Below, one piece after another: positions 1 through 59,214 of a DNA stretch of 59,214 nt; the stretch's first letter is position 1, and each line of letters starts with the position of its first letter. The stretch spans positions 1 through 59,214 of the forward strand of contig JBAQFY010000352.1 in NCBI GenBank assembly GCA_049287505.1, in the 5' to 3' direction. Under the pieces are notes generated by a model. That model had not been told where the DNA came from. It did not search any database and was given only the letters and a program-made list of their open reading frames with translations. This DNA is from Sedimentisphaerales bacterium. GTDB taxonomy: Bacteria > Planctomycetota > Phycisphaerae > Sedimentisphaerales > Anaerobacaceae. Position numbers and translations under genes: made by a program.

Positions 1-192
1 CTTTACCAGTTTATGCGGGGCGGGCTGAGTCTCAGGGTCAAAGACTATCTGGGTAAGACCTTCTCTGTCGCGAAGGTCGATGAATACCAGATTGCCGTGG
101 TCGCGATATGAATGGACCCAGCCAGCCAGTGTTACCTCTTTTCCAGCATCATCAAGCCGAAGCTGACCGCAATTATGTGTCCTTTTGAGCAT
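1..192 (-). CDS. aspS: aspartate--tRNA ligase, N-terminal fragment (gene continues off the left edge)
   Basis: Reverse complement of 1-192 reads [64 protein letters not shown]. This is the canonical AspRS N-terminal OB-fold opening (RTH.CG.LR, GWV...RDHG.L.FIDLRDR.G). It is absent from the ORF track because no stop lies inside the window. Confidence 0.85.
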
Positions 193-243
193 AACAAATT
201 CCTAAAAATATTAGATAAAAAAAGCAAAAAATAGTAGCTCTTT

Positions 244-831
244 TCAACCCATGATTTCTCCATAATCCACCTGAATTTCATTCTTAATCTTTTCGTAATA
301 TATGACCTTAACCGCTATATCCTCTCGGAGTGCAGCCTTAATTTTATAAGTCTCTGGTTTTATCGAGACAGGAATGTTCCCGATATATCCATCAATACCC
401 TTTGATTCTTGTGTAAAATCCGACAGGCGATAATCCACACCTTTTATTTCAGCTCCCTTTTTCAAAATTGCTTCTTGAAATCTCAAGCCCATAAAGGTCT
501 TGACGATTACTAAATCTCTCACCCATTTTTCAACCATCTCTCTGTCAATTTTATCAATCGCATTACTCAAGTTCTTTACCATTTGCAGTATTCTTTCGGT
601 TGCAGTCCTTATAGCATCGGGTTTCTGTTTCAGATACCATTGTTCCCATTCAGCCAAAGTTTTGCCAGTACAATGTTGGATAAGTTCGCTCATCTGACCT
701 ACAACTTTGGGTCTCGTCCCTTGAGCGTTTTGATTTGCCAGGTTCAAGAGCTGAGTCGTATATGTAGGGAATTCCGGCGTGTCAATATCCAAGCATTTTC
801 TGATTTCCTCGTTACTGAGACTTATTTTCAT
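244..831 (-). CDS. putative type II restriction endonuclease (MjaI-like by recollection), partner of the adjacent methyltransferase
   Basis: 195-aa ORF in an AT-rich block with a 4-nt ATGA overlap with the upstream methylase gene. From memory, the sequence (TRPKVVGQMSELI, KGIDGYIG) resembles proteins annotated as MjaI-family REases. The family assignment is unverified. Confidence 0.5.
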   Translation of the reverse strand: MKISLSNEEIRKCLDIDTPEFPTYTTQLLNLANQNAQGTRPKVVGQMSELIQHCTGKTLAEWEQWYLKQKPDAIRTATERILQMVKNLSNAIDKIDREMVEKWVRDLVIVKTFMGLRFQEAILKKGAEIKGVDYRLSDFTQESKGIDGYIGNIPVSIKPETYKIKAALREDIAVKVIYYEKIKNEIQVDYGEIMG

Positions 832-2126
832 CTATTTTTCACCGACTGTGTAGTTAGAGCAATAAACTTGCTTTTCATTTTATAATCCATTGTCGTATCT
901 ACATCCACAAGACCATTTTTGAGCAGGTGAGCATTCACAAAAGTTTTATTTTTCAGATATAAATAGCAGTAAAGATTGTTATTCTCATCGTGTTTTATTT
1001 CATCGAACCTCAAAAACACTTTCTGCCCTTTGGTCAAATTCTTTAAGAACTGGACAGCCCCGATGTTAGCCTTTCCGTTCGATTTTACTCCTATCAGATG
1101 TATTTTTGCTCCCGTATCCAAAATGAGTTCCGAAGGAGATATAACCTTCTTGACTGTGTAGTATCTCTCTTTGTGTGTCTCTTTTCCATCAATTCGCGAT
1201 CCGAACCTCAAAAGCTTTGGGTCAATCTTGCGTTCGAAGGTTACAGGGTCCATAAAGACATACGGAAGGCTGCTAATTTCTTTTTTGAAGTCCACGTTTT
1301 CCGACTGCCGTTTTATAACCTCAACCTTGTCATCTTTCTCAAAGATACCTATGTTCTTCGTCAGTCTTTGCTTTATATGAGATAAATACTGCTCATTTAT
1401 CTCATAACCTATCGAATTTCTTAAAAACCTTAGAGCTGCGAGAGATGTTGTGCCACTGCCGAGAAACGGGTCAAGAACCGTATCCCCAATAAAGCTAAAC
1501 ATTTTAATCAGCCTTTTAGGTAACTCCTCCGGAAACGGCGCTAAATGCTTATTCTGTTTCTCGCCGCTGAAGTTCCAGTGTCCATAAAAATACTGGTTCC
1601 ATTCATCCTGAGAGAGCCTTGATTTTTCTTTTATCTCTTTTGACACCTTTGGCGGCTTTCCCAACTTCTTGAATATCAGGATGAATTCGTAGTCCAACTT
1701 GATAATCCCATTTCTGGGATAAGGGAAAGAGCCCATCACCGTTGCCCCTCCTGTAGTATTGCAGGTGGTAACTTTCTGCCAGATAATTGCTCCCATATAA
1801 TCGAAACCAACAGATTCACAAAACTTAACGACCTCCGTGCGAATGGGAATAATCTTGTATCTGCCATAATAAACAGAACGGGCGAACTGATCACCAATAT
1901 TAATACAAAGACGGCACCCCTTATGAAGCACACGATGGCACTGGTTCCATACCAGATTTAAATTGTTGATGTAGTCCTGATAGCTGTCGTTGTATCCGAT
2001 CTGCTGTCTTTGGCCATAGTCCTTCAACTGCCAATACGGCGGGGAGGTAATAATTAAATGCACGGACTCATCTTCCACTTCGTGCATTTTCCTCGAATCA
2101 CCAATTATTATCTTGTGGAAACCCAT
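828..2126 (-). CDS. N4/N6 (beta-class) DNA methyltransferase with a C-terminal degenerate SNase-like OB-fold domain
   Basis: The N-terminus carries the TSPPYW catalytic motif, and FLGSGTT is an AdoMet-binding motif of the PF01555-type order. The last ~110 aa (LILDTGAKIHLIGVKSN...YCYLYLKNKTFVNAHLLKNGLVDV) align by eye with staphylococcal nuclease (FRLLLVDTPE...[24 protein letters not shown]). The D/E catalytic residues are missing. Confidence 0.8.
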   Translation of the reverse strand: MGFHKIIIGDSRKMHEVEDESVHLIITSPPYWQLKDYGQRQQIGYNDSYQDYINNLNLVWNQCHRVLHKGCRLCINIGDQFARSVYYGRYKIIPIRTEVVKFCESVGFDYMGAIIWQKVTTCNTTGGATVMGSFPYPRNGIIKLDYEFILIFKKLGKPPKVSKEIKEKSRLSQDEWNQYFYGHWNFSGEKQNKHLAPFPEELPKRLIKMFSFIGDTVLDPFLGSGTTSLAALRFLRNSIGYEINEQYLSHIKQRLTKNIGIFEKDDKVEVIKRQSENVDFKKEISSLPYVFMDPVTFERKIDPKLLRFGSRIDGKETHKERYYTVKKVISPSELILDTGAKIHLIGVKSNGKANIGAVQFLKNLTKGQKVFLRFDEIKHDENNNLYCYLYLKNKTFVNAHLLKNGLVDVDTTMDYKMKSKFIALTTQSVKNR

Positions 2127-2240
2127 CTTTCCATAACCTCAATTATTGAGCCGATATTTTGTAAATCAGGATAGCTGAAGAGGGCAGTTTCGTCAATAAT
2201 GGGTTTGTTAATATTTGAGTTTAGGCCTGCTAATGCTTGT

Positions 2241-3068
2241 TTATTTTGGCGCGTTTTGGAGCAGAAACTGCTGGAGGCCAGAAAGGTCGTCGGTATTGAG
2301 CAGGTCAACGCCGTTCGAGAGCAGTTCCAGCCAGAGCGTTTGGCGAGCAGGTGAGGGTTTGTCAGGTGTTGCCCAGAATCTGACGCGTTGGCCTTTTTGG
2401 TGTGCGGTTTCGACGATTTTTTTCAATTTTTGACGTTCTTCAGCCGGCATAGGACGGTTGCCGTTGTATAAGAAATGTCTTGTCCAATTATCACTGATAA
2501 CAGGGATTAGCATTGCGGTGGCGTCAGATTCCAAATCCTCAAGCCTGCCGTCACAGCCGGCATAACGGATTTTCTGGGACTCCATCAATTTGCGTGGTCG
2601 ATTGCCGGATACAACGGCAATTACTGCTTTGTCGGTTCGGCCGTTTGAGTCGAAGGTGGTAAAAATGCTCTTGTACTCAGCCAGCATTTCGCTAAGAACA
2701 TTATAGGTTGCGACGGCTTCGGTTTTTATGTCGATGAACAAAGTGAACTGTGGTCCATTGGGATAGACCCGCCCGCCATTCCGGGCAATGCGCCTGCTCA
2801 GAGGTTCAAGATAGAGCGAGCGTAATGTTCGCTCAGGATTTATTTCAACCGAGTTGTGAGCAACGAATAAATCGCCATCAACGAGATGAATGTCGGCCTC
2901 AACACTGGTAAAGCCGTGGTCCAGTGCGTCCAATAGAGGACGGTCGTGCTCATAGTCGTTGTGCGCATGTGCTCTAAGCAGAGGCTTTGGAGCGGAGGGT
3001 ATTCCACACGAGCAGGTGAGCAGGATTAGTACCAGCCAGATGGGGGCAATTATAAATTTAGCTCTCAT
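2241..3068 (-). CDS. PI-PLC / glycerophosphodiester-phosphodiesterase-like (AIM6-type) lipoprotein
   Basis: Lipoprotein-type signal (LILLTCSCG), then AHAHNDYEHDRPLLDALDHGFTSVEADIHLVDGDLFVAHN, the PLC-like phosphodiesterase TIM-barrel signature. Confidence 0.65.
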   Translation of the reverse strand: MRAKFIIAPIWLVLILLTCSCGIPSAPKPLLRAHAHNDYEHDRPLLDALDHGFTSVEADIHLVDGDLFVAHNSVEINPERTLRSLYLEPLSRRIARNGGRVYPNGPQFTLFIDIKTEAVATYNVLSEMLAEYKSIFTTFDSNGRTDKAVIAVVSGNRPRKLMESQKIRYAGCDGRLEDLESDATAMLIPVISDNWTRHFLYNGNRPMPAEERQKLKKIVETAHQKGQRVRFWATPDKPSPARQTLWLELLSNGVDLLNTDDLSGLQQFLLQNAPK

Positions 3069-3151
3069 TTAAGTATCGCCTTACGTTCTATGGTGTCGTC
3101 TAAGTCATATCATCGAACAGCCCGTTTCATACACTCCTGCCGAGGAGTCCA

Positions 3152-5719
3152 TTATGGTCCAGAAACAATATTCTTCAATATCGTGAACTGCAAGTCGAAC
3201 ACTTTCCGCAGCTCGTCATCGGGAACAACATCACCTGTAACACCCATATAGGCATCTGCAAATCGGGAGCCGAACCCAATGACGGTTACAGTCCCCTTGC
3301 CGTGACGGACTTTTGCGGCCACCGGCGTGTTTTCCACCCACATTATAGGTTCTCCTCCTTCTATCTGAAAGGCTGAGTCAATTTTAATTATAGGCCAGCC
3401 TTCAGGTGCTTTTAGCTGGCCATTAATGCGCGTGCTTTGATTCACATTCAGGCCAAACGGATAAAGCAAGCTGTTTGCAGTTGACTCCGTGTTCTCAGGT
3501 GAATCCAGGATGAGGACTTTTCCACCTGATGCGACATAATTGACCAGCTCCTCTCGGAAATCGCTTTTGACGGTCAGATGTGGATGTGTAAATACGAGAA
3601 CATCACCAGACATTGTGTTTATGCCACTTTTCCGAGAGGTGAAGTAACCGAGTCGGAGAATCCACCGCTCGAAAATCCCGAATCCTTCTATCTTTCCAGC
3701 TATGAACCCGCTTTGGGAGAGAGGCGCGTCACACACCGTACGATCGACCACAACTTCGACCATGGGCCGAACCGCTTTTGGAAGAGGCATAGAATACCGG
3801 TGAATTGCTCGTGTACTCACTGCTGCAATCGACCAGCCGAATACCCCTGCGCTGATCACAACTAACCAGGCCACATTCGGCCTCCGGCAAAGCGCCAGCC
3901 CGCCGGTAGTGAGCAAAATCCCCAAAAGGATTAGCAATATCCGGAGAGGGTAAGGGAAGTTGCGGTGATTAAGCCATTCGAGCATGCCAAGCATTAACTC
4001 AGCCTTTCCAGGCTCAAAGGTTGCGAAATTGGAAAAGACAGTCGAATCAGTAAAAGCGACAACGCGGCCGGCACCGTGATGTGTTGTCAATAATTGCACG
4101 AAAGCACCATACCGCATTTCTGCTTTGTCTTCGACCTGTGGATAGAAATTACCTGCGTGGTAATCAGCCAATAGATTTTTCAGGCCTGTGGAACGAATGA
4201 CCGCCCGGCCAAGACTTCTTCCAGGATTGATAGAGCAGGAGACCGCGAAGTTGAACGGGGGCATGCTTTGAATTATTGGGTGCGGGACTAATGGTAAGTT
4301 GTAGAGCTGAGTATAAATTGTATCGATGTCAAACAGACAGTCGTAACGAAAACTGAAACCGAAAATCTTCGCTACATCGTTTAGGTGTGTGCCTGTGTTG
4401 AAAACGTTCGTATGCTCACCCATGAGCAGCAGGCCCCCGCCCCGTTCAACAAATCGCTCTATTGCTTTTATTTCTTCCGGGTTATATCGTAAGGTCGGCA
4501 CCTTGACTACAAGCACATCACAATTCCGAACAGCGGCATCATCGAGGGAGGTATTGAGGCGGGACATATCGTAAAAGCGTGAGCAATAATCGTAAATACA
4601 GTAATAGTTGTATCCGGAATCATGCCCATACCAGTTCGTGTCGAAAGGCTTATCGGTGGGTTCCCAGGTCGAGTGAAATTCATCGACCATGACTCTGCCC
4701 TGCTTGCGTCGTCCCGGCGTATCCAGAAGCAAGCCCATAATCAATATGAAGCTTCCTGTAAAGAGCAGAACGATTGCTCCGATACGTTTGTTAAGCCTTA
4801 CGCCTGGTTCCGAAGCCCCCATGTCTGCTTTCGCAGACAAGCGTGGGGGCTGGCCACCGAACGGTGTATGTAAGAACCGGAGGCTTAGAAGAATTGGTCC
4901 CAGCAAAAAAACCGAAAGCAGCCATGGATTCCAAAATTGTTCCATCAGAGCCAGCTCTTCATCATATCCGGTCCGAAGCGCCCGATGCATAAAAATCGAT
5001 ATCAATATGGCTGCACGAACAAACAGCCAGGCGGCAGTTAATGTGACCAGAGCTACCAAACGATTCACCAGGCGCCATTTTTGTTTACCTTGCGGCTGTG
5101 TTATAGGTGTGCAAAGGCACAGCATTACAATCCCACCGACAAGAAAGGACAACGTAGCGGGGTCTAACAGCAGCTCCCAGGTAGCACCAAGAAGATGAAC
5201 GACTCTTGGTGAGTACAAGGCAAGGTTAGTACCGTCTAACGCTGTTTGGAAACCTAACAGCCGTGAGATTACATAGAGCAGGCCCGGCCAGGGCCATACA
5301 AGTTCGTGTGATTTTGCGGTGATGCATTCATAGCCGAGAATCGCCAGTGATTGCGCCAGTAAGATGATACCCACAAGGATAAGCGCCGATGCGAAGACTT
5401 TGGGCCAACGACGGGGAATCGGTACGGCACCAAGTACAAGTCCGACAAAGATAAGCAATGGCGCCACACGGTACAGCCACGGGGCCAAACAGATTGCAGG
5501 CAGCAACATTACTGCCCCCGCTGCTTCGCTTTTGCGAAGCAAAACGACGGGGGCTGCTGACTCAAGCGCTGTTGGTCTGCGAATGTCAACTCCTATAAAC
5601 AGTCCCGTTCCGGCCGCTACAAATATCGCCCATGCCAACCACTGAGCATCGTGGTAGTAGCTCAGTCCGAACAGCCACGAGGCACTCAATAACGCCAAGC
5701 CAATCCAGGGCTGTTTCAA
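3152..5719 (-). CDS. large polytopic membrane protein with two GldG/DUF4350-like (class I GATase-fold-like) domains, paralogue A
   Basis: 855 aa with ~8 N-terminal TM helices and a further TM around residue 590. Motifs DVLVVKVP...IERFVERGGGLLLMGEHTN and GAGRVVAFTDSTVFSN are repeated in weaker form near the C-terminus. 4-nt overlap with the upstream paralogue. Confidence 0.55.
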   Translation of the reverse strand: MKQPWIGLALLSASWLFGLSYYHDAQWLAWAIFVAAGTGLFIGVDIRRPTALESAAPVVLLRKSEAAGAVMLLPAICLAPWLYRVAPLLIFVGLVLGAVPIPRRWPKVFASALILVGIILLAQSLAILGYECITAKSHELVWPWPGLLYVISRLLGFQTALDGTNLALYSPRVVHLLGATWELLLDPATLSFLVGGIVMLCLCTPITQPQGKQKWRLVNRLVALVTLTAAWLFVRAAILISIFMHRALRTGYDEELALMEQFWNPWLLSVFLLGPILLSLRFLHTPFGGQPPRLSAKADMGASEPGVRLNKRIGAIVLLFTGSFILIMGLLLDTPGRRKQGRVMVDEFHSTWEPTDKPFDTNWYGHDSGYNYYCIYDYCSRFYDMSRLNTSLDDAAVRNCDVLVVKVPTLRYNPEEIKAIERFVERGGGLLLMGEHTNVFNTGTHLNDVAKIFGFSFRYDCLFDIDTIYTQLYNLPLVPHPIIQSMPPFNFAVSCSINPGRSLGRAVIRSTGLKNLLADYHAGNFYPQVEDKAEMRYGAFVQLLTTHHGAGRVVAFTDSTVFSNFATFEPGKAELMLGMLEWLNHRNFPYPLRILLILLGILLTTGGLALCRRPNVAWLVVISAGVFGWSIAAVSTRAIHRYSMPLPKAVRPMVEVVVDRTVCDAPLSQSGFIAGKIEGFGIFERWILRLGYFTSRKSGINTMSGDVLVFTHPHLTVKSDFREELVNYVASGGKVLILDSPENTESTANSLLYPFGLNVNQSTRINGQLKAPEGWPIIKIDSAFQIEGGEPIMWVENTPVAAKVRHGKGTVTVIGFGSRFADAYMGVTGDVVPDDELRKVFDLQFTILKNIVSGP

Positions 5720-8451
5720 TTTGCAACCTCCTGATTAGAATTATCCAACGCTGTTCCATTTTGTCCGGATTCAGGCCGGCTTTGCAGAGCCGGAGGAATC
5801 CACATCTCCTCGTCCCGCAATTGTGTGATGAACCACCGCCAAAAGTCGGCGTTCTCCCGCATACCTTCGAATGGCTCTCCTCCTTCCCATTCGAGATTCT
5901 TGTTCATTGCAAAACACGTATCCCCAATGACGACAACCTTTCCGGCTCCGAGCCGGCGCATAATGATAACCGGCAAATTATTTTTGCCGTATGTAATCAC
6001 CCTAGCACTTGGGTCGTTACAACTGACGGGCCAAGCTGCGTGTAAACGCACGAAGACTTGTTGGTCTCCTGAGCTGAGGTATGGAGACTTGAAGTGCCCC
6101 ATAGCTTCAGGCTCGGGAGGGTCGGGTCCGGAAGTACCAATATTAAAGCCAAAAAGCGAAAGCAGTGAACGGCTGGATTCTGCGCGTTCAAGCCCTACTG
6201 TAATAATAAATTTTCCGCCGTTAATCACGAAGTCCCTTATAGCCTCCTGCTCAGTCTTTGAGAATCCGCGCGAAGGTGCAATTGATACCAATAGGTCCGC
6301 CCGTTCAAGCCTTTCAGATGTCATTTCTGGAAGTAATAAAGTAAGATACCCGTTCCTCATAAGTGTAAGGATAAAGCCCCCAATGCCGTCAGGGCGCCAA
6401 GACTCCCCGCTGTTAGTCGGCAGGTGATACGTATCGATGTAAGCTAAGTTATTGGGGGACTTATATCGTCCATCAGGGAGAATCTCACCGGCATTGTGGC
6501 TGATAGAGGTAGATACGGCCAGTGAGCCTGCCAAGCCTATTGTTACCAGGATAACCTTCCACCCGCTGCGACGCATCGCGGCGAGCTGGCCTGTGTTCCA
6601 AATCAAAAGGCCGATGAGCAATCCACAGCTCAATATACCGAGGAGCTGCCGCCACGTCGGGTGCGCATTTCCGGAATCACCGGCCAGATAGCCGAACAGT
6701 CGCGAAGTGAAAACATGTGAGCTGACATTGATACCGTTCGTCAGGCTCGATGTGTCGCCGAACGCAATAACACGACCCTTACCCAGCGGCTGCTCGGCTA
6801 CGAGAATTATATCGCCGAGTTTCTCGCCTGGGTCATAGCGGCCGTTGCCCATCATAGCTCGGCTGCTTCCCTCGTCTCCCATGTCGGACCATCCCCACCG
6901 TCCGATTAACAACGGACGTGCCGGCCAGCTCGTCTCGAGAGAAGCGCCAATAACCACACCGAATTGGTTACTATCGTCGGGGACACCTGCTGTCGCGGGG
7001 TGAGTAATCGCCTCGTAAGACTGCAACCAGCCGCCAACCGCAAATGTGCCCGAATCGAACATGACTCGTATTGCAGTGGGCTCCAGCACTTCATTGAAGC
7101 GGTTGCTTCCGTTCTTGTCCCGGGTCGTATGCTCACCCATCACCAGAAGCGAGCCACCACGACGTACAAAGTCCCAGATTCGCTCCAACTGACCCTCGGC
7201 CCAAGGCTCATCAGGAAAAAGCAGGACCAAGGCATCGGCATCCTGAAGGTCATTGTCCGACAAGTCTGCCGAGATAAGACTGCTGGCACCGAGGCTTTCG
7301 ATAAAGACCGGAAGCATTCCATACATTCCGCTGGAGAGTCTGCCATACTGGCCGTGCTCCGGCTTGAGCCAGTTGAGGAATCCCTTCTCATAGAAAACAA
7401 TCTTTTTACCCTGGAGGTTCAATTTGGCTGGGTACAGCGCAATCATAATAGGCAAAAGGACAGCCAGAATAGGTGCTGCGGCCCACAGTGGATACTTGGT
7501 TCGGTTAGAGAGTGCAGGAGCATTTTTTACATTGCCTAAATTGTCTTCGGATAAGGCAGACCAGCGAAACATAGCTGCGGCGGTTAGCAAATGTATCACG
7601 CAAGCCAGTAGGGGCAGGTTCCACGGCACAGCTTTGTGGAACAGGCCCGCCCAGTGCCAACCTTCCTGCTCAGCCGGGCCGGCAACGCCGGCCGTGATCA
7701 AACCTGCCTTCGGCGGGGCTACTGCCGCAAGTAGTTGTGGAACGTATGACAATACGATTAGATAGCAGAGGTGACCGCTGAGGATTGCGATAAGGCCGTA
7801 GATTGCCCTTTTCCGTCTTGGCTGTGGGCTATAGGTCAGCCAGAGGGCCCAAAGCGCGGTCATAAGCACCAGGAAATCGAGGCCGGCAAATGTGGACCCG
7901 ACATACATCGATTGATGTGTGACAAGACCCCCAAGGTTTCCAATTACACGGCCGAGCATGTCGGCCATCGACCAGACCAGTGGTATGCACGTGCAAGCCG
8001 TGCGGTAAAGGCCAAAAACCATAACAGCAACAGATGAGACACGCAGGATTCTCTGCGTGTTTGGCTTGGATTTGAGCGCAAGAGAGGCCAGAACGAGAGA
8101 GACGCCCATTACATTGATGACAGGCAGGGGCGATGCTATCATATATATGGCCAGGCCAAGCGTTGCAAGTAAAGCTGCAAGGTTTTTCCTCCCTCGCCAG
8201 GGGAAGGGACGCTGCGCGAGGATTGCTACACCCAAAGCCGCCAACGTCAGTACCCGCCGCAGGGGATGCGCTAATAGGCCCGTTGAGCCGGCCGCAATCC
8301 AGGCAGCCGCCAGACCGGCGAGCGCTGCGACCAGGCCGAAGGCTTGTACCGGGTCAGACCCGCCTACGGCGGGCGGCCCCAGCTCCGCTGAGACCATAGC
8401 CGGGTTATCTGCAACTAATTCTTTGGATTTTCCTTGCTTATGTCGAATCAC
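5716..8451 (-). CDS. large polytopic membrane protein with two GldG/DUF4350-like domains, paralogue B
   Basis: 911 aa with the same architecture as 3152-5719: ADALVLLFPDEPW...DFVRRGGSLLVMGEHTT, GKGRVIAFGDTSSLTN, and a second module ADLLVSIAP...DFVINGGKFIITVG / GAGKVVVIGDTCFAMN. Confidence 0.55.
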   Translation of the reverse strand: MIRHKQGKSKELVADNPAMVSAELGPPAVGGSDPVQAFGLVAALAGLAAAWIAAGSTGLLAHPLRRVLTLAALGVAILAQRPFPWRGRKNLAALLATLGLAIYMIASPLPVINVMGVSLVLASLALKSKPNTQRILRVSSVAVMVFGLYRTACTCIPLVWSMADMLGRVIGNLGGLVTHQSMYVGSTFAGLDFLVLMTALWALWLTYSPQPRRKRAIYGLIAILSGHLCYLIVLSYVPQLLAAVAPPKAGLITAGVAGPAEQEGWHWAGLFHKAVPWNLPLLACVIHLLTAAAMFRWSALSEDNLGNVKNAPALSNRTKYPLWAAAPILAVLLPIMIALYPAKLNLQGKKIVFYEKGFLNWLKPEHGQYGRLSSGMYGMLPVFIESLGASSLISADLSDNDLQDADALVLLFPDEPWAEGQLERIWDFVRRGGSLLVMGEHTTRDKNGSNRFNEVLEPTAIRVMFDSGTFAVGGWLQSYEAITHPATAGVPDDSNQFGVVIGASLETSWPARPLLIGRWGWSDMGDEGSSRAMMGNGRYDPGEKLGDIILVAEQPLGKGRVIAFGDTSSLTNGINVSSHVFTSRLFGYLAGDSGNAHPTWRQLLGILSCGLLIGLLIWNTGQLAAMRRSGWKVILVTIGLAGSLAVSTSISHNAGEILPDGRYKSPNNLAYIDTYHLPTNSGESWRPDGIGGFILTLMRNGYLTLLLPEMTSERLERADLLVSIAPSRGFSKTEQEAIRDFVINGGKFIITVGLERAESSRSLLSLFGFNIGTSGPDPPEPEAMGHFKSPYLSSGDQQVFVRLHAAWPVSCNDPSARVITYGKNNLPVIIMRRLGAGKVVVIGDTCFAMNKNLEWEGGEPFEGMRENADFWRWFITQLRDEEMWIPPALQSRPESGQNGTALDNSNQEVAN

Positions 8452-8687
8452 TCGATGGATTATAACGAATATTATCTCATAAACAATCAGAAAAAATTAC
8501 TTACCCGCTGCGACGCGTCGCGGCGAGCGTGACAAGTGGTTTGGTGAATTGACCTTCGTTTTGCTATTCTCTACCGAAGGTATTTTACAATACCTTCTCG
8601 GAGAACCGGCGCCGGCAGAAAAAAACAACGCTCCCCGCAGTTAGCAAACTTATACCTTGGAGGGCACTTGACTAACTAAAAATGCCT

Positions 8688-8721
8688 GAACCCTTGCGTC
8701 AATATCCTGACGCAAGGGTTC
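8688..8721 (-). terminator. 14-bp perfect stem-loop downstream of the Cys/Pro-repeat gene (bidirectional terminator-like)
   Basis: gaacccttgcgtca (8688-8701), loop atatcc, tgacgcaagggttc (8708-8721). T-runs follow on both strands (aggcattttt on minus, ctatttttc on plus). Confidence 0.55.
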
Positions 8722-8760
8722 AAGCTCTATTTTTCAATATCTATTGTCCTGTCCCGTATG

Positions 8761-11700
8761 TCATCGCGCCTTTGCCAACAAAGGCTTTGCGATAACAGTA
8801 GGGGCCTGTACATCTATCGCCGGACATTCCGCCATGACAGTATAGTTCTTTGTCCCATTAAAGATGCACCCGATAATCGTCTCGAAGCAAGAAGTACATA
8901 TAGTTTGCATGACTATACATTGGGTAAATGAGGGCGGACATTGGGTAGATACGGGCGGACATTGGGTAGATACGGGCGGACATTCGGTCTCTACAGGGGG
9001 ACATTTGGTATCTACTGCTGGGCAGTTGGTCTGAGAGGCCGGACACTGCGTCTTCACAGGCAAGATCGTCTCGACCACACAGAGCGGGCACTTTGTCAAA
9101 GTAGGCGGACACCTCGTCAAAGCAGGCGGACATACGGTCGATACCGCCGGACACTGGGTTTGTACCTGTGGACATTCGGTCAATGTTGCCGGACACTGGG
9201 TTCGTACCTGTTGACATTCGGTCACTGTTGGCGGGCATTTTGTCTCAGCAGGAGGACATTCGGTCGATACCGCCGGACACTGGGTCTTCACAGGAGGACA
9301 CTGGGTTTGCACAGGAGGACACTGGGTTTGCACGACCGGGCAATTTGTTGATGAGATTGGACATACAGTCTTCTCAACAGGGCACTGAGTCTTCACAGGC
9401 GGGCATCGTGTCGATACAGTTGGGCACCTTGTATCTGTCGGCGGACATACGGTCGATGCCGCCGGACACTGAGTTTGCACAGGAGGACACTGGGTTTGCA
9501 CGACCGGGCAGTTTGTTGATGAGATTGGACATACTGTCTTCTCAACAGGGCACTGAGTCTTCATAGGCGGACATTGAGTGTTTACTGCCGTGCATTGAGT
9601 AGGTACAGGGGGACACTTAGATAGTACGGGTGGACACTTTGTCTCAGATATTGGACATTCAGTATCTACCGTGGGACACTGAGTCTTCGTAGGCGGACAT
9701 TGAGTGTTTACTGCCGTGCATTGAGTAGGTACAGGTGGACACTTTGACACCTCAGGGGGACACCTTGTCTGGGCTACAGGACATTTAGTATCTTGTCCCG
9801 GGCACTTTGTATCTGCCGGGGGACATTGGGTATCTACCACCGGGCACTTTGTATCCTGGGGTGGACATCGGGTCGGTACTGCCGGACACTGTGTCATCAT
9901 GGTCAAAGTTATTGGGCACTGGGTCGGTACAAGTGGACATTGTGTTGTTACGGCCGGACACACTGTCTCTACTGCTCGACATTCGGTAACTACCGCCGGG
10001 CACTGGGTCGGTACAGGAGGACACTTTGTAGGCTCTGATGGACATTTAGTATCCACTGCCGGACACTGAGTGCTCACAGGGGGACATTTTGTCTTTTCAA
10101 TATTGCACCTTGTCTCTAAAGGAGGACATTCAGTGTCTATTGCCGGGCACAAAGTCTCCCTGGGGGGACACCTTGTCTCTACCGCTGTGCACTGAGTAGG
10201 CACGGGTGGACACTTTGACAGCGCAGGGGGACACCTTGTCTCTAAAGGAGGACATTCGGTCTCCACTGGTGGGCACTTAGTATTAACGGGGGGACACTGG
10301 GTTTCTATGGCCGGACATTGCGTTTTCACGCCCTGACACATTGTAGGTACCAGTGAGCATTCAGTCTCTTTGGGAGGACAACTGGTCAAAAGAGGTGGAC
10401 ACTCAGTATCTACTGCCGGACACCGGGTCTGTACCGGGGGACATTTGGTTTGCTCTGCCGGACACTTTGTCGGCACAGGTGGACACTGTGTTTCAACAGC
10501 CGGGCACTGAGTTTGAGCTACCGGACAGGTGGTGTTGACCGGAGGGCACATTGTTACGGCGACACACTGGGTCTGTACGGCCGGACAGTGCGTTGCAACG
10601 ACCGGACATTGAGTGTTAGCCGGAGGACACTGGGTTGCAACAGCCGGGCACTGAGTTTGAGCTACCGGACACGTAGTGTTAACCGGAGGACACATTGTTA
10701 TGGCGACACACTGGGTTTGTACGGCCGGACACTGCGTTGCCACGACCGGACATTGAGTGTTAGCCGGAGGACACTGGGTTGCCACGGCCGGACATTGCGT
10801 TTGCACAACTGGACACTGGGTTGCTACGGTCGGACATTGCGTTGCAACGACCGGACACTGGGTAGCGCTACCCGGTCTGGAAGTGGCTTGTGGGATACTC
10901 TCGACGAATACTTCGTGGTCCTCGACCTCGCCATCGGGGGCTGGACCTTCTGGGCCTAAGCCGCCCTGTTTGCTGATTCGGAAACGGGCGAAGGTCCGTC
11001 CAACCATGGTACTATCGGGCACAAAAACCGGTATGGTGTATATACCAGCAGGTAAGAAACCGTCATATATCTTTTCAGAGGGCTGCCAGGTCATATCACT
11101 GTTAAAATCAATCCACGCCTGGACGACGCCACCACCTCCGCTAACCTCAAGTGTTAAGTTCACCGGCTGGCCCGGAATCAGCATTGGTATAGAAACCCCG
11201 TTTTCATCATCTTTGACGGCATTGTCATCACCGAGGGCATCCGGGTCCGGCTGGCCGTCCAGCTCACTTTCAGGCCGGTCGTTCTTGTCACCGAGCCAAG
11301 GACCGGCAATCACGTGATTGGCGCCGTTGGTAACGGCGAGCGTGGGGTAACCCGCTGCGACCACTCCCTCAGGTGCATCACCCCAGTCGTATTCGATTTC
11401 TCCCGGTTCTGTTTTTGGATAAATGAGGTAGTCCTCCGTCTCTCCATACAGGTATCCATCAGCCGGCCCGGAACCACCGCTCACTGCCGCGCCCACAACA
11501 GTTTCCCACGGCTGCAGTGATATTGTGATTCGCATCCACATCGGGTCCAGCTCTGCATCCGTCTGTGGATGCCAGCACATGAACTTAGGTGTGGTCAATA
11601 CGACTGAGCCGGCGAAGTTATTGGTAATACTCGCGTTTTGAACCGCCCATTCCGGCACGTTAACGCCATCAGGACATACCATAGTATCGTCCCAGTCGCC

Positions 11701-13413
11701 ATCACGATTCCAGTCAAACCAAACATTTAAATAAGCCGGATTGTCAAAGAGGGGATTGACGAAAGTTACCATGAAATCGAACGAAACTTCCTGGCAAGGG
11801 GGTAAAATCAACGATAGCTGGACACCATCGTCTCCTCCGTCCAAGTCAGATAAATCATCAAGAGGCACAAGATTATTCTTGATATCCTCGTCATACCCAA
11901 TATCCGCCTCACTTTCGTTTGTGACAATCTCGCCCAGATAAATAAAGGCGTCAGGCTGCCAATGAATTGGGCCGTATGGAGGAGAACCTGTCTGGTAAAC
12001 GGTTGGGTAGTTCGCCACAACCCCACTCGGATATGCGAGCATCGATGCCCCGGGGAAGCTATTAGAGCTGTCCGGTGCGTCGCCGAGGTCGTGTTTCCCC
12101 TGGCCTTCTTCGCCACCTGTAATTACAAATGCGAGATCGAGTGATTCACCCTTGTACTGGTGCTCTTTAGGATAGGTCAACGGAAACGAAAGGGGATTTC
12201 CAGGAAGGAAAAAGACGGCATCGTCATTCCACCGAAGTTTACGGGTAGTTGTTTTCCAGCCAAATTTATAGTTTTCATTGGCGCGCGGGAGCTCCTTAAC
12301 ACCGAGCCAATAGATAGTCCCTTCCTCTTGAACGAAGGGGTCTTCTTTGATGCAGAAGTTATACTGGTAGGCTTGTGTGTGATTGTCCTGTAAGTAGAGC
12401 TCTTTGGCCGGGTCGTACCAACTCTCCAAGCTATCATTAAGCTTGCGAACTGAATACTCGCCAGGTTTTAAGGTTCGACTCCAGAGCAGCTCACCCGGCA
12501 TGCTCCAGCCGCCCTCTATTGCCGGGATGTCCGAATAAATGCTGATTTCAAATGTCAAGCCGTCCGGTCCATCTGAGGGCAATACATCGTCCCGGAATGA
12601 GGCCCAGATGTGGATATCATTGATGGGCCCCGTAGCCGTGCACTTGAAATCATCCGCCAGATTGAGCAAGGAGATATCTAAATCCATTCCCGTAGAGCCG
12701 AGGTCAGGCAACTGGGGCCAGTGCATCTTGTACGCCTCGCCCGGATTCCAATCGCAATCGTTCTCGCATTCGATTTCTAACGTCATTTTGCCCAGGAAGT
12801 AGCCGGCTGGTCTGCCGTTAGCATCTATGATTGGAGTCTGGTCGTGGTTCTCGTAGCTATCGCATGGTGCCGGTGGCTTTTGTGTAATCACGCCGATGAG
12901 CCGCTTCGGCTCAGCCGCAAAGAAAGATTGTCCGAGGTCGGGCAGCTCAATGCGGAAGAACACGTCGAAGAAGCTGTCAGCCATGCCGGTTGGTGTGAAT
13001 GGCGGTATGTCCAGCACGCCCGGCGTGTTGTTAACCTGCTCCCTGATCTGGCCCAGTGAGGGTATGATGGAGTGGACGTGCAAGCGCACCTCACCCAACG
13101 ACGGATTCGTCCCCACCAGGTCCATTTCGACTATCTCCGTCCTGACTTCCTCCAGCCCGTCGTTGTCATCATCATCTGCGTCGCCCTCGTCTGGGCCCTC
13201 AAAATAGACGTGCTGTTTAATTGGACCGCTCAACTGCACTAACGCCACGTCGCCGGACGGGGTTAATAGCTCAATCTGGACCGATGGAGCAAAAATGTCA
13301 ACTTCCAATGCGGACTTATCCTGTGCACTTGCAAAGTGTCCTCCACCAAAGGCTACGATAAATGCCGTGGAGAGTAGTATGAGAAGTGTCGAATGCGGTT
13401 TAAACTTTTTCAT
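8761..13413 (-). CDS. giant secreted protein: N-terminal signal peptide, GEVED-type / GDAP...YPT modules, C-terminal ~93-unit C-P-x-x-x-T-x heptad array
   Basis: I place the start at ATG 13413 (MKKFKPHSTLLILLSTAFIVAFGGGHFASAQ) because GGAGGA lies 7 nt upstream. The ORF-track start at 13449 has no RBS. Motifs: YLYGETEDYLIYP, DGEVEDHEVFV, two DxGDAPD...YPT segments, then the heptads. Confidence 0.85.
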   Translation of the reverse strand: MKKFKPHSTLLILLSTAFIVAFGGGHFASAQDKSALEVDIFAPSVQIELLTPSGDVALVQLSGPIKQHVYFEGPDEGDADDDDNDGLEEVRTEIVEMDLVGTNPSLGEVRLHVHSIIPSLGQIREQVNNTPGVLDIPPFTPTGMADSFFDVFFRIELPDLGQSFFAAEPKRLIGVITQKPPAPCDSYENHDQTPIIDANGRPAGYFLGKMTLEIECENDCDWNPGEAYKMHWPQLPDLGSTGMDLDISLLNLADDFKCTATGPINDIHIWASFRDDVLPSDGPDGLTFEISIYSDIPAIEGGWSMPGELLWSRTLKPGEYSVRKLNDSLESWYDPAKELYLQDNHTQAYQYNFCIKEDPFVQEEGTIYWLGVKELPRANENYKFGWKTTTRKLRWNDDAVFFLPGNPLSFPLTYPKEHQYKGESLDLAFVITGGEEGQGKHDLGDAPDSSNSFPGASMLAYPSGVVANYPTVYQTGSPPYGPIHWQPDAFIYLGEIVTNESEADIGYDEDIKNNLVPLDDLSDLDGGDDGVQLSLILPPCQEVSFDFMVTFVNPLFDNPAYLNVWFDWNRDGDWDDTMVCPDGVNVPEWAVQNASITNNFAGSVVLTTPKFMCWHPQTDAELDPMWMRITISLQPWETVVGAAVSGGSGPADGYLYGETEDYLIYPKTEPGEIEYDWGDAPEGVVAAGYPTLAVTNGANHVIAGPWLGDKNDRPESELDGQPDPDALGDDNAVKDDENGVSIPMLIPGQPVNLTLEVSGGGGVVQAWIDFNSDMTWQPSEKIYDGFLPAGIYTIPVFVPDSTMVGRTFARFRISKQGGLGPEGPAPDGEVEDHEVFVESIPQATSRPGSATQCPVVATQCPTVATQCPVVQTQCPAVATQCPPANTQCPVVATQCPAVQTQCVAITMCPPVNTTCPVAQTQCPAVATQCPPANTQCPVVATHCPAVQTQCVAVTMCPPVNTTCPVAQTQCPAVETQCPPVPTKCPAEQTKCPPVQTRCPAVDTECPPLLTSCPPKETECSLVPTMCQGVKTQCPAIETQCPPVNTKCPPVETECPPLETRCPPALSKCPPVPTQCTAVETRCPPRETLCPAIDTECPPLETRCNIEKTKCPPVSTQCPAVDTKCPSEPTKCPPVPTQCPAVVTECRAVETVCPAVTTQCPLVPTQCPITLTMMTQCPAVPTRCPPQDTKCPVVDTQCPPADTKCPGQDTKCPVAQTRCPPEVSKCPPVPTQCTAVNTQCPPTKTQCPTVDTECPISETKCPPVLSKCPPVPTQCTAVNTQCPPMKTQCPVEKTVCPISSTNCPVVQTQCPPVQTQCPAASTVCPPTDTRCPTVSTRCPPVKTQCPVEKTVCPISSTNCPVVQTQCPPVQTQCPPVKTQCPAVSTECPPAETKCPPTVTECQQVRTQCPATLTECPQVQTQCPAVSTVCPPALTRCPPTLTKCPLCVVETILPVKTQCPASQTNCPAVDTKCPPVETECPPVSTQCPPVSTQCPPSFTQCIVMQTICTSCFETIIGCIFNGTKNYTVMAECPAIDVQAPTVIAKPLLAKAR
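8899..10857 (-). repeat. 21-bp-period coding tandem repeat (heptad CPxxxTx, ~93 units)
   Basis: I split the translated sequence by hand at each Cys, giving 93 Cys-initiated units. All but five are exactly 7 residues, and the consensus is C-P-[PAV]-V-x-T-[QKE]. Plus-strand shadow ORFs show the same period (GRYGRTLGRYGRTFG). Confidence 0.95.
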
Positions 13414-13848
13414 GAGTGTGTCCTCCTTAAAAATATACACAAACCCCAACGAAAAGCTGAGGTCTGCCTACCAACAACCACAGGAATTCCTCCTCAGTTG
13501 CCACACCGAGTTTCAGTTCCAATAATATATAACATCTATCAAGAAAAAACAAGAATTTTTATAAATTTTTTCAAAGCTTTTTTAGCAGGATTAGTTACAA
13601 AGATATGGATTTAACGTCTCCTTATCAATATTTTGACACATCTACACTATCTTCCCGGTTTGAAAATCAGGCTTTTCAGGGATTTTTAGCATAACGCGGC
13701 TCCTGGAGGTGCTTTCACGGGTGATAAACAACTGATACATTCAAGGAATTTTCAGAACAAAGCCTGTGACACAGCAACTTCTGCTATCTGAAATATCACG
13801 TATTTTGCAGGCCTTACGAGGTGAATTGATAGGCGAGATTCAATATGA

Positions 13849-15654
13849 TTACTGTAAAGATTGGCTTTTCTGAAGCAGACCGCCCTTGACTGAATCGACC
13901 GTAACATTAAATTTGCCTTTTCCCTTGATGATAAACTGTACACGCTCTGCGCTCATACCGTCGATAGTGCTCAGCTCCACTCGTTCGGGACGACGTTTGA
14001 CGGCCTGGACGCGCTTGAAGTATTGGTCCGTAACCTGCCCGCCCGAGAGGGCACGAATGTCATCGCCCTGAATAGAGACAATATCCGGCGAACTGATATG
14101 ATGAGCCACATCCTGAGCCGTTCTGGTGGGAATCAGACGCTGGTTCTCGATGGTTACCCAAATCTTAAATAAGTTTTCGGCAAGCTTCTCAACATTGACC
14201 TCGCTGATTTTGAGCAGCGGCATCATATCGGTATGAAAGAGCGTAAAAGCCATATTTCGGTGAAGCTCCTCTTCGAGCAAAAACGAAGGCGGCAGACGGC
14301 CCCACTCTTTTTTCTCTCCTCCAATTTCAATTTTGCCATAGGTCGGGTGCTCATATTCCTGCCAGGGGACAACGCCTTCGCCCATAAGCACATATTCGAT
14401 AAATTCGGCTTCCTGCTCATCCGAAGGCGAATCCGGGGTTTTGTACAGGTTTTTGGATGTCCACAACTCATTTGTAAAGGAAAGAATGCCGCGGCCTCCA
14501 TAAAGCCAATCAAGCTCGCTTCCCCAGGTTGTATAGAGGTCCTTCCATATAATCATCGAGCGGTAAAAGGGGATTATTTTTTCTCCCCGCTCGGCGATAA
14601 GTCCCAGCACTCTATCGTCCTGGCTTTTCATTTCACCGCCTTCGCGGCCCGGAGTTCGCAGAATCATACCACCGGAGTTGTGATACGACTGGGCCGCTGC
14701 GATATTGGGATGGGCCAGAACGAACTCGGACACCGCACGGGTCTCCGGCTGCGAGAAGGGATAATCTTTGGCCCCGTATTGAATATAATTCGGCTGCCAA
14801 TCGTAAGCCCAGTTACGATTCATGTCGTAACCGCCGCGGGAGTCTTCATTGATTTGGCCATCGCCATCATTGTCGATTCCTTCCCAGCCAAGCAAGGTAT
14901 ATTCTCCGGGTTCGTCCGGTTTAGCTCTGACCATTAAGTATTCGGGATAATCGGGATGCAGCTTGTACCGTCCGTGGGGGTCTTTTTTGCGCATCATTGT
15001 GATAAAGCCATCTCCGTTGAGGTCATCGCAATCGTCTTCATCGGCGAGGCCATCTCTATCATTGTCTGTTGGCTCAAGGCCCGACCTTGCGAAACCGCCT
15101 CTATGAAGCCAGGAATCGCGACCATCGGGATTGATGCTCGGCAATAGATAGAAAACCCTGTCATCGAGCAATGCCGTTACTTTTTCAAGCTTTCCATACT
15201 GGTGGCAAAGATACCAGGCCGTATAGGCTACTGTTTCGCCGGCCTGGACCTCGTTGCCGTGAATGTTACCGTCAATATACATTCCCGGCTTGCGGTCGGG
15301 GTCGCCGACGTTAAGTGCCGTAACTTCCAGGCACCAAATATCCCGGCCTTCGGATGATTTTCCGATAGAATAGAGCCGGGTCAGCTCGGGGAAGGCTTTG
15401 TGAATTCGGGCGAGGATTGCCCCCAGCCCGGTATGGTCGTAAAACCGGTTCCATTCCACCCGGACTTTGCGTTCCGCCGAGATGCCTAGTGCGGGAAACG
15501 AATGCTTGGCCGGATTTGCAGCCTTCGGTTTGCGAACACGAACCTGAGCGAGGCCTGTTTCAGCAAGTATTAGGACAAGAAATGAAGAAAGCAAAACAGC
15601 AATTTGCATTTTAAATTTTATTTTCTTCTTCATAAGAAAGACCTTTGATATCAT
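13849..15654 (-). CDS. M14-family zinc carboxypeptidase, secreted
   Basis: Signal peptide, then YIDGNIHGNEVQAGE (HxxE zinc motif) and a third ligand in SYHNSGG. Contains an acidic Ca-binding-like insert, DNDRDGLADEDDCDDLNGDGF. The start could instead be the internal ATG at 15633. Confidence 0.8.
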   Translation of the reverse strand: MISKVFLMKKKIKFKMQIAVLLSSFLVLILAETGLAQVRVRKPKAANPAKHSFPALGISAERKVRVEWNRFYDHTGLGAILARIHKAFPELTRLYSIGKSSEGRDIWCLEVTALNVGDPDRKPGMYIDGNIHGNEVQAGETVAYTAWYLCHQYGKLEKVTALLDDRVFYLLPSINPDGRDSWLHRGGFARSGLEPTDNDRDGLADEDDCDDLNGDGFITMMRKKDPHGRYKLHPDYPEYLMVRAKPDEPGEYTLLGWEGIDNDGDGQINEDSRGGYDMNRNWAYDWQPNYIQYGAKDYPFSQPETRAVSEFVLAHPNIAAAQSYHNSGGMILRTPGREGGEMKSQDDRVLGLIAERGEKIIPFYRSMIIWKDLYTTWGSELDWLYGGRGILSFTNELWTSKNLYKTPDSPSDEQEAEFIEYVLMGEGVVPWQEYEHPTYGKIEIGGEKKEWGRLPPSFLLEEELHRNMAFTLFHTDMMPLLKISEVNVEKLAENLFKIWVTIENQRLIPTRTAQDVAHHISSPDIVSIQGDDIRALSGGQVTDQYFKRVQAVKRRPERVELSTIDGMSAERVQFIIKGKGKFNVTVDSVKGGLLQKSQSLQ

Positions 15655-15674
15655 AAAATACTTTATCTACTAAT

Positions 15675-17507
15675 TCATTCAGCGTTTATCAGCTCGATGG
15701 TACCGTTTACCTGCCCGGCTAAAATCGAGATGACTTTGAAATCAATCTTCTTGCGGTCGGAAGCCCGGATTATATACCGCACCTCGTCCATCCCGCCGCT
15801 TCCCTTTAACACCGGCAGATTAGTAATTCTGGTGCCGGAAAGGAAAAATTCGTCGTCCAGCTCTATTATTAAACGCGTCGGATAAACCTCTTGTGTTGTC
15901 TGGCCATGTGCGAGTGAGGTGGGCAGGAAGCCGGTGTTTTCCACCTGAATCTTGACCTCAAATACAGATTGGCCCAGATGGCGGCTCTCGACCTTTCTGA
16001 TACCGATGAGCGGAAGCCTTTGCGCTACTTTTATCAGGAAATCAGTATGTTTGGAAGCAATTTGTTCAATCATCTGGGCCGGAGGGTTAGTCAGGGCGAA
16101 AGAAGAATATCCGCCGACCTCGACACGTTGATTCGGAAAATCAGGATGCTCGATTGCCTGCCATTCAACGAATGCCTGCGGCGCATGTTCATCAAACCAT
16201 TTTAGCTCCTTCCGCTCTTTTTCATTGCGTTTGTCTTCGTCATCCTTCGGTTTCTTATCTTTTTTCTCATCTTCAAGCTCGGGTTCCGGGCTTGTTTCTT
16301 TTTCCTGCTCAGCCTGTTCATTTTCAGAGGCGTCTTCAGCCTCTTCGACACCTTCTTTTGTCTTTTCTTTCTTTTTTTCGTCGGCTTTTGCAAGCTCGAC
16401 AGCGAGCGCTACAGACCAGGGTTTAGCCGCAAGCGACAGGCGGCCACGGTGGAAATACATCCAGTCGCTAAAGGTGCCGGGACACGAAGTATCTTCAAGC
16501 TCTTTGCTTAATCCAAGCGATTTCCGATAGAGCTCGCCCATCGCTTTATAGTAGCCCAAGTCATCCTCATCAATCGCAGTCATTGGCTTTCGGCGAGGGG
16601 GTTGTGGTGCGCCTTTTGGGTTTTTTAGGAGATTGTCAGCAGCGCCGTAGGTCAGAATAATACCGATATTTGGGTGGTCGATTATAAAATCCGCAAGAGC
16701 CCGCGTTTCGGCCTCGCTTACTTGATGTACGCCGGCGTCTGGAGCAAAGAAATCGAAATTGTACGGGAAGTTGCGGTTAAAGTTAATGCCGCCGAGGCCA
16801 TCTTCGTTCCATAACTTGTCGTGGTCGTTATCGATTCCCTCCGTGAGGTAACGCCAGACACCAACTTCGCTTTTGAGAGGGTCGGCCTTGATAAGAAGCC
16901 GGTCGTCCGCAGGGTCGAGGATATATTCGCCTTCAGGGTCCTCGATACGCATCCAGGAGATTAGTCCGTCGCCGTTAAGGTCTTCAGGATTATCTTCATC
17001 TATCAGTCCATCATGGTCGTCATCGACCGGTTTGTCGCTGCGGCTCGTTTCAAATTTCGGCTCGTTAAAGAAATGCTCTGAGGCATCCGGGTTGAGCCGC
17101 GGGAGGACATAAACCGTTGTTGTCTGAAGAAGTTTGGTAATTTCTGCATCGGTTTCGTATTGCTCAATTAAATGCTTTATCCAGGAGACAGCTATGGATG
17201 AACCTATTAGGTCATTACCTTCAATACCTGCTACAACCAATATGGCCGGGCGGGTTTTGCGGTCCTGCTCAGGACCCTTGCCCACTTCAACGAGCCAGAC
17301 CTTGCGTTTGCCTATTGAGCGGGCAATGCCGTCAGCTCGCACAAGGTTGGGGTTCTGTTCGGCAAGAGAGGCCAGAAGTTTGGCAAGGGATTTATTGTTG
17401 TGATACTCTGTAGCAGGGGCAACTGTAACGGGCATTGTGAACAGGCTTACGAGTGCTAATAAAAACACAAATGGCTTAACTCCAAATCGGAAAAAGTACA
17501 GGGACAT
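15675..17507 (-). CDS. M14-like paralogue lacking zinc ligands (probable pseudo-peptidase) with a K/E/D-rich insert
   Basis: Collinear with the neighbouring M14 gene, sharing DDDHDGLIDEDNPEDLNGDGL and the HPNI block. However, IHGNE is replaced by IEGND and SYHNSGG by LTYGAAD. An ~80-aa insert reads KADEKKKEKTKEGVEEAEDASENEQAEQEKE...DDEDKRNEKERKE. Confidence 0.7.
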   Translation of the reverse strand: MSLYFFRFGVKPFVFLLALVSLFTMPVTVAPATEYHNNKSLAKLLASLAEQNPNLVRADGIARSIGKRKVWLVEVGKGPEQDRKTRPAILVVAGIEGNDLIGSSIAVSWIKHLIEQYETDAEITKLLQTTTVYVLPRLNPDASEHFFNEPKFETSRSDKPVDDDHDGLIDEDNPEDLNGDGLISWMRIEDPEGEYILDPADDRLLIKADPLKSEVGVWRYLTEGIDNDHDKLWNEDGLGGINFNRNFPYNFDFFAPDAGVHQVSEAETRALADFIIDHPNIGIILTYGAADNLLKNPKGAPQPPRRKPMTAIDEDDLGYYKAMGELYRKSLGLSKELEDTSCPGTFSDWMYFHRGRLSLAAKPWSVALAVELAKADEKKKEKTKEGVEEAEDASENEQAEQEKETSPEPELEDEKKDKKPKDDEDKRNEKERKELKWFDEHAPQAFVEWQAIEHPDFPNQRVEVGGYSSFALTNPPAQMIEQIASKHTDFLIKVAQRLPLIGIRKVESRHLGQSVFEVKIQVENTGFLPTSLAHGQTTQEVYPTRLIIELDDEFFLSGTRITNLPVLKGSGGMDEVRYIIRASDRKKIDFKVISILAGQVNGTIELINAE

Positions 17508-17563
17508 CCCATCATCTCCTAAAGAATTTTATTTGACATCTGCATATTAACAGATTTGTCTTC

Positions 17564-18742
17564 TTATTGCAAGAATTTATCCGTGGAATTGGTCTTGAGC
17601 AGGTTACGAAGGTAAACGTGCTCATCTCCGTTCCAGGGCTTGGAGCAGATGTCGATGTCGCCATCGCCATCGATATCGGCCGCTTTGGCTTCGTGGCAGC
17701 GTTTGCCGGTGAGGATTTCGTGCTGGGCCCAACTGTCGCCCCTGCCATCCTTATTTTCCCAGATAAACCATTTATGCGGGGGAGTATCCGTTAAGGGCCC
17801 GCCGCCGGAGAAGACGTCGAGGTCGCCGTCGTTATCGAAATCCGCCACAGCGAGCGAATGGTAGTCCTGGCCGGCCTTTTCCGCAATTATGTGCCGGTTC
17901 CATATTCGTCCTTTGCCATCGATGTTTTCATGCCAGGCCACGCGTCCGCTCACACAATCCCCTTCGGCCTGAACAATGTCATTGTCACCATCTTTGTCGA
18001 GGTCGGTTATCCATGATTTTGTCATCAGGGGGAATCTGGCATCAGGCTGACCAAAATCGATGTTCTTATGCTCGGTCCATTTTATTCCTTTTCCATCGGC
18101 GTTTTCGTACCAGATGTTCGTGCGAACAACGTCGTTGTCGCCGTCTCCATCGATGTCGGCGACTCCCGCCGGGTCGATTGCACCGTGGACGGCCTGGCCG
18201 ATTTTGTGCTCTTTCCATTTTTGGGTTGGGTCGGCGGGAATTTTATACCAGTAGAGCGCACTTCTATCGCTCATCGCGACCACATCGAGCCTGCCGTCTC
18301 CATCAATGTCGGCGGCCACGTTGTCGTGGCAGTTATTTGTAATTCCGTTGGGATATTTTATAAATTCCTCTTCACGCGGTTTGCCGGTATTGCGATACCA
18401 GGCCTGGCCGGAGACCTGGTCCACCCATCCATCGCCGTCTATATCAAAGGCAGTGCCGCCGACATCGGTCGGGGCCTTTTGGCCGAGCGTATGTTGGCCC
18501 CAGTTATCCGGGGCCTTGTATTCGAACCACCATATTGTTCCGCCGTTGCAGCCGGTAATCCAGTCCAGGTCTCCATCTTTGTCCACGTCCACCAGGGATG
18601 TCTGGCCCATTCTGTTGCCGATTTTGGCGATTTTGTGATACTCAAATTTTGGAAAATCCGCAACCACTGACGAACAAAACAGGCTAACCTCTACGAGAAC
18701 AATAGATAAACGCCGAACGTCCGTATAGTGATAAGAAAGCAT
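17564..18742 (-). CDS. FG-GAP/VCBS repeat beta-propeller protein
   Basis: Seven evenly spaced Ca-binding loops: DVDKDGDLD, DIDGDGWVD, DIDGDGRLD, DIDGDGDND, DLDKDGDND, DFDNDGDLD, DIDGDGDID. Confidence 0.85.
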   Translation of the reverse strand: MLSYHYTDVRRLSIVLVEVSLFCSSVVADFPKFEYHKIAKIGNRMGQTSLVDVDKDGDLDWITGCNGGTIWWFEYKAPDNWGQHTLGQKAPTDVGGTAFDIDGDGWVDQVSGQAWYRNTGKPREEEFIKYPNGITNNCHDNVAADIDGDGRLDVVAMSDRSALYWYKIPADPTQKWKEHKIGQAVHGAIDPAGVADIDGDGDNDVVRTNIWYENADGKGIKWTEHKNIDFGQPDARFPLMTKSWITDLDKDGDNDIVQAEGDCVSGRVAWHENIDGKGRIWNRHIIAEKAGQDYHSLAVADFDNDGDLDVFSGGGPLTDTPPHKWFIWENKDGRGDSWAQHEILTGKRCHEAKAADIDGDGDIDICSKPWNGDEHVYLRNLLKTNSTDKFLQ

Positions 18743-18929
18743 AACAAATTCCTTTTTATTAAAGTGTATAGGGCACTAAAAAATGAATTTCTTCACCCTA
18801 TTATGGCTGATTTTGGCGAAAATTGAAATAAAATCCGGTCGAACAGTATTTTTTGAAAAAATAAAGATTATCGTTTTTTCCGAAGCGAACTTTTGTAAGC
18901 AGGGTTCGTATAAAAAAATACAAAGCCAC

Positions 18930-18975
18930 GGGCTGAGGTTTTTTAATTTCTCTCCTTTCCTCCTTGCCTCAGCCC
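18930..18975 (+). repeat. long-loop hairpin element, copy A
   Basis: gggctgagg (18930-18938), a 28-nt CU-rich loop (ttttttaatttctctcctttcctccttg), then cctcagccc (18967-18975), followed by attttttattt. Confidence 0.7.
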
Positions 18976-19159
18976 ATTTTTTATTTGATGCTCGGGTCCG
19001 GGGCCTTGATACCGCCGCCGGCGCTGAAAAACTCAGCTTTGACGAAAATTTTCTGGCTTTTCAAATGCAGCAACGGAGTATTGCCAAAAAGCTCAAGAAT
19101 GTTGTCTGTGAGGATTGTAAGCATAAAATTTTTTTCATTTATGCCAAAAATATATCTGT

Positions 19160-19215
19160 TTGACTAAAAATATTTTTATATTATAATTGACAAAATACAC
19201 GACAAAGGTTATTAT
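19160..19215 (+). promoter_or_regulatory. two tandem near-consensus sigma70-type promoters facing hairpin copy B
   Basis: TTGACT (19160-19165), 16 nt, TATAAT (19182-19187). Then TTGACA (19187-19192), 17 nt, TATTAT (19210-19215). There is no credible ORF downstream before the hairpin at 19357. Confidence 0.45.
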
Positions 19216-19356
19216 TAAATTGTTATCTGTTAATAAAGAGCTGTTTGGAATGTTTTGTCCGGCAGATGTTATTTTGTCAAATACGAACATTTTTTGACAA
19301 AAAGAGTATAGCTTTTCATAGAGGTTTCTGATATAGAGTGTATTTGAGCACATTCA

Positions 19357-19406
19357 CAGGGCTGAGGATATCTCGCTTTTTCCTCTCCCTCCGCACCTCA
19401 GCCCTG
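19357..19406 (+). repeat. long-loop hairpin element, copy B
   Basis: cagggctgagg (19357-19367), a 28-nt CU-rich loop (atatctcgctttttcctctccctccgca), then cctcagccctg (19396-19406). Same stem sequence and identical loop length as copy A. Confidence 0.7.
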
Positions 19407-19611
19407 TTTCCTCCTTTATCCGCTCAGTCCAGCCGAGGTTTTTCTATCTAGCGTTTCCTGCTGAAACTGTTTGCAATATCGGGCAAAAGCATTACTGCCT
19501 TAAGCTAATTTTCAGCAAATTTCTACATAAATTAAGGTATGATTTACTTGATGTTTTCTACTGGAGGATATTGCTCTTAATACCGCTTAATTATGATTGG
19601 AATATAAAAAG

Positions 19612-20151
19612 TTAAAGAAGGCCTCTATCTTGAATAGAGTCTATCTGACCTATGTGGGTCCATTTCTCACGGTAATTCTTTGTATATTGTGGTTTCATAT
19701 CTCGTGGGAAACCGATTTTTTCCAAAACCTCCTCCAAGGAAATACCTTGCTGACCTAATCCCAATAAACCAAGCACTCTAAAAACTGCTTTATCGGCTGC
19801 ACATACATGCCAATTCTCTGAAGAATTGTACAAAAAAGCTAATGTTTCTTTTTCGCCAAGGTCAATAATGGCTTTGTATAAAAGGTCAAACTTGTCATAA
19901 AAAGTTTTTATCACTGATAGATCCACATCAACAATCTTGACAAGACCTTGGTTTTCAGCGGACTCGATATCTATTCGAATATCTTCAAATTCATGGCTTG
20001 CATATTTAGCTTCGATAGCTACAGTTCTTGTAATTGCAACATAGCACCTTTGGATAAAAGTATCCCAAATACCTAATTTACAAAGCTCGATAATTGGCCC
20101 TGCAACAAGCAACAGAAATTGAAATCTTTTCGTCCGTGAAATCCTCGTCAT
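19612..20151 (-). CDS. PIN-like (COG2405/DUF3368-type?) protein, partner of the XRE-ImmA gene
   Basis: LLLVAGPIIELCKLGIWDTF and VCAADKAVFRVLGLLGL resemble the first and last strands of PIN-like domains. The usual first Asp appears to be replaced. It overlaps the upstream gene by 35-74 nt depending on start (ATG 20151 or TTG 20112). Confidence 0.35.
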   Translation of the reverse strand: MTRISRTKRFQFLLLVAGPIIELCKLGIWDTFIQRCYVAITRTVAIEAKYASHEFEDIRIDIESAENQGLVKIVDVDLSVIKTFYDKFDLLYKAIIDLGEKETLAFLYNSSENWHVCAADKAVFRVLGLLGLGQQGISLEEVLEKIGFPRDMKPQYTKNYREKWTHIGQIDSIQDRGLL

Positions 20152-21205
20152 CCGTGAGATATTCCTCAGCTTTTCTGTAACTGATACCCATGTACTTTGC
20201 GAACTGCATCAAAGACAGTTTTCCTTCTCTCAAAGCGCGTAAAGCCAAATCGCAGTATCTCTCCGGCAGTTTGTTTGGTTCGTATGACTGTCTTGGCTTG
20301 AGGAACTTCATATACTTTTCGGCAGCGTTGCTATACCTTTCGGTCTCTTCTTTTCTAAAACTGAATACAGTAGCTATGCGATAAATTAGAGCCATCAAGG
20401 ACACATCGAATTCTCTTGCAATGTCGTCCAACTGGTCAAGGCTTATTCGACCTTCATTATCTACTTTTTCCTTAACTCTGTCTTTAATAGATTCTTCCGG
20501 CATCAGAAGCCGACTTGCGAATGCGTTGGCGAGTTTATTCTCATGTTCGCTCTCAGCCTTGCTTTGGGGTCTGAAAATATTCCACGTCAAAAGGTGAAAC
20601 ATCTCATGAGCAAGATCGTAGCTCCGCCGCCATTGCTTATTTTTCGCGTTAAGAAGGATAGACGGACCGAATTCTTCTGATATTGTTGATATGGCGCTTC
20701 CTGGAAAATTCAGATAGAATATCTTTATATAGTACATCTCCTCTAATATTTGCTTAAGTGACGCGATAGGGACATCGCCAAGGCGAAACTTTTCTTGCAC
20801 TTCCTTTGCAAATAGCTCCGCTTGGTCATAATCAAATCTTTCAGATTCTGTAATATCAGGAACTGGTAATTTAGGCTTTTTCACTTCGTCCATGAGTACC
20901 TCAATGTCCCGGTACTGCTGGCAAAGTTGATAGAATTTTCCCTCTGTTTCTTTTGTTTCTTCTTCACTTTGTGGTTTCTCACGCCAAAGCATAACTCTTT
21001 CAATAGTTGGTGTGTCGGTTAAGAAGAACTCTATCTTTTTTTTGTAGATATCAGCCAATTTGCTGAGTTGCGAAAATTTTGGCTCTCTTGTGTTGTGTTC
21101 AAATGCATGGATAGAGGTCGTGCATATTCCGCTCAGCTGTGAAGCTTTCTCCAGTGTGTAACCAATGGCTTTTCTTGCAATTCTTAATCTTTCGCCGATA
21201 TTCAC
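20078..21205 (-). CDS. XRE-family HTH fused to an ImmA/IrrE (COG2856) metallopeptidase domain
   Basis: N-terminal IGERLRIARKAIGYTLEKASQLSGICTTSIHAFEHNTREP (HTH_XRE). HEXXH zinc motif in YDLAHEMFHLLTW. Confidence 0.85.
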   Translation of the reverse strand: MNIGERLRIARKAIGYTLEKASQLSGICTTSIHAFEHNTREPKFSQLSKLADIYKKKIEFFLTDTPTIERVMLWREKPQSEEETKETEGKFYQLCQQYRDIEVLMDEVKKPKLPVPDITESERFDYDQAELFAKEVQEKFRLGDVPIASLKQILEEMYYIKIFYLNFPGSAISTISEEFGPSILLNAKNKQWRRSYDLAHEMFHLLTWNIFRPQSKAESEHENKLANAFASRLLMPEESIKDRVKEKVDNEGRISLDQLDDIAREFDVSLMALIYRIATVFSFRKEETERYSNAAEKYMKFLKPRQSYEPNKLPERYCDLALRALREGKLSLMQFAKYMGISYRKAEEYLTDDEDFTDEKISISVACCRANYRAL

Positions 21206-21351
21206 TTAACACCTCCTTTTTCTGCTTTCCGGAATATTATACCATATAATTCGGCTAAAAGTGCTGGATTTATTCTGAAAAAAAGAAATTTTCTATATTT
21301 TCTTAAATATTTCCGGGATTTTCCTACTTATTTCAACGAATACTTATGTAT

Positions 21352-22860
21352 TTAATATCGTCTGGTTGTGGTTTTTATGGGGCGGTTATAGTTTACGAAG
21401 AAGTATCGCAGGGCATCGATGGGATGGTCGTATAGGCCGTCTTTGAGCGGTAGTTCGGCGGCACTGCCGGACTGGGGATAATGATAGCACTGCATCGCCT
21501 CTATCAGGCGCTGACATCTCGGCGAGATTATAAGCGTGCTCTGGCCATCGCCGGAGCGGATCGCCCGTCGGATAAGCTCAATGCCCTCCAGAATCCCACT
21601 TCGTCTGAATCGCACCATTATTCCCAGCGTCCGCAGCTCTCGAACGACACTCGTGCCGGTAACATCATTTACACCTGCGCCTGCCGGGTCGCAAAATGTA
21701 GCCGCAACCTGCTCTTCGGAAACCGGCGTTCGGCTTTTTATCTCGCCGGCGTGCACATCAATGGTAGCTCTGCTGCGAATGTATTCATCTATCACGCGGA
21801 CAACGCCGAGGGTATCCACTTGAATCCACAAACACACAAAAGGATTTACAAATCCAAAATCAAGTGCGCGGTAAAGAGGAATATTGGGGTCGTAATCAAC
21901 AGGTTGAACATGTATAACCGGGTCGAACTCACTAAAAACTACATTCTCCAACGAAGGTCTTTTGCAGAGCATCTCGGCCTCCCATCCTGCCCTGCTGGCC
22001 CGGCGCATTTGCGTTATGCAATCATCAATTTTCAGATAACCATTTGCTATTTTAGCTTTACCCTGACAGTCATCCAATAAAGGACACCGTGAGCAGCTTC
22101 TGTCGGTGCACTTTTCAATCACCTCCCATATACACCATTTGAAGATGGGCGTGCCGAACTGCGGCGCAGAGGAAACTACTTTTTGCATTAAGCCGTAAGG
22201 CCGATGCATTGTGCTGATTAGCTCCATAGCTGCTGTGAGGTTTGCAGTGCTTTGTGTGGTGAACTTGGCGGCGGCGAAGACGTCCTCATCGAAAAGCTCA
22301 AGCTCATCACAACGAAGTTTTTGAATGTGCTGGCCGCGGACACTGGTCGGCGATTGTGTCAGGACTTCTACGGCCGAACCGTTAGTAAAGCGGCATTTTG
22401 CTTTGAGGACGGGACCAGCTAAAAACTGCTCGAATCCGTTGTGTAGAAAGCCGGTCAGATATTCGTACATTCTGCCGGCCTGCTCACCTGAACCACCAAG
22501 TATTCTGACCTGACAGTTCGGTTTAAAGATGCAGTCCAGAAGTGTAGCGACGGCGGCCAGCTCGGTTTTGCCGCCGGCACGGTTGGCCCAGATAATACAG
22601 TCGGCGTTTTTCGTCGCTCGTCGCTTGTCGCTTGCGGCTCGCATCTCGGGAAAATCTGCCGAGAAGCTATGCCAGAGATAATCTATTGGGCTGTTATGGT
22701 CAGGGCAGATTTTCCTGTTGGGGACGTCGATGCCGAGAAAGACTTTGACATAATTTTTAAGGTCCCGCCTTGTGTTCGGTCGAGTTTGCCGAAGCACAGC
22801 GTAAATGTGAGCTGCCTTTTCGATGTCGCTGGAAGCTTTAGAAAAAGTCAATTGTATCAT
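21352..22860 (-). CDS. terL: phage terminase large subunit
   Basis: Walker A-like NRAGGKTELAAV, Walker B LRCDELELFD, and the C-terminal nuclease-domain signature HPIDALRYFF. Confidence 0.85.
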   Translation of the reverse strand: MIQLTFSKASSDIEKAAHIYAVLRQTRPNTRRDLKNYVKVFLGIDVPNRKICPDHNSPIDYLWHSFSADFPEMRAASDKRRATKNADCIIWANRAGGKTELAAVATLLDCIFKPNCQVRILGGSGEQAGRMYEYLTGFLHNGFEQFLAGPVLKAKCRFTNGSAVEVLTQSPTSVRGQHIQKLRCDELELFDEDVFAAAKFTTQSTANLTAAMELISTMHRPYGLMQKVVSSAPQFGTPIFKWCIWEVIEKCTDRSCSRCPLLDDCQGKAKIANGYLKIDDCITQMRRASRAGWEAEMLCKRPSLENVVFSEFDPVIHVQPVDYDPNIPLYRALDFGFVNPFVCLWIQVDTLGVVRVIDEYIRSRATIDVHAGEIKSRTPVSEEQVAATFCDPAGAGVNDVTGTSVVRELRTLGIMVRFRRSGILEGIELIRRAIRSGDGQSTLIISPRCQRLIEAMQCYHYPQSGSAAELPLKDGLYDHPIDALRYFFVNYNRPIKTTTRRY

Positions 22861-22961
22861 TATTGTACCCCCTGATTTGAATTGTCGGTTACAAGCGGAG
22901 CGCAGGACACACGTTCATAAATATCCCTTCACCCATGTGTATCTGTTCTTTTTTGCTGTGC

Positions 22962-25900
22962 TTACGGCTCGACTGAGCTTGCCAAAGTCTGCACCAGCAT
23001 GTGATGTTCGATGCCCGGCCTTAGATGTATCGTAATGCCTTCCTGCAATTGCATAGCTGTATATATTTTTTTAGAATTGTATGTCAGGTCGTGAACGGCA
23101 TAGCTTCTTTCGCTTTTAGCCGTGAACCATTCGGGAAACTGATTGATTCTCGGCCAGTCAAGCGGCATCTTCATAATCGTTTGATGACGCGGGCTGTCAA
23201 AGATAATTTTTCCTTTCCAGTCTCTCTTGGCGCTGATAGAAATTTTGAGGGCATCGCCATCCTGGACGGCTCCCAAAATGACATCCTCCCGCCAGGGGCT
23301 GATAGTCAGGCCTTGAGTTTTCCAGAGACAGTACATAATCGTAGTTCTGGCGAAGTTGCCGTCGCCGTGCCATCCTTCAATGATACCATCGTGTTTTTGT
23401 ATGTTCCACATAACCTTTATTTCGCCGTCCATCCATTGAGCGGCCGAGTCAATAGGTTCACGATTGTAAAGGTTAATGGCACTTTCAATAGAATCCGCAT
23501 AGTCGTCGGAGCCTCCCCACTTATAATCCCTGTAGCTGTAATAGTTATTCAGGTTGATAAGCGCTTTTCGGACGGCCTGGCGGTATTCCTCGGTCTTGTC
23601 TATGAGATACACTGTGTAAAAACCATTGAGGTTATAACCCCAGGTATCAGTTAGACCTTTATCGTGCCAGCCGGTTTTGGGATTGATGGAATTGTAGAAC
23701 AGGCCGTGCTCGTTTAGGCCGACCTGAAGGATGCGGTCGAGCATTTCGTGAAGGGGTTGTAGGTAGTTTCTCTTTTTGGCCGGCATTGCAAAACTAACCG
23801 TCGCATACAACTCACACAGGCCTGAGACAATTTCACAGCCGTGGTCGCGCAGCATGAGGCTGCTTTCGTCCCTTGTTGGGTGGTGTCTGTCCAACAAATA
23901 ATAGTCCCCAAGCCGGATGGCCCAATATAGATATTTCTTCTCGCCTGTCATCCAGTAGATTCGGGATAATGTCTGGAGCATTTCGCCATTGATTTCCTGG
24001 CTTCGAGAGGGGATTTTTCCGTAACTTGTTTCAACAGGTGCATACTTCCACAAGTCGTCAAGTATGTTTAGCAACCTTTGAGACCAGGGGCTTGGGCCGA
24101 GAAATTCAGTGAGCGGCAGCAGGCCGTCTTTGATATATTCCGATGAGCCAAAGATGATACGAGGCATATCGGGTTGTTGATAGAGGAAACCCTCCTTGGA
24201 AAAAGAGTATGTATCGGGCAGACTGTCGATACGGGATGTAAGTATGGTTTCGGCCCGAAGCATATCGAGCATTCGGCCTTGGAAAAGAGACGGGTCGGTA
24301 ATGGCTGCGGTAAGGACCATAAATGGGTAATTGTCAGCGGCGCTGTCCTCGGCGTTCCAGATGTCCTTGTCCCGGTCTAAGTTTCTGGGAATGAGTAGGG
24401 TTTTAGGGTCAGCCTGCTGGAGCCAGCCCTTGACGAAGTTTTGGCATCTAATGTAACCTTCATTGGCGAGCCGGCCGTTCTCTGCGGCCTGCTTATAGGC
24501 CTCATCGTCTGTTTCGTTGAGCTTTCCGACGCCGCGTCTTGCTAATTGTTTGAGCTTGGATAAATGGTTCTGATAAATGCCGCGCGGGTCAGTGTCGTAC
24601 TTTTTACAGAGCGAGGCAGCCATACCGATAAGCTCGCCCATCATACCACAGGTTCGCATGACGCGGACCGTACCTAATGCCACGTGGGTAACGCTGATAC
24701 AGCGGCCGGCCATCATCAAGTTTCCGATATTGCGCGAATACAGGCAGCGGTAGGGTATCGGATACGGTTTGATTTCCGGATGTATGTAGGTGGTACGGAA
24801 TTCTTCGCCAGGGAAATATTTGGAGTTTTTCGGGTCAGGGTAGTGCAGGTCTATCGACCAGGTGCTGGTTACAAAGGAGTCAGGGAATCTCTTTCGTCCC
24901 CGGATATCCTGCTGCTGCAGTATTACATCCCCGAGCAATCGTCGCGATTCACGTTTGCCAGCGATGTAAGCCACCCAATCGAGGTTTAGTTTTGTGTATT
25001 TGTCTTTATTGTGACTTTGGTTTTTCTGAAAGGCCCAGTTGCCATAAATGGCCCGAAGGGAGTAATCGCGGATATACTCAAATTCGGTAATCTGGTCACG
25101 GTTCAGTCCTGTTTCCCAGTTCCAGTCTCCCCTGGTGGCGTGCTGGCAGCTTTCCTCAGTGAACTGCAAAGCCCAAGGGCAATCCGGGAAGCTTGTCGGA
25201 TGTTCGGTTTGTGCTGAATACCACATTACGGACGCACCCATAGTCATCTTGTCGGGCTTTTCCGGCGCCATAGATTCGCCGGTCTGTTCTTTGCTTTCAC
25301 TTCCCATACGATAATCGGCGCCGGCCAGATAACCGATGGCGCCATCGCCGGTGCAATCTGCAAACAAAGGCGCAGGGAAGCGTAACTCGCTGCCATTTAT
25401 TATGTGTTTGGCAACGACTGCAACGATGCGGTCGTCCTGGATTTGAACATTGAACACGTGCATATTAAGAAACAGATGAATATTTTTCTCCGCCTGTACG
25501 ACGCGGAGCTTCCTGTCGTCGTCATAGAACGAAGGCGGCCTTGCATTTCCCTGGTATCCGGAGTCGAGCTCCCTGACGATGTTGCCTAAGGCTGGATAAG
25601 GTGGAAGGTTAATATCGCCTCCGAGATGGACGCGGACTTCCGAGCTGTTGTTACCGCCCAGCAGGGGGCGGTTCTGTATCAGCGCTACCTGCAGGCCGAG
25701 CCTTGCCCCCGAGACGGCTGTGCAGGTTCCTGCTATTCCGCCGCCAACCACGACCAGGTCAAAATCGCCGGCATCTTTCGGCACATCAGGTAAGCCTAAT
25801 GCTTTTCGACGAAAGCCAGCCATTTGTTCGCCTTCATTTGGAGGAGTAAAGCTGGTCTCGGTAGTGAAGACAATCGCATCGCATCGGCCCTCAAAACCGG

Positions 25901-26336
25901 TCAAATCTTGCAGTGCAATAATGGTCTGCTGATTGGCTATCCTGACAGTCCCACCTGACTGCCAGTGCCAGTTTGCCCCCTCAGTGCCAAAGATGGTTTT
26001 GAGCGGTACATCATCGACGAGCAGTTGAAATCTGCCCGGAGCGCCCGGTGCCTTCCAGGGTGCTACCCAATCGTGCGTGCGCACCCATACGCGGTACGTT
26101 CCGGCTGCCGGAAACGATACTGCCGTTGTGGCATCTTTGACCGGCTGACCTAAGCCGTGAGCTAAAAGGTACGGCGAGCCCATCTGGTCCATAAATTGCT
26201 GGTCAACGACCCAGCCACCGAGGTCTCTAAAGGCCTCAGCTTCAATAAGTATAGTATGTGCCTCGGCTAAAGAGGCCAACGACATCAGTAAAGTTACAAA
26301 TATCAGCGTGCTGAAAATAGAGATTCTATTTTTCAT
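22962..26336 (-). CDS. secreted FAD-dependent oxidoreductase (PF12831-like) with a large C-terminal alpha-helical domain
   Basis: Signal peptide MKNRISIFSTLIFVTLLMSLASLAEA. Dinucleotide-binding motif DLVVVGGGIAGTCTAVSGARLGLQVALIQNRPLLGGNNSSEV. Confidence 0.75.
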   Translation of the reverse strand: MKNRISIFSTLIFVTLLMSLASLAEAHTILIEAEAFRDLGGWVVDQQFMDQMGSPYLLAHGLGQPVKDATTAVSFPAAGTYRVWVRTHDWVAPWKAPGAPGRFQLLVDDVPLKTIFGTEGANWHWQSGGTVRIANQQTIIALQDLTGFEGRCDAIVFTTETSFTPPNEGEQMAGFRRKALGLPDVPKDAGDFDLVVVGGGIAGTCTAVSGARLGLQVALIQNRPLLGGNNSSEVRVHLGGDINLPPYPALGNIVRELDSGYQGNARPPSFYDDDRKLRVVQAEKNIHLFLNMHVFNVQIQDDRIVAVVAKHIINGSELRFPAPLFADCTGDGAIGYLAGADYRMGSESKEQTGESMAPEKPDKMTMGASVMWYSAQTEHPTSFPDCPWALQFTEESCQHATRGDWNWETGLNRDQITEFEYIRDYSLRAIYGNWAFQKNQSHNKDKYTKLNLDWVAYIAGKRESRRLLGDVILQQQDIRGRKRFPDSFVTSTWSIDLHYPDPKNSKYFPGEEFRTTYIHPEIKPYPIPYRCLYSRNIGNLMMAGRCISVTHVALGTVRVMRTCGMMGELIGMAASLCKKYDTDPRGIYQNHLSKLKQLARRGVGKLNETDDEAYKQAAENGRLANEGYIRCQNFVKGWLQQADPKTLLIPRNLDRDKDIWNAEDSAADNYPFMVLTAAITDPSLFQGRMLDMLRAETILTSRIDSLPDTYSFSKEGFLYQQPDMPRIIFGSSEYIKDGLLPLTEFLGPSPWSQRLLNILDDLWKYAPVETSYGKIPSRSQEINGEMLQTLSRIYWMTGEKKYLYWAIRLGDYYLLDRHHPTRDESSLMLRDHGCEIVSGLCELYATVSFAMPAKKRNYLQPLHEMLDRILQVGLNEHGLFYNSINPKTGWHDKGLTDTWGYNLNGFYTVYLIDKTEEYRQAVRKALINLNNYYSYRDYKWGGSDDYADSIESAINLYNREPIDSAAQWMDGEIKVMWNIQKHDGIIEGWHGDGNFARTTIMYCLWKTQGLTISPWREDVILGAVQDGDALKISISAKRDWKGKIIFDSPRHQTIMKMPLDWPRINQFPEWFTAKSERSYAVHDLTYNSKKIYTAMQLQEGITIHLRPGIEHHMLVQTLASSVEP

Positions 26337-26479
26337 TTTTTACGTTCTCTCCTGTATTAACGACACCATTGTACATACGGCATTGTTTATCGGTCAGATG
26401 TTCTATTGAGTTAACCTTTTGAGCGCAGCGAAGAGCTCGGGGTGACAGTTTAAAGCCCCATATTCACTTTTCAGCATTG

Positions 26480-27895
26480 CTAAGAGCCGTTTAGTTCGAC
26501 CGGATATTTCTGCCAGGGAACAGCGCCTGTTTCAATAATATGATTGCGCAGAGCGGCAAAGAGATTTCGATACATTCTGTGCTTTTTGTCCAGGGGATGC
26601 TGCTCCTGCGGGTCGTCCTTGAGGTTATAAAGCTGCATCGGTTCAAAAGGACTATTCTGGACGAGCTTGTAATCGCCATAGCGTGCAGCGTAATAGGCTC
26701 GTCCGCCATAATTGCCTCCTTCACGACGCACCCAGAACAGGAAGCGGTCTTCGGTGGGCTGGTCCTTAGCGAGCAGCGTCTGCAGGATGCTTCGGCCATC
26801 AATCTTGTGGGTTATATCAGCGTCCGCTACCTCGCAAATAGTCGGAAACAGGTCCATAGTGAGGGCGAGGCGATTGCTTTGTGAGCCGGGTTTTATTCTG
26901 TTCGGCCAGACGGCGCACATTGGCACGCGGATGCCACCTTCATACATATCCTGCTTACCTGCTCTTAAAGGCCCGTTGTTAGCTCCAACATTAAGCTGGC
27001 CGCCGTTGTCGGAAGTGAAGATAACGAGGGTGTTGTTACTTAGGCCGGACTGTTTTAAAGCGGTAATCACTTTGCCGATACCATCGTCGAGATGTTCGAT
27101 TAGTGCAACGAGCTGTGCGCGTTTGTCACCGATGTTGGGCTGGCGGTTCCTGATGCGCTGGAGCCAGTCATCCGGTGGCTGGATTGGTGTGTGCGGGGCG
27201 TTATAGGCAAGGTACAAAAAGAACAGCTCTTTCAAGTTGGAACGCTGGTGAATGTAATCTATCGCCCACTGCGAGAACAAATCGGTAGCATGACCTTTCG
27301 GGTCGATTTCTTTATCGTTGCGGCGCATATAGTTATTGCCGTGGCGACGATGGTTGTAGTAGTCGTCCATCATATCACCGAGGAAGCCATGGAAGTAGTC
27401 GAAGCCTCTTTCGTTAGGTGTATTTGGCGATTCCAGGCCGAGGTGCCACTTACCAATGATTACGGTGTGATAGCCGGCTGGTTTAAGCAGCTTCGGCAAC
27501 AGTACCGCCTGCGGAGCAATATACCCCCAGTTATTTGTCAGGTTTGTACGGATAACGCCCGGGACGCCGACAAGGTCGGGGTATCTGCCACTCAAGAGCG
27601 ATGCGCGTGTCGGTGAGCAGACAGGACAGTTGGCGTAAAAGTTATTGAACCGCATACCGGATGCAACGAGCTTGTCAATGTTGGGGGTTTTCATATCCTT
27701 TGCGCCGTAGCTCGACAGGTCGCCGTAACCGAGGTCATCAACAAGAATCATAAGTATATTCGGCCTGCTAATTGCTGTTTTTTCTCTGGCCAGCGCACAG
27801 CGGGAGATTGTGAACGATGCCGCTGTTGTATAGATGGCTTTTAGAAAAACCCGGCGATTTAGCTGATAATTGCATGTGTAGTCGGGTTTGTTCAT
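26480..27895 (-). CDS. arylsulfatase (formylglycine-dependent sulfatase family), TAT signal
   Basis: CPVCSPTRASLLSGR (C-x-P-x-R) and LVDDLGYGDLS. I move the start to ATG 27895 (MNKPDYTCNYQLNRRVFLK, GGAG 8 nt upstream). The ORF-track N-terminal extension would overlap the next gene. Confidence 0.9.
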   Translation of the reverse strand: MNKPDYTCNYQLNRRVFLKAIYTTAASFTISRCALAREKTAISRPNILMILVDDLGYGDLSSYGAKDMKTPNIDKLVASGMRFNNFYANCPVCSPTRASLLSGRYPDLVGVPGVIRTNLTNNWGYIAPQAVLLPKLLKPAGYHTVIIGKWHLGLESPNTPNERGFDYFHGFLGDMMDDYYNHRRHGNNYMRRNDKEIDPKGHATDLFSQWAIDYIHQRSNLKELFFLYLAYNAPHTPIQPPDDWLQRIRNRQPNIGDKRAQLVALIEHLDDGIGKVITALKQSGLSNNTLVIFTSDNGGQLNVGANNGPLRAGKQDMYEGGIRVPMCAVWPNRIKPGSQSNRLALTMDLFPTICEVADADITHKIDGRSILQTLLAKDQPTEDRFLFWVRREGGNYGGRAYYAARYGDYKLVQNSPFEPMQLYNLKDDPQEQHPLDKKHRMYRNLFAALRNHIIETGAVPWQKYPVELNGS

Positions 27896-27947
27896 ATTTT
27901 CTGCTCCTATCTTGCTGATATACCTGCTGGTAGATAACAAAGGACAT

Positions 27948-28011
27948 CTTATTATACTTTCGTATAACTTGCGAATTCTTATTATACTTTTTGGCGGAAA
28001 AGTATAATAAG
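27948..28011. repeat. 13-mer CTTATTATACTTT in three copies (two direct, one inverted, forming a 13-bp hairpin)
   Basis: Copies at 27948-27960, 27978-27990 and, inverted (aaagtataataag), at 27999-28011. The 8-nt loop is ttggcgga. It lies between the TOPRIM gene stop and the sulfatase start. Confidence 0.8.
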
Positions 28012-28020
28012 ACCGACAGC

Positions 28021-28683
28021 TCAACTGTCTTTGCGGTTTCTTGCAAGGAAAAAGTGATTTGTCAAATCATCCGCTTGCGATTGTATAAGCTCGATCCCTT
28101 GGCGAAGCTCTTTACAGTTAGAAACGATTTTGCCGGTATCAAGATGATTTATGAAGTTCCCAGCTTTCTTGCCTTTAGTATAAGTTTTGCCATACCTTTC
28201 AAACAATCTTTGTAAATGCCGATAGCCGAACTTCTCGGGTGGCCTAAAAGCTTTTGGATTCCTTTGGGATCTTGGAACTTTTATGTATTCGTATATTCCT
28301 TCGATGTCGTATAAGAACCATGATTCTATTTGTTGTGTTGCTCTGATAAGGTTAATGCTCAAAATGTTCTTTATATTTTCATCTTTCACGTACTTTCTGA
28401 TTTTCTTGATATCAAACTCAGGAACTTGACCATACCTTGAGTCTCTATCAAAACAACAGTATACTCTAATTTTCTCATCTCTGTGTAGTTGAACATAATC
28501 CACAATGCTGTTGATAACCTTTTTGTTTATGTTATATACGCCTTGGAGATTTTGTATTGTTGTTCGACATTCCTTTATAAAACTATTCTTAATTCGCTTA
28601 TAGAAAAACATGTCTGTATCACCTTCAACAAGTAAAAGCGATATTGGTTTTTTGGCAAGATTGCTCTGAGCCTCCCTAACCAT
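28021..28683 (-). CDS. TOPRIM-type nuclease-like protein (RloB / DUF4276 / DUF4435-like)
   Basis: ISLLLVEGDTDMFFYKRI (TOPRIM Glu) and VYCCFDRDSRY (DxD). 220 aa, AT-rich, 5 nt downstream of the ATPase gene. Confidence 0.6.
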   Translation of the reverse strand: MVREAQSNLAKKPISLLLVEGDTDMFFYKRIKNSFIKECRTTIQNLQGVYNINKKVINSIVDYVQLHRDEKIRVYCCFDRDSRYGQVPEFDIKKIRKYVKDENIKNILSINLIRATQQIESWFLYDIEGIYEYIKVPRSQRNPKAFRPPEKFGYRHLQRLFERYGKTYTKGKKAGNFINHLDTGKIVSNCKELRQGIELIQSQADDLTNHFFLARNRKDS

Positions 28684-28688
28684 GGAAT

Positions 28689-29927
28689 CTATCCTTCCCT
28701 GAAACCCTGGAAGTCGCTTGCAAGCAGTTCACCAAAACTAATTAGATTTTTGTTGAGATATTCTCGTAACTGTCTGGAGTTCTTGACTTTCTCGAAATGT
28801 GTGGCACCAGATTCATCAACGACCGCAACGTTAACATCTTCTGGCCTAATCCCATTAAGTATATATGGTGAATGGGTTGTTATCAACACCGGACAGTCGT
28901 CAGAATGATCCTGTAAGAAACGAAGAAGCTTTTCAACTGCGGCTGGATGCAGACAATTCTCTAACTCTTCCAAACATAGAATTGGACCTCTTGCATTTTT
29001 TGAAAATAACGCTTCAAGTATGGCTATAACAAGGAGAGTGCCATCAGAGTATTCCTCAATAAAAGAAAATTGATCACCTGTACGTCTAATAAGGAAATAT
29101 CTCATCCTTTTTGATAGTTGTTTTTTCCCTTTTTCCTTGTTAGGTGGTGTCTTGACTTGAACCTCAAAAATTATATCTTCTAAGTTCAAAATATCACAAA
29201 GGCTTTCTCTAAACAATGTGTAGTACTTCGCTTCTTCTTTTATATTGTCTAAAACAAGCGATAAATCAAATGAAGATACTCTAATACCATCGATAGGTTT
29301 TTCCTCATCTATATCTCTGCGTAATTCCGTTGGTGAAATCGCGAAAATTCGTGCCATTCCAATCGAATTTATTGATTTCACAAATGTTTTTAACTCAGGA
29401 GGCAAGCCCTCAAAATCAGGATATAGGGAGTTTATAGCTAACAAAGATGAATTATTTCCCATTATCTTGTATTTTTTTCCAATAACTTCAAGGTTTTTTC
29501 CGTGTCGCCAAATGTACTTTCTGGCAGGCCCTGGCTTAGATGTCACTTTTGCCGAAAGGATTTCTGAAACGAAAGTCCCATTCTTGTTTTCTGAATCATC
29601 GCATTGGACCTTTACTTCGTAGTCAACTAACCAATGTTCACGATTCTCTGTTGTTTCGAAAGCCATACCGATAGTCATTGGCTTATTCTTATGCTTTTGC
29701 AAATGACATATGGAAGAATCAAGTGTTAAACGTGGTGTAAGACCATCCAGGATTCCTTTTCTAAGCTTTTCATCTCCAAAACACATAGGCCAGAGTATTT
29801 GAACAGCTTCGAGCAGATTCGATTTGCCGCTGTTGTTCGGGCCAACCAACACATTGAAATCGCCAAAGTTTACAATGCAGTTTATCAGGTTCTTATAGCC
29901 ATCAACTCTTATTTGTTTGAGTTTCAT
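28689..29927 (-). CDS. AAA_21/ABC-type ATPase (AbiLi / AriA / OLD-N-terminal-like)
   Basis: MKLKQIRVDGYKNLINCIVNFGDFNVLVGPNNSGKSNLLEAV (Walker A). LCLEELENCLHP (Walker B/D-loop). ITTHSPYIL (H-loop). Confidence 0.75.
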   Translation of the reverse strand: MKLKQIRVDGYKNLINCIVNFGDFNVLVGPNNSGKSNLLEAVQILWPMCFGDEKLRKGILDGLTPRLTLDSSICHLQKHKNKPMTIGMAFETTENREHWLVDYEVKVQCDDSENKNGTFVSEILSAKVTSKPGPARKYIWRHGKNLEVIGKKYKIMGNNSSLLAINSLYPDFEGLPPELKTFVKSINSIGMARIFAISPTELRRDIDEEKPIDGIRVSSFDLSLVLDNIKEEAKYYTLFRESLCDILNLEDIIFEVQVKTPPNKEKGKKQLSKRMRYFLIRRTGDQFSFIEEYSDGTLLVIAILEALFSKNARGPILCLEELENCLHPAAVEKLLRFLQDHSDDCPVLITTHSPYILNGIRPEDVNVAVVDESGATHFEKVKNSRQLREYLNKNLISFGELLASDFQGFREG

Positions 29928-30048
29928 AATTATGTCCTCAGATAAGCTTAATTAGCCTCGAATCACCCAATATATCGACATTTTTTGCATAATTCAATAC
30001 GAAAATAGGTATAATTAGTTCAAATTCAAGTAAATTTTTCCCCTTTTT

Positions 30049-30531
30049 TCAAGAATTTTCACGGTTTTCTTCAGCTAAGACAGCTAATAATCTGCTGGCA
30101 GCCTGTTCGGTAAGTGAGGTGGACTGCGGAGTATCGGTGGATTGAGGTTTACCTGATGGCTGAGTTTTCCTGTTGGCTGTGAGGATTGGCATAGAGATTA
30201 TATCCAAACAGGCTTTGCGAGCGGTTTCGGCTTTGTCGGATTCCGTAAGCTGAATCAGCTTTGCCGCCGCTAAGGGAGCATACCTTGCAATCAAAACAGC
30301 GCTTTGGTGATAAGCACCGGCTATACGCTTCTCGAACTGCTCGGTAAAATCATCGTCATTCTGCCATTTGTTATAGAGCCACCTGCTAACCTTGTGCTTA
30401 TCCAGGATTGCCTGCTCGTCGAGCTCGCCATTGAACATGTCCTCTATTACTGCAAGCTGTCTTTTAGTCAATTGCTTTGCTTTTGGCATCTGTTCCTTAG
30501 CCCCCTTCTCTGATATAGACTGCTCGGTCAC
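30049..30531 (-). CDS. phage HTH protein, candidate terminase small subunit
   Basis: LTKRQLAVIEDMFNGELDEQAILDKHKVSRWLYNKW, then AAAKLIQLTESDKAETARKACLDIISMP. This pattern is common in small-terminase-like proteins. Function is inferred only. Confidence 0.35.
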   Translation of the reverse strand: MTEQSISEKGAKEQMPKAKQLTKRQLAVIEDMFNGELDEQAILDKHKVSRWLYNKWQNDDDFTEQFEKRIAGAYHQSAVLIARYAPLAAAKLIQLTESDKAETARKACLDIISMPILTANRKTQPSGKPQSTDTPQSTSLTEQAASRLLAVLAEENRENS

Positions 30532-30701
30532 CTCGAATGGTTTTGGGCCTGTCGAACGTAAACCGTTTATACAAGTTATACAAGGAACCCCACCTAATAT
30601 TGGGTGTTAGCAGCGAGCTGTTAATTAGTGAGTAAGGTATGGGATACAGAAAGTTAACAAAATCAACGTATTAGCTACTCGCCAATTAACTACAGTGGAC
30701 T

Positions 30702-31076
30702 TCAGGATTTTTTCTTGCGTCGCTTGCGAGGACGAGATTTGATGGCTTTGAGATAGCTGTTTGTTTTTCTTAGGCCCAGCTGTCGTGCTTTGGTTTTTAC
30801 AGAGCCTGCAGACCGGCCAAGTCGCTCGGCCAGCTCTTCTGTTATTGTATTCGGGTAAACTTTCGCAAGCAGTTTCATATCGCCCTTGGACCAATAGCGG
30901 TACACGTCCGTTTTTATCCCGATATCATACGCTTTTTGTCTGACGGCAGTCAAAGGCCGATTAAGCCGCTCAGCTATCTTCTTTGTGTTTCCGTGCGGAT
31001 ATAGTTTTTTGAGCAGCTTAATATCATCCTTCGTCCATGACCACGGGCCTTTGATGAGCTTCTTTTTCTTCGCCAT
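30702..31076 (-). CDS. tandem Myb/SANT-like HTH DNA-binding protein
   Basis: Two internal repeats: WTKDDIKLLKKLYPHGNTKKIAERLNRPLTAVRQKAYDIGI and WSKGDMKLLAKVYPNTITEELAERLGRSAGSVKTKARQLGL. Confidence 0.55.
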   Translation of the reverse strand: MAKKKKLIKGPWSWTKDDIKLLKKLYPHGNTKKIAERLNRPLTAVRQKAYDIGIKTDVYRYWSKGDMKLLAKVYPNTITEELAERLGRSAGSVKTKARQLGLRKTNSYLKAIKSRPRKRRKKKS

Positions 31077-31208
31077 TGCACAACCTCGTTATATTAACTA
31101 CTTTCTATTGACTATTTATTACTATCCATTCTCCGCAGTCCCCCCGCTTTCTTGCGAAAGCATGAAGGAGACGAAAGACAAATTTGATTCCAAATGCCAA
31201 CTTCTTTT

Positions 31209-31250
31209 TCAATAGTCAATTTTCAATAATCAATTCTCAATTGTCAATAG
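31209..31250 (-). repeat. perfect-period heptamer array (ATTGANN)x6
   Basis: On the plus strand, tcaat starts at 31209, 31216, 31223, 31230, 31237 and 31244. The last unit contains the TGA stop of the ParB-like gene. The array lies upstream of the Myb-like gene. Confidence 0.9.
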
Positions 31251-32014
31251 TTATTTTGTGTCTTTGTATCAAGTTTTAAGTTTAGAAACTGCTGGGCTAT
31301 ATATGTAAGAGCCGCTGCATTTTTTGCTGCTTTTGTAGAACTGATTGAATCTAATCTGATTGCCTCCCCGTCATGTGCAGCCATAGGACTTTTGCCCGAC
31401 GGCGATTGGTGCTGGACTTGTGCAAGCGATAGTGCGTTCTCGATAGTTTTCTGTTGCTTGTCGTTTACAAAGAACACCAGCGGATTTAAGATTTTCGGTT
31501 TGCGATTCTCAACAGCCTTTCGGCAATCGGAAATCTTCAATTCGGTTAAACGTTCAATCTGGCCTGCGCGGAGCGGCAGAAGTTTTGCGAGCTTGCCGAC
31601 TTCCATTCGTTGATTTAGCCGTTTCAACAGTGCCAGTTTCTTCTCAAGGATGTCCGAGCCGCCAAGACGATTGAGCGTGGCAAGCAGTATGTCAGCGTCC
31701 CGGTCGCCGATGTCCCAGACTATTGCGTCAGCGGTTTTATAGCCAAGCTCTCGCAAAGCTTGCCAGCGATGATGGCCGTTGATTATTTGAAAACGCGTTT
31801 TTCCGTTATCATCTGGATTTCTGCTTGCACAGGAATGACAATTTTTCTGTGTGCAGGGCCGAACCACCAATGGCTCATATCGGCCGGTCCGCTCTATATT
31901 GCGAACCAGCTTTGCAAAGTTGGTCTTGCTCATTCGGTTAGGATTGTCCGGATGAGCAACGAGCTTATCAAGTGCTATCTTTGAAACTCGATTCTCGATT
32001 TTCGTTTCTTGCAT
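31244..32014 (-). CDS. ParB-like nuclease (ParB/Srx N-terminal) domain protein
   Basis: LVAHPDNPNRMS and FQIINGHHRWQALRELG. A 20-aa Cys-containing insert (CTQKNCHSCASRNPDDNGKTR) sits between them. Confidence 0.75.
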   Translation of the reverse strand: MQETKIENRVSKIALDKLVAHPDNPNRMSKTNFAKLVRNIERTGRYEPLVVRPCTQKNCHSCASRNPDDNGKTRFQIINGHHRWQALRELGYKTADAIVWDIGDRDADILLATLNRLGGSDILEKKLALLKRLNQRMEVGKLAKLLPLRAGQIERLTELKISDCRKAVENRKPKILNPLVFFVNDKQQKTIENALSLAQVQHQSPSGKSPMAAHDGEAIRLDSISSTKAAKNAAALTYIAQQFLNLKLDTKTQNNY

Positions 32015-32071
32015 TACCGATTCACTTTTCCTGATTCTCTACGAACCCCCCACACCTGACGGAAGCGTGCT

Positions 32072-32845
32072 TTACATCATAGGTGACTTCCGCTTCGCTC
32101 CATCATCGAGCATTGATAATTCGACATCGGATTTTGGATTGAACCAGATGTAATAGACAGGCTTGGCGGTAAGCTTGCTCAATATATATCTCATTCGCTT
32201 CGTGCCGGTCTGCATATTCCGGCGGCAGCCGTAGCTCTGCAGAAAAGAGCTGATTTGGCGCTCAATGAATTCGGCCTGGGCGCCCCCTAATTCGGCGAGC
32301 TTTCGCTGTACTTTTTCTGCATCGACAAGCTCCGGGTTTTCTATCCCAATCATACTAAACGCTTCTATAAGCTGAACACATCTTGCAGGCATTTTGGCTG
32401 TGTAAGCAGTCATTCCCGCTTTTTCAAAGAAAGGATTGACCAGTCCCATCACCGCCATCGCCTCGATGATGGGCACATTCATTTTTGGCGTAGTCTTTCG
32501 CACTAATCTGCTCGCTAAACCCAGCCCACGGAACCTGGGCTCGATAACGACTCTGCTGATACAGCGAATGTTCTTGTTGATAAGCGCCAACCGTGTGCTC
32601 CTGTCGAAGCCGACAAAGAAATTGTCCGTAGCAACATTTCGGAGCTCCAGCCCCGGGACCGGCATCGAGTAAACTATAACTCCCATGGCTTTTGTATGTA
32701 GCGTTCCCCCTACCGGTTTCAAAGCAAAGATGCGCTCGAAAGGCCCCAGCCGACTATCGCGGTAGTGATAATGTGCAAGCTGCTTGTAATCATCAAGACA
32801 GCCGGGGATAATTTGTAACCTTCTGCAAACAGAGCACTCTTTCAT
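32072..32845 (-). CDS. GNAT-like acetyltransferase-fold protein (first gene of the leftward operon)
   Basis: VVIEPRFRGLGLASRLV resembles GNAT motif A (R/Q-x-x-G-x-G/A). The rest is unassigned. Confidence 0.4.
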   Translation of the reverse strand: MKECSVCRRLQIIPGCLDDYKQLAHYHYRDSRLGPFERIFALKPVGGTLHTKAMGVIVYSMPVPGLELRNVATDNFFVGFDRSTRLALINKNIRCISRVVIEPRFRGLGLASRLVRKTTPKMNVPIIEAMAVMGLVNPFFEKAGMTAYTAKMPARCVQLIEAFSMIGIENPELVDAEKVQRKLAELGGAQAEFIERQISSFLQSYGCRRNMQTGTKRMRYILSKLTAKPVYYIWFNPKSDVELSMLDDGAKRKSPMM

Positions 32846-32920
32846 TTTTCCTTTGGGGGTTTTCAGATTGAATACCCTGACAAATGGTCAAGTAATATAG
32901 TAAATTATTTAGCCCTCCCC

Positions 32921-33068
32921 CCATAATTAGAGCTATCTGCGGATTTGATGCGAAATTTGATGGATTTTTCGGGTGGCCAATTCACCTAAGTACTTATTTA
33001 GAAATGAATAAAAAATTTTTCAAAAATTCTAATTTCTGCTCGCAGGTATCAGCGGATTTGATTGAAAT
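32921..33068. repeat. 148-bp inverted repeat, left copy (upstream of the leftward operon)
   Basis: Its reverse complement aligns without gaps to 40596-40743, with 111/148 identical by hand count. The alignment includes a perfect 20-mer, gcagatagctctaattatgg. Confidence 0.85.
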
Positions 33069-33366
33069 TCCTGAGATATTCCTGTGGCAAGCAGGAAGAG
33101 CAGCCTAATTGAAAAGAATTTTGTTATTTAGCCGATTTAAGCATTAAAACAGGCTATTTTCTTGATTTTCTGCAATTTCCTATTGTACGTGTTTAGCCCG
33201 AAAATGTAGGTTTTTGGCCGGAAAACGGCAGTCATTACCAAATTCAGGTGTTTTTTAGGCTCTTTGGAACCACAAAAACCTCGATAGACGTCTAAAATCG
33301 CCGTTTTTCCTGGCTAAACACGTACTTCCTATTTAGGAAATTAATTCTAAACAAGAAAATATACTG

Positions 33367-33405
33367 TTGACAATTTCTTGAAATTACGATATATCCTATA
33401 TAGGA
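33367..33405 (+). promoter_or_regulatory. sigma70-like promoter with an overlapping palindromic operator, upstream of 33433
   Basis: TTGACA (33367-33372), 17 nt, TATATC (33390-33395). A perfect 12-bp palindrome, tcctatatagga (33394-33405), overlaps the -10. A related TTCCTAttTAGGAA lies at 33326-33339. Confidence 0.5.
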
Positions 33406-33432
33406 AAATAGCCATATTTAGGAAAAACAAAC

Positions 33433-34530
33433 ATGAGAGTTACAGAAAGAGAAATGATTCAATATTTGCAAAGAGCAGGCTATCAATATGCGCCCTTAAC
33501 AATAAAAGGCTTTGAGGAGCAGGTTCTTCTGCCACAGGGATATCAAGCTGACGCAATCATAGAGTTCTCGATTCAAGATGGGCCCTGCTTTGAAGCCTTG
33601 GTAGAGATTGTACCTGTACCCACGCCAAAGAATATTCTTGAGAAGTCCCGACTTCTTTTTGATTATATTAGTAAAACAAACAAGCCGAATATCGTACCTT
33701 TGATAATAGCTCCCTATATTGGCAAAAGACAGGCTAAGATGCTGGCCGATACAGGTATTTCGTGGATAGACATATCCGGCAATATGTCAATTAGAGTTTC
33801 AAATCAGATATACATCGAACATACAGGTCAAAAGAATCGTTTCCCCGACACTGCACCGATTAAAAAAATTTTTCAGGGTACATCTTCCCTTGTAAGCAGA
33901 GCCTTACTTCTGAAACCGGAAGGTTTTTCATCTCTGTATGAATTGGTTGACTTTATCAATGAGCGTAATGCCAACATAACATTATCGACAGTCTCGAAAG
34001 TTTTAAAATCTCTTGAAGAAGAACTGTTGATAGCAAAAAGTAATAAGCTTATTTCTGTAAATGAAAAAGAAAAACTTCTTGAGAGACTTAAAGAAGGCTA
34101 CATTAATTCCACAGAACGAAAGTCGAGGGAAACATACAGGTTCGCAACTGAGAGCACTAAAAAACTGTTTTTTGATTTCTACCAGAAACAATTAGGTTAT
34201 GTAGCTTGCGGATTCTATGCAGCGCAAATAAAAGGCCTTGCACTTACAGACCAAATAACGATATTCGTAAAAGACATAGAACAAGTGAGAATGTCCGCTA
34301 AGCAAAATTGGATTAGAATTACTCCTGATGCTGAATTTGGTAACGTTAGCATAACAGAGGTTAAGGACCCTGGTGTTTGGTTTAATGTTCCTTTGCCTAT
34401 GTACAATCGTGATGTTGTTGTCGATGACATAGAATTATATCTTGAGATGATGGTTGATACACCAAGAGGCCCAAAGATTGCCGAACAATTAAAGCGTCGT
34501 ATTTTAGAAAAGGCCGATATCAGTGGATAG
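33433..34530 (+). CDS. wHTH DNA-binding protein, AbiEi-like antitoxin/regulator candidate
   Basis: Central wHTH-like segment YELVDFINERNANITLSTVSKVLKSLEEELLIAKSNKLISV. An 8-nt GTGGATAG overlap links it to the downstream nucleotidyltransferase reading frame. Palindromic operators lie upstream. Confidence 0.4.
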   Translation: MRVTEREMIQYLQRAGYQYAPLTIKGFEEQVLLPQGYQADAIIEFSIQDGPCFEALVEIVPVPTPKNILEKSRLLFDYISKTNKPNIVPLIIAPYIGKRQAKMLADTGISWIDISGNMSIRVSNQIYIEHTGQKNRFPDTAPIKKIFQGTSSLVSRALLLKPEGFSSLYELVDFINERNANITLSTVSKVLKSLEEELLIAKSNKLISVNEKEKLLERLKEGYINSTERKSRETYRFATESTKKLFFDFYQKQLGYVACGFYAAQIKGLALTDQITIFVKDIEQVRMSAKQNWIRITPDAEFGNVSITEVKDPGVWFNVPLPMYNRDVVVDDIELYLEMMVDTPRGPKIAEQLKRRILEKADISG

Positions 34531-35356
34531 AAGAATATTTCAACAGTTAGCAGATTTGGCAGAGTCATTCAACAAAATTGGGCTCAAGCCTGTCATCTGT
34601 GGGGGATTGGGCATCTAATTATGCTTTCACAAATGTGAAGGAGAAGCACAGGAATTGATTCGAACCACCAACGATATAGATTTAATTCTCACAAAGACCC
34701 AGGTCATTGAAAAAGCCCGATGCAGGGCCATCGCCGAGATAATTACCGGTGAATTAAGATACATTGTTCGCGAGGGTCGTGAATACCTTCATTTCAAGAA
34801 AAATCAGGACCAGTATCTTGATATCCTGGCTCCGCCTATTGAAGGATTCAAAACAGAAGGATTCAGGATTAAATTTGTCAGCTCAAAACTACACGGCCAT
34901 ATTACTAACGAAGCCTGTTTTGTTGAAGAGGATTTAAGAACTGTATCTTTACTGCCATTCCTGCCTAAGAACTATAAGAGAAGTAATCTCGAAGTTCAAG
35001 TACCTTCACCAACAAATTCACTGCTTCTGAAGCTTTTTGCATTTAACGATTGGGACGAAGGTCAAAGACAAGATTCCGAGCGAGCTCAGGCACATGCATT
35101 GGACATATATATAGCAATAACGTTGACAAACAGAAATGATTATCTCGAAGGCCAAAATTTTTTATCTCGGCATAGAGATTCAGAGATAATCCAAGGAGCA
35201 CAATTTATAATCGGTAGTAAGTTCTCTTCTGTTGACAAACCCGGGTGGCAACTTGTGCTTGAGGCATCCAGCTTTTACCCCGAAATAAACGTTCGGCAAA
35301 AAAGAGAAAGATTAGACGATGCAAAACGCCGTTTAGTAAGATGGTTCACTATCTAA
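34523..35356 (+). pseudogene. AbiEii/DUF1814-like nucleotidyltransferase toxin gene interrupted by an in-frame TAA (34616-34618)
   Basis: The frame from GTG 34523 reads MDRRIFQQLADLAESFNKIGLKPVICGGLGI*LCFHKCEGEAQELIRTTNDIDLIL. The GG and DxD halves of the NTase motif are therefore split by the stop. Downstream, LLLKLFAFND...HALDIYIAI matches the K...DlyD pattern of this family. Confidence 0.55.
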
Positions 35357-35403
35357 GTACTTTGGTTCAAATCGGTGGGCTGAAGCCCCACTGCATAATT
35401 ATT

Positions 35404-36120
35404 TCATTTCCCCGGTCTGTAGCCTAACTCCTTTTTTAGCAGGGCGATAAAGACGGCGGCGGGGTTTCGGCCGGTGCTCGCCTTTCTGGCGTAGTCCAGG
35501 ACCCTGTCGAAGATTTCCCCATTGAAACGGCCGGTTGCACAGCCAACCATAAGCCAGTTTGTTATATTGCGAAAACAGGTGCGGTCGGACTGATTGCGAG
35601 GCCTGATAATGCTGAGCAGGGCTTCGTTGAAAGAAAGTGCTCGAAGCGAATTCGAAGAAGAAAGAGATTGCTCCTTCGTATACGTATTCGTATTAACTTT
35701 CTTTTCTTTTTCGTTTACGTTTCTTTTCGGGTTCGTTGGTTGAACCGGCGATGTAACACCTATTGAACCGTGGTTCAACTGTTGTTGCCTTTTTTTTGCG
35801 CTTGCAAGTCCTGCTTTACGCTGGTGTTGTATAAATTTCTTTGCCCTTCTTAACTCTTTTGTTACACGTTTATGTTTAATCACGCCGTTGCGTGTCTGAA
35901 ACTTTTTTGAAATGTTCTGCCAGATTTCCTCGAATTCTTCGACACTTTCGCAATAGCAGAGTTTGCTCAGAGCTGATGGTTTATATTCGCATCTACCGTT
36001 GTTGGAAGTAAGATAGAAGATTAAGGTACAATATACACTTCTTTCGGCATGAGACGTTGTGATGTAATCTAAGTCTGTCAAAAACGCTTCGCTTTCCAGT
36101 TGAACGTACTTGATTTTCAT
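35404..36120 (-). CDS. DUF1376-like phage replication-associated protein
   Basis: FLTDLDYITTSHAERSVYCTLIFYL, then KRVTKELRRAKKFIQHQRKAGLASAKKRQQQ, as in DUF1376 proteins. Confidence 0.45.
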   Translation of the reverse strand: MKIKYVQLESEAFLTDLDYITTSHAERSVYCTLIFYLTSNNGRCEYKPSALSKLCYCESVEEFEEIWQNISKKFQTRNGVIKHKRVTKELRRAKKFIQHQRKAGLASAKKRQQQLNHGSIGVTSPVQPTNPKRNVNEKEKKVNTNTYTKEQSLSSSNSLRALSFNEALLSIIRPRNQSDRTCFRNITNWLMVGCATGRFNGEIFDRVLDYARKASTGRNPAAVFIALLKKELGYRPGK

Positions 36121-36764
36121 TTGCCTGCCTGCTTATAGATAACCTGTGTCGGGCCTGATAATTCCTTTACGACCAGAACGTCCGGCGATAAATCGAGCAG
36201 GATGTCATCGTGGCTTGAGGCCAGGATAAATATCGTTCTGGTACGCTTTGCGAACTTGTGGACATTATATGAAATCACCGCAGCGGTAATTCGGTCTAAT
36301 CCGGAGCAGAATTCATCTGCGAAGATGAATTTCTTTTTCGCTGCCAATGCCATCGCCAGGCGAAAGCGGTATTTTTGGCCTTCGCTGAGATTGCAGGGCT
36401 GATTGAGAATACAAAAACAATCGTTCAGCCCTGCGATGCTGAGCATTCTAAGACTGGTTATTAAATTACTCTCGATACAATCGATAAGGGTTTTGTCGCT
36501 GGGCAGTTTTATTCGGGCAAGGTTTATCCTGTCCGGTGCGGGGATGGATTTTTCCAGCTCTCTCAGCAGAACGCTTTTGCCAGCCCCCGATGGGCCTGTG
36601 ATATAGACGATATTGCCGTCATTTATTTCCAATTGACAGCTATGGTTGAGACGCCTTTCAGTGAGTCCGTCCACAGTCAGGCCGAACATCCTGCAGACTA
36701 AAGCAACCTTTTCGGTAATTGTTCCCTGCCAGTTGAAACTTTTTGAGACGCTGTATGTTGGCAT
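36117..36764 (-). CDS. ABC-type ATPase (stand-alone nucleotide-binding domain)
   Basis: Walker A GPSGAGKS, signature-like LSEGQKYR, Walker B FIFADEF, H-loop ASSHDD. 4-nt overlap with the downstream gene. Confidence 0.7.
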   Translation of the reverse strand: MPTYSVSKSFNWQGTITEKVALVCRMFGLTVDGLTERRLNHSCQLEINDGNIVYITGPSGAGKSVLLRELEKSIPAPDRINLARIKLPSDKTLIDCIESNLITSLRMLSIAGLNDCFCILNQPCNLSEGQKYRFRLAMALAAKKKFIFADEFCSGLDRITAAVISYNVHKFAKRTRTIFILASSHDDILLDLSPDVLVVKELSGPTQVIYKQAGK

Positions 36765-36784
36765 AACTCGTACCTCGTATTACA

Positions 36785-37201
36785 TTATCCACTATCCTTC
36801 AGGATACTTTGTACCTTTTTCAGAACTTCGCGAACGTGATAAAAGCTCCAGTGCCGCTTTACGGCGATTTTTCTCATTGACAGACCTGTCAGGAAGTAGT
36901 CCTTTGCGATGGTCATCTGTTCTCTGGTAAATTTTTCACGGTTCCGTAAACAGACTATGTATTTGCCGTCTATGAGTCGTTTTGTCAGTCCGTTTATTCT
37001 TCGAGCGATACTTGTATCGCTAATGCCGGTCAGCCGGGCTATCTGCCGAAAGCTATTGCCGTTCTCCAGATACATTGTCATCAGGACCTTGTCTTTCCCG
37101 TTTAGCAGGTTCAGCCTGTCCCGCAGCAGGTCGATTTCGTCTCGATACTGATTTTTGGCTTCCCGCGTTTTCTGTGAGATATTTGTGTGAATTTTTTTCA
37201 T
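36785..37201 (-). CDS. sigma-70 region-4-like HTH regulator (two HTH copies)
   Basis: VLMTMYLENGNSFRQIARLTGISDTSIARRINGLTKRL, plus a second weaker copy IAKDYFLTGLSMRKIAVKRHWSFYHVREVL. Confidence 0.5.
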   Translation of the reverse strand: MKKIHTNISQKTREAKNQYRDEIDLLRDRLNLLNGKDKVLMTMYLENGNSFRQIARLTGISDTSIARRINGLTKRLIDGKYIVCLRNREKFTREQMTIAKDYFLTGLSMRKIAVKRHWSFYHVREVLKKVQSILKDSG

Positions 37202-37311
37202 CGTTGAACTTCAGTCATTCCGTGCCCACTCGGCTTTGCTCATGGCAGGCCTTGTTGCGGAATCTATTGTTTCAACTCTGGATTCCTGCTTGCGGGCTTG
37301 TCGAAAAAGTC

Positions 37312-37400
37312 GAGATTGCTTCGTCGCAACGCTCCTCGCAATGAAACAAAAGGCGTTTTCAGGTCATTGCGAGCGATTTGAAAAATCGCGTGGCAATCTC
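37312..37400. repeat. pair of GTCATTGCGAG...GCAATCTC hairpin units in inverted orientation
   Basis: gagattgcttcgtcgcaacgctcctcgcaatga (37312-37344, reverse unit) and gtcattgcgagcgatttgaaaaatcgcgtggcaatctc (37363-37400, forward unit). Confidence 0.85.
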
Positions 37401-37852
37401 AAAACGTTGCTCTTGGACTTTTTCAACAGACCCTTCCGTAGGAATGACAATCCGTCAATATGTCTTTAAACGAGCACCAAGTTACCATTATTCCAGTTTG
37501 CCCAGTACTTCTTGTTAGATAGCGACTTAACACAGTATATAATTTAACGATATATTTAACATTGTCAAGTGTTTTGTAATATTTTTTACAAAATTTCTCA
37601 AAAATTTGGGAATTATCAAATATTTTGATGATTTTCCCTGTTTTTTTGCCTTTTTGCTCTCTATAGGTGATAGAAATCAAGTGTCCAACTCATGTGAAAC
37701 TCTCGTGCTATATAGCGACTTTGCAGAGGTAGGAACTGCTATGGAGAAGGAATCCGTATATAAAATTTGTGTTATGGATTGAATTACGATATTTTCCTGC
37801 GATGATAAGAGCGTTTTAAAGTAGTGCTCTGTGACACATGATTTAAGGAACT

Positions 37853-37942
37853 GTTATTGCGAGGCCACAGAATGCGACCGTGGCAATTTCTAATCTGCGA
37901 ATGGTTGAGATTGCTTCGGTCATTTCGTTCCCTCGCAATGAC
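37853..37942. repeat. second pair of the same hairpin units
   Basis: gttattgcgaggccacagaatgcgaccgtggcaatttc (37853-37890, forward) and gagattgcttcggtcatttcgttccctcgcaatgac (37907-37942, reverse). Confidence 0.85.
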
Positions 37943-38028
37943 ATCCATCGATTGAACTGTCACAAAACAGTAGGAGCGGTTCGCAAACCGCCCATACCTG
38001 GGATAATGTTGCAGACAAAGGTGTAAAA

Positions 38029-38754
38029 ATGAGCTGTATAGGTGATAAATTTCAGCAGGAAACAAAGTATGAGCCGAGCAGAATGCCGAGACATAGACTT
38101 GCTTGGAGTACTAAACCGGCTTTGTATAAGGAATATCCAGAAGCACAAAAGATTGAGCTTCCATCCTTTGAGCCTGCTCAGGCTCCAAGCTTAGACCAGA
38201 CTCTGAAGCAAAGAAAGAGCATTCGTGATTTTCAGGCCCGACCGATTAGCAAAGACCAACTTTCGTATCTGCTTTGGGCCTCGACCGGTATCCAGCGTAT
38301 CGAGGATGGCTATGAATTTCGCACAGCCCCATCGGCAGGAGCTCTTTACCCGATAGAGACCTATGTTGTTGCCAACGACGTATGGAAACTGGAAGCGGGC
38401 GTTTATCATTACTCTGTCAGAGCTCATCAGCTTGAGCAATTAAAGCAGGGTGGGTTTCGCCAACAGATTGCCAGGGCGGCTTTAGGTCAAGGGATGTGCG
38501 CTACGGCTGCTGCTGTTTTTGTTTGGTCGGCTGTTTTCGCACGGTGTAAATGGAAGTATGGCCAGCGGGCGTACAGATATATTTACCTTGATACCGGCCA
38601 TATCGCTGAGAATTTGGCTTTAGCGGCTGTTAGTTTGAATCTTGGTAGCTGTGAAGTTGGGGCCTTGTACGATGAGCAGGTCAATGCGATTTTGGGCATT
38701 GATGGCACGGAAGAAAGCGTACTTTGCATGGCGGTTATCGGGGTTCCGGCCTGA
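38029..38754 (+). CDS. SagB-type dehydrogenase / nitroreductase-family protein
   Basis: RKSIRDFQARPISKDQLSYLLWASTGI...RTAPSAGALYPIETYVV...GVYHY, typical of SagB/ThcOx-type nitroreductase domains. Confidence 0.75.
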   Translation: MSCIGDKFQQETKYEPSRMPRHRLAWSTKPALYKEYPEAQKIELPSFEPAQAPSLDQTLKQRKSIRDFQARPISKDQLSYLLWASTGIQRIEDGYEFRTAPSAGALYPIETYVVANDVWKLEAGVYHYSVRAHQLEQLKQGGFRQQIARAALGQGMCATAAAVFVWSAVFARCKWKYGQRAYRYIYLDTGHIAENLALAAVSLNLGSCEVGALYDEQVNAILGIDGTEESVLCMAVIGVPA

Positions 38755-38998
38755 TGGCAGAAACTTATGCCCAGGCAGTTCCAAGTATTATCGGCGGCTG
38801 ACTGAACAGAACGTTTAATAACCAGCTTTCTGCCGAGAAAAACTTTCCAAGATATTATCGGAAAAAGTTTTACAATCAGCCATTTAACAGTTATATTGCA
38901 TTTTCAAATACCAATTGCACCTTATTCTACTCAACAGGTGCGAGATTTGAAAATACAGTCAAAAGGGATTTTGCAAAAGACAAAAGGTAAAGGACACC

Positions 38999-39958
38999 AT
39001 GGCAGGAAGGAGTCCTAAAGTAGTAGTAATTGGCAGCACCTATGTGGATATGGCGATAAGGTGCGGCCAAATCCCATCACCCGGACAGAGCGTTATCGGC
39101 ACTGCTCTTTCCTACACAGCCACCGGTCCGGGACCAAATCAGGCAGTGGAAGCTGCATTGTGCGGCTGTGAGGTGCATCTTATCAGCAAAATCGGCGGCG
39201 ACCCATTTGCTCAGATGGCTAAGGCGAGGCTTGCAGAGCTCAATGTCAACACCGACTTTGTCTATACCGCCGAGGCCAAGAATACCGGTGTTGTTGTAAC
39301 TATGGTAAATGCCGCAGGCGAAAACGCCGCCTGTTACTACGCCGGAGCAAACAGCGCTTTACAATCTCTGGACATCAACTCCGCCGAACAGATTATTTCA
39401 GAGGCGGACGTTTGTCTGATTCACGGCCAATTGCCACAGGAAGCAATTGTAGCCGCTGTTCGTTGTGCGAAGATACACGGCACAGAGGTCATTCTTAATC
39501 CTGCAAGACCGGTAGAGCAACAAGGCCAAGAAAGCAGCGACGTGCCTGTCGACTACTTTACGGTTGACATCCTGCTTTCTAATCTTTATGAAGCTGCGGA
39601 GATTGCCGACCATTCAGCAGCCAATGTTCGTACCGCCAAGCTGATTGGCTCTGATCTTGTGGCTCGTGGCGTTGGCTCTGCTGTGATAACAATGGGCAAG
39701 CGGGGCTGTATGGTCGTTGACAGAAGCGGCGCCGACCAGATTCGGGGTTTTGACGTGGAACTTGTGGACCAGACCGGCAGTGGAGATGCATTTGCAGGGG
39801 CACTGGCTGCTTACTACGCTGTAAAAGACGATGTAAGAGGAGCGGTCAAATTCGCCTCGGCGGCAGGCGCCTTAGCCTGCACAAAGTTCGGCTCGACCGA
39901 GGCACTGCCCACAAAAGCCGAGATTATCGAGCTACTACAGAAAGAAGATATCGAGTAA
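38999..39958 (+). CDS. rbsK: ribokinase / PfkB-family sugar kinase
   Basis: VVVIGSTYVDM, GPGPNQAVEAALCG and the DQTGSGDAFAGALA anion-hole/ATP motif. The specific substrate is not proven. Confidence 0.7.
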   Translation: MAGRSPKVVVIGSTYVDMAIRCGQIPSPGQSVIGTALSYTATGPGPNQAVEAALCGCEVHLISKIGGDPFAQMAKARLAELNVNTDFVYTAEAKNTGVVVTMVNAAGENAACYYAGANSALQSLDINSAEQIISEADVCLIHGQLPQEAIVAAVRCAKIHGTEVILNPARPVEQQGQESSDVPVDYFTVDILLSNLYEAAEIADHSAANVRTAKLIGSDLVARGVGSAVITMGKRGCMVVDRSGADQIRGFDVELVDQTGSGDAFAGALAAYYAVKDDVRGAVKFASAAGALACTKFGSTEALPTKAEIIELLQKEDIE

Positions 39959-40166
39959 AAGCACAACTCGATACCGGATGCACAGCAATTACCCCTCCAT
40001 TACTGTCGGCTCGTGCTACGTAGCGATTACTTCGCAGAGTAGCAGGCTCTGTTTAAGAGCAAACGTAATACCTTCTAATTTCAAATCCTCAATTCCTCAA
40101 AGCCGTTTTTTTCTCGATCTGCTGTTTATATTGCCATGCCTTTTTTTGAAGAAGATTCGGTTAAGT

Positions 40167-40373
40167 TCAATTCATCGACTCGTCTTCGAGGGAATCAAGG
40201 CTCATAATGACATCGTGCATAAAAACTCGTCTTCCGCTCGGCGTGTCGTGAGCGGCGTAGGTCATTCCTCGCTCCGAATCGTAGTAGGCGTACCAGCTAT
40301 AGGCGGACAACCATTCATAATCCTCGTCGTCAACTTTTGCGTTTAGGCCGTTCCCTAACGGTATCTCTTTCAT
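40167..40373 (-). CDS. truncated HNH/AP2-type homing-endonuclease-like N-terminal fragment
   Basis: GLNAKVDDEDYEWLSAYSWYAYYD...RRVFMHDVI matches the usual a.VDdeDye.l....W...mHr.i opening of phage HNH_3 proteins. The ORF stops after 68 aa, before any HNH motif. Confidence 0.4.
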   Translation of the reverse strand: MKEIPLGNGLNAKVDDEDYEWLSAYSWYAYYDSERGMTYAAHDTPSGRRVFMHDVIMSLDSLEDESMN

Positions 40374-40595
40374 TTTTCCCTCTTATTTTCTCAAAACCAA
40401 AAACAGCCGATGACCTTACTTTGGGCTGTATTGTAATTCTTGTGGGCTTAAAAGGCAAGGTTCGGTTTTGGTGCGGTGAAAATGATTCGAGCACGATTTT
40501 CAATCAAAAACCCTGATACTTACTTGAAAAGTAAGCAAGGATAAGCGTGGTGAAAGGTGATCTCATGAGTCAAAATAGATAAAAATATCCGCGAG

Positions 40596-40743
40596 TTTTC
40601 AATCAAAAACGCTGATACCTAAAAACAAAAATCGGAATTTTAAAATATTTTTTTATTCATTTCTACAAAAGCGCTTACGGAAAAAACTCCCTTTAAAAAT
40701 CCTGCAATTTTCGAATCAAACGTGCAGATAGCTCTAATTATGG
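40596..40743. repeat. 148-bp inverted repeat, right copy (upstream of the portal operon)
   Basis: See 32921-33068. An extra copy of the first box (ttttcaatcaaaaaccctgatac) lies at 40496-40518. Confidence 0.85.
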
Positions 40744-40823
40744 CAGCAGTGATCGGCAACTTGTAGCCGGTTAATGGTAATTGGTAATTATTTAACCACC
40801 GACCAAAAAATGGAGTTCAAAGC

Positions 40824-42407
40824 ATGGGATTTGACCTTGATATCTTTCAGGATGAGCAGCTTGAGGCTGATTATATTGAGTGGCTCGTTGATGAACAGTC
40901 GATTGATGTTCGAGGGCACTTTGAGAAGCTGTGGGAATATTACGCAAACCCCAAGATGGAAATGCACGGCACCGGCGCCTGTGACAGAAAGGTGAATGAA
41001 TCAGGGCGGTGCTATGTGCAGGCGCAAGAATATGGGCTTCCTGCGAGAATAACGGGGCTTGTCCACAGTGGACAGGTGGGCGTCTTCGGCGCGAGGTGTG
41101 CCCGCGAAGTGCAACGAAAAGAAGTAGTAATTGAGAATGATATTGCCTGGCGCATAAACGCGGCGGTGGACTTTTTGTTCGGCAAGCCGATTAGTTTTGT
41201 TTCGAAATCGCCAGATAGCCAAAAAAGTGCAGAAATTGAGGCGATATTAAAGGCACTGTTTGCAGCCAACGGCGGTATCGCGTTTTTCCAGGATATGGCG
41301 GTGCTCGGAAGTGTTTATGGTTTTGTCGATTGTTTCGTCAGGCCTGGCGAAGAAATCATCGAACGCATTTTCTCCTCCTCCCCCGCCAACTACGAGCGGG
41401 GACAAACCCAAACCCTCTCACTGGCTTCCCACAAAGCGGGGTCTCTTGAAGATGTGCTGAAATTGGCACAGACAATCGGCCTTGAACTGATTGAGGCACC
41501 AAGAGCACTGCCTGTTCTGGATGAAAACGACTATAAAAAGACAAGATATTACGTGCAGCACTTCTACCAGAAGAAAAACGCACTGAGTAAGAAAAGCTCG
41601 TTTCTATCAAGAATATTCTCCGGCGGTAAACGAAGCAGTAATAGTCGGCAAATAGTTGCGGTGACGGAGATTACTTCTGCTGCGGCTTACCAGAGATATG
41701 AAGACAAGCAGCTTGTTGGGCAAGCCCAATTGCCGTGGGGTTTTCTGCCGGTGGTGCATATCCAGAACATTGCTCAGCCATACTACTATGAGGGCTTAAG
41801 CGACGTCGAGCCGTTGATACCACTACAGGACGAGCTTAATACCAGATTGAGCGACAGGGCCAGCAGGATTACGTTCCAGTCGTTTAAGATGTATCTGGGT
41901 AAAGGGATAGAGGGCTTTGAGGATAAGCCCATTTCGCCCGGCAGGATGTGGTACACCGACAATCCGGAAGCGACTATTGAAGAATTCGGCGGAGATGTGG
42001 CAACGCCAAGCGAGGGTCTGCACATCGCTGAAATCAGAGAGGCACTGGACAAGACCAGCGGTGTAACGCCGGTAGTGGCCGGCGTTCTGAAGAACAAGCT
42101 TGGCAACCTTACAAGCGCGGTGGCCCTTCGACTAACGCTTATGGGGATGCTCTCAAAGAACGAACGTAAGAAATTTACTTACAACGAGGGGCTTAAAAGA
42201 ATCTGCAGGATGGTTCTGGCGATACTCGATACGGCCAACATCTATAAGAGTTCCGAGGCGGACAGAGAGGTCGATATCGTTTTTTCCAGCCCACTGCCTG
42301 AAAACGTGATGGAGAAACTAAAAGAAGCCCAGATTAAAAAAGAGCTGGGTGTTCCGACTGAGCAGGTGCTCAGAGAATTAGGCTATGAGGCCACGAGAGA
42401 AAGTTGA
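40824..42407 (+). CDS. phage portal protein
   Basis: 527 aa and first gene of the structural operon. LSDVEPLIPLQDELNTRLSDRASRITFQSFKMYLGKG resembles the portal core (stem/wing) region. A scaffold and a capsid gene follow. Confidence 0.75.
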   Translation: MGFDLDIFQDEQLEADYIEWLVDEQSIDVRGHFEKLWEYYANPKMEMHGTGACDRKVNESGRCYVQAQEYGLPARITGLVHSGQVGVFGARCAREVQRKEVVIENDIAWRINAAVDFLFGKPISFVSKSPDSQKSAEIEAILKALFAANGGIAFFQDMAVLGSVYGFVDCFVRPGEEIIERIFSSSPANYERGQTQTLSLASHKAGSLEDVLKLAQTIGLELIEAPRALPVLDENDYKKTRYYVQHFYQKKNALSKKSSFLSRIFSGGKRSSNSRQIVAVTEITSAAAYQRYEDKQLVGQAQLPWGFLPVVHIQNIAQPYYYEGLSDVEPLIPLQDELNTRLSDRASRITFQSFKMYLGKGIEGFEDKPISPGRMWYTDNPEATIEEFGGDVATPSEGLHIAEIREALDKTSGVTPVVAGVLKNKLGNLTSAVALRLTLMGMLSKNERKKFTYNEGLKRICRMVLAILDTANIYKSSEADREVDIVFSSPLPENVMEKLKEAQIKKELGVPTEQVLRELGYEATRES

Positions 42408-42460
42408 CATTTTGAACGGCGAATTCCCACCTGTGAGGGAATGACATATCAGGAGGTTTT

Positions 42461-42985
42461 ATGAGTCCGATTGAGACACAAGAGGTTTTGTCAGAAGACA
42501 TAACGGGAGCAAGTGACAATGACAATATGAAACTTGTTCCGGTGACTGAGTCAATCCGCTATCGAAAGAGGGCACAGAGTGCTGAAAAAAAGGTTGAAGC
42601 TTTGATGGAGCAACTGGCGGAGGCAAAATTGCAAGTAAAATCGATGTCTGAGCAATTGAGCGATATTCAAGCCGAGCAGAAACTGACTCGCAAATTAGCT
42701 GCTGCGGGGACAGTTGATATGGAAACGGCTGTATTGCTTGCCAAAGCCAAAATGGAAGGGCAAATGGAAGCGGATTTGGACAGTGTAATCGAGCAGTTGA
42801 AAAATGAAAAGCAATATCTGTTCGGCCATGTCAGTGGAGCTGTAACAGTGAAAAAGACAGCAGGGGCTAAGGAGCGAATGACAAACAATCAGACTGTTCT
42901 CGAAAGAGCAGCTAAGAAGGCTGCAACGACAGGTAATCGAACAGATTTGCAGGAGTATTTGAAACTGCGAAGGAATTTTCTGTAA
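42461..42985 (+). CDS. phage scaffolding protein
   Basis: 174-aa coiled-coil-rich protein (RYRKRAQSAEKKVEALMEQLAEAKLQVKSMSEQL) between the portal and the major capsid. Confidence 0.6.
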   Translation: MSPIETQEVLSEDITGASDNDNMKLVPVTESIRYRKRAQSAEKKVEALMEQLAEAKLQVKSMSEQLSDIQAEQKLTRKLAAAGTVDMETAVLLAKAKMEGQMEADLDSVIEQLKNEKQYLFGHVSGAVTVKKTAGAKERMTNNQTVLERAAKKAATTGNRTDLQEYLKLRRNFL

Positions 42986-43080
42986 TTTTGGTGAGTAGTT
43001 AAATAGTGAGTGGTGAGTAGTCAAGCAACCAATTAACCACTCACCAAGTAACCAATTAACTAATTGAAGGAGAAGCACAA

Positions 43081-44235
43081 ATGGCTTTTACAGGAAAAGC
43101 AACTTATTCAGCGGGTACAACTTTAGCCGAACTGGCTGAAGATGTATCAGATTTGATAGGGATAATTTCGCCTTATGAGACGCCTTTGCTGGATGCTCTT
43201 GGTGACCCGATGAGAGAGGCGATGAGCACACATCATGAGTGGCTTGAAGATGAACTTTTGCCGAACAAGGATGCTATCAACGACAGCACATATACCGACC
43301 CGAGTGCCGACACCGACTTTGTAGTTGATAACGGCAGCAGGTTCCGTGTGGGAGACCAGATTCAGGTAGAAGGCAGCGAGGAATTAATGCTCGTGACGGG
43401 TATCAACAGCAATACGCTGACGGTGGTTCGCGGTTATGCAGGCACTACAGCGGAAGACCTTGCCGATAATCAGGTGATAAACATTCTGGGAAATGCGGCT
43501 CTTGAAGGGGCGGACAAGCCCGGTGCGAGGTTTACCAATCGCAGCAGGTACGGCAACTATACGCAGATATTTACAGCTACGGTGGAAGTGAGCGGGACGG
43601 ATATGGCTGCAAGCCAGCTGGGTCTGGCAGACGAGATGGATTACCAGAAGCAGGAACGGCTTCGTGAACTTCTTCGCGACCTGGAAAATACGGTCGTCAA
43701 CGGCGGCCGGCCGGCGAGCAATCCCGAAGGCAGCGGTTCGGTGAGAAGGTCGATGAAGGGCATTATTCAGCACCTATCAACTAATGTTTTCCATACCGGC
43801 GACAGTGGCTTTCCAACAGGCACCGGTCTGGATGAGGACAAGATTAATTACGTGCTCAGGCAGATTTGGGCGAGCAGTAATGGCAACGTGGACCTGATTG
43901 TGGTTGGTGGTTTTCAGAAGCGAAAGATAAATGCTTTTTCAGCCGGTAGCCGAACCTACGGAGCCAACGATACCACCTTCACCGATATGATTGGCATTTA
44001 TGAAAGTGATTTCGGCGTCTGCAGAATTGTTACCACACGATGGATGCAGCAGGATGCAGCGCTGCTGCTGGATTCGTCTCGTATTAATGTGCTGCCGTTA
44101 GCGGGGCGGAACTTTCATTTCAAGCCGTTGGCAAGCGGCGGCGACTATGAATGCGGTGAGCTAATTGGCGAATATACTGTGGAACTCAGGAACGAAGCGG
44201 CACACGGTCTCATTCGCGATTTAAGTACCAGCTAA
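43081..44235 (+). CDS. major capsid protein (SU10/DUF5309-like, HK97 fold)
   Basis: The N-terminus LAEDVSDLIGIISPYETPLLDALG is typical of the SU10-type capsid family. Size, position and a strong RBS (gaaggag) fit. Confidence 0.7.
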   Translation: MAFTGKATYSAGTTLAELAEDVSDLIGIISPYETPLLDALGDPMREAMSTHHEWLEDELLPNKDAINDSTYTDPSADTDFVVDNGSRFRVGDQIQVEGSEELMLVTGINSNTLTVVRGYAGTTAEDLADNQVINILGNAALEGADKPGARFTNRSRYGNYTQIFTATVEVSGTDMAASQLGLADEMDYQKQERLRELLRDLENTVVNGGRPASNPEGSGSVRRSMKGIIQHLSTNVFHTGDSGFPTGTGLDEDKINYVLRQIWASSNGNVDLIVVGGFQKRKINAFSAGSRTYGANDTTFTDMIGIYESDFGVCRIVTTRWMQQDAALLLDSSRINVLPLAGRNFHFKPLASGGDYECGELIGEYTVELRNEAAHGLIRDLSTS

Positions 44236-44278
44236 ATCGCGGGGGTGTAGCAGACGCATCCTGATGCGTCCGGGCAAA

Positions 44279-44310
44279 GGTGCCCAAAGAGTGTTTGCTC
44301 TTTGGGCACC
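44279..44310 (+). terminator. 13-bp perfect stem-loop after the capsid gene
   Basis: ggtgcccaaagag (44279-44291), loop tgtttg, ctctttgggcacc (44298-44310). It is preceded by a second short hairpin, gacgcatc/gatgcgtc (44253-44270). Only a weak T-tract follows. Confidence 0.5.
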
Positions 44311-44346
44311 TGAGAAGCCCTTTTGATTGGAAGGGAGCTAAAGGAA

Positions 44347-45003
44347 ATGGTTAGTTTTTCGAACGATGCAGATATCTTGAAATATGAGCCTATACTGTTC
44401 GGGGAGTTACATCTGCCGCAGCAGGTACTTGTGACAGGAACAGGGGGGACGCTTAGCGGAACAACATTCACTGCAAACGGTGCAGATTTTGTAAGTGCAC
44501 AAGTATCTGCCGGCGGCGTTGTGTATTTTCGTTCTGCGGATGGGACGTTAGATGGGGCATATGAGATAGTTTCCGTGGATTCGGTGACGCAGCTTAGTGT
44601 TTCCGTAATCAGGTCGGATTCAGCGATGGCTGCCGTAGCGCCGCCAGCGGCTACTGAAATATTCTATCGCATCAGCACGTTCGGACCACAGGCTAATGAA
44701 GCAGGTTTTCAGTTGACCGAATACTTCGGTATTAGCCCGGGCAATCCTGCAAGTGACATAGATGCAGAGGATGTTCTGGATACGAACGTATTGAAGAGGA
44801 CGTCGGTTTTTGCGGTCATCTCAACTGTGTATGCGATGTTAGCCAGCAAAGCCAAAGACGAGAATTTCTGGAAGAAAAGTCTGCACTATCAGAATCTTTT
44901 TTCCAAGGCAAAGGAACGGTGCCGGCTTAGCATCGATGTCGGCTCTGACGGGGTGGCTGATGTTACTAAAGTTGGGGCGTCTGGAAAGTTAGTGCGTGAT
45001 TAG
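44347..45003 (+). CDS. phage structural protein (head-tail region), unknown function
   Basis: I prefer ATG 44347 (MVSFSNDADILKYEP, aaagga RBS) to the TTG at 44323. Its position after the capsid gene is the only functional clue. Confidence 0.6.
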   Translation: MVSFSNDADILKYEPILFGELHLPQQVLVTGTGGTLSGTTFTANGADFVSAQVSAGGVVYFRSADGTLDGAYEIVSVDSVTQLSVSVIRSDSAMAAVAPPAATEIFYRISTFGPQANEAGFQLTEYFGISPGNPASDIDAEDVLDTNVLKRTSVFAVISTVYAMLASKAKDENFWKKSLHYQNLFSKAKERCRLSIDVGSDGVADVTKVGASGKLVRD

Positions 45004-45021
45004 TTTGTATAGAGAAGACAA

Positions 45022-45390
45022 ATGAGTGTTACTTTGGACGGACAAATTTTGTTTGACGAGCAACAGTTAGAGATTGAGCTGGACAGTCTTAACCGAGACT
45101 CGATAGAGAGAGCGGTGTCGGGACTGGATGGTGTGCTCAGTGTTGATATGGGTGGGCGTTCCAGGAAGATAAGACAAAGAGGTACACTGCGGGCGCAAAG
45201 CCGAACGCAGATGAATGACAGAATCAATGTAATATCGGCATATATGGACGGCAATACACACACACTGGTAAGCAATGAGGGAGAAAAATTTGATAACCTT
45301 CGTATGGATTCCTTAAAAGTAAACAGTAAACGGGCAGGTGGCGGCAGTATGGTTGTCGATTATGAAATCGTTTATACACAGTTAGTTTGA
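45022..45390 (+). CDS. phage structural protein, unknown function
   Basis: 122-aa ORF, tightly packed in the structural operon. Confidence 0.6.
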   Translation: MSVTLDGQILFDEQQLEIELDSLNRDSIERAVSGLDGVLSVDMGGRSRKIRQRGTLRAQSRTQMNDRINVISAYMDGNTHTLVSNEGEKFDNLRMDSLKVNSKRAGGGSMVVDYEIVYTQLV

Positions 45391-45431
45391 AAGCGTAAAG
45401 CGTAGAGCGGATAAAAAAGGTAAAAGCAGTA

Positions 45432-46214
45432 ATGGGACTTATCAGCACTGGGATAGAAAAGGTCAGAGCGTTTGAATTGCCCGCTGGTATTTGGGGGGAC
45501 GGCGAGTTTGTCGAGGCCCTGCGGGTAGCGCTGGTGAAGTGGTCCGCCAAAGCGAACCTGAGCGATAAGTTTTATCAGGTTTATGTCAACGGCCAATATG
45601 CAGGAGTAACTATCGACAGTCATCAAAGGCAAATGGTTGTTCCAATACCCACCTCTTTGGAGTCAGCAGTTCGGATAGAAGTCTTTGCCGTTGAGCCGGA
45701 GCAGGCGGATACTGATTTCAGTAATGAGCTTGTCCAGCCACCGGCCACTAGTGGACGGGTGAGAATAAGTCTGTTGCGAAGCCAGAACCTGCCGAGTGAC
45801 GCAACTGCTGAAATCTACTTTGACAACGGGACAGGCGAAATTGATTACAGCCAGCCGCTGACTGATTCGCCGATAAGGATTTGGCCTGCCTGGCAGGATA
45901 AAGCCGGTTTCGGGATGAGCAGATTTGGTGTTTGTGATTTCGGTTATGATTCGGCAGCAGCGGTTGGATTTGGGAAGGGCAGTTTCGGGCACGGTCAGTT
46001 TGGCCTTGATGCTGATACGATTGAATGGATAAGCCCGCCGCTCGTGGCAGGTGTTTATAAATTTGGCGTTAAGGTTATCGACCAGAAGGGTAACGAAAGC
46101 AATGCCAGCGAAACCGAACCAATAACAGTAATACCAGCGGCAAAACCTGCTGTGCGAGTAAGCATTTCTTCCTTTGATAAACAGACAAATCAACTGGTAT
46201 TAAGTGTCTCATAA
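45432..46214 (+). CDS. phage structural protein with a C-terminal Ig/FN3-like domain
   Basis: PPLVAGVYKFGVKVIDQKGNESNASETEPITVIPAAKP resembles a bacterial Ig-like strand pattern. Confidence 0.55.
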   Translation: MGLISTGIEKVRAFELPAGIWGDGEFVEALRVALVKWSAKANLSDKFYQVYVNGQYAGVTIDSHQRQMVVPIPTSLESAVRIEVFAVEPEQADTDFSNELVQPPATSGRVRISLLRSQNLPSDATAEIYFDNGTGEIDYSQPLTDSPIRIWPAWQDKAGFGMSRFGVCDFGYDSAAAVGFGKGSFGHGQFGLDADTIEWISPPLVAGVYKFGVKVIDQKGNESNASETEPITVIPAAKPAVRVSISSFDKQTNQLVLSVS

Positions 46215-46235
46215 AAGAGTAACAAGGAGAATACT

Positions 46236-47024
46236 ATGGCTGAAGTGTATCCAACTGATAACGAGCTGTTAAATATACAGTCTGACAGCGAGACCGGCAT
46301 CGAGTATATAGCAACCGGCAAGGCGCCATATTATCTGGAGTTTCGGAAATTGCTGTATCGGCTGTTGTTGGCGACACGGCGCGCGAACGACTTGAGAGTC
46401 TATGACGAGGGCGGGCTGGACGTAGGCGTAAAAGCGGGCAAGTTCTGGCTGGATACGGAGATGATAAGCTATGCCGGCTCATCGAGCAATACTTTGGCAG
46501 ATGATAAGCAAAATATTTATATCTATCTGAGTTCGTCCGGCAGTCTTGTTACCAACGAATACAGCAGTTTTCCTGATATGGCAACTACGCCGCATATTCG
46601 GCTGGCGATAGTAAGCACATCGGGTGGGTACATCGACTCAATAACCGATTGCCGAATGGGTCATAATATTGTAGTGCCATACGGAGCCGGTGGGATTAAA
46701 AAGACAATCGAGGCACATACCAGCGAAGACACACTTATGACAGCGGAATCCGGCAGTGTTCACAGTAACCTTGGTGCCAGCGGGATAGTTACGCTTACGC
46801 TGCCTGCCTCGGCACCTGCGGGAACGATATTTAGCTTTGGAGTCCAGGCCCCTTATGAGCTGCGTATTGACCCCGGTACAGCGACAATCCGAGACGACAG
46901 CGGCCAGACAGCGGACAAATATAAATCAGCTAATGCGGTCGGAGAATGCCTTAGCATTGTAGCCGATTCCAACGGCGATTGGGCTACCATTGCCAAGAAC
47001 GGGACCTGGACCGAGGAGGTGTAA
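46236..47024 (+). CDS. phage structural protein, unknown function
   Basis: 262-aa ORF with RBS aaggaga. Confidence 0.6.
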   Translation: MAEVYPTDNELLNIQSDSETGIEYIATGKAPYYLEFRKLLYRLLLATRRANDLRVYDEGGLDVGVKAGKFWLDTEMISYAGSSSNTLADDKQNIYIYLSSSGSLVTNEYSSFPDMATTPHIRLAIVSTSGGYIDSITDCRMGHNIVVPYGAGGIKKTIEAHTSEDTLMTAESGSVHSNLGASGIVTLTLPASAPAGTIFSFGVQAPYELRIDPGTATIRDDSGQTADKYKSANAVGECLSIVADSNGDWATIAKNGTWTEEV

Positions 47025-47026
47025 AT

Positions 47027-48301
47027 ATGCTTATTTCCACAACCAAACCACCTGCCGGCTCTGTCGGATTAAAAGAAGTCAATAAAGATTTTTGTGCTGC
47101 TTCAATCGGAGCAAAAGGGGTATATCCGAGAAGGCATTTTATTCCGAAACTCATTGAACCTTTCGATGATACCTCACAATGGGACACCGGTATACGCGTA
47201 ACTAAAGCTGCGGATACCGACAATTATTTATGCTCAGCATCAGCGACTCCACAGGCGATGAAGTGCGCAAAGCAAGCCGGAGGCACCTCATCGTTTACCA
47301 CCAAAACGATTACTGAAACCAATCTGGCTAATACTCTGGTTTATGTTCGATTCTATGTGCACGAAGGTAGTGGCTCCTCATCTTATGACAAAATTTCAGC
47401 GACCTATCTTGTTGTTGGTGACAGCACTTTTTCAAATTACCAGATGATGCTGCTTGCCGAGAGTGGGTATATAACGGGACCGGGCTGGTATGAGAGAATT
47501 ATTGCACCGAAGATGAGCAATATGGATGCCGGGACCTACCCGTTATGCTGGGAGCATGTTACAAAGCTTCGCGTTCGGGTTGATTCGGCAGGAAGCGATG
47601 ATACGCCAGCGATAACGTGGGATAAAATAATGTTCATTCCTCATTTGGCTCAACCCCAATATGCTATCACTCTGGATGACGGCTTTGATGACGATTATAA
47701 ATTTGCAGCTTATTTGAATGCAAAGGGGATTAGAGGTACATTCTTTATCATTCCATCGAAAATTGGAACGAGCGGTTATTTAACATTAGAACAGCTTCAT
47801 CAGATACATAATGCCGGTCATTTGATAGCTAACCATAGCTGGAGCCACAAATGTTTGAAGACGGATAATCTCACTGCCGCCGAATTTATAGAAGAGGTTA
47901 CAAAAGCAACGGACTGGATGTGTGCTAATGGTTTTTCAGACGGGGGAAGGATATTTGCGCTGCCGGGAGGAACTGCTAACTGGGAGGACGGATTTAACAG
48001 CATTTATGGAGAAAGATGGTTTGACCTGTTGCGGCTTTCGACAACCTGCCACGATATTGGCTTCTTTGACCCAACGATACAATGGATTAATTCATTTGAC
48101 GATACAACAACTGCGGAATCCCAAGTCAATAAAGTAATAGATGCGGGGACGATTGTGATTACAGGATGGCATTCTGTAAATGAAGGAACATCGTTTACGT
48201 GGACCAACTGGAAAACACATATCGACAATGTGGCGGCAAAACGAAATGCAGGAAATCTCGATGTGGTAACTATGGCAGACTTGTTAAGTATAGGAGTCTA
48301 A
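47027..48301 (+). CDS. phage tail/fibre protein with a C-terminal polysaccharide deacetylase (CE4/NodB) domain
   Basis: ITLDDGFDDDY (the D-D motif) and IANHSWSHK (H-x-x-x-x-H). The start is moved to ATG 47027 (gaggagg RBS, 2 nt after the preceding stop) from the ORF-track 46979. Confidence 0.7.
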   Translation: MLISTTKPPAGSVGLKEVNKDFCAASIGAKGVYPRRHFIPKLIEPFDDTSQWDTGIRVTKAADTDNYLCSASATPQAMKCAKQAGGTSSFTTKTITETNLANTLVYVRFYVHEGSGSSSYDKISATYLVVGDSTFSNYQMMLLAESGYITGPGWYERIIAPKMSNMDAGTYPLCWEHVTKLRVRVDSAGSDDTPAITWDKIMFIPHLAQPQYAITLDDGFDDDYKFAAYLNAKGIRGTFFIIPSKIGTSGYLTLEQLHQIHNAGHLIANHSWSHKCLKTDNLTAAEFIEEVTKATDWMCANGFSDGGRIFALPGGTANWEDGFNSIYGERWFDLLRLSTTCHDIGFFDPTIQWINSFDDTTTAESQVNKVIDAGTIVITGWHSVNEGTSFTWTNWKTHIDNVAAKRNAGNLDVVTMADLLSIGV

Positions 48302-48302
48302 G

Positions 48303-48758
48303 ATGGCGAACGAAATACATGTAGATTATGCCTCTGGCGATACACTTTATGCGATTGTTCGTAACGCTGCAGGAGAAGTCTGGTATGTTGGAGGACAAGT
48401 TTTTGAGGTCTGGGGGACAGGCAACCGTACTGCAGATGATTACGATATACCCCTTACAGATAAGGGTGGCCACAGATATGTGGGTAACGTTGATGGCAAT
48501 ATCCCTTCAGGTAGATATTCCATTCAAATATTCTTGCAGGCCGGCGCCAATCCTGCTGATAGTGATAACCTTGTTGGAGGTGGCGAAATTGTATGGTCCG
48601 GGGTAGGCGAAGTAACCAGTGACAAACTGCTTGCCAACAAGGCTGTCCAAAAAAAATCGACTGGAGAAATCAAATACTACGATGATGACGGGCAAACGGT
48701 CCTTCTGACTCACACCCCTATCGATGCTGAAGCGACTATCACAAGGACGTCGAGTTGA
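48303..48758 (+). CDS. phage structural protein, unknown function
   Basis: 151-aa ORF with RBS aggag. The ATG lies 1 nt after the preceding stop. Confidence 0.6.
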   Translation: MANEIHVDYASGDTLYAIVRNAAGEVWYVGGQVFEVWGTGNRTADDYDIPLTDKGGHRYVGNVDGNIPSGRYSIQIFLQAGANPADSDNLVGGGEIVWSGVGEVTSDKLLANKAVQKKSTGEIKYYDDDGQTVLLTHTPIDAEATITRTSS

Positions 48759-48788
48759 TGAAAACTATGAATATTGGGGAGATACAAA

Positions 48789-49214
48789 ATGGGTAGTTAT
48801 GCAGATTATTGGGAAAACGAGATTTTAGACCATCTTTTTGGCAAGGGTTTGTATAACGCCACGTTGGGATCTGGTGGAACTTACCCTGATGTTACGATTT
48901 ATGTGGGGCTGTCGACTGCAGAACCACTTGATGACAGTTCCGGATTAGCCGAGCCAAGTGGCAATGCTTATGCTCGAGTTTCGACTTCTGGTGCTGATTG
49001 GAACACTGCATCTGGCGGGACACTTGATAACGCCAATGATATTACTTTTCCAGAGGCCAACGGTAGCTGGGGGACGATAACTCACTTTGCCTTATTTGAC
49101 GCGGCGACAGGTGGTAATATGTTGGCCTCTGGGGCATTAAGTACATTTAAGACTATTGGCGGTGGGGATACAGCTAAATTTGCCGCGGGCGATTTAGATG
49201 TATCGTTAGATTAA
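48789..49214 (+). CDS. phage structural protein, unknown function
   Basis: I prefer ATG 48789 (MGSYADYWENEILDHLFGKG), which has GGGGAG 7 nt upstream. Confidence 0.6.
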   Translation: MGSYADYWENEILDHLFGKGLYNATLGSGGTYPDVTIYVGLSTAEPLDDSSGLAEPSGNAYARVSTSGADWNTASGGTLDNANDITFPEANGSWGTITHFALFDAATGGNMLASGALSTFKTIGGGDTAKFAAGDLDVSLD

Positions 49215-49267
49215 GTCCCAGCCGTTGAGCTCCGCAAAATGAAGTTGCGGTGAAAGGAGGTTAACTA

Positions 49268-49660
49268 ATGGCGACCATAAGCAAGAATTGGGCTTCGCAA
49301 AGCCAAATAGTAGGCTCTGGCGATGGTTATGTAACTTTATCGGGGACTACGGAGTCGTACTCTTCGGATGTAGATTTAGAAACAAATGGGTACGAAGGCG
49401 CTCACGTCATTGTAGAAATCAACTACGATGCTACTCCGACTGATGAGGTTAAGATTAAACTATACGGCTCTCTCGATGGTACTAACTATGATGATACACC
49501 TATCTGGGAGATGCAGGGGGATAAAAGCGTTGACCCACAGCAGTTAAGCTTCATTATCAAAGACCTTGCGCACTTCAGAATTGGCGTGCAACAGACAGGT
49601 TCAACAAACAGCCACGATGTCCGTGCCTATGTCCAACTGTGGAACTATATATCCTCATAG
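49268..49660 (+). CDS. phage structural protein, unknown function
   Basis: 130-aa ORF with RBS aaaggagg. Confidence 0.6.
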   Translation: MATISKNWASQSQIVGSGDGYVTLSGTTESYSSDVDLETNGYEGAHVIVEINYDATPTDEVKIKLYGSLDGTNYDDTPIWEMQGDKSVDPQQLSFIIKDLAHFRIGVQQTGSTNSHDVRAYVQLWNYISS

Positions 49661-49678
49661 AACAGAAGGAGATTAAAA

Positions 49679-50017
49679 ATGGCACACGTGCACGTAAGGG
49701 AAATAGGTGTAGTTACAAACGGCAGAGGCAAGGTCAATTTGATTTTTCATATTCCCATAAACAGTCCTGTTATGGGAATTGTTCCTACGCCAACCAGCTC
49801 AATTGAATCGGAGCTTGAAGCGGGCGAAATAAGCGCGTTGGCCGCCGGTACTGTGGTGGAGCTCTCAAAGACCATTATTGCATTGGAAACACAAGCAACT
49901 GTTGACATTGTAACTGCAATAAAGGCCAGTTGGCGATGTGTAAAATCCACATATAACGCCAGTTACAATTTCAAATACAAGCACTATGGGCAAACAATAG
50001 TAGATGCCACAACTTAA
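49679..50017 (+). CDS. phage structural protein, unknown function
   Basis: 112-aa ORF with RBS gaaggag. Confidence 0.55.
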   Translation: MAHVHVREIGVVTNGRGKVNLIFHIPINSPVMGIVPTPTSSIESELEAGEISALAAGTVVELSKTIIALETQATVDIVTAIKASWRCVKSTYNASYNFKYKHYGQTIVDATT

Positions 50018-51542
50018 ACCCACAAGAGGAATTTGCTTAAATAGAAGCCATCCCCTCAGTAGAGGCCTTGTCGGTCTCTGGCTTTTCAATGAAGGCTCAG
50101 GCAATAAAGTCTTTGACTTGAGCGGGAATGGGAATACAGGGACATTTGCTGGCAATACTGTTTGGGTTCCAGGTAAGTTTGGCTCTGCATTGAGTTTTGA
50201 TGGCACTACCGATTATGTTGGTGTCGGTTCAAATTCCATATTGATTCTGTCCGGTAGTAATTTATCAATAGTTGCAAGTATTAAAACAAGTGATATTGGC
50301 AATCGGCTGATATTTGGTGCTTATCAACCCAGCAATCCTTATTCTGGTTATGCCTTTCGTATAAATGCTTCAAAATTGGGATATTTTTCATCTGCTTTTG
50401 GTTCTTGGGTAGAAGCCAATAGTAGTTATGCTGATGGGGTTCAACATATCGTTGCATTTTCCTTGAATGGAACAAGTTGCAGTTTTTATCGTGATGGTGT
50501 TTTTGATGGAACTCAAACTTCCGCTGCCCCTGCTTCATATACTGGGAATAAGGCCATAGGCGCAAGAAATGATGGGAATTATAGCTTTTTAGGCACTATT
50601 GATTTTATAATGATTTTCAATCGCGTCTTATCCGCTTCTGAAATCGCCCAACTCTACCGAGAGCCGTTTTGTATGTTTGAGGAAGCGATGAGGCCGAAGT
50701 TGATAAGTGGCCAAATCGTCAATCTTGCGGGCAGTTCCGTGGCTTTGTCGTATTCAAGTGCAACAGCAAAAGCAATGCGAAAAGTCGGTGGAGATGTAGC
50801 AGGTACCTCTGATATCACGGCATTACTAAATTTGATTCGCAGCTTACTAAACATAGAAAGGAATTGGTTAAGAGAAGCGCTCTTTAATGGAATGACTGCT
50901 AATGCTTATAAGCTTGGTACGACCTTGAGTTTGGGTTGGTTCTGGGTTCGTGTTGCCGGCTGCTCTGTGCTCTACCGCGGCTCTGATATGGATGAAATAG
51001 ATTTTGTGAATATATTGGCTGTTGCTGAGCAGGATGCTTGCGATATCTCACCGCCCAGCTACATCCCGCACAACTGTAGTTCGGCCTATTTTTATGTTAT
51101 CCGTCGGTTCAACAATTGTGGCTATCAGGAACGTACCTTAGCTGCTTCGGTGAAGGTTTCAATAGAATCAAACGGTAATCTGGCGGAGCCGCAACCGAAT
51201 AATATTTCCGGTTCAAAAGTCGAACAAGTAGACGGCAACAAAATACAGCTTGTCTGGTTCTATTGCCCCCTCGAACAAAAGTCGCAGCCGATGTGTTTCA
51301 ATGTTTATTATGATGGTCGGACAGGGCAAATCGACTATGAAAACCCTCTTGCTTCAATCGGTTATAAGGGGCGAAAGTTTTACGGCTACAAATATGGAGC
51401 ACTCGAAGCAGGCAGGTACTTGTTTGCTATAAGGACCGAAGACGCCGGCGGTATAGAAAGTAGTTCTTTAGCGCGGCTGAGAATCCAATTCGACACCACA
51501 AATCCCAACGAGATTGATATTTTAAGTGATGAAGCTGTTTAA
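50004..51542 (+). CDS. LamG/concanavalin-A-like lectin-domain tail fibre (receptor-binding candidate)
   Basis: LVGLWLFNEGSGNKVFDLSGNGNTGTFAGNTVWVPGKFGSALSFDGTTDYVGV and IFNRVLSASEIAQLY are the classic Laminin_G_3 pattern. Confidence 0.7.
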   Translation: MPQLKPTRGICLNRSHPLSRGLVGLWLFNEGSGNKVFDLSGNGNTGTFAGNTVWVPGKFGSALSFDGTTDYVGVGSNSILILSGSNLSIVASIKTSDIGNRLIFGAYQPSNPYSGYAFRINASKLGYFSSAFGSWVEANSSYADGVQHIVAFSLNGTSCSFYRDGVFDGTQTSAAPASYTGNKAIGARNDGNYSFLGTIDFIMIFNRVLSASEIAQLYREPFCMFEEAMRPKLISGQIVNLAGSSVALSYSSATAKAMRKVGGDVAGTSDITALLNLIRSLLNIERNWLREALFNGMTANAYKLGTTLSLGWFWVRVAGCSVLYRGSDMDEIDFVNILAVAEQDACDISPPSYIPHNCSSAYFYVIRRFNNCGYQERTLAASVKVSIESNGNLAEPQPNNISGSKVEQVDGNKIQLVWFYCPLEQKSQPMCFNVYYDGRTGQIDYENPLASIGYKGRKFYGYKYGALEAGRYLFAIRTEDAGGIESSSLARLRIQFDTTNPNEIDILSDEAV

Positions 51543-51557
51543 CAAAAGAATTCCAAT

Positions 51558-51629
51558 GTCGCCCTGAGCGCAGCGAAGGGTCTCCTCCTTACCTGAAAGC
51601 AAGAGATTCTTCGCTCCACTCAGAATGAC
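51558..51629. repeat. inverted pair of GTCNNNCTGAG...GAAGNNTCTC units (same family as the 37.3-37.9 kb repeats) inside the tail module
   Basis: gtcgccctgagcgcagcgaagggtctc (51558-51584), an 18-nt spacer, then gagattcttcgctccactcagaatgac (51603-51629). 20/27 positions are complementary by hand count. Confidence 0.8.
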
Positions 51630-53481
51630 AGATTGTTTTACAGGCGTTTTAATGTCTAACAGAATCGACTTTTTCCAATCAGGACAAACACGACTGGCAC
51701 TTCCGGCCGCTTCTGTTTCAATTTTGGTCGATGGGACGTTGTGTCCGGTGCTGGAGCCAATAGAGATTATACACAGTGACTGGCCGGAATTTAGCTGGGC
51801 CAGACTAGCTTACAATCCTGCTGCGTACCAAAGCGCTGGTTTAACCGCTGTCGAAGAAGTCGAGGCTTTATTTGCTATGGGAAAGACCGTTTGCATCCGG
51901 CAATATTTTAATGGTGTCCCGCCGGACGCAGCAGCTTTTAGTTTCCCAATCTTTTGCGGTCAGATAGAAAGCATCAATACAAAGTTAGCGCCCGACGGAG
52001 AAAAGGCTGAAGTAGTAGCAAGAGATTTCAGTGCAAATTTAAAGCGAGTTACAGTCTATGGCCAGCGTCTGGCAGAGGCAAGCAATTCCAGTGTGTTACT
52101 AGCCGGCCTCGATACAACGTTTAATCCCGATGGTAAGGCCAATGCCAATCCGGAACCAATACAAGTTAACGGCAAAAGCTATACGACCTTTTGTGCTGAA
52201 CCATCGCAAGGCAAATTCTGGAGCTATGCAGAGGTAATTGATTATCTGCTTTGTGAATATTTGACGGTCGGCCAATTACAAACGCCGGGCATAAGTCGAC
52301 TGAGGATGTTGACCGAGGACCAGGTAGTCCGTGACCTTGATGTCACGGGATTAAATCTGATAGAGGCCCTGCACCGATGCTGTGAGAGGATAGGTCTGAG
52401 ATTCAAATTCGTCCCTCGACCTGTGCCAACCGGGACTGACCAGGCAATTGTGTTTTATAAGGCCGGCACAGGCAGAGCTGTTGAGTTGAATTGCCAGCAA
52501 ACCGGCGAGCAGTTTAGCATCTCAAAGACGAACATCGCAAGCTTGCGCAGCAGGAAGAATTTTTGGCCAATAACACACAAATATATCGGCCAGGGCGAAT
52601 TCAAAATTGTAGAAGCGACTTTCGATTTGGTAAAAGCCTGGGATGGCAGCCTTGAGGACATTAACTATGACAAATTCTCGCCTTCGACTAATCCTGATTT
52701 TTATCAGGTAAAAGATGTATATCGCAAATGGTGCCTTAACGAAGCAGGAGATTACAGTGGTGCTCCATACAATCGGGGTGATGCGTTTGACTTTTCCAAA
52801 ATTTTTAGCAGCAGTAATTATGCTTGCCGCCGCAGGCGTTTTCGGCCCACTTTGACAACCGACAAACAGGGAAAGTCATTAGGTTATTTCCTGCAGGTAT
52901 CGTTCGATGACGGCTTGCACTGGTGGCAGTACCTTCATGCTTTTAATATCTTGCTCGATGAGTGCGGACTGTGGCTCAGTAGTGACCAGCTCGATGTTGA
53001 TACATGGGTAGCGACACTGAAAGGAGTGTTGAAATTCAGAATAACCGCCTCGGTAATCAGCGACGAGAGATTAACTTGTACAGTTTCCGACGGGCCTGTC
53101 AATTCGACGGTTCCCGTAGTTGAGCACATTATTACACTACCCCGTCAGTTCAAATATCGCAAGGTTACCAGCCAAAGTATCTTTGCAAATTCATTTGATG
53201 ATGCGATAGGCTGTCCTGATGAGGTCGATGATTCCGATGCCCTTTATGAGTTCGTCCGACACAGGGCAACGGCTTCGTCCGAGACCATCGAGACCATCGA
53301 TATAAAGACGCCATTTTTAGCATTTGATTACAGGGTCGGTGACAGAGTCAGCACAAGTCCTGAGAGCAGGGACCTGCTGGCCTGCAGGAGTGATAACCGA
53401 AGTAGAAACTGGGTAGAGCGGGTACAGATGGATTTTGAAAAGCAGCGTACGAATTTGAAAATCGTTCGACAAAGGGGCTGA
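51625..53481 (+). CDS. large phage tail/baseplate-region protein, unknown function
   Basis: 618-aa ORF. ATG 51625 lies inside the repeat element, so ATG 51652 (MSNRIDFFQ) is an equally plausible start. Confidence 0.6.
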   Translation: MTDCFTGVLMSNRIDFFQSGQTRLALPAASVSILVDGTLCPVLEPIEIIHSDWPEFSWARLAYNPAAYQSAGLTAVEEVEALFAMGKTVCIRQYFNGVPPDAAAFSFPIFCGQIESINTKLAPDGEKAEVVARDFSANLKRVTVYGQRLAEASNSSVLLAGLDTTFNPDGKANANPEPIQVNGKSYTTFCAEPSQGKFWSYAEVIDYLLCEYLTVGQLQTPGISRLRMLTEDQVVRDLDVTGLNLIEALHRCCERIGLRFKFVPRPVPTGTDQAIVFYKAGTGRAVELNCQQTGEQFSISKTNIASLRSRKNFWPITHKYIGQGEFKIVEATFDLVKAWDGSLEDINYDKFSPSTNPDFYQVKDVYRKWCLNEAGDYSGAPYNRGDAFDFSKIFSSSNYACRRRRFRPTLTTDKQGKSLGYFLQVSFDDGLHWWQYLHAFNILLDECGLWLSSDQLDVDTWVATLKGVLKFRITASVISDERLTCTVSDGPVNSTVPVVEHIITLPRQFKYRKVTSQSIFANSFDDAIGCPDEVDDSDALYEFVRHRATASSETIETIDIKTPFLAFDYRVGDRVSTSPESRDLLACRSDNRSRNWVERVQMDFEKQRTNLKIVRQRG

Positions 53482-53486
53482 GAGTT

Positions 53487-53822
53487 ATGGACAGTGGAGC
53501 AAGTATTGTGGATGGTCAACAGATACTGGAAAGACTTGCCCGGAAAGGCTCCGAGCAGGCACAGGAAGTATCCGTTGTCACTTCACCAGGTGCCAGAACG
53601 GCTGCATGGGCTGTTAAAGTCAAAAGCAATTCTTCATACAATGTCTATAACGTTGTCGCAGTAGTAATTGGCGATGCTGGCTCGCTGCCGGTTGAAATAG
53701 GCGGGCAGACTCAGGCGGTCAATTTAGCTGAATCGTTTCAGCAACAGGGAACGCTGTCGGCAGGGATGTATGCAGTAATGTTTAAAGTAGGCGATAAGAA
53801 CGTATTCTACGTTAAACCGTGA
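53487..53822 (+). CDS. phage protein, unknown function
   Basis: 111-aa ORF directly after the preceding gene. Confidence 0.5.
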   Translation: MDSGASIVDGQQILERLARKGSEQAQEVSVVTSPGARTAAWAVKVKSNSSYNVYNVVAVVIGDAGSLPVEIGGQTQAVNLAESFQQQGTLSAGMYAVMFKVGDKNVFYVKP

Positions 53823-53863
53823 GCCGAGCGGCGAGTTACAAACTATCGAATGCGAGGCAAGTG

Positions 53864-54145
53864 ATGGCTGAGGGAAATTCCAAATCGTGGCAGTTTAATC
53901 GGCAGATAAATGTTTCTGTACTGGTTCAGTTGGTACTTTTGGCCTCTCTGATTGTGGGTAGTTGGGTCAATTTGCAGAGACAGCTTGATATGTTACAACG
54001 TGACGTGAATATGCTGCTGCAATGCCAAAAGAATTTTGAGCAAAAGCTCGAATCGCTCTGGAGCAAAAGCATTTCGTACGAATACCGCCTACGGGCGCTC
54101 GAAAAAGACATATCCAAGACCGACATAGCTGATGAAGCCTTTTAA
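53864..54145 (+). CDS. small membrane protein with an N-terminal TM helix and coiled coil (holin/i-spanin-like candidate)
   Basis: VSVLVQLVLLASLIVGSWV, then a heptad-rich tail. I prefer ATG 53864 (gagg RBS) to GTG 53819. Confidence 0.4.
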   Translation: MAEGNSKSWQFNRQINVSVLVQLVLLASLIVGSWVNLQRQLDMLQRDVNMLLQCQKNFEQKLESLWSKSISYEYRLRALEKDISKTDIADEAF

Positions 54146-54217
54146 GTCTGGCAAAATAAAATCAAGCAGTATCGTTTTTAGCCGAGGAATAAAAACATAT
54201 CTTTGTGGTATATACTT

Positions 54218-55114
54218 ATGAACAGAACTTTAAGGAAATCGGTGCTTCAAGAATTACGCCCAGACGGAATATGGCAACTAAGTGATCCTATGAAATTGAT
54301 ACTGAGCCGTCTGATATCTCGCTTGCCTAAGAGTAAAGTTTCGGAAGATGAAACACGTTATCCACAAAGTCCAGCAGGAATGAGGGCCTTTTTGGTAAAA
54401 TTTTTCACTAGGCACTATGTCCAAACCCAAAATAGTTTGGTCAATTATATGACCTCGCAAGATTTTCTTGAGACCATCGGAACCGGACATTTACGAATTC
54501 TTGATATAGGTTCCGGACCTGCAGTATCTTCTTTAGCAATTACCGACATGCTTATCTATATCCTTCAACACCTTGTAGAAATGGAAGAATGGCCAAAAAA
54601 TAAAACAGTTAAAGTTAACTATGTGCTGAATGATACTTCCAGAATTTGTCTTGGAACGGGAAAACGTATGCTGATTAACCATTTTAACATTGGTAGGAGG
54701 TATAACGGAAATGTTATTCACGGCCAGACGATTAGCATCCAGAAAGCTTTTCCTGATAATATAAACCAACTTCGGCGGATAAGATTTAATTGGGGTGCAT
54801 ACGATATAGTAATTTTTTCTTATGTTGTCCAGCCTCTAATTGAAGATAAAGGCGTGAGGGCTCTTGTCCAGGGATTATCAGATATTGAGCAGCTTTGCAA
54901 CGATAGCGGAAGAATTTTGATTCTGCAAGACAAGTTTCAAACGGCACTCGTAGGGCAAATTAGTGGAGCGATAGGTATTTCAAGGCACGAAGATGAACTG
55001 ACACAACAAGTTTTTCCCAAAAGAAATACGAGCGGAACTTATACCTATTCGTATTATAGTTGTTTGTATTCACCCGCTACGGTAGTAAAAGCCAAAAAAG
55101 AATGCGTTGCATGA
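54218..55114 (+). CDS. class I SAM-dependent methyltransferase-like protein
   Basis: Motif I LRILDIGSGPAVSS and post-I/motif II-like YDIVIFSYVV. AT-rich. I prefer the ATG at 54218 to the TTG at 54203. Confidence 0.5.
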   Translation: MNRTLRKSVLQELRPDGIWQLSDPMKLILSRLISRLPKSKVSEDETRYPQSPAGMRAFLVKFFTRHYVQTQNSLVNYMTSQDFLETIGTGHLRILDIGSGPAVSSLAITDMLIYILQHLVEMEEWPKNKTVKVNYVLNDTSRICLGTGKRMLINHFNIGRRYNGNVIHGQTISIQKAFPDNINQLRRIRFNWGAYDIVIFSYVVQPLIEDKGVRALVQGLSDIEQLCNDSGRILILQDKFQTALVGQISGAIGISRHEDELTQQVFPKRNTSGTYTYSYYSCLYSPATVVKAKKECVA

Positions 55115-55116
55115 TT

Positions 55117-56211
55117 TTACCATACTACACAATTGCATTTTTTGGGTTTGCAGCGGTCTTCGAAAACATCCCAGATTTCAGGCGTTTCCCTGCAAAGGCC
55201 AATAGAGACATCCCTGTCGAAGCTACGAATGGTATCGATTAAGAAATTATAGAATTCGACACGTTGTTTCGGTTTATAACGAAGCTTACCATCTGAAGCT
55301 CCTTTGACAAATTTATAATCCCATAGCCTTCGAGCACGGTTGCCATACGTGTCTGCGGCGAGGCAAAAATGGCCGGGCAGAAGCCTTAACATACCAAGTG
55401 TTATGTTTTCTGGTCTAATGAGAGTTAATGTCTTCCGAATTGAATCGGCATATCCAGCCTGCCAGTTTGGGTAGATAATGCCGGGGTCAATGCGAATCCT
55501 GATTCGATAGCCGTGGTCCTGGCACTGTTTGGCCGCCTTGATGCGCTCGTCAAGGTCGGCTGTGCCTAATTCATATGTCTCGATTATCTGTTGGCTGTTC
55601 AAGCTCCAGGAAATAATTGTCTGTTCATTAGGGTCGATAGACAGCAAGTTATTGATATTATTACTTTTGGTTAGCAGCATTAAAAAGCCGCTGGTGAAAA
55701 CGGAAAAAAATGGAATTAACATTGTTGTAAGATTGGTTATGTGGTCAAGCGCAAGACTATCGAGCATTTCGCCCATATTGAAACTAATTTTGCCTTGAGA
55801 ATGGGCCAAGGTTTTTTGTATTTGCCTGAACATCGTGTCGTAATTGATGTTGATTTTAATGAAAGGGGCATATTTGCGATAGACAAATGCCAGATAGCAA
55901 TATGTGCAGTAATAGGGACAGCCATTCGAGACAGGAACCAATTTGTAGTAAGGACAGCAACGAACACTCGAGCCAAGCTGACCATCGAAACGTCCTACAA
56001 AAGATGAAGTTTGGCCTATCATCAAAGTTCTTTTGCCAGCTAGCAATGCTTGAGCTGGTGACATATTTAGCGAAGGGGGTTTTCTCTGTTGCTTTATTAC
56101 CTGGACGTTAGCTGATGGAAACAATTCCAAAATTCGCTGGGCCTCAGGATTCTGGACCACTTTTTGCCATAATAATATAGTTCTGGGTCTGAATGTTTTC
56201 GCTGTGTCCAT
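55117..56211 (-). CDS. SPL-family (spore-photoproduct-lyase-like, COG1533) radical SAM protein
   Basis: CPYYCTYCYL is a CX3CX2C cluster. By-eye collinearity with B. subtilis SplB: RTLMIGQTSSF / STLVIGVRKTLKF, FNMGEMLDSLALDH / FEASCTSDIVGIDH, LTKSNNINNLL / VTKFHHVDHLL, LDERIKAAKQCQDHGY / LDKRIEAAVKVAKAGY. Confidence 0.75.
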   Translation of the reverse strand: MDTAKTFRPRTILLWQKVVQNPEAQRILELFPSANVQVIKQQRKPPSLNMSPAQALLAGKRTLMIGQTSSFVGRFDGQLGSSVRCCPYYKLVPVSNGCPYYCTYCYLAFVYRKYAPFIKININYDTMFRQIQKTLAHSQGKISFNMGEMLDSLALDHITNLTTMLIPFFSVFTSGFLMLLTKSNNINNLLSIDPNEQTIISWSLNSQQIIETYELGTADLDERIKAAKQCQDHGYRIRIRIDPGIIYPNWQAGYADSIRKTLTLIRPENITLGMLRLLPGHFCLAADTYGNRARRLWDYKFVKGASDGKLRYKPKQRVEFYNFLIDTIRSFDRDVSIGLCRETPEIWDVFEDRCKPKKCNCVVW

Positions 56212-56307
56212 AGCTAAATTCTGTATGCCGAGTTTAGAATTTTTTCCCTTTCAGGGAGCAGTATTATACCGGAAAAACATAAACCTCATCCAAAATTAAG
56301 GAGAGAA

Positions 56308-56928
56308 ATGATGAAAAAGACAGGAAAGTGCAAAAGTGCAAATATGCAAAAAAGCACAAGACTTTTGGGCTATGTACTTATATGTTTTTTGTTTGTCGGC
56401 TGCGATAGTCTGCGTTTTGCGCCTACTGAGACGCAAAAGCAGAACGCCTGGCTGCATAACCGCACAGCAACGATTGCCGCCGATACTGCAAAAATAGAGA
56501 ATGCTTCTGAAAAGCTGCAGTCGTTGACACAGCTAAGCGAAGTGCAGTCTCGAGCATTTGGCTCTTATTATGGCCTGCCGAAAGAATTTCCAAAGGCAGA
56601 AACCGCCGAAGATGTGCTTGCCGAATCGAATTGGCAGCTTGCTCACGCAGCGTTGAGCGAATCGACCGACCGGCAGGATGCCTGGCAAGTAGCTGATTCT
56701 ATGCTGGAGCTGGGTATCGGTATATGTGCGTTGCTTGGTGGTGTTTATGGAACAAGAGCTGTTGGATTCCTACAAAATGCCAAGACAAAATCCAAGGCAT
56801 TGCAGGAGATTATCACCGGCAATGAGCTTTTCAAAAAGCAGAACGCCTCTTCCACCTCTGCATTTAAACAGGCCCATCAAAACCAATCACCCCAAACCCG
56901 TCAAATCGTAGCGGAAATGAAAGGTTAA
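56308..56928 (+). CDS. lipoprotein with a C-terminal TM helix (u-spanin-like topology, speculative)
   Basis: Lipobox LFVGC after a basic N-terminus, and a C-terminal hydrophobic helix LELGIGICALLGGVYG. Its last 22 codons are duplicated at 58810-58875. Confidence 0.5.
   Translation: MMKKTGKCKSANMQKSTRLLGYVLICFLFVGCDSLRFAPTETQKQNAWLHNRTATIAADTAKIENASEKLQSLTQLSEVQSRAFGSYYGLPKEFPKAETAEDVLAESNWQLAHAALSESTDRQDAWQVADSMLELGIGICALLGGVYGTRAVGFLQNAKTKSKALQEIITGNELFKKQNASSTSAFKQAHQNQSPQTRQIVAEMKG
56857..56922 (+). repeat. 66-bp direct repeat, left copy (3' end of the lipoprotein gene)
   Basis: Aligns without gaps to 58810-58875 (offset 1953 nt), 56/66 identical by hand count, with the frame preserved (KQAHQNQSPQTRQIVAEMKG* vs KQAHQNQSPQTHQIVVEMKT*). 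Confidence 0.85.
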
Positions 56929-57075
56929 AATTTCTTGTAAAAGGGCTTGTTTTTTGTTATATTATTATATGCTTTCTTCCTTAGTTCGGAAATGTGGTTT
57001 AGGTTTGTATATCAACGATTTTTCAAGTCAAGGGATTGTTTTGTCGATAAATATTTGTTAGTGTGACACTTACAG

Positions 57076-57756
57076 ATGGCTAGTCAAAGCAAAAATTTTA
57101 TAAGTTTCGTAGCTTTAGGTGGACAAAATCCGCAAATTCTTAATGTGGATTTTCTAAAGGATGAGAAAATTATTCCAATTGATGAAGCACCTTTCGACCA
57201 AATTTTTAGTCAAGAAAAACCTGTGAAGAAATTTATCTCACTTCCTGGTCTTGCAAATTTAGTGATAGGGAATTTAGAAATTGTAATCGATGAAGGTAGG
57301 TTTCAAATACGAGAAACAGCAATTTCGGAGTGGGTGGACACAAAGATTATAGACATAGCTAAGAGGTATTTTGAAGTATTGAAATATACTCCTTTGAAAC
57401 TGATTGGATTCAACTTCAATTCTACAATTGTTTTTGATACCCCTGAAGAGGCGGAAAATTGTCAGCAAATATGTCTTCCAAAAGGTAGCCCGCTTATAAA
57501 GATTATTTCGAGAGGCAATATTAATATAAGTGCGAGTTCCGTTTTACGTTACCTTTATGGTGATGATGGCGGACGTATTTTGTTAACAATTGAGCAACCC
57601 AATAAGGAAAATACTAGAAGGATGATCAACTTTAACTATGAGTTTGAATTTACAAATTGGACAAATTTTAAGAATGAATTAGAAAAATTTTCAGAAATAG
57701 CAGATTACTCTGATTCTATTCTTACTGGTCTTGTTGAATTGTTAAAGGCTATTTAA
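57076..57756 (+). CDS. uncharacterised protein, gene 1 of the AT-rich triad
   Basis: 226-aa ORF. The segment RFQIRETAISEWVDTKIIDIAKRYFEVLKYTPLKLIGFNFNSTIVF loosely recalls TIGR04255-type uncharacterised proteins, from memory only. Confidence 0.6.
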   Translation: MASQSKNFISFVALGGQNPQILNVDFLKDEKIIPIDEAPFDQIFSQEKPVKKFISLPGLANLVIGNLEIVIDEGRFQIRETAISEWVDTKIIDIAKRYFEVLKYTPLKLIGFNFNSTIVFDTPEEAENCQQICLPKGSPLIKIISRGNINISASSVLRYLYGDDGGRILLTIEQPNKENTRRMINFNYEFEFTNWTNFKNELEKFSEIADYSDSILTGLVELLKAI

Positions 57757-57757
57757 T

Positions 57758-58351
57758 ATGACACCCACAATTACAACAACAATCGATATAGAAAAATCGC
57801 TTGGCGAACTGAAAGATGCACCTGATATTAGCAAATTTGGAATGAAGACAGAAGGTACTTCTGACTTTAATTTTGGGGAATTACGAAATACTTTTGTGAT
57901 TCACTCTGAGTTGGACGACCCCAAAAAATTAAGGCTTTTGAACAAAATCTTTGAAGAGAAATCTGAAATAACAAGCGGCAAAGTAAGAATCTTGATGTTT
58001 CAAAAAGAAGATACAGTTGATATAGAACCTTGGCCAGTAGTGCCTGAATTTCCAGAGCCAGTGAATGGTGCCTGCATAGAGTTCTGTGATTCTCATGGAT
58101 TAAATCCTGTTTTGAGAACATGTCTTGAGCGAGCAAGGCATACTTTCTCAAATATAAAAAACTTATACGCTGAGTTGGATTATTTCCGTGATAATGAACA
58201 GGAAGATGTCGGACATGTCGTTATACGGCTGGAAGTTGAATCAGATCAGAAAACTGCCCTGAGCCAATACGATGCTTGGATTGACTGGATGGTTGCGAAT
58301 CTATCTGTGAGCGAAAGTAATTTCTTCACTCTTACGATTAGACGAGTATAA
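57758..58351 (+). CDS. uncharacterised protein, gene 2 of the AT-rich triad
   Basis: 197-aa ORF starting 1 nt after the gene 1 stop (taatATG). No recognisable motif. Confidence 0.6.
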   Translation: MTPTITTTIDIEKSLGELKDAPDISKFGMKTEGTSDFNFGELRNTFVIHSELDDPKKLRLLNKIFEEKSEITSGKVRILMFQKEDTVDIEPWPVVPEFPEPVNGACIEFCDSHGLNPVLRTCLERARHTFSNIKNLYAELDYFRDNEQEDVGHVVIRLEVESDQKTALSQYDAWIDWMVANLSVSESNFFTLTIRRV

Positions 58352-58361
58352 AGGTGAAGTT

Positions 58362-58787
58362 GTGGAGCCTACCGACTTTTTTAAAACCGCCAAACTATTA
58401 AAAACACATGTAAACGAAGAAGCACATATTCGCACTTCCATTAGTCGTTCATACTATGCAGCGTTTTTATATTTTAGAGAGTGGCTTAAAGCACGAGGCT
58501 TAGAAAAAAAGATAAAACCAAGTCAAGGTATTCATGTATTTGTGATACAATGCTTAGGATTCTCTCAGGTTTTAGAAGGCCAGAAAGCTTCAAAATATCT
58601 TCACGATTTGCAGCAAAGACGTGAAGACGCAGATTACCATTTAGATAAAAAACTTTCGCAAAATGATGCAGAAGATACATTTGCCTGCGCGAGAAAAGTA
58701 GTAGATGACTATAATATCACCGTCACAAAAGAGAGCGAAATCATTGAAAACGCAAGAAATTTCGCCATTCAAAAATCCTGGATATGA
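58362..58787 (+). CDS. HEPN-domain protein with an intact Rx4-6H motif (putative RNase effector), gene 3 of the triad
   Basis: SISRSYYAAFLYFREWLKARG is HEPN helix 1-2. LQQRREDADYH is R-x5/6-H. GTG start with an aaggtgaag RBS. Confidence 0.55.
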   Translation: MEPTDFFKTAKLLKTHVNEEAHIRTSISRSYYAAFLYFREWLKARGLEKKIKPSQGIHVFVIQCLGFSQVLEGQKASKYLHDLQQRREDADYHLDKKLSQNDAEDTFACARKVVDDYNITVTKESEIIENARNFAIQKSWI

Positions 58788-58809
58788 AAATTTCCAGATT
58801 TCTTATATT

Positions 58810-58875
58810 TCTGCCTCCAAACAAGCCCACCAGAACCAATCACCCCAAACCCATCAAATAGTAGTGGAGATGAAA
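58810..58875 (+). repeat. 66-bp direct repeat, right copy (orphan 3'-end fragment)
   Basis: See 56857-56922. There is no upstream ORF body in frame. Confidence 0.85.
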
Positions 58876-59013
58876 ACGTGATTTAAGATTGGATGCTTGG
58901 TGCTCATCCACGAGCAATGAGATTCAAATTAAACAGAGAAGCGTTGACGCCGATGAGCAATTATGCTATTCTGCTCTCGCGCTTAGAGTCGAATCCTTCA
59001 CAGAGAAACCATT

Positions 59014-59214
59014 ATGAAACGAAGAGAATTTCTTGTGTTAAGTACAGGCATGCTTGGAGGCCTTTGTATGCGAAGTTCCGCACAAATCCAACCGACAGAC
59101 AAAACCGCAAAAGAATCGAAAAAGCCGTTCAAAATTTCTCTGGCTCAATGGTCTTTGCATAGAAGGCTTTTCGGCCGGCAGAAGCCGAAACTGGACAATC
59201 TCGACTTTGCAAAA
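59014..59214 (+). CDS. TAT-signal sugar phosphate isomerase/epimerase (xylose-isomerase-like TIM barrel) family protein, N-terminal fragment
   Basis: ATG 59014 reads MKRREFLVLSTGMLGGLCMRSSAQ...KPFKISLAQWSLHRRLFGRQKPKLDNLDFAK. It has a twin-arginine signal plus the KISLAQWSL...LDF opening typical of this family. It runs off the right edge, so the ORF-track frame 58893-59162 is rejected. Confidence 0.65.
   Translation, partial: MKRREFLVLSTGMLGGLCMRSSAQIQPTDKTAKESKKPFKISLAQWSLHRRLFGRQKPKLDNLDFAK

What the first reader, a model, noticed from the sequence alone, without database searches (positions are those of the whole stretch)
8899..10857. About 93 consecutive C-P-x-x-x-T-x heptads: an extreme Cys/Pro/Thr tandem array in a 1550-aa secreted protein
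Residues ~853-1505 of the protein form an almost uninterrupted 7-residue repeat (CPAVATQ, CPPVPTK, CPVVDTQ ...), which places one cysteine every seventh residue about 93 times. Only five units deviate in length. The N-terminal half is a normal globular secreted region with GEVED-type modules. I know of no characterised fold with this heptad. Regular Cys spacing suggests a disulfide-laddered or metal-binding fibre, or a Pro-rich extended stalk. Planctomycete-type envelopes have been described as cystine- and proline-rich, so this could be a structural envelope or fibre protein. The 21-bp DNA period also makes the gene prone to length variation.
Basis: partly seen in the sequence, partly recalled or inferred. 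Interest (0 to 1): 0.65.

Follow-up and report, generated by a model that had tools for sequence, protein, structure and literature searches.

The report
Cysteine-proline-threonine heptad stalk protein
A secreted 1550-residue planctomycete protein does end in about 90 back-to-back Cys-Pro-x-x-x-Thr-x units; hundreds of related proteins share this undescribed repeat, which is predicted to be an extended thread rather than a fold and usually travels with two dedicated membrane proteins, so it looks like a new kind of stalk for envelope proteins.

Summary
The gene (window 8761-13413, minus strand) encodes a signal peptide, a beta-rich head (DUF7901 plus two GEVED domains), 664 residues of C-P-x-x-x-T-x heptads, and a conserved C-terminal box. 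Of 96 Cys-to-Cys intervals, 89 are exactly 7; shuffling gives 5.5.

It is not an artefact. Of the 89 DNA units, 83 are distinct. Intact orthologues at 94% and 90% identity carry 68 and 60 heptads. About 80 of the 120 best relatives share the architecture, with 10-98 heptads.

C1, P2 and T6 are fixed family-wide (100, 89 and 97%) and the other positions vary.

No Pfam, NCBIfam, PDB or literature match covers the repeat. AlphaFold2 gives the head high confidence and the array pLDDT ~30.

New here:
- The gene is followed by two 11-TM GldG/DUF4350-like membrane proteins in 12 distinct loci, and never where the head lacks heptads.
- The array also occurs without a head, sometimes ending in a dockerin.
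- Heptad-bearing genomes lack DsbB, and 13 of 14 lack VKOR, which argues against an enzyme-made disulfide ladder.

Best reading: a novel extended stalk or tether module of an envelope protein system. The role of the cysteines is unresolved.

The parts
8761..13413 (-). Whole gene: 1550-aa secreted protein (stop codon 8761-8763)
   Evidence: ORF. The ATG at 13413 matches the starts of orthologues P0002 and P0003. It is the only DUF7901 gene and the only heptad gene in the 4.68-Mb genome.
13324..13413 (-). Signal peptide, aa 1-30 (MKKFKPHSTLLILLSTAFIVAFGGGHFASA|QD)
   Evidence: Read from the sequence: basic n-region, hydrophobic segment 10-28, and A-S-A before the predicted cut. No lipobox Cys.
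12727..13323 (-). N-terminal domain of unknown family, aa 31-229; present only in the closest relatives
   Evidence: No Pfam hit. Shared with P0002, P0003 and P0008-P0015, and absent from P0093-type members.
12118..12726 (-). DUF7901 domain (PF25470)
   Evidence: E 2.8e-48, full profile 1-205. One search gives these coordinates.
10894..11733 (-). Two GEVED domains (PF20009). The first is about 11422-11733. The second ends at the GEVED motif, aa 828-832 (10918-10932). Boundaries are approximate.
   Evidence: 2 stretches, best at aa 573-676 of the 1562-aa frame. One search places the motif.
8866..10857 (-). C-P-x-x-x-T-x heptad array, aa 853-1516: 92 Cys-to-Cys units, of which 87 are exactly 7 residues (89 of 96 when the C-terminal cap is included), preceded by one Cys-less unit RPGSATQ
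   Evidence: Family consensus.
8764..8865 (-). C-terminal cap (irregular Cys-rich segment) and the conserved C-terminal box CPAIDVQAPTVIAKPLLAKAR (8764-8826)
   Evidence: The box C-P-x-[IVL]-[DE]-x-x-[CAS]-P-[TS]-[IVL], followed by a short amphipathic, basic end, is conserved in 56 of 120 relatives screened. The end is predicted helical in P0093. It matches no NCBIfam sorting signal.
8684..8725 (-). Terminator-like hairpin 36 nt after the stop codon (19-bp stem, -35 kcal/mol, then UUUUUAG)
   Evidence: A hairpin sits at the same place in orthologous locus L001 with different stem letters, and also in L015.
5716..8451 (-). Linked gene A: 911-aa membrane protein with 11 predicted TM helices and two periplasmic GldG/IFT52-GIFT/DUF4350-like domains
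   Evidence: Domains and model. Linkage.
3152..5719 (-). Linked gene B: 855-aa paralogue of A (23% identity over 510 aa) that overlaps A by 4 nt
   Evidence: Found directly after A in the 12 distinct loci.

Best explanation
The array is a previously undescribed low-complexity stalk or tether module. It is a stiff, extended, hydrophilic thread of Cys-Pro-x-x-x-Thr-x units, up to about 200 nm long if fully extended. In this protein it connects a beta-sandwich head (DUF7901 plus GEVED) to a short conserved C-terminal box. The protein is exported by Sec. I infer that its C-terminal box is recognised, held or processed by the periplasmic GldG-like domains of the two co-encoded 11-TM proteins A and B, so that the head is presented at a distance from the membrane, as in a fibrillar adhesin. 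Shown: the periodicity, its selection, the family, the lack of a predicted fold, the genomic linkage and the portability of the module. Inferred: the extended conformation, the anchoring role of the box and of A/B, and the surface location. The fixed Cys and Thr probably stabilise or cross-link the thread, but their chemistry is not resolved.
For: Periodicity: 89 of 96 intervals are 7 residues, against 5.5 expected.

Selection on the protein rather than recent DNA amplification:
- 83 of 89 DNA units are distinct, and all four Pro and all four Thr codons are used at the fixed positions.
- Across 3535 heptads of 78 proteins, C1 is 100%, P2 89% and T6 97%.
- Between orthologues, positions 1, 2 and 6 are 92-99% kept and the other positions 60-77%.

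Thread-like character:
- AF2 with a 68-sequence alignment gives the head pLDDT 75-95 and the 35 heptads of P0093 pLDDT ~30 with no secondary structure.
- The array has 19% Pro, 16% Thr, 12% Val, only 4 Gly and 3 aromatic residues (2 Phe, 1 Tyr) plus 1 His, and balanced charge.

Stalk position and behaviour:
- The array begins 13 residues after the GEVED motif. Stalk domains begin 12-17 residues after that motif in CshA-type fibrillar adhesins (PMC10952558).
- Copy number is free to vary, 10-102 units in relatives, with indels mostly of whole blocks of heptads, as expected of a spacer.
- The module is portable: it follows other domains, precedes other domains, or precedes a dockerin.

Linkage to A/B:
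- A and B lie directly downstream in 12 distinct loci, and in 0 of 65 loci whose head lacks heptads.
- A is present in 11 of 14 heptad-positive genomes against 1 of 36 negative genomes, and in 3 further heptad-positive genomes where it is not adjacent.
- The GIFT domains of A are periplasmic by the positive-inside rule.
- DUF4350/GldG-like domains have been predicted to be extracytoplasmic parts of secretion or membrane-remodelling complexes (PMC5898192).
Against: - Low pLDDT does not prove an extended state. It could hide a fold, an oligomer or a modified structure that AF2 has never seen.
- A pure spacer does not need an invariant Cys and a Thr that Ser rarely replaces (2% of heptads).
- Head-less proteins (signal peptide plus heptads, with or without a dockerin) show that the array has a function of its own.
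- No outer-membrane-crossing or known anchoring domain is present, and the tail is too short to span a membrane, so surface exposure is unproven.
- The role of A/B rests on linkage only. In one complete chromosome the two are 1.9 Mb apart, and locus L004 has the box without adjacent A/B.
Confidence: 0.5

Rival explanations
1. The array itself is the product: a thiol-rich structural polymer. It would be laid down in the envelope or matrix and cross-linked chain to chain through its regularly spaced cysteines, by disulfides formed without Dsb or by bridges through metals. Heads, dockerins or the C-terminal box would only determine where it is attached.
For: - Head-less secreted arrays exist in several genomes: L087, L089 (about 90 heptads plus a dockerin), L091, L092 and L094.
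- Cys is 100% conserved at a spacing of about 2.2 nm.
- A strong terminator-like hairpin after the gene fits an abundant structural subunit followed by low-level machinery.
- Cys-rich proteins are known in planctomycete walls (YTV proteins, PMC12673574).
Against: - There is no DsbB in any of the 14 heptad-bearing genomes, and VKOR in only one.
- Only 3.5% of sampled genomes of the phylum carry the array, so it is not a general wall component.
- Copy number differs by a third between 90-94% identical orthologues, which is odd for a lattice with fixed geometry.
- In this gene the array sits exactly where an adhesin stalk sits.
Confidence: 0.2
2. The array is a scaffold for enzymatic modification. 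Options are Cys1-to-Thr6 thioether bridges (the same i, i+5 spacing as the Cys-Thr bridge I recall in the SCIFF/ranthipeptide thermocellin), methyl-lanthionine from Thr6 to the next Cys, or O-glycosylation of Thr6 giving a mucin-like rod.
For: - Thr is kept at 97% with Ser at only 2%, and Cys at 100%. Such residue-specific conservation in a region with no predicted fold suggests chemistry rather than packing.
- A and B are uncharacterised membrane proteins with conserved polar residues in the TM part and many invariant acidic residues in the periplasmic domains.
- The GIFT/GATase1-like domains of A resemble modules found in glycosidases; members of the A family also give weak Pfam hits to the OST48 N-terminal domain.
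Against: - No radical-SAM, LanM/LanB, YcaO or glycosyltransferase gene is conserved next to the gene in six inspected neighbourhoods.
- Known thioether maturases act on small leader-bearing peptides in the cytoplasm, not on a 1550-aa Sec substrate (from memory).
- A and B match no enzyme family in Pfam or NCBIfam.
Confidence: 0.12
3. The array is a metal- or haem-binding polymer. About 90 solvent-exposed thiolates, mostly in Cys-Pro dipeptides like the haem-regulatory CP motif, would sequester metals or haem, or stick the cell to metal-sulfide minerals in anoxic sediment.
For: - There are 97 Cys in 678 residues, and 79 of the 89 exact heptads start with the dipeptide CP.
- The genomes lack the disulfide-forming machinery, so the thiols are probably reduced.
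- The closest named relatives are Sedimentisphaerales and Phycisphaerae MAGs, lineages known as anaerobes (established knowledge).
Against: - There are no CxC, CxxC or His partners, and the spacing of 7 with a rigid Pro-rich backbone is poor for chelation.
- The conserved Thr and Pro are not explained.
- No metal or haem transport gene is conserved nearby.
Confidence: 0.08
4. The array folds into a compact disulfide-laddered solenoid, like the beta-helix of insect antifreeze proteins, which AF2 fails to see.
For: Regular Cys spacing and T-x-C triplets recall the TCT ladders of the Tenebrio antifreeze protein (from memory).
Against: - AF2 gives pLDDT ~30 with no strands over 280 residues despite a 68-sequence alignment.
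- There is no 14- or 21-residue super-period.
- With 19% Pro and Pro at position 2 of nearly every unit, regular beta-coils are disfavoured.
- DsbB is absent from all 14 heptad-bearing genomes and VKOR from 13.
- No PDB sequence relative exists.
Confidence: 0.04
5. The array is an assembly or annotation artefact, or a decaying gene.
For: Short-read MAG contig. The other frames are also open across the repeat.
Against: - Units are diverse at the DNA level.
- Intact syntenic orthologues exist at 94% and 90% identity.
- Hundreds of independent assemblies carry the array, including a complete chromosome.
- Conservation of C, P and T is position-specific.
Confidence: 0.01

Closest known systems
Fibrillar adhesins with a GEVED module (CshA type; Barringer et al. 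2023, PMC10952558)
   Same: Signal peptide, then a beta-rich head ending in a GEVED domain, then a long repetitive stalk that starts 12-17 residues after the GEVED motif (here 13), then a C-terminal element. Repeat number varies between relatives.
   Different: The stalk is not made of folded repeat domains. It is 7-residue low-complexity units with an invariant Cys. There is no LPXTG or other known anchor. The host is a diderm planctomycete. The head carries DUF7901, not a CshA NR2 domain. Adhesion is untested.
YTV cysteine-rich cell-wall proteins of Planctomycetia (Hieu 2008, cited in PMC12673574)
   Same: Cys- and Pro-rich secreted proteins of the phylum, which are the molecular basis of the old 'cystine/proline-rich envelope' observation.
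   Different: Pfam YTV is not matched. YTV is reported as exclusive to class Planctomycetia, whereas this family sits in Phycisphaerae-type MAGs. The repeat and spacing are different.
Pro/Thr-rich linkers of glycoside hydrolases, and Ser-Asp or Ser-rich repeat stalks of Gram-positive adhesins (from memory)
   Same: Low-complexity, extended, hydrophilic spacers of variable length, rich in Pro and Thr. Some need glycosylation for protease resistance.
   Different: None of them has a strict 7-residue register or a cysteine in every unit.
C-terminal sorting signals with a dedicated polytopic membrane partner (PEP-CTERM/exosortase EpsH, PMC1569441)
   Same: A short conserved C-terminal motif on secreted proteins co-occurs in genomes, and often in loci, with multi-TM proteins.
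   Different: The box has no TM helix and no PEP/LPXTG-type motif. A and B are not exosortase, sortase or rhombosortase homologues, and no NCBIfam sorting model matches. No catalytic Cys is conserved in their TM part. Sorting is only a hypothesis.
GldG / DUF4350 / IFT52-GIFT proteins
   Same: Proteins A and B carry two such domains each, predicted periplasmic as in GldG.
   Different: A and B each score far below the NCBIfam cut-off of their only hit (A: GldG TIGR03521, 17 bits against 390; B: an exo-beta-D-glucosaminidase model, 25 bits against 1500). They have 11 TM helices instead of GldG's two. No GldA/GldF ABC partner is in the inspected loci.

Membership tests
Fibrillar adhesin (signal peptide, adhesive tip, repeated stalk, anchor) | [quoted passage not shown] | tested here: met
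   Signal peptide read from the sequence. GEVED PF20009 at 78 bits against a cut-off of 24.4.
Fibrillar adhesin (signal peptide, adhesive tip, repeated stalk, anchor) | Stalk built of tandem folded domains from the known stalk-domain set | tested here: not met
   No Pfam domain lies in aa 853-1550. AF2 finds no fold. The repeat unit is 7 residues.
Fibrillar adhesin (signal peptide, adhesive tip, repeated stalk, anchor) | Known cell-wall or membrane anchor (LPXTG, autotransporter barrel, T9SS CTD and similar) | tested here: not met
   Pfam and NCBIfam find nothing in the last 179 aa. There is no TM-length hydrophobic segment at the C-terminus.
Fibrillar adhesin (signal peptide, adhesive tip, repeated stalk, anchor) | Adhesive activity | not testable with these tools
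   Foldseek on the head gives only generic multi-beta-sandwich matches.
YTV planctomycete cell-wall proteins (Pfam YTV) | Repeated YTV-motif domain detected by the Pfam model | tested here: not met
   The Pfam scan at E <= 1 lists only DUF7901 and GEVED. A single 'NYTV' near the C-terminus is not a repeat.
Disulfide-laddered beta-helix (insect antifreeze type) | Regular beta-coil of 12-14 residues with an internal disulfide per coil | tested here: not met
   AF2 predicts no strands at pLDDT ~30. There is no 14-residue super-period. DsbB is absent from all 14 heptad-bearing genomes and VKOR from 13.
Metallothionein-like metal-binding proteins | Clustered CxC or CxxC motifs | tested here: not met
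   Cys-to-Cys gaps are 7 in 89 of 96 cases, and none is 1 or 2 residues.
Ranthipeptide/SCIFF-type thioether peptides | Small leader-bearing precursor next to a radical-SAM/SPASM maturase | tested here: not met
   This is a 1550-aa Sec substrate. No radical-SAM gene is adjacent in six neighbourhoods; the only one seen, in L004, lies 8 kb away beside a QueC-family gene. Only the C-x4-T spacing resembles this family.
PEP-CTERM, LPXTG, GlyGly-CTERM and related sorting signals | Signature motif followed by a TM helix and a basic cluster, detected by NCBIfam models | tested here: not met
   NCBIfam gives 0 hits at E <= 1 for the whole protein and for the last 179 aa. The tail has only about 10 hydrophobic or amphipathic residues.
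New family proposed here: DUF7901-GEVED-(CPxxxTx)n-box proteins | At least 10 heptads, followed by C-P-x-[IVL]-[DE]-x-x-[CAS]-P-[TS]-[IVL] and a short basic end | tested here: met
   The window protein has 89 exact heptads and ends in CPAIDVQAPTVIAKPLLAKAR. Of 120 relatives screened, 56 meet a stricter screen of at least 30 heptads plus the box.
New family proposed here: DUF7901-GEVED-(CPxxxTx)n-box proteins | Two GldG-like 11-TM genes directly downstream | tested here: met
   Window 5716-8451 and 3152-5719. The same arrangement holds in 12 distinct other loci.

The most novel reading that the evidence does not exclude
The heptad array, its C-terminal CPx(I/V)(D/E)xxCPT(V/I) box and the two 11-TM GldG-like proteins form a previously unknown envelope fibre system of anaerobic Planctomycetota. 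The membrane pair would sort, anchor or polymerise thiol-studded threads of about 200 nm. These threads would be covalently or metal cross-linked through their cysteines, and would carry heads, dockerins or nothing. This would be a new class of bacterial surface fibre and a new C-terminal sorting signal with its machinery.
Probability: 0.2. Interest if true: 0.85.

Novelty: new variant of a known kind. Interest (0 to 1): 0.6.

Why it matters
- The repeat has no entry in Pfam, NCBIfam or the PDB, and I found no paper on it. Yet it occurs in hundreds of proteins of uncultured Phycisphaerae-type planctomycetes, with up to about 100 units each.
- It would add a new type of stalk to the catalogue of bacterial surface-protein architectures: a 7-residue, cysteine-bearing, apparently unfolded thread rather than beads of folded domains.
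- Its strict linkage to two uncharacterised GldG/DUF4350-like membrane proteins gives the first functional handle on that widespread domain family outside gliding motility. It also points to a possible new sorting or anchoring route in diderm bacteria.
- One invariant Cys per 2.2 nm in organisms without DsbB/VKOR raises a clear chemical question: free thiol, metal, thioether or non-enzymatic disulfide. Mass spectrometry on a recombinant fragment can answer it.
- The old report of cystine- and proline-rich planctomycete envelopes gains a second, lineage-specific candidate besides the YTV proteins.

Tried and rejected
- **Earlier findings.** The search by sequence failed and the search by words returned nothing.
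- **Family libraries.** NCBIfam gives no hit for the protein or its tail. Pfam has nothing over the array.
- **PDB sequence search.** Nothing for the array or the head, at E up to 10 and 0.1 respectively.
- **Foldseek.** The head model gives only generic multi-beta-sandwich hits with TM below 0.15. For protein A, Foldseek recognises the GIFT/GATase1-like domains but nothing for the TM part in the top 50.
- **TM part of A and B.** Lenient Pfam scans of the TM halves, and of all 56 family members of A, found nothing.
- **Literature.** DUF7901/PF25470 gives 0 papers. Searches on heptad, cysteine and planctomycete terms found nothing relevant.
- **14-residue super-period** (alternating CPP/CPA units). 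The lag correlations are at most 0.15, so I rejected it.
- **Mis-binned contig as the reason same-class genomes lack the array.** Composition fits the bin, with tetranucleotide r of 0.88 and 0.94, so this is not supported.
- **Conserved modifying enzymes near the gene.** None found. The M14 peptidases upstream are shared only with the closest relative.
- **Neighbourhoods of head-less arrays.** Nothing is conserved there.
- **Second structure job.** I spent it on protein A instead of a heptad-only segment, because the first job already covered 35 heptads with an alignment.
Full report
**1. What is in the sequence**

The finding lies in one long ORF on the minus strand, 8761-13449 from a TTG. 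Orthologues begin at MKKFKPHS, so the real start is the ATG at 13413 and the protein has 1550 residues.

The first 30 residues are a typical Sec signal peptide, with a basic n-region, a hydrophobic core and ASA before the predicted cut (read from the sequence). Pfam finds DUF7901 (E 3e-48) and two GEVED stretches (E 8e-22) in the first 850 residues and nothing after that.

From residue 853 to 1516 (window 10857 down to 8866) the protein is a heptad array:
- The region holds 97 Cys.
- Of 96 Cys-to-Cys intervals, 89 are exactly 7 residues.
- Seventy-nine units are strict C-P-x-x-x-[TS]-x-C.
- Shuffling the same residues 20,000 times gives 5.5 +/- 2.3 such intervals, with a maximum of 16.
- Tandem Repeats Finder sees periods of 21 bp and its multiples, including 144-, 168- and 126-bp higher-order duplications at 86-91% identity.

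**2. It is real and under selection**

The other evidence leaves little room for an artefact.
- The 89 exact heptads are encoded by 83 different 21-nt units, with mean pairwise identity of 57%.
- All four Pro codons and all four Thr codons are used at the fixed positions.
- Two intact orthologues, 94% and 90% identical in the head, carry 68 and 60 heptads in a syntenic locus.
- Their differences from the window protein are mostly insertions or deletions of whole blocks of heptads (62, 42, 42 and 28 residues). The odd 6- and 10-residue units are conserved in place.
- Between these orthologues the head is 94% and 90% identical and the array 81%.
- Inside the array, positions 1, 2 and 6 are 92-99% conserved and positions 3, 4, 5 and 7 only 60-77%.

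The register C1-P2-T6 is therefore what selection keeps.

**3. A large family**

A search with the head found 2224 proteins. Of the best 120, 78 have at least 10 heptads, with a range of 10-98 and a median of 42.

Position frequencies over 3535 heptads:

| Position | Residues |
|---|---|
| 1 | C 100% |
| 2 | P 89% |
| 3 | P 32%, A 25%, V 17% |
| 4 | V 43% |
| 5 | E 25%, D 11%, Q 11% |
| 6 | T 97% (S 2%) |
| 7 | Q 29%, K 22%, R 18%, E 12% |

Ninety per cent of units are exactly 7 residues, and there is no 14-residue super-period.

The family ends in a conserved box, C-P-x-[IVL]-[DE]-x-x-[CAS]-P-[TS]-[IVL], followed by about ten amphipathic residues and a basic end. In the window protein it reads CPAIDVQAPTVIAKPLLAKAR.

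Sources name the members only as 'DUF7901', 'GEVED domain-containing' or 'hypothetical', from Planctomycetota, Phycisphaerae, Phycisphaerales, Sedimentisphaerales and (by automated labels) Pirellulales MAGs.

A DNA pattern for four strict heptads hits 14 of 401 genomes sampled across the phylum, in 12 of 288 genera. The reversed-pattern control hits one genome. The hits are concentrated in six families besides the window's own.

A heptad-only query against 1.84 billion representative proteins finds 577 clusters at E <= 0.001. Of the best 149 sequences retrieved, 109 have at least 5 strict heptads.

The window's genome has a single such gene.

**4. No fold**

Neither the array nor the head has a sequence relative in the PDB, and NCBIfam has no model.

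I ran AlphaFold2 on a full-length member, P0093 (1177 aa, 35 heptads), with a 68-sequence alignment.
- The beta-rich head domains get pLDDT 75-95.
- The whole array gets about 30, with no secondary structure.
- The last 11 residues form a short helix at pLDDT ~55.
- Foldseek on the head returns only generic multi-beta-sandwich proteins.

The composition fits a stiff, hydrophilic, PPII-like or extended thread: 19% Pro, 16% Thr, 12% Val, four Gly, three aromatic residues (2 Phe, 1 Tyr) plus one His, and 38 basic against 40 acidic residues. At 0.31-0.34 nm per residue, 664 residues would span 206-226 nm, with one Cys about every 2.2 nm. The extended state is an inference.

**5. Position in the protein**

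The array starts with a Cys-less unit, RPGSATQ, 13 residues after the GEVED motif. Barringer et al. defined GEVED as the module between the adhesive tip and the stalk of CshA-type fibrillar adhesins, and found stalk domains starting 12-17 residues after the motif (PMC10952558). The heptads occupy the stalk position.

**6. A conserved gene module**

Directly downstream lie two overlapping paralogous genes, A (5716-8451, 911 aa) and B (3152-5719, 855 aa; 23% identical to A).

Features of A and B:
- Each has DUF4350/ABC_transp_aux/IFT52-GIFT matches.
- The AF2 model of A (pLDDT 77, pTM 0.80) shows an N-terminal helical bundle, a GIFT/GATase1-like domain, two more helices and a second such domain. 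The soluble domains match the IFT52 N-terminal domain (TM 0.6-0.7) and the middle domain of GH42 enzymes.
- The positive-inside rule gives a consistent 11-TM topology with both soluble domains periplasmic.
- No family matches the TM part.

Evidence for the linkage:
- A and B follow the heptad gene in the window and in 12 distinct other loci, down to 53-59% identity.
- None of 65 loci that encode DUF7901/GEVED heads without heptads has them.
- A profile of A is found in 11 of 14 heptad-positive genomes and in 1 of 36 negative genomes.
- It is also found in three further heptad-positive genomes where it is not adjacent. One of these is a complete chromosome, where the two lie 1.9 Mb apart.
- Many A homologues come from the same contigs as heptad proteins, for example locus tags JXA96_07680 and JXA96_07685.

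The genes upstream are not conserved.

A 19-bp terminator-like hairpin follows the heptad gene. It recurs, with different stem letters, in the closest orthologous locus. This suggests a strongly expressed gene followed by lower-level partners.

Makarova et al. predicted DUF4350/GldG-like proteins to be extracytoplasmic parts of secretion or membrane-remodelling complexes (PMC5898192).

**7. The module is portable**

In other genomes of the phylum the same heptads occur without the head:
- signal peptide, about 90 heptads, then a type I dockerin (L089, 24 bits);
- signal peptide, 25 heptads, then a dockerin (L092, 36 bits);
- signal peptide plus heptads only (L087 with two genes, L091, L093, L094).

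Representatives in the large library also show arrays at the N-terminus of other domains. Their neighbourhoods are unrelated.

So the array works as a spacer in many contexts and also has some function of its own.

**8. Cysteine chemistry**

The window's genome (93% complete) has no DsbB and no VKOR. Its only Thioredoxin_4 (DsbA-like) hit is below the cut-off. Thirteen other heptad-bearing genomes have no DsbB, and a single one has VKOR. The tool's control genomes were detected.

A ladder of enzyme-made disulfides is therefore unlikely. The thiols may be free, metal-bound, oxidised without enzymes, or modified.

The spacing rules out metallothionein-type clusters. The C1-to-T6 distance equals that of the Cys-Thr thioether I recall from SCIFF/ranthipeptides, but no maturase is conserved nearby and the substrate is a large Sec protein. 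The near-absolute preference for Thr over Ser remains unexplained.

**9. Interpretation**

The best-supported reading (confidence about 0.5) is a new low-complexity stalk or tether module in an envelope protein built like a fibrillar adhesin. Its C-terminal box would work with the periplasmic domains of A and B.

What is shown: the periodicity, its selection, family membership, the absence of a predicted fold, the linkage and the portability. What is inferred: the extended conformation, anchoring, and exposure at the surface.

The main rival (0.2) is that the array itself is a cross-linked structural polymer. The head-less genes favour this. Patchy distribution, free copy-number variation and missing oxidases speak against it.

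The minor rivals are:
- a scaffold for enzymatic modification (0.12);
- a metal- or haem-binding polymer (0.08);
- a hidden disulfide-laddered solenoid (0.04);
- an artefact (0.01).

**10. Comparison and novelty**

The protein works like a fibrillar adhesin but fails two defining features: a stalk of folded domains and a known anchor. It is not a YTV protein. Its tail is not a known sorting signal.

I rate it a new variant of a known kind. The novelty lies in the repeat itself, the C-terminal box and the linked membrane pair.

Limits:
- there are no expression or read data;
- there is no cultured carrier among the 23 same-order and same-class genomes sampled;
- taxon names come from relatives, not from the window.

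Noticed in passing
window 8684-8725 (-); L001 about 14190-14235; L015 about 5885-5935: A strong terminator-like hairpin (19-bp stem, -35 kcal/mol, then a U-run) sits 36 nt after the heptad gene's stop, before gene A. The orthologous locus L001 has a hairpin at the same place with different stem letters (compensatory changes), and L015 has a hairpin plus a U-run.
   Followed up: partly
window 8866-10857 compared with 10858-13413: Cys codon usage flips between the two parts: TGT 67 and TGC 22 in the array, but TGC 7 and TGT 1 in the head. This hints at descent of the units from a TGT-bearing founder, or at concerted evolution.
   Followed up: no
L089 5608-9366 (-); L092 7789-8700 (-): Head-less proteins made of a signal peptide, 25-90 CPxxxTx heptads and a C-terminal type I dockerin, in two other Planctomycetota genomes.
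   Followed up: partly
L022-L034 (for example L023, L030, L033): DUF7901/GEVED heads without heptads occur in Verrucomicrobiota, KSB1, Cytophagia and Chloroflexota, and in archaeal MAGs (Methanobacteriota, ANME-2c). The head is widely exchanged across domains of life.
   Followed up: no
L015 3117-5720 (+): A Phycisphaerales MAG has 102 strict heptads in an 1862-aa frame, the longest array seen. A and B lie directly downstream.
   Followed up: partly
proteins P0298, P0342, P0361, P0376: The library holds other repeats with Cys every 7 residues but different sequences (CAPxxSQ, CLVEALQ, CEGGTTD, CEVTYIG). They may be unrelated, or wrong-frame translations of tandem DNA.
   Followed up: no
window 13849-17507 (-): Two tandem M14 carboxypeptidase genes lie upstream of the heptad gene. 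They are shared only with the closest relative (L001), so they are not part of the conserved module.
   Followed up: partly
window 19000-58000: A prophage-like region with TerL (21352-22860), an SPP1-type portal (40824-42407) and an SU10-type major capsid protein (43081-44235). Non-phage cargo lies between them: an FAD oxidoreductase of 1124 aa at 22962-26336.
   Followed up: no
genomes of the same order and class: None of the 23 sampled same-order or same-class genomes (all at least 97% complete) has the array or protein A, although the contig fits its bin by composition. The module may have been acquired laterally, or its lineage may be poorly sampled.
   Followed up: partly
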